A stretch of 25,418 nucleotides of DNA from Candidatus Hydrogenedentota bacterium (lineage in GTDB: Bacteria > Hydrogenedentota > Hydrogenedentia > Hydrogenedentales > SLHB01), in contig JARKSN010000152.1 of assembly GCA_029974275.1 (NCBI GenBank), positions 1 through 25,418 of the forward strand, written 5' to 3'. Below the pieces are notes generated by a model. It saw only the letters and a program-made list of their open reading frames with translations, was not told the origin of the DNA and made no database searches. Below are positions 1-25,418 of the stretch, piece by piece; position 1 is the first letter of the stretch; each line of letters starts with the position of its first letter. A program made the translations under genes and the position numbers.

Positions 1-501
1 GGGAACCGCTTCGATCAGGTCCTTGATGTCCTTGGCCAATTCGTGCAGGGCGGCCAGTCCAATGTCTCCCGTCATCGACAGATACAGAACCGGCAACTGC
101 GAAATATTGATTTCGAAAATCTGCGGGTCGTCCGCCTCCGCGGGAATGTCGGGCTTGGCCTGGTCGACTTTGTCGCGCACTTTCTGCAAGGCATCGTCGA
201 TGTCGCGGTCCGCCTCGAATTCAATGGAGATGCTGGAGGCGCCCTCCGCGCTGGAGGAACTGATTTTTTTCACGCCCGCCAAGCCGGTGAGCTTGCGCTC
301 AATCGGCATCGTGACGAGCGACTCCATGTCCTCCGGCGAGACGCCCTGGTATGTCACCACGACGTTCACGAGCGGGATCACGATTTCGGGACTAGATTCG
401 CGCGGCAGCACGAGGTAGCTGTGAACCCCGGCGATGACGACGATCACCAACAGCACCATCACGCTGGCGCGTCGGGCGATGGCGGTGTAGGGGATGATCA
501 T
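1..501 (-). CDS. RND efflux permease (AcrB/AcrD/AcrF family), N-terminal part, truncated at window edge
   Basis: Not in the ORF track. Manual translation from ATG at 501 gives MIIPYTAIARRASVMVLLVIVVIAGVHSYLVLPRESSPEIVIPLVNVVVTYQGVSPEDMESLVTMPIERKL...SSSAEGASSISIEF, the typical AcrB TM1 + LP.E..P + YxGxSPE..E..VT.PIE pattern. The start overlaps the adaptor stop (ATGA). Confidence 0.93.
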   Translation of the reverse strand, partial: MIIPYTAIARRASVMVLLVIVVIAGVHSYLVLPRESSPEIVIPLVNVVVTYQGVSPEDMESLVTMPIERKLTGLAGVKKISSSSAEGASSISIEFEADRDIDDALQKVRDKVDQAKPDIPAEADDPQIFEINISQLPVLYLSMTGDIGLAALHELAKDIKDLIEAVP

Positions 502-1577
502 TCGAGGACCTCGGTGACATGAACCGGTTCCCCTTCGCGAACGTCCCGTTGTCCGGCGACGATCAAGCGGTCTCCCGGCACCAGGCCAGAGGTGACCTGA
601 ATCAGGCTGCCGGCCACGATCCCGGTTTCGATCGGGCGAATGGAGGCTTTCCCTTCATGTTCGAGAAAGACGACGCGGAGGTTTTGGAGGTTCACCGAGC
701 TAAAAATGGGAATGGCGATGGCGTCTGGATACGTCCGGCGCACCAGCGTCGCCCGTGCGATCATCCCCGGTCGGATTTCGCCCGACGCGTTCTCAATGAC
801 GATCTCCGTCAAAAACGTGTGGGTCATGGCATCGGCGGCAGGAGCGATGCTGTGGATGGAACCGTCGAAGGTTCTGTCGGGAAGGGCGTCGATTCGTATC
901 GAGACGCGGTTTCCCTCGGAAAAGTGCGGGATGTCGCGTTCGGGAATGCCAATCTTCAGCTTGACCCGCTCAACCTGCACCAAACGCACCAAGGGGGCGC
1001 CCATGTCGACAAATTCATCCTGCTTGCGAAACACCGTGTCGACGATCCCATCCATCGGGGCTTTCAGAACGCTCTTCCCTAAGGCGATCCGGGCGCTGCG
1101 CAATGCCGCGGCGGCGACGTCACGTCCCGCCACCGCGTTGTCGAGATCGCGCAAGGGCGTGGCTCCTCGTCCCGACAACGATTGGATGCGATCGTATTCG
1201 CGATTGGCCAACGTGACTTGGGCCAGCGCCTGATCCGCCTGCGCTTGCAGGGCATTGGTGTCGATCCGGAACAATTCCTGCCCCGCCGTCACCTTCGCCC
1301 CGGTTTCGACGCCTTGATACTCCACTTTGCCAGGTATTTCGGCGCTGAGCCGGATATCCTTCCACGCTTCGATAGCCCCGGTCAGCGTGATCTGGTCGTC
1401 GAGCGCTTCGGCGTGGAGCACCCGCACCTTGACGTTTGGAACCTGCTGTTCGACTTTGATGGAGGCCTTTTCGGTCGCGAGGGTGCGCGAGCGCACGCTG
1501 GCCGAGATGACGGCGACAACGCCTCCAAACGCTACGATCAGACTGCTCGTAAGGAGCGTGACATGGATTTTCTTCAT
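498..1577 (-). CDS. RND efflux periplasmic adaptor subunit (membrane fusion protein)
   Basis: N-terminal TM anchor, lipoyl/hairpin motifs (AEIPGKV...G..V.AGQ.L, APMDGIV), RPGM, and C-terminal SGLVPGDRLIVAGQ. Lies directly upstream of the RND permease. Confidence 0.93.
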   Translation of the reverse strand: MKKIHVTLLTSSLIVAFGGVVAVISASVRSRTLATEKASIKVEQQVPNVKVRVLHAEALDDQITLTGAIEAWKDIRLSAEIPGKVEYQGVETGAKVTAGQELFRIDTNALQAQADQALAQVTLANREYDRIQSLSGRGATPLRDLDNAVAGRDVAAAALRSARIALGKSVLKAPMDGIVDTVFRKQDEFVDMGAPLVRLVQVERVKLKIGIPERDIPHFSEGNRVSIRIDALPDRTFDGSIHSIAPAADAMTHTFLTEIVIENASGEIRPGMIARATLVRRTYPDAIAIPIFSSVNLQNLRVVFLEHEGKASIRPIETGIVAGSLIQVTSGLVPGDRLIVAGQRDVREGEPVHVTEVLE

Positions 1578-1648
1578 GGCAAGTCATATTTCCTATAGTC
1601 CCATCGGGAACGATGCCAATTCCGATTTTCGTCTCGTTTCATGGCGCG

Positions 1649-2284
1649 TCAGATCGGCTTGTGTTTCGGGGCTCGAGGCCATGCTCCCTCGAGAAAGAGC
1701 ATAACCAAATCGTCGGCCAGCGACCGCGTCAGCCGGAAGAGAGGCTTGCGGCATTTCGCCATCACATGCATGTCGATCAAGCCGCAAAAAGCCCGAGCCA
1801 ATATCTCCGGATCGCCTGCGGTCACCTCCTTGGAAAGGCGGGCCGCCTCCATGAGGGCGCGGATCCGGTTGAATCGGGGTTCCCACAAACTGTCCTCATC
1901 GAAGTCGGGACGATCCAGCCGCGGCGCAAAAAACGTTTGCAGGATGAGCCGAACCGCCTCTGGAGATTGTTCTGCGTGCTGAAAGGTCGTCCAGGCCATG
2001 GCGCGAAGCGATTCACGCAACGTGGAAGCCTTTGCCAGCGCTTCCTCCAAATCCCGGGAGAACGCCTCGAAACGGCTCTCCAGAAGGCGCCGGAACATCG
2101 CTTCCTTGCTTTCGTAATAATAGTAAAGAACAGGCCGGGTCACGCCGGCGCGTTCGATGATCTCACGAATGCTTGTCGCGGCGTATCCTTTATGCGAAAA
2201 CAAATGCAGCGCGCTTTCCTCGAGACGCTGCTTCGTCTCATTGTCCTGTCCAGCACCTTCCGGTCCTGCGCGCCGCCTGCCCAC
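1649..2284 (-). CDS. TetR/AcrR family transcriptional regulator
   Basis: HTH motif ALHLFSHKGYAATSIREIIERAGVTRPVLYYYYESKEAMF. Start placed at GTG 2284 (GAGGG upstream; predicted promoter just upstream) rather than at the ORF-track start 2650. Confidence 0.9.
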   Translation of the reverse strand: MGRRRAGPEGAGQDNETKQRLEESALHLFSHKGYAATSIREIIERAGVTRPVLYYYYESKEAMFRRLLESRFEAFSRDLEEALAKASTLRESLRAMAWTTFQHAEQSPEAVRLILQTFFAPRLDRPDFDEDSLWEPRFNRIRALMEAARLSKEVTAGDPEILARAFCGLIDMHVMAKCRKPLFRLTRSLADDLVMLFLEGAWPRAPKHKPI

Positions 2285-2327
2285 AAAACGCCCTCGCGAT
2301 TTACCGTACGTTACATATATGCCCCAT

Positions 2328-2356
2328 AGGATAATGAAAAAACGCCCCGTGGTCAA
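2328..2356 (-). promoter_or_regulatory. Sigma70-type promoter for tetR-MFP-RND
   Basis: Minus strand reads TTGACC (2356-2351), 17 nt, TATCCT (2333-2328). Confidence 0.6.
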
Positions 2357-2567
2357 GAAAATCGCTTGCCCGCTCAGACCCAACAACATTTTTCCGGTGT
2401 TCGTTGCGTCTTGTTCTCCGAAAAAGGCAAACGTCTTCCAAGAAGGAGCGATTTTCGCGCCCGCCGGCCCGTTGACTGGGGAGCTGTATCCGCTTACAAT
2501 TTTGATGCATGCATTGCGGCGTGTAGACTGCGCTGCCAGGTTTCTCAGGTCCGGGAGAGGAGATGGT

Positions 2568-4445
2568 ATGATGAGAAGAGCGCGCGGCATTTTCCTGATT
2601 CTGACGATGGTCGCGGCAATGGCCGGGCTTGCCGCGTGCGCTGGCAACATGCGAGCCGGCGCTTTTCAGGGCGATGTGACGGCTTCGCCCGTTCCGTGGA
2701 CGCGCGGGGGCATTCCGTCGACGGATGACCGGCTTCAGTTTGCGATTCTGGCCGATCGGAACGGAGGATATCGTCCAGGCGTTTTTGCAGACGCGATCGC
2801 CCACCTGAACCAGCTGCAGCCGGAATTCGTGATGTGCGTTGGCGACCTTATTGAAGGGTACACGCGCGATCCGGAAATCATTCAGGCCATGTATGCGGAT
2901 TTGGACGCTGAACTCGCGCTTTTGGAGCGGCCGTTTTTCTTTGTTCCGGGCAATCATGACCTGACCAATGATACGCTTATCGCCGAATATAAGGCGCGCC
3001 GCGGACGGCTCTATTACCACTTCACGCACCGTAACGCATTGTTCCTCTCTTTGGATTCCGAAGACCCGTCCCAGGCGCGGATCTCGAGCGATCAAGTCGC
3101 ATACGTCCGCCAAACGCTTGCCCAGCACAAGGATGTGCGGTGGACATTTGTCTTTTTGCACCATCCTCTGTGGGCTCCGGAATCTGCTGAGACCGTTCCC
3201 GACTCCGCGTGGCTCGAGATCGAAGCGCTTCTCGCGGATCGTCCTTACACGGTCTTCGCGGGACATACGCATGTGTACGCCAAGCATGTCCGTAATGGAC
3301 GCGACTATTACGTCCTTGCCACGACCGGGGGGGGGAGCAGCCTGACCGGGCCGAGCGTCGGCGAGTTCGATCACCTCACATGGGTGACTCTCGGCTCCGA
3401 AGGGCCCAGAGTCTCCCTGATTCCATTAGGCGCGTTCATTCCGAACGACATTCTCACCGAGACTACCGTCGGCCAGATGCGAAATGTCTTCGGCAATGTG
3501 CGGACAAGAATAAACTCCGTCATGTTGCATGACGGGATGGGGGGTAAGGCGCTAACGGAAGTCGCCTTGTCCAACCGTTCCGAAGCCGATGTCGTTGTCA
3601 CGCTTTCTTTCCCCTCCAACGATGTTCTGCAGGTTTCCCCAAGTCATGTGCGGCTCGATACGGCGGCGGGTTCGCAGAAGTTCTTGCCGCTTGAGGTAAG
3701 CCGTTTGCAGCCCGAGGCGGACATGGGCCTGCCCTATGCCCTTCTCGGCGCCGCGGCGTATGAAGTCGTGTTGCCCGGCGAGCAGTCGCCCCGGACCTGG
3801 CAGCAGGATGCGTGGATTGTTTTGGATCGCCCCAGCGCGGCTCCTCGCCGTTCTTCCCCGGTGAGCGTCGACGGCGACCTTCGCGAGTGGTCGACGCTTC
3901 CCGAGGCATGGTCGGGACGCACGCCGCTCATGCCGCCTGATGAACGCGCGTGGCAAGGCGAGGAAGACTGTTCCTACCGTTTTGCCGTGCAACACGATGA
4001 CGTTTATTTGTATATCGCCGTGGATGTGCGCGACGGCGACGTGCTGGTGCGGCCCGGCCAATTCCCGTGGCAGCAGGACAGCATTGAGGTGCGTCTCGAT
4101 GTTCGCGCCGATCCGGACCGGTCCCTTGGCGAAGGAAAAAACGAGTTCCAGGATTTGTTGCTTATGGCGCCGATACCCGGTCAGCATGATGCACAGGTGT
4201 ATGGGTTTGACAAGCTTCCGTCCGGAACCCGCATCGCGTGTGCGCGTACGGCGACCGGCTATGCGGCCGAGTGGGCCGTTCCCATCGCATACCTCGATGC
4301 CGTCCAGGGAAAGTCCTGGACGGCTGTGCGCGTGAATGTGGCCGTCAACGACCTCGACGGCGACACGATCATGCAGTGCTGGTGGCGTCCCGATTGGCGC
4401 GGTCCGATGAATTACATGGCCTCTGGAACGTTCGAGCGCCGATAG
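2568..4445 (+). CDS. Lipoprotein calcineurin-like metallophosphoesterase with C-terminal CBM9-like/sugar-binding domain
   Basis: RBS GAGGAG before ATG 2568/2571. Signal peptide with lipobox LAAC. Metallophosphoesterase motifs AD, GDL, GNHD, HHP, GHTH. C-terminal VDGDLREW...LYIAVDVRD...DSIEV...GYAAEWAVP...NVAVND is a CBM9-like pattern. Confidence 0.8.
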   Translation: MMRRARGIFLILTMVAAMAGLAACAGNMRAGAFQGDVTASPVPWTRGGIPSTDDRLQFAILADRNGGYRPGVFADAIAHLNQLQPEFVMCVGDLIEGYTRDPEIIQAMYADLDAELALLERPFFFVPGNHDLTNDTLIAEYKARRGRLYYHFTHRNALFLSLDSEDPSQARISSDQVAYVRQTLAQHKDVRWTFVFLHHPLWAPESAETVPDSAWLEIEALLADRPYTVFAGHTHVYAKHVRNGRDYYVLATTGGGSSLTGPSVGEFDHLTWVTLGSEGPRVSLIPLGAFIPNDILTETTVGQMRNVFGNVRTRINSVMLHDGMGGKALTEVALSNRSEADVVVTLSFPSNDVLQVSPSHVRLDTAAGSQKFLPLEVSRLQPEADMGLPYALLGAAAYEVVLPGEQSPRTWQQDAWIVLDRPSAAPRRSSPVSVDGDLREWSTLPEAWSGRTPLMPPDERAWQGEEDCSYRFAVQHDDVYLYIAVDVRDGDVLVRPGQFPWQQDSIEVRLDVRADPDRSLGEGKNEFQDLLLMAPIPGQHDAQVYGFDKLPSGTRIACARTATGYAAEWAVPIAYLDAVQGKSWTAVRVNVAVNDLDGDTIMQCWWRPDWRGPMNYMASGTFERR

Positions 4446-4510
4446 TCCGCCTACGCGGCTTCCACAGTGTTTGTTCGCGCAACCGGATAGGATTGCAATC
4501 TATTCACACC

Positions 4511-5986
4511 ATGAAGAAAGCCCTGTTCATGCTGTCCGTCACGTTGTTCACCCGCATGCTCGCCGCGCAAGAAATCGACCTGGCTTCCCTCCAGGGCGAG
4601 CGCTGGTATGGGCTATACCTAAACGGCCACAAGTCCGGCTACTCGATGACGGCGCTCTCGATTGCAGGGGACGGCGCCGTCACCTATACGGAAGATTGCC
4701 GGTTCCAAGTGACGATGGGCGGACAACGGCAAGACATGCGTTCCCTGACCACGCGATCCTACGCATCGAACGGCGCGCTTCTCAAGGTGGAGGCGCAGGT
4801 GGACGACGCGTCCGGGCGGTCGCTTTTCTCGGGGAAGGTCGAGGGCGACGCATTGCGCTTCACGACAAAGGTGGGAGGAACTGCCCACACCGAAATGTTG
4901 CCGCGTCCCTCGGAGACCCTAACGGACATGGCGCGCCAATTGCGTTTGCTGGGCGGGCAGGCGAAGATTGGCGACAAGATATCGTACCGTGCGTTCGAGC
5001 CGGCTTACCGGAAGGAATTTGACGGCCACAGCGCGATCGAGACCATCGAGGAACGCAATCTGGAAGGCGTAGCGACGAAAGTGTTCAAAATAAGGAGCGC
5101 CGTTCCTGAATTGGGCGTGGAAACCGTTTCCATCGTGACGGAAAAGGGACTGGTCTTGGAAGACACGGTCGCCGGGATCATGGTGATGCGCTTGGAGCCA
5201 AAAGAAATGGCCCAGGACGTGCAGTACAGCAACGACGTGTTGGTGTCGAACGCGGCGTTGCTCGATGCGCCGATCGAGAAGCCCGGAAACCTCATCGAAC
5301 TCGCGCTGACGTTGCGCGGCCCCTTGTCGGAGCGGCATAGCTTCCATGACTCCCGGCAGGCCTTGGTGACTCCTGCCGACGGAGGGCCCTTCTCGTTCTC
5401 GAGCAGACGCCTTGCCGCAGACGCCATAGCGCCGTTGACGCTTCCCTTGGCCGATATCCCCGAGGACGTGCTGCCGTGGACGAAGCCCTCGACGTTTGTC
5501 CAAAGCGACAACGCAAAAATTGTCGCCAAGGCGCGCGAGATCGCCGGCGACGAAAAGGACGCGTTTGCCGTGGCAAGCAAGCTCTGCACATGGACCTGCG
5601 CCAACGTCCGCTCGACCTTCTCGGCGCGTCTATCGAACGCGCTGGAAGTGCTCGAAAATCCAGAAGGCGATTGCACGGAACACAGCGTATTGTTCGTCGG
5701 TCTCGCGCGCGCCGCCGGAATCCCTGCGCGCGAAGTCGCGGGGTTGGTGTATACGGAAGCCCCAAGGCCGGGCTTTTACTTTCATCAGTGGGCCAAGGTT
5801 TGGATTGGAACATGGGTTGACATGGACCCCACCTTTGGCCAGCCTCTTGTCGACCCCACGCATATCAAACTCTCCGAAGGCGACCTGCTACAGCAAACCC
5901 AGCTTATTTCGATCATCGGCCAAGTGCGCGTCGAAGTCGTTCACAAAAAATACGATACCCCAGGAACGGCCGATCCGGAAAAATAG
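4511..5986 (+). CDS. Exported transglutaminase-like (Cys-His-Asp) protein
   Basis: Signal-peptide-like start MKKALFMLSVTLFTRMLAA. Core GDCTEHS-LFVGLARAAGIPAR-FHQWAKVW-WVDMDPT with intact triad. Confidence 0.85.
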   Translation: MKKALFMLSVTLFTRMLAAQEIDLASLQGERWYGLYLNGHKSGYSMTALSIAGDGAVTYTEDCRFQVTMGGQRQDMRSLTTRSYASNGALLKVEAQVDDASGRSLFSGKVEGDALRFTTKVGGTAHTEMLPRPSETLTDMARQLRLLGGQAKIGDKISYRAFEPAYRKEFDGHSAIETIEERNLEGVATKVFKIRSAVPELGVETVSIVTEKGLVLEDTVAGIMVMRLEPKEMAQDVQYSNDVLVSNAALLDAPIEKPGNLIELALTLRGPLSERHSFHDSRQALVTPADGGPFSFSSRRLAADAIAPLTLPLADIPEDVLPWTKPSTFVQSDNAKIVAKAREIAGDEKDAFAVASKLCTWTCANVRSTFSARLSNALEVLENPEGDCTEHSVLFVGLARAAGIPAREVAGLVYTEAPRPGFYFHQWAKVWIGTWVDMDPTFGQPLVDPTHIKLSEGDLLQQTQLISIIGQVRVEVVHKKYDTPGTADPEK

Positions 5987-6008
5987 CCGGTGGATGGTTC
6001 GCGTCCCC

Positions 6009-6037
6009 TTGTAATCGAGGCGGCCCGGATTTAGAAT
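6009..6037 (+). promoter_or_regulatory. Sigma70-type promoter for the DRTGG/kinase module
   Basis: TTGTAA (6009-6014), 17 nt, TAGAAT (6032-6037). GGAGG RBS precedes ATG 6084. Confidence 0.6.
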
Positions 6038-6083
6038 CGAAGCCATCGGAAAAGGCAGGCTCGCAGCCTCTTGGGAGGCACGC

Positions 6084-6440
6084 ATGACGCTGGACACCTT
6101 GATCACGCGCATCGGGGCGCGATGGATTGTCGCCGGGAACGCTTCGCATATCGCCATTTGCGGGGCGTATGCGGGGGACCGTGTCAGCGACCTGCTGAAT
6201 CATGTTTCCGAAGACACCCTGTTGATCACCCACCTCTCGAACTCCAGCCTGATTCGCCTTATCGAACTGATGGATGCGCGCGCGATTTGTCTAGCCGGCG
6301 GCGTGGAGCCGGACGACGGGCTTGTGGCCGTCGCACGCGAACAGAACGCTTCCCTGGCGGTGTCGCCTTCCGGAATGTATGAGACTTGCGGCAAAATATA
6401 TGCGGCTTTGTCGGAGTCGCAACACGGCGGCGCGCCATGA
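6084..6440 (+). CDS. Small DRTGG-domain protein (hydrogenase-associated)
   Basis: YAGDRVSDLL...LLIT.L.N...GMYETCGKIY pattern of the DRTGG proteins found upstream of hydABC loci. Confidence 0.8.
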   Translation: MTLDTLITRIGARWIVAGNASHIAICGAYAGDRVSDLLNHVSEDTLLITHLSNSSLIRLIELMDARAICLAGGVEPDDGLVAVAREQNASLAVSPSGMYETCGKIYAALSESQHGGAP

Positions 6441-7978
6441 ATACAGCCACCTATGCGATAGATGGCGGGAATTACGAGCAGGGCGGCCTTGCCTCGAAGC
6501 AACTCAAGGAAATGCTCAAGAAAATCGGCGTCGATGCGGCGGCGGTGCGCAAGACGATGATCGCCGCCTACGAGGCCGAGATGAACGTCGTCATTCACGC
6601 GCGAAAAGGAGTGATGAAGGTTGCCGTCGATCCCTCGCACGTGGACGTGGCCGTGATAGACGAGGGACCGGGCATTCCCGACATTGATCGCGCCATGACG
6701 GAAGGGTTTTCGACGGCTCCGCCTGTCGCCCGGGAACTGGGTTTCGGCGCGGGGATGGGGTTGCCCAATATCAAACGAAACAGCGATCGTTTTTCATTGC
6801 AGTCGACCGTCAACCAAGGCACGCATCTGCGTTTTGCCATCTATTTCGCCCCGCAACGGACGGAGGCCTCCGTTCCCAATGCCGTCCATATTCTCAACGA
6901 AAAATGCCGGCAATGCCTGATGTGCCTGCATGCATGTCCGACGCAGGCCATGCGCATGCGGGACGCCCAGCCGCGCATTCTGGATCATCTGTGCATCGAC
7001 TGCACGTCATGCATCGCCGTGTGCGAAGCAGGGGCGCTCGCATTGAATTGCCCCCCCGCGATCGCATCCCCGGAAGTTGCGACGGTCCTGGTCGTGCCGG
7101 CTTCTTTTTTCGAACAATTCGGCGCGGGACCTGGCCCCTCGGAGATCGTCGCGGCGTTGCATGGCATGGGTTTCGCCAGCGTTCGCAGCAGCGCGGAATG
7201 GGAATGCGCCCTCCGCAACGCCGTGGACGAATATGCGCAGTGCGGGGCGGTGGCACGGCCCGTCTTGTCCCCGGTGTGTCCGGCCATAGTCAACCTTATA
7301 CAGCTCAAATTTCCGTCGTTGATTGCGCATGTGGCTCCCTTCCTCACTCCCATCGAGGCCGCGCGCGAAGAATTGAGGGCGATGTCTGCTGCATTCGTTC
7401 CCGCGTGTCCGTCGCAGCAGACGGCCCTGCGTGCAATCGGGACAGATCCGCAACGCGAGATCGTCGATCCCCATGCGCTCCGTTCTCTTGTGGCCCCGCG
7501 CGTTGCGGGGACCAAGCGCGCTTTGGCGGATGCTCCGCAAGGCGCATCCGCGCCAGCGTTCGAGGTGAGCGGCGTCCGGCACGTTCTCAAAGTGCTCGAC
7601 GCCATCGAAAACGGCGAGATGGACGACTGCGACGTGATCGAGCTGTTTGCGTGCGATCAAGGATGCTTCGGATCGCCCATCTGGAAAGAGGCTCCGTTCG
7701 TGGCGCGCCGTCGGTTTGAGCGAACGGGCGGAGGCGTCGGCGCAAATGACGCGGCCATGGCTCTTCCTCGCGAGAAGACGCTGCAACCACGTCCGGGGCT
7801 GCGGCTCGATAGGGACATGGCGCGCGCCATCGAAAAGCTTGCGCAGATCGACGAACTCGCGCGCACCCTGCCCGGCCGTAACTGCTGCGTCTGCGGCGCG
7901 CCAACTTGCGCCGCGTTGGCCGAAGATGTCGTGGCGGGCAGGGCAACGGTGGATGCGTGTGCGTATAGGCAAGCGTAA
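6437..7978 (+). CDS. RsbT-like anti-sigma/Ser-Thr kinase (HATPase) fused to 2x[4Fe-4S] ferredoxin, [FeFe]-hydrogenase-like domain and C-terminal FeS domain
   Basis: ATG 6437 overlaps the DRTGG stop (ATGA). Kinase boxes YEAEMNVVIHA, DEGPGI, GFST, GFGAGMGLPNI. Ferredoxin motifs CRQCLMCLHACP and CIDCTSCIAVCE. H-domain-like SPVCPAIV / PACPSQ / ELFACDQGC. C-terminal LPGRNCCVCGAPTC..LAEDV...C. Confidence 0.85.
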   Translation: MNTATYAIDGGNYEQGGLASKQLKEMLKKIGVDAAAVRKTMIAAYEAEMNVVIHARKGVMKVAVDPSHVDVAVIDEGPGIPDIDRAMTEGFSTAPPVARELGFGAGMGLPNIKRNSDRFSLQSTVNQGTHLRFAIYFAPQRTEASVPNAVHILNEKCRQCLMCLHACPTQAMRMRDAQPRILDHLCIDCTSCIAVCEAGALALNCPPAIASPEVATVLVVPASFFEQFGAGPGPSEIVAALHGMGFASVRSSAEWECALRNAVDEYAQCGAVARPVLSPVCPAIVNLIQLKFPSLIAHVAPFLTPIEAAREELRAMSAAFVPACPSQQTALRAIGTDPQREIVDPHALRSLVAPRVAGTKRALADAPQGASAPAFEVSGVRHVLKVLDAIENGEMDDCDVIELFACDQGCFGSPIWKEAPFVARRRFERTGGGVGANDAAMALPREKTLQPRPGLRLDRDMARAIEKLAQIDELARTLPGRNCCVCGAPTCAALAEDVVAGRATVDACAYRQA

Positions 7979-8060
7979 CGACGTCGGCAAAATATGGCGC
8001 TCGTTCTGCGTCAGGAGGTCCGTTACAGACCGGACCATCCTGGACTCTGAAGTATCGCAC

Positions 8061-8097
8061 GTGAGGAGTGCGCAGTATGACGGCTGCTGCGGTGGCG
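8061..8097 (+). repeat. Degenerate copy of the RBS + 5' end of the second DRTGG gene (partner copy 8485-8521)
   Basis: gtgaggagtgcgcagtatgacggctgctgcggtggcg vs gtgaggagtatgcagcatgacggtagctgagatggcg: 30/37 identical, ungapped. Confidence 0.8.
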
Positions 8098-8152
8098 AAG
8101 CGATGGGATGGATGCGTCGATGCCGCGACGAAGGAGAAAGGAGAAACCTCGG

Positions 8153-8440
8153 GTGAGTAACGCGAGCGTTCAAGGCAATCTGGGTGACGTCGCATCCGCG
8201 TCAGGGCGACGGGTGAGTTTGTTGGCGGTGGCCAGCCTTATCCTGGGACTGGCGGCGTTCGCATTTTCCCTTTTGCCCTTCGTGGGCGTTCCGCCTATTG
8301 TCTGTGGCGTTCTTGCCTTCCGTCGCATTCGAGCCTCCCACGGCTCATTGACGGGGGGACTCTATGCGGGAATAGGCATAGGATTGGGAATTTCTGCGCT
8401 ACTTGTTATGGCATTGTTCTTCCTGCGCACACCCAACTAA
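8153..8440 (+). CDS. Small membrane protein, DUF4190-like
   Basis: GTG 8153 after AAGGAG. LAVASLILG...PIVCGVLAFRRIR...GGLYAGIGIGLG is the DUF4190-type hydrophobic pattern. Confidence 0.7.
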   Translation: MSNASVQGNLGDVASASGRRVSLLAVASLILGLAAFAFSLLPFVGVPPIVCGVLAFRRIRASHGSLTGGLYAGIGIGLGISALLVMALFFLRTPN

Positions 8441-8500
8441 CCCGAAGTGTGCGTCGTATGGCTTTTGTGGGGCTACTATTCGAAGTGAGGAGTATGCAGC

Positions 8501-8854
8501 ATGACGGTAGCTGAGATGGCGGACGCGTTGGGGTTGGAAAATTTGACGCCGGAGATTACGTTGGACCCGGGGCGTGCGGTGACGGGCGGGCATGCGGCGG
8601 ATTTGTTAAGCGATGTTCTGGCGCATGCGCGGCCGGACGGGGTGTTGATCACGGTGCAGGTGCACATGAACGTCATCGCGGTGTCGGTGCATGCCGATCA
8701 GGCAGCGGTCATTTTCTCTGCCGGGCGTCGTCCCGATGATGAGGTCCGTCTAAAGGCGATTGAGGAGAACATTCCGCTATTCGCGTCCGATCGTTCGACG
8801 TTTGACATTGCGGGCAGACTGTATTCCCTTGGCCTTCGAGGGACGCCCATGTGA
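8501..8854 (+). CDS. Second small DRTGG-domain protein
   Basis: VTGGHAADLLSDVLA...ITVQVHMNVIAV...A.EENIPL...FDIAGRLY. GAGGAG RBS. Confidence 0.85.
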   Translation: MTVAEMADALGLENLTPEITLDPGRAVTGGHAADLLSDVLAHARPDGVLITVQVHMNVIAVSVHADQAAVIFSAGRRPDDEVRLKAIEENIPLFASDRSTFDIAGRLYSLGLRGTPM

Positions 8855-9585
8855 AGCAGTTCGAGGCGGATCTGCATATTCACACGGCATTGTCGCCGTG
8901 TGCGCTCGAAGAGATGACGCCGCGCAGCATTGTCCGGCAGGCGCTCTATGAGCACCTCGATATGATTGCCATCTGCGATCACAACACCGCGGGCAACGCC
9001 GCCGCCGTGAAACAAGCAGCAGGAAACGCTCTCGCAGTCGTCGCGGGCATCGAAATCACGACCGCTGAAGAAGTCCATGCGTTGGGTTTGTTCCCCGACG
9101 CGGAATCGGCCGAATGCGTCGGGGAAATCGTCCGCGCGACGCTGCCCGATCTTTCGCGCAGGGCCAAGAATTTTCCGGAGCAAACCCTCCTGAACGCCGA
9201 AGACGAAGTCGTGGGCGCAGAGACCAAAATGCTGGGGGCGGCGTCTTCCTTGACGTTGAGCGATGCCGTGGCCCTCATCAAAAGGCATGGAGGTCTGGCG
9301 ATCGCCTCGCACGTGGACCGGCCATCTTTTTCGGTGCCGAGTCAACTGGGCCTGTTCCCGGAGGGGGTCGCGTTCGACGCCATAGAGATAAGTCCCATCG
9401 GGCTTGAGGAGAAACGTCACCGCATCTTTGACCGCCTCGGTTTGCCGATGCTTGTCTCCTCCGACAGCCATTTCCTTTCCGATATCGGCTGCGGTCTCAG
9501 CATGCTGCGCATGCGCGAGCCGGTTTTTAGCGAGTTGGCCCTAGCCCTGAGGGGCGTGGGCGGAAGGCGGTGCCGCATTGCATGA
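8851..9585 (+). CDS. PHP-domain phosphoesterase
   Basis: DLHIHTALSPC, ICDHN, GIEITTAEEVH, SHVDR and SSDSH metal-binding motifs. GTG start overlaps the upstream stop. Confidence 0.9.
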   Translation: MKQFEADLHIHTALSPCALEEMTPRSIVRQALYEHLDMIAICDHNTAGNAAAVKQAAGNALAVVAGIEITTAEEVHALGLFPDAESAECVGEIVRATLPDLSRRAKNFPEQTLLNAEDEVVGAETKMLGAASSLTLSDAVALIKRHGGLAIASHVDRPSFSVPSQLGLFPEGVAFDAIEISPIGLEEKRHRIFDRLGLPMLVSSDSHFLSDIGCGLSMLRMREPVFSELALALRGVGGRRCRIA

Positions 9586-10117
9586 ATTGTCGTTGCACAT
9601 ACTCGATCTTGTCGAGAACTCCATTCGGGCGGGTGCGTCGATTATCTGTGTGACGGTCTTCGAGGAACCTGACGCCGACCTTTTGGAGATTTGTATCGAA
9701 GACAATGGTCCTGGGGTAGACGTTGCGCCCGAGCAGGCGATGGATCCGTTCTATACCACCAAGGCAGGCAAGCGCACGGGGCTGGGGTTGAGCATGTTTC
9801 GCGCGGCGGCGGAGCAAGCGGGAGGACGTCTGAAATTGTCGCGTTCGGAATGGGGCGGCGCGGCCGTGCGCGTCACGATGCAACTGGGACACATTGATCG
9901 CGCGCCGCTAGGAGACTTGGCCGGCACGCTTTCGATGTTGGTGTGCGCCAACCCAGGGATCGATTTTTGGTGCCGCATTTTTTCCCAAGGCGCCGATCAG
10001 TGCATACGATCGGGCGTTTTAGAACAGGAAATTTCCCGTAATGGCGGCGATGAATTTGCCGTTGCGAAGCGATATGGCGAGGCCGTTCGCATCGCAACAG
10101 CCTCGCTCAACGCGTAG
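9578..10117 (+). CDS. Stand-alone HATPase_c (histidine-kinase-like ATPase) protein
   Basis: ELSLHILDLVENSIRAGA (N box), EDNGPG, DPFYTTK, TGLGLS, HIDRAPLGDL. No HisKA domain visible. TTG start. Confidence 0.85.
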   Translation: MHELSLHILDLVENSIRAGASIICVTVFEEPDADLLEICIEDNGPGVDVAPEQAMDPFYTTKAGKRTGLGLSMFRAAAEQAGGRLKLSRSEWGGAAVRVTMQLGHIDRAPLGDLAGTLSMLVCANPGIDFWCRIFSQGADQCIRSGVLEQEISRNGGDEFAVAKRYGEAVRIATASLNA

Positions 10118-10318
10118 CGTTTTATTCGCAGCACATTTCCGAAGCCGCTATGTCTACCGCGAAAAACATCACGGTATCCCTTTGGGGGGGGCGGGCGGTC
10201 TCTTCCTTTTTGCGCATAAATCGACGTTTAAGCACGGATCGCCGCGTGTTTTTCTGGAATTTATTGTGACAAATCCCTTGGATAAGACGGTATTATTTAG
10301 AAAAACGCCTTTGAAACT

Positions 10319-10327
10319 TGCTATAAT
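10319..10327 (+). promoter_or_regulatory. Extended -10 promoter element upstream of the hydrogenase operon
   Basis: TGcTATAAT, a perfect TGnTATAAT, in an AT-rich 310-bp intergenic region about 100 nt before ATG 10427. Confidence 0.65.
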
Positions 10328-10426
10328 CCCACCTTCCTTTGACTTGTGGGCCCATAGTCTTGGCTCGCGATTCAAAATCACTGTTGGGCGGTTGGTCGTT
10401 GCAGTTAGGTAGAAAGGGAAAAGTTC

Positions 10427-10984
10427 ATGGCCAAGAAAGAAGTAGCGTGCGCTTGTTCCGAAGAAGCGAGCGAGGAAGAATTGCTGGCTCGCGTCGATGA
10501 CATCATCGCCGAGTACCGCGACAAACCGGGCGCCCTCATTCCGGTGCTCCAAATGACGCAAGCGATATTCGGATACTTGCCGGAATCCGCGCTGAAGCGG
10601 ATCAGCCTCGGTCTTAACAAGTCCTACAGCGAGGTTGCGGGGGTCGTCGGATTCTACTCCTTCTTTTCGACCGTTCCGCGCGGCAAGCATATGATTCGGG
10701 TGTGTCTGGGAACGGCGTGTTACGTGCGCGGAGGCAAGCAAGTCCTGGACGCGCTCAAACAGAAGCTGCAGATCGATGTCGGCGGCACCACGCCCGATCG
10801 CATGTTCTCCCTCGAGGTGGCGCGGTGCTTTGGCGCGTGCGGCCTTGCGCCGGCGATCATGGTGGACGACGACGTGCACCAGCGCGTGAAGCCCACCAAG
10901 GTTCAGAACGTCCTGTCGCAATATATCGAAAGTGAAAAACAAGCCGCGAAGGAAAAGGCCGCAACCGCGCGCAAGGCGCGCTAA
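10427..10984 (+). CDS. hndA: [FeFe]-hydrogenase NuoE-like [2Fe-2S] subunit (HndA/HydC)
   Basis: LIPVLQ..Q..FGYLP, FYSFF, VCLGTACYVRGG, RCFGACGLAP. Confidence 0.9.
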   Translation: MAKKEVACACSEEASEEELLARVDDIIAEYRDKPGALIPVLQMTQAIFGYLPESALKRISLGLNKSYSEVAGVVGFYSFFSTVPRGKHMIRVCLGTACYVRGGKQVLDALKQKLQIDVGGTTPDRMFSLEVARCFGACGLAPAIMVDDDVHQRVKPTKVQNVLSQYIESEKQAAKEKAATARKAR

Positions 10985-11004
10985 CCGTCAGGGGGAAGGG
11001 GCAT

Positions 11005-11382
11005 ATGGCCAACAAGATCAAGAGCCCGCAGGACCTGCTCGCGCTGAAGGAAAAAGCGCAGGCGGAAATCGACGTGCGCGCGGGCGTGAAGGACATACAG
11101 ATTACGGTGCACATGGGCACATGCGGCATAGCCGCGGGCGCTCGTGAAGTTCTTGCCTCTTTGGTAAAGGAACTCGATGCCGGCGCGGTGAAGAACGCGA
11201 CCCTGCGCCAGACGGGGTGCGCGGGCCTGTGCGATCGGGAACCGATGCTCACCTTGACGGACAAGGCCGGGCAGCAGTTCCGCTATGGAAAGCTCGATCC
11301 GAAGAAGGTCCATCGCATCGTGCGGCAGCACGTTGTCGAAGGAACGCCTGTTATCGAATGTCTTATCAGTAACGCCAAATGA
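11005..11382 (+). CDS. hndB: Thioredoxin-like [2Fe-2S] ferredoxin subunit (HndB/HydD)
   Basis: VHMGTCGIAAGAR...QTGCAGLCDREP...H...G..V. Confidence 0.85.
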   Translation: MANKIKSPQDLLALKEKAQAEIDVRAGVKDIQITVHMGTCGIAAGAREVLASLVKELDAGAVKNATLRQTGCAGLCDREPMLTLTDKAGQQFRYGKLDPKKVHRIVRQHVVEGTPVIECLISNAK

Positions 11383-11419
11383 AGCCCTTATTCATCATCA
11401 CGAAGGAGAGGAAATAGGA

Positions 11420-14400
11420 ATGAGTAATGTGAGGTCGCATGTTCTCGTATGTGCGGGGGCGGGATGTGTCGCTTCGGGCGCGCTGGAACTGAGCGCCGCG
11501 ATTCAGGCGGCGCTGCAAAAACACGGCATCGAAGACGAAGTGAACGTCGTTGAAACAGGTTGCCTCGGACCGTGCGCGGCAGGCCCCGTGGCGGTGGTGT
11601 ACCCGGACGGCGTCTTTTATCAAGGGATCACCGCCTCGGACGCCGAGGAAGTCGTCGAGGAGCATTTGCTCAAGGGCCGCATCGTCGAGCGCCTGAATTT
11701 CAAAATCCCCGCAACCGAGCAGATCGTGCCGGCGTTGCAGGAGATCGGATTCTTCAAGCAACAGCAGAAGATCGTGCTGCGCAACTGCGGCGTGATCGAT
11801 CCGACCCGTATCGAAGAATACATCGCGCGTGACGGCTATCAGGCGCTCGCCAAGGCCCTGACCGAGATGTCGCCGGACGACGTGATCGAGATGGTCAAGC
11901 AGTCTGGCCTGCGCGGTCGCGGCGGCGCGGGGTTCCTGACGGGACTCAAGTGGAGCTTCACCCGCAAGGCGCCGGGTGACAAGAAGTACGTGCTGTGCAA
12001 CGCCGACGAAGGCGATCCCGGCGCCTTCATGGACCGCAGCGTTCTCGAAGGCGATCCGCACAGCGTGATCGAGGCGATGGCCATCGCGGCGTACGCCGTG
12101 GGTTCCGACCAAGGTTACGTCTACGTCCGCGCGGAATATCCCCTGGCCGTCGAGCGCCTCAACAAGGCGCTCGATCAGGCTCGCGAACTGGGCCTGCTGG
12201 GCGAGAACATCATGGGGTCGGGCTTCAACTTCGACCTCGAAATCCGTATGGGTTCCGGCGCGTTCGTATGCGGCGAAGAAACCGCACTAATGCGTTCGAT
12301 CGAAGGCAAGCGCGGCGAGCCGCGTCCGCGTCCGCCGTTCCCCGCCATCAAAGGCCTGTGGGACAAGCCCAGCCTGCTGAACAATGTTGAAACCTACGCG
12401 AACATCCCGGTCATTCTGTTGAAGGGCGCGGAGTGGTTCGCTTCGATTGGCACCGAGAAGAGCAAAGGCACGAAGGTGTTTGCACTCGCGGGCGCGGTGA
12501 ACAACACGGGCCTCGTCGAAATCCCCGTCGGCACGCCGTTGGGCGAGATCATCTACGATATCGGCGGCGGCATCCCGAACGGCAAAAAGTTCAAGGCCGC
12601 GCAGATGGGCGGTCCGTCGGGCGGATGCATCCCGAAGCAGCATCTGAATGTCCCGGTCGATTACGAGTCCTTGCAGGAACTCGGCGCAATCATGGGGTCC
12701 GGCGGGCTCATCGTCATGGACGAAGACACCTGCATGGTGGACATGGCCCGCTTCTTCCTCGATTTCGTGCAGGATGAATCGTGCGGCAAGTGCGTCCCGT
12801 GCCGCGTAGGCACCAAGCGCATGCTCGAGATCGTCACGCGCATTTGCGAGGGCAACGGCGAGGACGGCGACATCGAGAAGCTCATCGAACTCGGCGAGCA
12901 GATCAAGGAGACCTCGTTGTGCGGGCTTGGCCAGACTGCGCCGAACCCTGTGCTCAGCACGATTCGCCATTTTCGCGACGAGTACGAGGCCCATATTCGC
13001 GACAAGCATTGCGTTGCGGGCGTTTGCCCGGGCCTGGTGCGCGCCCCGTGCATGAGTGCGTGCCCGGCGGGCGTGTACGTGCCGGGATTCGTGTCGCTCG
13101 TTGGCGAGAAGCGCTATGCAGAGGCGTTGAAGGTGCATCGCGAACGCAATCCCTTCGTGTCGGTCTGCGCGCGCGTATGCTTCCACACCTGCGAAGACAA
13201 ATGCCGTCGCAGCAACCTGGACGATTCCTTGTCGATTCGCGGCCTCAAGCGTTTCATGGTTGACCAGGAAGTCACGGTGCAATTGCCCGAGATTCAGGAC
13301 AACGAGGAAAACGCCAAACGCAAGATTGCCGTGATTGGCGCGGGGCCGGCGGGCCTGTCGTGCGCCTACTTCCTCGCGCGGCTGGGCTATCGCCCGCGCG
13401 TGCTCGAAGCGGAGCCGCGGCCCGGCGGCATGCTCGTGCAGACCATCCCCGCGTACCGCCTTCCGCGTGAAGAGCTGGCCCGCGAGGTCCGCATGATCGA
13501 GCGCATGGGCGTGGATATCGAAACCAACATGCGACTCGGTCGCGACTTTACGCTCGACAGCCTGCGCAAGGAAGGCTACGAGGCCGTCTTCGTGGGCGTT
13601 GGCGCGCCGGACGGCACGCGCATGCGCATCCCCGGCGAAGAGGCCGACGGCGTGACGGAAGCCATTCGCTTCCTGCGTGAATACAACCTGCGCGGGTCTG
13701 TACCGGTGGGCAAGAACGTGGTGGTCATCGGCGGCGGCAACGCGGCGGTCGATGCCGCCCGCACCGCAGTGCGCCTGGGCGCGGAGACGGTCACGATTCT
13801 CTACCGTCGCACCCGAGACGAGATGCCTGCGTATCAGGAAGAAGTGGAAGAGGCCGAGCACGAAGGCGTCCACCTGCAAACCCTTGTGGCTCCGGCGGAA
13901 ATCGTGGTCGAGAACGGCTGCGTGGCGGGCGTGAAGTGTCATCACATGTGGTTGGGCGAGTTCGACCGCAGCGGTCGTCGCCGTCCCGAGGCGGCCAAGG
14001 ATGACCAAGCCTTCATCGTCAAGGCCGATCAGGTCATCGCGGCGATTGGGCAGAGCTTGGACGTAGAAAGACTGCTCGATGGCGCGACCCCGAAATTGAA
14101 CGCGTGGAAATTCCTTGCAGTGAATCCGTTGACGGGGCAGACGTCGATAGAATGGCTTTTCTCGGGAGGCGATTCGGCCAGCGGCCCGTCGTCGGTGGCC
14201 GAGGCCGTGGGCGCTGGCGAACGCGCGGCGATAGGCATCGACAAGTACCTGACCGGCAAGGAGCATGCATTCTGGCGGACGTGGTGCGAGGTGGATACGT
14301 CATTTGATCCGGACGCAGACATCCCCGATTACCCGCGCGCGAAAATGAAGTTGTTGCCAATCGGAAAACGCCGTCACAATTTCAATGAAGTGGAATTGCC

Positions 14401-14470
14401 CTTTACCGAAAATGTGGCCGTGCGCGAGGCAAAACGTTGCCTGCGTTGCGATTACCGTGGAAACCAATAG
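11420..14470 (+). CDS. NuoF-like FMN/NAD subunit (HndC/HydB) fused to a GltD/NfnB-like FAD/NADPH oxidoreductase module
   Basis: ATG 11420 after GGAGAGG. N-terminal 2Fe-2S (CAGAGC, GCLGPC). NuoF motifs GLRGRGGAGF, NADEGDPGAFMDR, GAFVCGEETAL, GGPSGG, SCGKCVPCRVG, SLCGLG. Then PCMSACPAG, CARVCFHTCEDKC, GAGPAG, GGGNAAVD, YRR and EAKRCLRC. Confidence 0.92.
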   Translation: MSNVRSHVLVCAGAGCVASGALELSAAIQAALQKHGIEDEVNVVETGCLGPCAAGPVAVVYPDGVFYQGITASDAEEVVEEHLLKGRIVERLNFKIPATEQIVPALQEIGFFKQQQKIVLRNCGVIDPTRIEEYIARDGYQALAKALTEMSPDDVIEMVKQSGLRGRGGAGFLTGLKWSFTRKAPGDKKYVLCNADEGDPGAFMDRSVLEGDPHSVIEAMAIAAYAVGSDQGYVYVRAEYPLAVERLNKALDQARELGLLGENIMGSGFNFDLEIRMGSGAFVCGEETALMRSIEGKRGEPRPRPPFPAIKGLWDKPSLLNNVETYANIPVILLKGAEWFASIGTEKSKGTKVFALAGAVNNTGLVEIPVGTPLGEIIYDIGGGIPNGKKFKAAQMGGPSGGCIPKQHLNVPVDYESLQELGAIMGSGGLIVMDEDTCMVDMARFFLDFVQDESCGKCVPCRVGTKRMLEIVTRICEGNGEDGDIEKLIELGEQIKETSLCGLGQTAPNPVLSTIRHFRDEYEAHIRDKHCVAGVCPGLVRAPCMSACPAGVYVPGFVSLVGEKRYAEALKVHRERNPFVSVCARVCFHTCEDKCRRSNLDDSLSIRGLKRFMVDQEVTVQLPEIQDNEENAKRKIAVIGAGPAGLSCAYFLARLGYRPRVLEAEPRPGGMLVQTIPAYRLPREELAREVRMIERMGVDIETNMRLGRDFTLDSLRKEGYEAVFVGVGAPDGTRMRIPGEEADGVTEAIRFLREYNLRGSVPVGKNVVVIGGGNAAVDAARTAVRLGAETVTILYRRTRDEMPAYQEEVEEAEHEGVHLQTLVAPAEIVVENGCVAGVKCHHMWLGEFDRSGRRRPEAAKDDQAFIVKADQVIAAIGQSLDVERLLDGATPKLNAWKFLAVNPLTGQTSIEWLFSGGDSASGPSSVAEAVGAGERAAIGIDKYLTGKEHAFWRTWCEVDTSFDPDADIPDYPRAKMKLLPIGKRRHNFNEVELPFTENVAVREAKRCLRCDYRGNQ

Positions 14471-14503
14471 CCGGCCTCGGCTTGAGATAGGAGATGCGCG
14501 ACG

Positions 14504-16276
14504 ATGCCAACCCTGACCGTTGACAACGTATCGGTGGAAGTGCCGGACGGCACAACCATCTTCGAGGCCGCCCGCAAGGCCGGCGCGAAGATCCCCAACC
14601 TTTGCTACATGAAAGACCTGCAAGCGATCGGCGCGTGCCGCGTGTGCATGGTGGAAGTCGAGGGCGCGCGCAGCCTTGTCGCGTCATGCGTGGCGCCCGT
14701 TGCCGAAGGCATGAAGGTCAAAACCAACACCCGCAAAGCGCGCGAGGCCCGCAAGACCGTCGTCGAGCTGCTGCTGTCCGACCACGAAGGCGATTGCCAG
14801 ACCTGCGATCGCAACGAGGACTGCGAACTGCAAGCCCTCGCGCGCGACATGGGCATTCGCGATATCCGCTACCCCGGCGAGAAAAGCAAGCGCATTCTCG
14901 ATTCGAGCACCCCCGCCCTGATGCGCGACACGTCGAAGTGCGTGTTGTGTCGCCGCTGCGTGACGGTGTGCAGCGAAGTCCAGGGCGTGGGCGGCATTTT
15001 CCCGCAGAGCCGCGGTTTTGAAACCGTGGTCGGCCCTGCCTTCGATAGCACGCTCGACGACATCGTCTGTGTGCAGTGCGGCCAGTGCGCGGCGGTGTGC
15101 CCGGTGGGCGCGATCGTCGAACGCGATCAGACGGCGGACGTATGGGCGGCGCTCGACGACCCGAACAAGACGGTTGTGGTGCAGACAGCCCCTGCCATTC
15201 GCGCGGCGCTCGGCGAGTGCTTCGACTACGAACCCGGCACGCTCGTGACGGGAAAAATGACGGCGGCGTTGCGTCGTCTTGGCTTCGATGCGATATTCGA
15301 CACGAACTTCACAGCCGACTTGACGATCCTCGAAGAAGGCACGGAACTGCTGACGCGACTGAAGATGGCGCTTGTCGACAAGGAGCCGGTCGCGTTGCCG
15401 ATGTTCACGAGTTGCTCGCCGGGATGGATCAAGTACATCGAGTACTTCTACCCCGACATGTTGCCAAACGTGTCGACGTGCAAGTCGCCGCAGCAGATGT
15501 TCGGCGCGCTTGCGAAGACGTATTACGCGGAAAAGATCGGCAAGAAGCCGGAGGACATGTTCGTCGTATCGGTGATGCCATGCACCGCGAAAAAATACGA
15601 ATGCCAACGTCCCGAGATGAACGCCAGCGGTGTGCAGGATGTCGACGTCGTGCTGACGACGCGCGAATTGGGCCGCATGATCAAGCAGGCGGGCATCGAC
15701 TTCGACAGCCTGGCCGATGAGGAGATGGACGCGCCGATGGGATTGTCTTCGGGCGCGGCGGACATTTTCGCGAACACGGGCGGCGTGATGGAAGCCGCGT
15801 TGCGCACGGTATGGGAAGTCGTGACGGGCAAGGAACTTCCCTTCGCGAACCTGCACGTGGCGCCGGTGGCGGGACTCGAAGGGATCAAGGAAGCGAGCGC
15901 GACGATCGAAGGGGCCCTGCCGGAATGGTCGTTCCTGAACGGCGTGACGGTGAAGGTGGCCGTGGCGCATACATTGGGCAACGCGCGCGAACTCATCGAA
16001 CGCATTCGCGCGGGCGAAGCGAGCTACCACTTTATCGAAATCATGACCTGCCCCGGCGGCTGCATCGGAGGCGGCGGACAGCCGCGCGTCACGACGAATG
16101 ACGTGCGCAACGCGCGCATCCAGGCTATTTACAAGGAAGACGAAGGAAAACAGCTCCGCAAGTCGCACGACAACCCGGCAATCAAACAGATCTACGCCGA
16201 GTTCCTTGGGCATCCGCTGAGCGAAAAATCGCATCACCTGCTGCATACGCACTACCACGAGCGTTCGCGGGTATAA
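14504..16276 (+). CDS. hndD: Group A [FeFe]-hydrogenase catalytic subunit (HndD/HydA)
   Basis: N-terminal 2Fe-2S, His-ligated cluster (H..DCQTC.....C), 2x[4Fe-4S]. H-cluster motifs FTSCSPGW, MPCTAKKYE, EIMTCPGGCIGGGGQP. C-terminal HHLLHTHY. Confidence 0.96.
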   Translation: MPTLTVDNVSVEVPDGTTIFEAARKAGAKIPNLCYMKDLQAIGACRVCMVEVEGARSLVASCVAPVAEGMKVKTNTRKAREARKTVVELLLSDHEGDCQTCDRNEDCELQALARDMGIRDIRYPGEKSKRILDSSTPALMRDTSKCVLCRRCVTVCSEVQGVGGIFPQSRGFETVVGPAFDSTLDDIVCVQCGQCAAVCPVGAIVERDQTADVWAALDDPNKTVVVQTAPAIRAALGECFDYEPGTLVTGKMTAALRRLGFDAIFDTNFTADLTILEEGTELLTRLKMALVDKEPVALPMFTSCSPGWIKYIEYFYPDMLPNVSTCKSPQQMFGALAKTYYAEKIGKKPEDMFVVSVMPCTAKKYECQRPEMNASGVQDVDVVLTTRELGRMIKQAGIDFDSLADEEMDAPMGLSSGAADIFANTGGVMEAALRTVWEVVTGKELPFANLHVAPVAGLEGIKEASATIEGALPEWSFLNGVTVKVAVAHTLGNARELIERIRAGEASYHFIEIMTCPGGCIGGGGQPRVTTNDVRNARIQAIYKEDEGKQLRKSHDNPAIKQIYAEFLGHPLSEKSHHLLHTHYHERSRV

Positions 16277-16290
16277 TAGGAGTGAAGGGC

Positions 16291-16318
16291 GGCGCGTCGG
16301 CTGGGCGGCCGACGCGCC
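16291..16318 (+). other. GC-rich stem-loop between hydA and the sensory hydrogenase gene
   Basis: GGCGCGTCGGC-tgggcg-GCCGACGCGCC, a perfect 11-bp stem with no U-tract. Confidence 0.7.
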
Positions 16319-16373
16319 ATCCCCAAGAAGCTGTTCTTCAATGGCACTGTCCAACCGCCGCCGAGGATTCGGC

Positions 16374-18371
16374 ATGGGCATCGTCTCGGCCATACCCGAG
16401 AAGTGCAAGCGCTGTTATGCATGCGTGCGCGAATGCCCTGCCCGCGCCATCAAGGTCGAACAGGGACAAGCCCTTGTCCTTGAAGAGCGCTGCATCGCCT
16501 GCGGCAACTGCGTCAAAGTTTGCACCCAGAACGCCAAGCGCATCCTCGACAATACCCAGGAAGTATGGCAACTTCTTGCGGACGGAAACCCTGTTTTTGC
16601 GTGCTTGGCGCCTTCCTTTCCCGCCGCGTTCCACGAAGACGCCCCAGGATCGGTGATTGCCGCCGTGCGCCGTTTGGGCTTTGCGGAGGTTTGGAACGTA
16701 GGCTTCGGCGCCGAACTCGTCGCTCGTGAATACACGCGTCTGTATGGCGACGTCAAGCACGCCGCAGGAAGAGTTATCGCCACGCCATGTCCGGCGCTTG
16801 TCGCGTATGTAGAAAAATACCTGCCTTCGCTGCGCGCATCGCTCGCCCCGATCGTCTCGCCGATGATTGCGGCGGCTCGTGCGATCCGCCATCGTCACGG
16901 ACCTGACGTCCGCGTTGTGTTCATCGGGCCGTGCATCGCCAAGAAAAACGAAATTCGCGATCCTTTCGTCGCCAACGCTGTCGACAGCGTCTTGACCTTT
17001 AAGGAGCTGTCGATGATGTTCGATGCGAAATCGATAGACCCCGGCGCGCTTGCTCCCGAAGAGTTCGACAGTCCCCCGTGCCTCGTCGGCGGCGCATTTC
17101 CTATTTCGGGCGGCCTGCTCCGGACGGCGGAAGTCACGCCCGACATCCTCGATAACGACATCGTCGTGGCCGAAGGCAAGGATCGCGCGCTCGTCGCCTT
17201 GACGGACGCCGCGGAAGGATCCAGTCAAGCCCGCTTTCTGGATTTGCTGTTTTGCGAGGGGTGCATCAGCGGTCCGAAAATGCTGAACGAACTTGGCCTC
17301 TATGCGCGCAAGGAGCTTCTGGCTCGCTATGTGAACGAACAGCGGCAACGCGTGCAGCGCGAGGACTATCTGCGCGGCATGGAGGAGTTTCGGGCCCTCG
17401 AACTGGGACGATCGTTCACCGCGCAAGACCTGGAACTCCCGCAGCCCACCGAAGAGGAGATCATGGTCGCGTTGCTCGACATGCACAAATTCGAGCAAGA
17501 AGACCACCTGGACTGTGGCGCGTGCGGTTATCCGACATGCCGCGCAAAGGCGATCGCCGTGTGCCAAGGCCTTGCCGAGCCGAGCATGTGTTTGCCGTAT
17601 ATGATTGACGAGTTGGAAGACGCCTGCGAACAGTTGCAGGCCTACCATCGCGACCTGGAGGCCGCGCAGCAACGCCTCGTGCAATCCGAGCGCCTCGCCT
17701 CGATGGGGCAGCTCAGTGCGGGCGTCGCGCATGAACTCAACAACCCGTTGGGCACCGTGCTTATCTACTCGCACATGCTGCTGCGTCACATGAAGGAAGG
17801 CGACGCGAGCCGCGCCGATATCGAGATGATCGTTGGCGAGGCGACCCGCTGCAAAAACATCGTGCGCGGCCTGCTCGATTTTGCGCGCCAGTCTCGCGTC
17901 ACGAAATCGGAGGCGGACCTCGCGCAAATTATCCGCGAAGTCGCGGCGATCATGGCCAAGCGCGCCGAGGATAACAATGTCCGACTCGCGATGGATATCG
18001 AGCCGTTGCCGCGCATGATGATCGATGGGAATCAGATCAAGCAGATGCTGATCAACCTTGTCGGAAACGCTGTCGATGCCATTCATCGCGAGGATGGCCA
18101 GGTCACGCTCCGCGCACGTCGGCCTGCGGACAACGGCCGCGTCATCATCGAAGTCAGCGACAACGGGAAGGGAATTCCGCAGGAAAATCTTTCAAAACTG
18201 TTCACGCCGTTCTTCACAACCAAGGAATTGGGCAAGGGAACGGGGCTGGGGCTGGCGATTTGTTACGGCATCGTCAAGATGCACTCTGGCGACATCACCG
18301 TCCAAAGCGAAGAAGGCGTCGGCACGACCTTCACCGTGTCGCTGCCTGCCGGCGATGTCGGCCAAGCGTAA
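16374..18371 (+). CDS. Sensory group C [FeFe]-hydrogenase (HydS-like) fused to histidine kinase
   Basis: ATG 16374 after GAGGA. 2x[4Fe-4S] ([23 protein letters not shown]). Motifs [27 protein letters not shown]. FeS domain [10 protein letters not shown]...MCLPY. His[11 protein letters not shown]. HATPase DNGKG, PFFTTK, GTGLGL. Confidence 0.9.
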
Positions 18372-18458
18372 TAGGACGACTTAGGGTGGCCCGTTTGTGG
18401 CGAGACATCTTCGAGCGCAGAGGCGGCTGTACACAGCGAATGCAGGGGGAGCGAAGCA

Positions 18459-18881
18459 ATGTCTGAAGATCCCGCGTTGATCATGGCGGTCGACGACGAC
18501 GCCGATTTTCTTGATATCTATCGTCACATTCTCCAACGAGGCGGCTACCGCGTTGCCTGTTGCGCGACGCCGGACGAGGCCGTCGCGGCGATGGAGGAAG
18601 ACCCGCCGCGGTTGATCATCACCGATCTCATGATGGATACGCTCCATTCGGGCTTTACGTTTGCGCGCGCGATACGCCAGGACCCGCGATACGGCCGCAT
18701 CCCTATCATTATCGTCACGGCCGCAGGCAGTCAACGCGGATTCGATTTTCGTCCTCAGACGGGCGAAGATTTAGAGGCCATGTGCGTCGACGCCTATTTT
18801 GATAAACCCGTCGAACCGAAGCAATTGCTCGCGAAAATCGCGGAGTTGCTCGCCGTTTCGAGCCGCGAGGTGGCGACATGA
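18459..18881 (+). CDS. Single-domain response regulator (receiver only)
   Basis: AVDDD, ITDLMM, IIIVTA, DKP. No output domain. Confidence 0.9.
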   Translation: MSEDPALIMAVDDDADFLDIYRHILQRGGYRVACCATPDEAVAAMEEDPPRLIITDLMMDTLHSGFTFARAIRQDPRYGRIPIIIVTAAGSQRGFDFRPQTGEDLEAMCVDAYFDKPVEPKQLLAKIAELLAVSSREVAT

Positions 18882-20356
18882 CCTATTCCCCCCCGCGCAT
18901 CCTCGTCGTGGATGACGAACTCGGGATGCGGGAAGGATGCCGCCGAATTTTGACCGAGGAGGGATTCGAGGTCGAAACGGCGGAAGATGGCATTACGGGC
19001 CTTGATCTCTTTCGCGATCATGGCGGCTTTGCGGTCGCCCTTGTCGATCTCAACATGCCGCGCATGAGCGGCCTCGATCTTATCCAACACATGCGCGAGT
19101 TGGACGACGACATCGTGATTTTCGTCATCACCGCGTATGCGGCGATCGAGACAGCTGTCGAGGCGACGCGGCGCGGCGCATACGGCTACATCCCGAAGCC
19201 CTTCACGCCCGACGAACTCCTGTTGCCCGTGCGCAACGGCCTCGAACGCCGCACGCTCTCGATCGAGACCAAGCGCCTACGCGAGGAACGCGAACGCCGC
19301 TTGCTCGAGGTCGCGTACGAACGCTCGCAATCCAGCACCATTATCGGATGCATGACCGACGGCGTGCTCGTCATCAACCGCGATCGCCAAATCGTGTTGC
19401 GCAATGCCGCGATGATCCGCATCCTGCCTGTGTGCGTTTCCTTGACGCTGTCATCGCCGCTCGAAGCGCTCGCGTGGGACGCCTTGCGCGACATCATCGA
19501 CGAGACGCTGTGCAACGGATCCACGCCAGGCATCGCGTCGAGAGAACTCGTGTTGGACAAGCAGACCTATCTGGCCAACATCAGTCCCATCTTCGATCCT
19601 AGCGGCGAGGTGCTGGGGGCGGTCGCGGTGTTGCGCGACATCACCGAACTGAAAAAACTTGAGACGGCCAAGTCCATGTTCGTTTCGATGGTGGCGCACG
19701 AACTCAAGAGTCCGCTCGCCGCGATCGAGAGCCAGCTCGGCATCTTGCTTCACGGCGCGGTCGAAGACGATCCCGCTAAATCGAAACAGCTTGCCGAGCG
19801 TTCGCTTGTGCGTGCACGCGGTCTGCGCACGATGGTCAACGACCTGCTTAATCTGACTGCCATGGAGACCGGAAATTTCACGTTGCGCCGTCAGCCACTG
19901 GATATTCGCGAACCGTTGCACGCAGCCGTCGACGCCGCACACGACCGGGCGTTGGAAAAGAAAGTCAACATCTCTCTCGACGTCACTCCTGAACTCGACG
20001 GCGTGCTGGTCCTTGCGGACAAGGACTCCATGTTCATGGTGTTCTCGAACCTCATCGACAACGCCGTGAAGTACACGCAGGGCCCCGGCCATGTGATCGT
20101 GACTGCAGCGAAACAAGACTCCGCCGTCCGCGTCATCGTGCGCGACACCGGTATCGGCCTCTCGCCGGACGAACGCGACAACATCTTCGACGAGTTCTTC
20201 CGCGCCAAAAACGAGTACACCGTCCATGTCCCCGGTACCGGCCTCGGCCTCTCCCTCGTCAAACGCCTCGTCGAGATGCACCACGGCCACATCGACGTTG
20301 AAAGCGAACGCGGCAAGGGCAGCGCCTTTACCGTCAGCTTACCAATCGCTGAGTAA
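18878..20356 (+). CDS. Hybrid REC-PAS-histidine kinase
   Basis: ILVVDDE / VDLNMP / KPF receiver. MTDGVLVINRDRQIVLRN PAS domain. VAHELKSPL, NLIDNAVKY, DTGIG, GTGLGL. ATGA overlap with the upstream receiver gene. Confidence 0.92.
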   Translation: MTYSPPRILVVDDELGMREGCRRILTEEGFEVETAEDGITGLDLFRDHGGFAVALVDLNMPRMSGLDLIQHMRELDDDIVIFVITAYAAIETAVEATRRGAYGYIPKPFTPDELLLPVRNGLERRTLSIETKRLREERERRLLEVAYERSQSSTIIGCMTDGVLVINRDRQIVLRNAAMIRILPVCVSLTLSSPLEALAWDALRDIIDETLCNGSTPGIASRELVLDKQTYLANISPIFDPSGEVLGAVAVLRDITELKKLETAKSMFVSMVAHELKSPLAAIESQLGILLHGAVEDDPAKSKQLAERSLVRARGLRTMVNDLLNLTAMETGNFTLRRQPLDIREPLHAAVDAAHDRALEKKVNISLDVTPELDGVLVLADKDSMFMVFSNLIDNAVKYTQGPGHVIVTAAKQDSAVRVIVRDTGIGLSPDERDNIFDEFFRAKNEYTVHVPGTGLGLSLVKRLVEMHHGHIDVESERGKGSAFTVSLPIAE

Positions 20357-20402
20357 CTCCGCTGCCATGGTTTCGGCGTTGCACATGTTGCAGGGCGACA
20401 AT

Positions 20403-20993
20403 CTATTCTGCCGATAGCATCTTTCGGGCGATCTCCAATTGCCTTGTGTTCGGGTGCAACGCCTCGATCAATTCCATGCTCACGTCTACTTGCGCTGCAT
20501 TAGAATATCTTTCGAGAGTTGCCTTGTCGGACTTGGCGACGATAGCCTGCAAGTGTTCTCGCTCAGTGATTGAGCGCAGGGCATCGGGGATGGTGGCCAC
20601 AATCTCATCCACCGCGGACCCCTGAAAAGCCTGTTTGTGAAGACGCGCCTGAATGTCCTTAATCTTGGCGTCCGCCTTTGCCATCTCGTCCTTGTTTCCG
20701 GCACTCTCGGCAGAGCGATAGGACGCCATCAACGGTTTCAACTCATCCTCAAACGCCTTCGATCCCGCAAAGGCAACTGCCAAGGCCCTGGAATCGTACA
20801 CACCGATTCGCACGCTCGCCTCGGCACTCGATGGCGGCTGTTGTGCTACGCCCCGCGCGGAAGTGGTAGCCGATTCCGCCGAAGACATCGCCCTTCCACT
20901 GGACTCCGGACGGCCCTCGACCTGGCTTTGCTGGCAACCTGGTCCTGAAGAGACGACCGCCAACAGCGCAATAAGCATCAACATTGTTTTCAT
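20403..20993 (-). CDS. Exported hypothetical protein, probable lipoprotein, with weak OmpH/Skp-like features
   Basis: ATG 20993 after AAGGAG. Hydrophobic signal ending in GC. VRIGVYDS followed by long helical segments and ...DVSMELIEAL, reminiscent of OmpH. The fold call is tentative. Confidence 0.6.
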   Translation of the reverse strand: MKTMLMLIALLAVVSSGPGCQQSQVEGRPESSGRAMSSAESATTSARGVAQQPPSSAEASVRIGVYDSRALAVAFAGSKAFEDELKPLMASYRSAESAGNKDEMAKADAKIKDIQARLHKQAFQGSAVDEIVATIPDALRSITEREHLQAIVAKSDKATLERYSNAAQVDVSMELIEALHPNTRQLEIARKMLSAE

Positions 20994-21077
20994 TGTTGGC
21001 ACTCCTTCTTTTGGTGTGTGCCACCCACTCTGGCGGCGTCTTCTGATTTAGCCACGGGAGAAACTCAGAGGACGCCC

Positions 21078-21101
21078 ATCTAGTTCATATATGAACTAGA
21101 T
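21078..21101. promoter_or_regulatory. Perfect 24-bp palindrome, probable repressor operator
   Basis: ATCTAGTTCATA-TATGAACTAGAT, located 16 nt downstream of a minus-strand TTGACA (21123-21118). Confidence 0.75.
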
Positions 21102-21315
21102 ACTAACGAAGCGAATATGTCAAGTTCCGATTTTGCTTTCTCGTGAATCATGGGCAGCGGCTCTTGTCTTCGTTGCCGCGCCAGGAAATCCACCTCAAAC
21201 CTCGGCCACTTGTTGTAAGACGCAGATTTGTCGCGCCCGGTACATGACGTTTGCATTCCCCTGCCTGGGTAAGGCATGTTCATGGTTTACTTGGGCAACG
21301 ATTGGGCGATATCTC

Positions 21316-22302
21316 ATGCGAATTGGAGCGATTGAACTCGAAAAACCGTTGGCGTTGGCGCCGATGGAAGACGTTACGGACGTATCGTTCCGGCTCATTT
21401 GTAAAGAGCTGGGCGTGGACCTGTTGTACACGGAGTTTGCGAGCAGTTCGGCATTGGTCCGGGATGTCGCGTCGACTACGCGCAAGATACGCGTGACGGA
21501 CATCGAGCGACCGATTGCCGTGCAAATCTTCGGCGGCGTCGAGGAACCAATGGACGAGGCGGCGCGGGTCGCCGAAGAGGCCTGCCCGGACTTCATTGAC
21601 GTCAACTGCGGCTGTTGGGTGCGCAAGGTGGTCCGGCGCGAGTCCGGCGCGGGGCTGCTCAAAAACCTCGCCAAGTTCGAGGCTGTCGTCCGCGCCGTCC
21701 TTAGCGGCACGAAGCTGCCCGTGACCGTCAAGACGCGCATCGGCTGGGATCAGGACAACATCGTGATCCTCGACGTCGCGCGCATGGTCGAGCAACTTGG
21801 CGTCCAGGCGCTTTCAGTGCACTGTCGCACGCGGAGTCAAGGGCATAGCGGCGCGGCGGACTGGTCGTGGCTCGAAAAACTCAAGCAGACGGTGTCCATC
21901 CCCATCATCGGCAACGGTGACATCAACTCCCCCGAGGACGTGAAGCGGATGTTCGAGACCGGCTGCGACGGCGTGATGATCGGGCGCGGCGCGATCTACA
22001 ACCCGTGGATATTCCGGCAAGCCAAGCATTACATGGCGACCGGCGAACTGCTCCCCGAGGCGACCTTGTCCGAACGCGTCGTGCTGTGCATCAAGCACCT
22101 ACTCCTGTCCATCGACTACAAGGGCCAAGAACGCGGCATCATCGAGTTCCGCAAGCATTACCAGGGTTACTTCCGCGGCATGCGCAACGTCGCAAAACTT
22201 CGCGCCGAACTCGTGCGCATGACGGACCCAGAAGAGATCATCGCGCGGCTGCGCCGATACGAGGATGAACTGTCGAGCGAGCCGGAGAACGTGGAGTTGT
22301 GA
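21316..22302 (+). CDS. dusB: tRNA-dihydrouridine synthase, DusB-like
   Basis: LAPMEDVTD, YTEF, VQIFG, IDVNCGC, PVTVKTRIGW, VHCRTR, GNGDI, DGVMIGRG, RKH. Confidence 0.9.
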   Translation: MRIGAIELEKPLALAPMEDVTDVSFRLICKELGVDLLYTEFASSSALVRDVASTTRKIRVTDIERPIAVQIFGGVEEPMDEAARVAEEACPDFIDVNCGCWVRKVVRRESGAGLLKNLAKFEAVVRAVLSGTKLPVTVKTRIGWDQDNIVILDVARMVEQLGVQALSVHCRTRSQGHSGAADWSWLEKLKQTVSIPIIGNGDINSPEDVKRMFETGCDGVMIGRGAIYNPWIFRQAKHYMATGELLPEATLSERVVLCIKHLLLSIDYKGQERGIIEFRKHYQGYFRGMRNVAKLRAELVRMTDPEEIIARLRRYEDELSSEPENVEL

Positions 22303-22322
22303 AAAATTCCTGAGAAAATTCG

Positions 22323-22351
22323 TTGATTCTGCGTCAGCAGTTCCGTAGTCT
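22323..22351 (+). promoter_or_regulatory. Possible promoter for araD
   Basis: TTGATT, 17 nt, TAGTCT. Overlapped by a short TCAGCA/TGCTGA inverted repeat. Confidence 0.4.
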
Positions 22352-22369
22352 TTTGCTGAAAGAGGGCCT

Positions 22370-23080
22370 ATGCTGGAATCATTGAAAGAAGAAGTCTTCG
22401 AGGCCAATCTCGAACTTGTGCGGCGCGGATTGGTGCTGGGCACATGGGGCAACGCGAGCGGATGCGACCGCGCCTCTGGGCTCGTCGCGATCAAGCCCAG
22501 CGGCGTCGCCTATGACACGATGCGGCCCGATCACATGGTCATAGTCGACCTCGACGGCAACGTCGTCGAGGGTTCTCTCCGGCCCTCCTCCGACACCCCC
22601 ACGCACCTCGTGTTGTACCGGGCATTCGATGGCGTCGCCGGCATCGTCCACACCCACAGCCACTACGCCACCGTCTGGGCGCAGGCGTGCCGCCCGATTC
22701 CCTGCTTCGGCACAACGCACGCCGATTATTTTTACGGCGAAATCCCCATTACCGATCCCTTGACCAAGGCCGAAATCGCCAACGCGTACGAACACAACAC
22801 CGGCGAAGTCATTGTGCGCCGCTTCAAAGAGCTAGCCCCCCTTCACGTCCCTGCGGTTCTTGTCGCCCAGCATGGACCCTTTGCATGGGGAGATGCGCCC
22901 CAAAAAGCAGTGGAAAGCGCGGAAGTTCTTGAAGAAATCGCCCGCATGGCGCTTGATGTCCTATCACTGTCGCCCGCGCAGCCTCCCATCGAGCGCCATC
23001 TACTCGACAAACATTTTTTCCGGAAGCACGGCGTTGGGGCGTACTACGGACAGAAGATCAATACGCCCGACCAGAAGTGA
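22370..23080 (+). CDS. araD: L-ribulose-5-phosphate 4-epimerase
   Basis: TWGNAS, IKPSG, PSSDTPTH, HTHS, GTTHADYFYG, HGPFAWG, DKHFFRKHG..AYYGQ. Confidence 0.93.
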   Translation: MLESLKEEVFEANLELVRRGLVLGTWGNASGCDRASGLVAIKPSGVAYDTMRPDHMVIVDLDGNVVEGSLRPSSDTPTHLVLYRAFDGVAGIVHTHSHYATVWAQACRPIPCFGTTHADYFYGEIPITDPLTKAEIANAYEHNTGEVIVRRFKELAPLHVPAVLVAQHGPFAWGDAPQKAVESAEVLEEIARMALDVLSLSPAQPPIERHLLDKHFFRKHGVGAYYGQKINTPDQK

Positions 23081-23122
23081 CGCCGGCACTCCGAACGGCG
23101 CGGCCCGGTCTGAATTTCCTTT

Positions 23123-23151
23123 TTGCTTTCCTGCAGCGCGTTTGCTAAACT
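23123..23151 (+). promoter_or_regulatory. Promoter for the zinc-ribbon gene
   Basis: TTGCTT, 17 nt, TAAACT, with an extended TG at 23143-23144. Confidence 0.5.
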
Positions 23152-23214
23152 CTTCTCTTTTCCCAATGCTATTTTAGACCAGACGCTGAGGTTGCTAACC
23201 GGAGAATATGCATC

Positions 23215-23517
23215 ATGCCGACTTATTCGTATGAGTGCCAGAAATGCGGATCAGTGACGGATGTCTTTCATGCCATGTCGGCTAGCCCGAAGGTGAAATG
23301 CGCGAATTGTGGAAGCGCCCGCACAAAGCGTCTCCTGGGCACTGGAGCGGGACTAATCTTCAAAGGGTCGGGCTTTTACGAAACGGATTACAAAGGCAAA
23401 AAGGACTCGTCCGGGGCGAAAACAAAAGGCGAGGCCACACCCGCCGCCCAAACGGATGCAAAACCGGCCGATACAACTTCCAAATCCAAGAAGGGCGGAT
23501 CGACAGAGGCCGCCTGA
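23215..23517 (+). CDS. FmdB-family zinc-ribbon protein
   Basis: MPTYSYECQKCG...CANCG...IFKGSGFYETDY followed by a low-complexity tail. Confidence 0.9.
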   Translation: MPTYSYECQKCGSVTDVFHAMSASPKVKCANCGSARTKRLLGTGAGLIFKGSGFYETDYKGKKDSSGAKTKGEATPAAQTDAKPADTTSKSKKGGSTEAA

Positions 23518-23628
23518 TTTTTTTGTCCGCCTTCCGTGCGCATACGGATGGGGGAATATCATGGCGTTTGCCATTGGCGCGCGAGAAGATTCGCGAACCG
23601 TGAAGGCGACAGGGTGGAGACGCATGCA

Positions 23629-24816
23629 ATGACGATGGATGAAATGAAGGCGCTCTGCGACACGCATATTCTCAACACCTACGGCCCCCGTAAGCTCGCG
23701 TTTGTCCGGGGCGAGGGCGCTCGATTATGGGACGCCGACGGCCGCGAATACCTCGATTTTTTCGCGGGCATCGCCGTGGTGAATCTCGGACACTGTCATC
23801 CCGCAGTAACCGACGCTCTGTGCGAACAGGCCCGCAAGCTGGTGCACGTTTCAAACTTGTACTACATCGAGCCCCAAATCGAACTGGCGGCGCTGTTGGC
23901 AAAACATTCCTTTGCGCAGCGCTGGTTCTTCTGCAATTGCGGCGCGACAGCCAACGAAGCTGCCATCAAGCTTGCCCGGAGATATTGGTGGCGAAAGGGG
24001 CAGTACAAGCCCTCCATCATCACCATGGACCATTCCTTTCACGGGCGAACGCTTGCGGCCATCACGGCGACTGCCCAGCCGAAATACCAGGAAGGCTTTC
24101 AACCGCTCGTTCCTGGCTTTATGTATGCGCCCTACGATGATCTGGAAACCCTTGAATCAATCATTACTCCCGACGTCGGCGCGATCATGCTCGAAGCGGT
24201 GCAGGGCGAGGGAGGCGTGCGAGTTCCCTCGCAGGGATACCTGCAAGCGGTCCGCGAACTCTGTGACAAGCGCAATCTCCTGCTGATACTCGACGAGGTC
24301 CAGACCGGCTTTGGCCGCACGGGCAAGTTGTTCGCCCACGAGCACGCCGGCATCGCGCCGGACATCATGACCGTCGCGAAGGCCCTCGGCAACGGCGTCC
24401 CCATAGGCGCTCTTGGTTGCACGGAAGAGGTATCGTCCGGTTTTTCCCCGGGCATGCACGCCTCGACCTTCGGCGGCAATCCCTTGTGCACGGTGGCGGC
24501 GCTCGCCACGGTGAAAACCCTGACGACGCCGGGTTTTCTCGACGACGTCGCCGAGAAAGGATCCTACTTCATTCATTCTCTGAAGGCGTTGGTCAAAAAA
24601 CACGCCGACATCGCCCAGGTCCGGGGCGTCGGCATGATGATAGGCGTGGAACTTACCCGCGATGTCGCCCCGATCGTCGCGCGCATGTTGGAGTCCGGCG
24701 TCATCTGCGGCCCCGCCGGCCCGAGAGTCATCCGCTTTGTGCCGCCCCTCATCGTGACGAAAGAACAAATAAACCGCGCGGCGGAATCGCTGGATGCCGC
24801 CTTGGGAGAGGCATAA
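23629..24816 (+). CDS. argD: Acetylornithine aminotransferase (class III PLP)
   Basis: YLDFFAGIAV..LGH, HVSNLY, ANEAAIKLAR, SFHGRT, VQGEGG, DEVQTGFGRTG, AKALG, STFGGNP. Coupled to argF. Confidence 0.9.
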   Translation: MTMDEMKALCDTHILNTYGPRKLAFVRGEGARLWDADGREYLDFFAGIAVVNLGHCHPAVTDALCEQARKLVHVSNLYYIEPQIELAALLAKHSFAQRWFFCNCGATANEAAIKLARRYWWRKGQYKPSIITMDHSFHGRTLAAITATAQPKYQEGFQPLVPGFMYAPYDDLETLESIITPDVGAIMLEAVQGEGGVRVPSQGYLQAVRELCDKRNLLLILDEVQTGFGRTGKLFAHEHAGIAPDIMTVAKALGNGVPIGALGCTEEVSSGFSPGMHASTFGGNPLCTVAALATVKTLTTPGFLDDVAEKGSYFIHSLKALVKKHADIAQVRGVGMMIGVELTRDVAPIVARMLESGVICGPAGPRVIRFVPPLIVTKEQINRAAESLDAALGEA

Positions 24817-25418
24817 TGCTGCACGATTTCGTGACCCTGCGTGACCTGACGGCAGATGAAATTCTGGGGCTGCTCGATCTGGCCGACGACCTCAAACGGC
24901 GGCAACGCAAGGGCATTGCCCACCGTTTGCTCGATGGCCAAACGCTCGCAATGATCTTCGAAAAGCCCAGTTTGCGCACGCGCGTCACCTTTGAAGCCGG
25001 CATTTTTCAGTTGGGCGGCCACGCCATCGTGATGGACTCAAGCCAATCGCGCCTCGGCGAACGCGAATCCGTGCCCGACGTTGCGCGCAACCTCGACCGT
25101 TGGGTCGACGGCGTCATGGCCCGCACCTTTAGCCACGAGGCCGTGGTCGAACTGGCCGAACACGCCTCCATCCCTGTCATCAATGCGCTTACCGACAAAC
25201 TGCACCCGTGCCAAGTGCTGGCCGATGCGCAAACCCTGCGCGAGCACAAAGGCGGCGACTTCAGCAGCCTCAAACTAGCCTTCGTCGGCGACGGCAACAA
25301 CGTGTGTGCGTCGTGGTTCAACTTCGCCGCGCGACTGCCGCTCAACGTGACGCTTGCCTGCCCCAAAGGCTACGAGGTCGAGGAGGAAATCCATGCCTAC
25401 GCGCAGCAACACGCGAAG
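24816..25418 (+). CDS. argF: Ornithine carbamoyltransferase, 5' part, truncated at window edge
   Basis: Not in the ORF track. ATG overlaps the argD stop (TAATG). Manual translation gives FEKPSLRTRVTFE, ESVPDVARNL, PVINALTDKLHPCQVLAD, VGDGNNV. Confidence 0.93.
   Translation, partial: MLHDFVTLRDLTADEILGLLDLADDLKRRQRKGIAHRLLDGQTLAMIFEKPSLRTRVTFEAGIFQLGGHAIVMDSSQSRLGERESVPDVARNLDRWVDGVMARTFSHEAVVELAEHASIPVINALTDKLHPCQVLADAQTLREHKGGDFSSLKLAFVGDGNNVCASWFNFAARLPLNVTLACPKGYEVEEEIHAYAQQHAK

Follow-up and report, generated by a model that had tools for sequence, protein, structure and literature searches.

The solved HydABC hydrogenases of A. woodii, T. kivui and T. maritima and the NiFe-HydABCSL of A. 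mobile (7q4v, 8a6t, 7p5h, 7t2r) contain a HydB subunit with an N-terminal [2Fe-2S] domain, FMN, the B1 cluster, a His/Cys linker and a ferredoxin-docking 2x[4Fe-4S] C-terminus, and this subunit works with HydC and HydA partners. Bfu-type HydB (BfuB) has been defined by the conserved cofactor set of BfuBC (Schut et al. 2022). The 2x[4Fe-4S] tail is lacking in Hyd1ABC of S. wolfei and HydAB of S. aciditrophicus, where nothing takes its place (Losey 2017, 2020). In the Nfn-Bfu and Stn transhydrogenases (S. ovata StnABC, 8oh5; C. saccharolyticus NfnABC, 9bov/9bp5; T. sibiricus NfnABC, 9n5u) a NuoEF-type core is combined with an NADPH/FAD module, which belongs to the A subunit, is flanked there by a [2Fe-2S] and a NuoG/Fdh-like domain, and feeds a mid-potential path into B1/FMN, while ferredoxin stays the low-potential partner. 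Homologous Fe-S, FAD and NADPH folds are found in NfnAB/NfnSL (5jca, 4ylf) and in GltD (6s6s, 2vdc), with an N-terminal CxxC motif, a Glu in the proximal cluster of NfnB, and an NfnA/S or GltB partner. A comparable arrangement has been described in the HdrA-NfnB fusions of ANME-1, in which an NfnB-like NADPH module is inserted in the ferredoxin domain of a bifurcating flavoprotein, with a predicted function and an unrelated host enzyme, heterodisulfide reductase (Chadwick et al. 2022, PMC9012536).

The design analyzed here has been described from genomes as “sub-type I BfuB”, in BfuABC(D) group A3 [FeFe]-hydrogenases whose B3/B4 domain is replaced by a DPD_II and an FAD/NAD(P) domain (Zheng & Huang 2024, mSystems, PMC11406978). 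The text of that article, as far as available, gives no biochemistry and proposes a second bifurcating FAD; the terms GltD, NfnB, NADPH, glutamate synthase, fused and fusion do not occur in it. Our literature search found no biochemical or structural data on any member of the fusion family.

A complete HydB followed by a GltD-type module

We analyzed a window of 25,418 nt from Candidatus Hydrogenedentota bacterium (GCA_029974275.1, contig JARKSN010000152.1), in which all positions are given. The gene of interest has the following features:

11420..14470, + strand: hydB::GltD-type fusion gene, 1016 aa
11432..11662, + strand: N-terminal thioredoxin-like [2Fe-2S] domain of HydB, aa 5-81, Cys 11, 16, 48, 52 (Pfam 2Fe-2S_thioredx)
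11894..12994, + strand: NuoF core, aa 159-525, with FMN/NAD(H) domain, SLBB and four-helix [4Fe-4S] (B1) domain (Pfam and PDB matches)
12992..13027, + strand: H525-x5-C531-x4-C536 linker motif, the “B2”/Zn site of solved Bfu enzymes and last HydB-like element
13025..13273, + strand: Fer4_20 Fe-S domain of the GltD-type module, Cys 544, 548, 583, 587, 591, 595 (Pfam, aa 536-618)
13322..14218, + strand: FAD fold (GAGPAG) and NADP(H)-type Rossmann fold (GGGNAA, YRR) (Pfam Pyr_redox_2, aa 635-933)
14369..14455, + strand: relocated first Fer4_20 segment with EAKRCLRC, Cys 1007, 1010 (weak Fer4_20 match)

The longest ORF around the gene spans 11285-14470, and its first part (11285-11382) lies over the last part of the preceding gene. 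The ATG at 11420 is likely the real start, as originally proposed: it is preceded by GGAGAGG, 8 nt upstream, and homologues also start at this Met. All motifs named in the original prediction were located: GDPGAFMD (aa 198-205, nt 12011), GAFVCGEE (aa 280-287), GGPSGG (aa 397-402), HCVAGVC (aa 530-536, nt 13007-13027, preceded by H525), GAGPAG (aa 640-645), GGGNAA (aa 771-776), YRR (aa 795-797) and EAKRCLRC (aa 1003-1010, nt 14426-14449).

Residues 1-536 form a complete bifurcating-type HydB, comprising the N-terminal [2Fe-2S] domain, the FMN/NAD(H) domain, the B1 [4Fe-4S] domain and the His/Cys linker motif. The N-terminal half matched HydB of A. mobile, A. woodii, T. kivui and T. maritima with E-values from 4e-252 to 2e-192 (about 1e-250 for the NuoF core against 7q4v_B and 7t2r_B). 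Foldseek aligned residues 1-536 at 51-72% identity to the solved HydB chains, with TM scores of 0.83-0.97 normalised to those chains. Pfam delimited Complex1_51K (aa 159-330, 153.8 bits), SLBB (aa 354-402) and NADH_4Fe-4S (aa 441-525, 122.1 bits), and the four Cys of the N-terminal domain are conserved in 69/69 close family members. The linker aligned with AHIRDKKCPAGVC in HydB (A. woodii, T. kivui, A. mobile) and StnB; H525 and C531 are invariant, C536 is found in at least 90% of A2, and the three residues are, by alignment, candidate ligands of a putative 3Cys+1His “B2” site.

The junction had been placed at about 13035. Consistently, in alignments to the solved chains the HydB similarity ends at AHIRDKxCxAGxC. 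Pfam found no Fer4-type domain after residue 536, and the B3/B4 ferredoxin-docking domain is absent. From residue 537, the ~60-residue 2x[4Fe-4S] domain is replaced by a GltD-type module of ~480 residues (537-1016) with two [4Fe-4S] sites, an FAD fold and an NADP(H)-type Rossmann fold. This replacement, the core of the original prediction, was recovered by Pfam, PDB alignments, Foldseek and comparison with a paralogue from the same genome (below). An AF2 model of the whole protein had a mean pLDDT of 89.1 and a pTM of 0.85. Across 80 related genomic loci (denominators here and below count the testable ones), the fusion lies in a single frame in 76/77, which excludes chance or an assembly artefact as the source of the architecture. 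We regard the architecture as virtually certain.

The source genome holds three HydABC clusters, each with a different HydB tail. Contig C326 encodes a canonical HydB, which past the same junction runs on into two CxxCxxCxxxCP motifs of a 2x[4Fe-4S] tail. The HydB of contig C261 is tail-less: it stops before the linker motif, and Pfam found no 2Fe-2S_thioredx match at its N-terminus. Together with the fusion, the three tails look like three different choices of partner.

Predicted ligands and nucleotide site of the module

By sequence, the closest solved relatives of the module are the NADPH-entry modules that the Nfn-Bfu/Stn transhydrogenases carry in their A subunit (Csac NfnA 392 bits, StnC 364, Tsi NfnA 343), ahead of NfnL/NfnB (281-283), GltD (193) and DPD (181). 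Fusion and Nfn-Bfu/Stn share, besides the NuoEF-type core joined to an NADPH/FAD module, a post-Rossmann EAxRCLxC, YRR(T/S)xxEMPA and, by alignment, a proximal cluster with 3 Cys and a Lys. They differ in placement: the fusion carries the module as the C-terminal part of its B subunit, in the position of the ferredoxin exit, and works with an ordinary HydA, a true hydrogenase, as A subunit.

The Fer4_20 match at aa 536-618 covers only profile positions 24-109 of 113. The first ~23 are missing there, and profile positions 1-29 match instead at 14369-14455, weakly and below the cut-off (20.9 bits, E 8.6e-4), in a stretch well predicted by AF2 (pLDDT 89-93 across residues 971-1010). EAKRCLRC, N-terminal in GltD, is thus at the C-terminus, as had been noticed, and it aligned with the equivalent motif after the Rossmann fold in 9bov_A, 8oh5_C and 9n5u_A; this displacement is common to Stn/Nfn-Bfu modules and not peculiar to the fusion. 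Cys 1007 and 1010 are found in 69/69 close relatives and in 12/12 divergent NuoF-GltD fusions. All eight Cys of the module (544, 548, 583, 587, 591, 595, 1007, 1010) are invariant in the 69 close relatives, and would suffice for two [4Fe-4S] clusters if Lys 610, just downstream of the Fer4_20 cysteines, ligates one of them.

Two assignments were discarded. The protein is not a bifurcating large subunit of NfnAB/NfnSL, since it has Lys instead of Glu, a C-terminal CxxC motif and no NfnA/S-like gene in the operon; nor is it the glutamate synthase small subunit GltD, as the window has no GltB-like gene and the GltD score is far below that of NfnA (193 vs 392 bits). NCBIfam GltD models scored below their cut-offs.

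The residue at position 610 bears on whether the FAD of the module bifurcates. C548, C587, C591 and K610 align with C108, C147, C151 and K170 of Csac NfnA, which are the ligands of its A7 cluster (PMC11829005). In StnC and Csac NfnA the cluster next to the FAD is ligated by this lysine, in place of which NfnB has Glu, and the FAD of Stn has been shown not to bifurcate. Zheng & Huang 2024 (PMC11406978) proposed that there are two bifurcation centres: the module FAD would bifurcate as in NfnB/NfnL with ferredoxin remaining a substrate, the enzyme thus using H2, NAD, NADP and ferredoxin. The module is indeed homologous to NfnL/NfnB (at the scores given above), and R680, the counterpart of R201 in NfnB and R239 in StnC, is conserved in 69/69. 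Moreover, position 610 is Glu, the NfnB state, in 4/12 divergent fusions, and a motif regex found extra [4Fe-4S] motifs past the module in 5/19 GltD-type rows of the core set, with an added Fer4 domain confirmed by Pfam in three (P0155, P0178, P0236). However, position 610 is Lys in 69/69 close relatives, the StnC/NfnA state, and this signature argues against a second bifurcating FAD, pointing to the non-bifurcating Stn type. The operon has no NfnA/NfnS-type partner or extra ferredoxin-like domain, and the genome already holds a separate fused NfnAB-like gene. We consider two centres improbable in this protein.

The likeness to StnC is not complete: C114 of StnC, which comes near the proximal cluster in one Stn state, is replaced by Val or Ile in 69/69 close relatives, and the family has instead the extra C583. 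We count this against the reading favoured below.

As for the nucleotide, the original prediction took the second Rossmann fold to be of NADP(H) type. Its GxGxxA and YRR motifs, invariant like GAGPAG in the 69 close members, align with the NADPH-using StnC and NfnA modules, and GxGxxA has been proposed to bind NADP(H) (Kremp 2020). GltD-type modules are also known from a range of oxidoreductases, NADPH:sulfur and NADPH:Fe(III) enzymes among them (Kremp 2020), and Nfn1 is, according to a review, a sulfide dehydrogenase; in addition, ~650-residue proteins with NADH_4Fe-4S, Fer4_20 and Pyr_redox_2 exist (P0217, P0219, P0250). The module might then serve a partner other than NADP(H), such as polysulfide/sulfur (SudA/Nso) or Fe(III) (SfrB), or maybe NADH. 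Yet it remains the NADPH site in all those enzymes, the two nucleotide motifs do not vary in the fusion family, and the operon contains no extra catalytic subunit, so that a different partner seems very improbable. That the module is an NADP(H) port is, judging from its motifs and relatives, quite probable.

The operon and its conservation

The fusion gene is part of a hydC-hydD-hydB-hydA cluster:

10427..10984, + strand: hydC, NuoE-like, thioredoxin-like [2Fe-2S], carrier of the C1 cluster (Pfam 2Fe-2S_thioredx 165.5 bits; NCBIfam HoxE/NuoE/Fdh-gamma matches)
11005..11382, + strand: hydD-like gene for a small [2Fe-2S] protein, 125 aa (Pfam 2Fe-2S_thioredx 29.4 bits, cut-off 24.8)
14504..16276, + strand: hydA, H-cluster [FeFe]-hydrogenase subunit, 590 aa (Pfam and NCBIfam)

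These are the partners originally proposed, and Pfam and NCBIfam agree. HydA contains Fer2_4, NADH-G_4Fe-4S_3, Fer4, Fe_hyd_lg_C (327.8 bits) and Fe_hyd_SSU, and matches FeFe_hydrog_A6 at 910 bits (cut-off 765), annotated as “NADH-dependent [FeFe] hydrogenase, group A6”. With a NuoE-like C subunit and a catalytic A subunit encoded next to it, an N-terminal [2Fe-2S] domain and a NuoF core with FMN/NAD(H) and B1, the fusion shares these features with Bfu-type HydB, but not the C-terminal 2x[4Fe-4S] domain. Among the related loci, hydC lies upstream of the fusion in 66/66 and hydA directly downstream in 66/67, and a hydD-like gene is found between hydC and hydB in 28/66.

The protein corresponds to “sub-type I BfuB” in domains (Fer4_20, i.e. 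DPD_II, plus FAD/NAD(P)), in the C-(D)-B-A gene order and in the phyla listed (PMC11406978), where the hydD-like protein is named BfuD. The homologue at locus L053, from the example genome of Zheng & Huang, is 83% identical in the HydB part and 75% in the module. The novelty implied by the original prediction is reduced accordingly: the design has been in print since 2024, is widespread and is very common, and the window holds one more copy of it. What we add is the presence of three HydB tails in one genome, and the Lys signature that appears to speak against a second bifurcating FAD.

A proposed ferredoxin-independent hydrogenase

The original prediction suggested that H2 could be linked to NAD(H) as well as to NADP(H). 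In the reading that we favour, the fusion would serve as flavoprotein subunit (HydB/BfuB) in a cytoplasmic [FeFe]-hydrogenase of four subunits, HydC-HydD-HydB-HydA, with the module acting as a plain, non-bifurcating NADP(H) port. It would be placed on the branch that normally runs from FMN-B1-C1 to ferredoxin, a wiring that we assume; because of this position, NADP(H) would replace ferredoxin as the lower-potential partner. The predicted reaction is 2 H2 + NAD+ + NADP+ <-> NADH + NADPH + 2 H+, without ferredoxin: toward H2, electrons of NADH and NADPH would be pooled, and from H2, NAD+ reduction would help drive NADP+ reduction. Taken as a whole, this explanation, with NADP(H) in ferredoxin's place and coupled to NAD(H), seems to us evenly poised on the sequence evidence. 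Tight coupling of NAD and NADP is by itself slightly doubtful, and a bifurcating/confurcating hydrogenase that dispenses with ferredoxin and uses NADP(H) as the low-potential partner of the FMN-B1-C1 site is a tentative proposal.

Several points count against it. With H2 at 1 bar, reduction of NAD+ and of NADP+ are both downhill; the enzyme would require coupling only where H2 is low or the NADPH/NADP+ ratio high. The large module, fixed in the AF2 model, may hinder the domain motions by which canonical enzymes gate bifurcation. Ferredoxin could bind elsewhere, for instance at HydA or HydD. The FMN site is presumed here to use NAD(H), but an NADP-specific hydrogenase of NuoF type, HytA-E, is described in a review.

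The FMN/NAD(H) and FAD/NADP(H) sites might instead both be simply wired to the H-cluster, giving an uncoupled enzyme that resembles the NADH-dependent, non-bifurcating hydrogenases known from syntrophs but has an additional NADPH entry and some NADPH:NAD+ transhydrogenase side activity. In S. wolfei and S. aciditrophicus, HydB without the 2x[4Fe-4S] tail does not bifurcate (Losey 2020; Zheng & Huang 2024), which also makes operation without ferredoxin plausible; HydAB of S. aciditrophicus did not reduce NADP+ (below 0.01 U/mg, Losey 2020). NADPH:NAD+ oxidoreductase activity is known as a side activity of Stn. The assignment of HydA to an “NADH-dependent” family fits simple wiring as well. To our knowledge, however, the non-bifurcating HydB type has neither the N-terminal [2Fe-2S] domain nor the His/Cys linker site, and the fusion retains the former together with the linker motif; the tail-less C261 paralogue is the one that has no match for the former and ends before the latter. 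Besides, if the two nucleotide pools were joined by an ungated wire, the disequilibrium between NADPH and NADH would be dissipated. We therefore regard an uncoupled enzyme as rather unlikely.

If the coupled reaction is real, it is one not yet described for any Bfu enzyme. Many anaerobes, among them Hydrogenedentota, Planctomycetota, Lentisphaerota, Spirochaetota, Fibrobacterota and Kiritimatiellia, could make NADPH directly from H2, bypassing ferredoxin and Nfn, or dispose of NADPH and NADH together as H2. The NADPH couple has an E' of about -380 mV. For NADH, E' is about -280 mV (Schut 2022). The enzyme would exploit this in-vivo gap of roughly 100 mV between the NAD and NADP couples; by our own estimate from the two potentials, pooled donors would permit H2 formation to roughly 150 Pa, versus roughly 3 Pa with NADH alone. 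H2 thresholds and redox balances would then be modelled differently for common, uncultured bacteria of wastewater and sediment. For the Bfu mechanism, the coupled enzyme would serve as a natural experiment in which a two-electron nucleotide port has taken the place of the ferredoxin exit; it would also be a simple system for electron splitting between flavin and clusters, since both products absorb at 340 nm and ferredoxin would be unneeded.

Flanking genes

Two further features surround the operon:

16341..18371, + strand: sensory-type hydrogenase-like protein fused to a histidine kinase (Pfam Fer4, Fe_hyd_lg_C 157 bits, PF04060 FeS, HisKA, HATPase_c)
8501..10117, + strand: genes with DRTGG, PHP and HATPase_c domains (Pfam), upstream of hydC and presumed to be accessory or regulatory

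The product of the first is a probable regulator, and a downstream homologue with >50% identity was found in only 7/50 testable loci. The DRTGG/PHP/HATPase_c set also lies upstream in 19/80 related loci, PHP not being matched in one of them (L062).

Gene, domains and operon

The ORF of greatest length over the finding spans 11285-14470 (+). We place the gene at 11420-14470 (+), with 1016 residues, because a GGAGAGG lies 8 nt 5' of the ATG at 11420, this ATG is located past the stop of the preceding gene, and the same methionine is the start in homologues. The original prediction had given the gene the same boundaries, and the motifs that it quoted were all found in the protein where it had placed them.

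Pfam domains of the encoded protein (residues)
5-81, thioredoxin-like [2Fe-2S] domain
159-330, NuoF FMN domain
354-402, SLBB
441-525, NuoF [4Fe-4S] helical domain
536-618, Fer4_20, profile positions 24-109 of 113 only
635-933, Pyr_redox_2

Genes flanking the fusion gene in the window
10427-10984, +, HydC, NuoE-like
11005-11382, +, HydD-like small [2Fe-2S] protein
14504-16276, +, HydA, H-cluster (NCBIfam FeFe_hydrog_A6, 910 bits, cut-off 765)
16341-18371, +, hydrogenase-like sensor fused to histidine kinase (Fer4; Fe_hyd_lg_C, 157 bits; PF04060 FeS; HisKA; HATPase_c)
18459-18881, +, response regulator, 3' of the sensor kinase
18878-20356, +, second response-regulator gene, a receiver-PAS-kinase hybrid

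Since a response regulator and a receiver-PAS-kinase hybrid come after the hydrogenase-like/HisKA/HATPase_c fusion, the three genes resemble a two-component system for sensing H2. On another contig of the genome, C326, a paralogue of the sensor kinase (L001 6987-8990) adjoins the canonical HydABC. Elsewhere in the window (6386-7978, +), a 530-residue protein has HATPase_c_2, 2x[4Fe-4S] Fer4 and a C-terminal PF04060 FeS motif, with the H-cluster domain matched as fragments only (45.7 bits, profile positions 26-105 and 190-244); it resembles the ATPase-bearing "group C1" hydrogenase-like proteins described in the available text of Zheng & Huang (PMC11406978). The segment immediately 5' of hydC (8501-10117, +) carries DRTGG, PHP and HATPase_c genes, and this set is also found upstream in 19/80 related loci (in L062 without a PHP match). 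A 123-residue ORF (10041-10412) that overlaps the HATPase gene had no family match.

An NADPH-type module in place of the ferredoxin domain

Over residues 3-541, the protein matches the B subunits of bifurcating enzymes with known structures (A. mobile NiFe-HydABCSL; A. woodii, T. kivui and T. maritima HydABC; Stn; NfnABC), with E from 4e-252 to 2e-192. An AlphaFold2 model of the whole protein (52 sequences; mean pLDDT 89.1, pTM 0.85) gave TM-scores of 0.83-0.97, normalised to target, between its N half and solved B chains. The alignments to these chains are unbroken through FRDEYEAHIRDKxCxAGxC and then end. H525 and C531 are invariant in our alignment A2, and C536 is kept in at least 90%; this His/Cys stretch corresponds to the "B2" site of solved enzymes, for which the accessible text of PMC11829005 gives as the current model a zinc bound by three Cys and one His. 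Up to its putative linker site, the window's subunit retains all the features of a bifurcating HydB.

Past CxAGxC, the protein has ~480 residues instead of the CxxCxxCxxxCP tail. The module alone was searched against all solved chains, and the same chains were ranked by Foldseek for the C half of the model.

Matches of the module to solved chains
C. saccharolyticus NfnA (9bov_A), 392 bits
S. ovata StnC (8oh5_C), 364 bits
T. sibiricus NfnA (9n5u_A), 343 bits
NfnL/NfnB (5jca_L, 4ylf_B), 281-283 bits
GltD, 193 bits
Dihydropyrimidine dehydrogenase, 181 bits

A Stn-type NADPH/FAD/2x[4Fe-4S] module occupies exactly the place of the ferredoxin-docking domain. Two other identities were rejected: dihydropyrimidine dehydrogenase, at 181 bits, and glutamate synthase proper, given the GltD score of 193 against 392 bits for NfnA and the lack of a GltB-like gene in the window.

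The EAKRCLRC segment, N-terminal in GltD, had been noted at the C-terminus here, and this was confirmed by split Fer4_20 matches within one ORF. Scanning the genome with this profile gave two matches in the fusion ORF: positions 24-109 match 13025-13273, and positions 1-29 match 14369-14455, the latter weakly (20.9 bits, E 8.6e-4, below the cut-off). EAxRC(L/M)xC likewise lies past the Rossmann folds in 9bov_A, 8oh5_C and 9n5u_A, aligned to residues 1003-1010; by these alignments the relocated motif is not peculiar to the window's protein. The pLDDT of 89-93 at residues 971-1010 of the AlphaFold2 model fits a C-terminal tail that folds into the Fe-S domain rather than hanging free.

The second Rossmann fold carries GGGNAA, of the GxGxxA form proposed to bind NADP(H) in the available text of Kremp 2020, and LYRRTRDEMPA, almost the same as the corresponding segments of StnC and NfnA, which use NADPH. 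That the module serves some other acceptor is a less likely reading.

Cluster ligands and flavin type

Ligands were surveyed in 69 full-length fused ORFs from the 80 related loci, the window's included, and in 12 divergent fusions (34-53% identity). Cys 544, 548, 583, 587, 591, 595, 1007 and 1010 are conserved in 69/69 close members, and in 12/12 divergent fusions except for C583 (10/12). The FAD-proximal cluster of Csac NfnA is formed by C108, C147, C151 and K170, as given in the accessible portion of PMC11829005, and these residues align with C548, C587, C591 and K610 of the window's protein. K170 is essential in StnC, with Glu as the corresponding residue in NfnB, according to the available text of the Stn paper. 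The K610 position is Lys in all 69 close relatives; six of the 12 divergent fusions have Lys there too, four have Glu (the NfnB state), one has His and one Gly.

The Stn authors conclude, in the text available, that the FAD of the StnC-type module does not bifurcate. The available text of Zheng & Huang (PMC11406978) proposes that the module's FAD might be a second bifurcation centre; an enzyme of this kind, with ferredoxin still involved, is less likely here, since the Lys signature speaks against it. One difference points in the opposite direction: StnC C114, which nears the proximal cluster in one Stn state as described in the available text, is replaced by Val/Ile in the window's family, which has C583 as an extra Cys. 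We also rejected NfnAB proper: the window's protein has Lys, not Glu, at the proximal cluster, its EAxRC(L/M)xC motif is C-terminal, and the operon has no NfnA/S-like gene.

Three HydB tails in one genome

The source genome (4.38 Mb, 342 contigs, the window being contig C62) contains two further HydABC clusters. The HydB of contig C326 (L001 3075-5183) is 54% identical to the window's protein and collinear with it to the same CxAGxC, after which it has two CxxCxxCxxxCP motifs, with Pfam Fer4 at 611-664. The HydB of contig C261 (L002 3208-4815), 40% identical, stops just short of the CxAGxC motif and has no tail. The three HydBs differ mainly in the tail: NADPH/FAD module, canonical 2x[4Fe-4S], or none. 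They offer a natural three-way comparison for what the HydB tail decides.

The genome also encodes a fused NfnA-NfnB-like protein of 773 residues on contig C44 (L003 316-2637), which matches NCBIfam PRK12778 with 1039 bits, just under the cut-off of 1103. Genes for RnfC, RnfD and RnfE lie close to it (L003 3575-7477, minus strand); the RnfE-like ORF has 459 residues, with the RnfE match limited to 258-455. With a canonical HydABC, a tail-less HydABC, an NfnAB-like protein and Rnf subunits, ferredoxin metabolism is therefore present.

Proposed function

Work on Bfu enzymes has established that FMN, the site of NAD+ reduction, receives the electrons of the A subunit by way of B1, and that the C subunit's mobile [2Fe-2S] domain hands low-potential electrons on to B3/B4, from where they go to ferredoxin. 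In the fusion enzyme, the role of B3/B4 would be taken over by the distal cluster of the module, with C544/C595/C1007/C1010 as its predicted site, and the low-potential branch would terminate at FAD and NADP+, not at ferredoxin. The predicted reaction would be 2 H2 + NAD+ + NADP+ <-> NADH + NADPH + 2 H+, and the hydrogenase would form an additional, direct link between H2 and NADPH beside the ferredoxin metabolism of the organism. The main rival is an uncoupled enzyme, in which FMN and FAD sites would act as two independent nucleotide ports. The original observation of the fused module is confirmed, and the reading given with it, in which such an enzyme could couple H2 to both NAD(H) and NADP(H), is supported as far as sequence goes.

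The available text of Zheng & Huang 2024 (mSystems, PMC11406978) splits Hydrogenedentota BfuABC hydrogenases into five sub-types, among them a sub-type I with the architecture seen here, and names relatives in Spirochaetota, Pseudomonadota, Planctomycetota, Verrucomicrobiota, Kiritimatiellota and two Thermodesulfobacteriota. The paper reports no experiments, and the terms GltD, NfnB, NADPH, glutamate synthase, fused and fusion were not found in it. L053, a locus of its example genome, shares 83% (HydB part) and 75% (module) identity with the window's protein. In Schut 2022, membership of the Bfu family rests on a conserved BfuBC cofactor set; in the portions available, neither this paper nor Losey 2020, on non-bifurcating HydB, mentions "GltD" or "glutamate synthase". 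No biochemical study of a NuoF-GltD fusion was found in the literature searched. The window's protein adds one more example to an architecture that is widespread and already described from genomes, and it is of value for the biochemical question that this architecture poses, not as an individual copy.

Occurrence and phylogeny

The best 120 rows of a 90%-cluster search had at least 95% query coverage, 73-99% identity and lengths of 962-1052 residues, and where named came from Hydrogenedentota, Planctomycetota or the "FCB group". A search of one genome per species gave 396 stretches that code for relatives of the module, and the best 80 of them are 62-80% identical, with titles naming Hydrogenedentota, Planctomycetota, Lentisphaerota, Spirochaetota, Fibrobacterota, Kiritimatiellia, Verrucomicrobiota and others. 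Among these 80 loci, both halves are in one open frame in 76/77 testable cases, the exception (L018) being fragmented, and a mis-assembled chimera was rejected on this ground. In the same best 80, hydA is directly downstream in 66/67 testable loci (median gap 62 nt) and hydC upstream in 66/66, with a HydD-like gene between hydC and hydB in 28/66; in 7/50, hydA is followed by a close sensor-kinase homologue.

Trees of the NuoF core were built from 50 of 112 rows (all 19 GltD-type, every second canonical and every fourth tail-less HydB). With both FastTree and a quick IQ-TREE run, the GltD fusions were scattered among canonical HydBs. The several origins suggested by this scatter were not borne out by the AU test, in which the tree with all 19 fusions together had a log-likelihood 38.55 higher (p-AU 0.795); a single clade of the 19 is not rejected on this 50-row core.

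Two metatranscriptome runs from one study were compared with window positions 6300-20400. The pieces found were mostly 20-45 nt long and lay within contigs from other organisms. A short contig of 222 nt (14006-14227) and another of 266 nt (14199-14464) fall entirely within the 3' part of the gene and match it exactly, at a depth of 2-2.4; this shows that the sequence occurs in an RNA library but does not demonstrate transcription, and it was not counted as evidence. Wastewater, activated sludge and digester are the labels of the DNA runs that contain the stretch, and one of these runs (X1) may be the source sample.

Clustering at 50% revealed many deeper NuoF-GltD fusions. Divergent fusions of 34-41% identity (P0133, P0155, P0178, P0190, P0236 and others) include some with extra [4Fe-4S] motifs after the module, flagged by motif regex in five and confirmed as Pfam Fer4 in P0155, P0178 and P0236; some lack the N-terminal [2Fe-2S] domain. 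Such divergent enzymes, four of the 12 surveyed having Glu at the K610 position, may have a different function, perhaps still with ferredoxin as a partner. Among shorter relatives, P0217, P0219 and P0250 (~650 aa) have only the NuoF [4Fe-4S] helical domain ahead of the module, and P0196 and P0234 (~490 aa) are free-standing modules in which the Fer4_20 match likewise begins at profile position 24-30. The alignments of these relatives run through query residue 1010-1013, taking in the C-terminal motif, which suggests that the rearranged module circulates as a unit.
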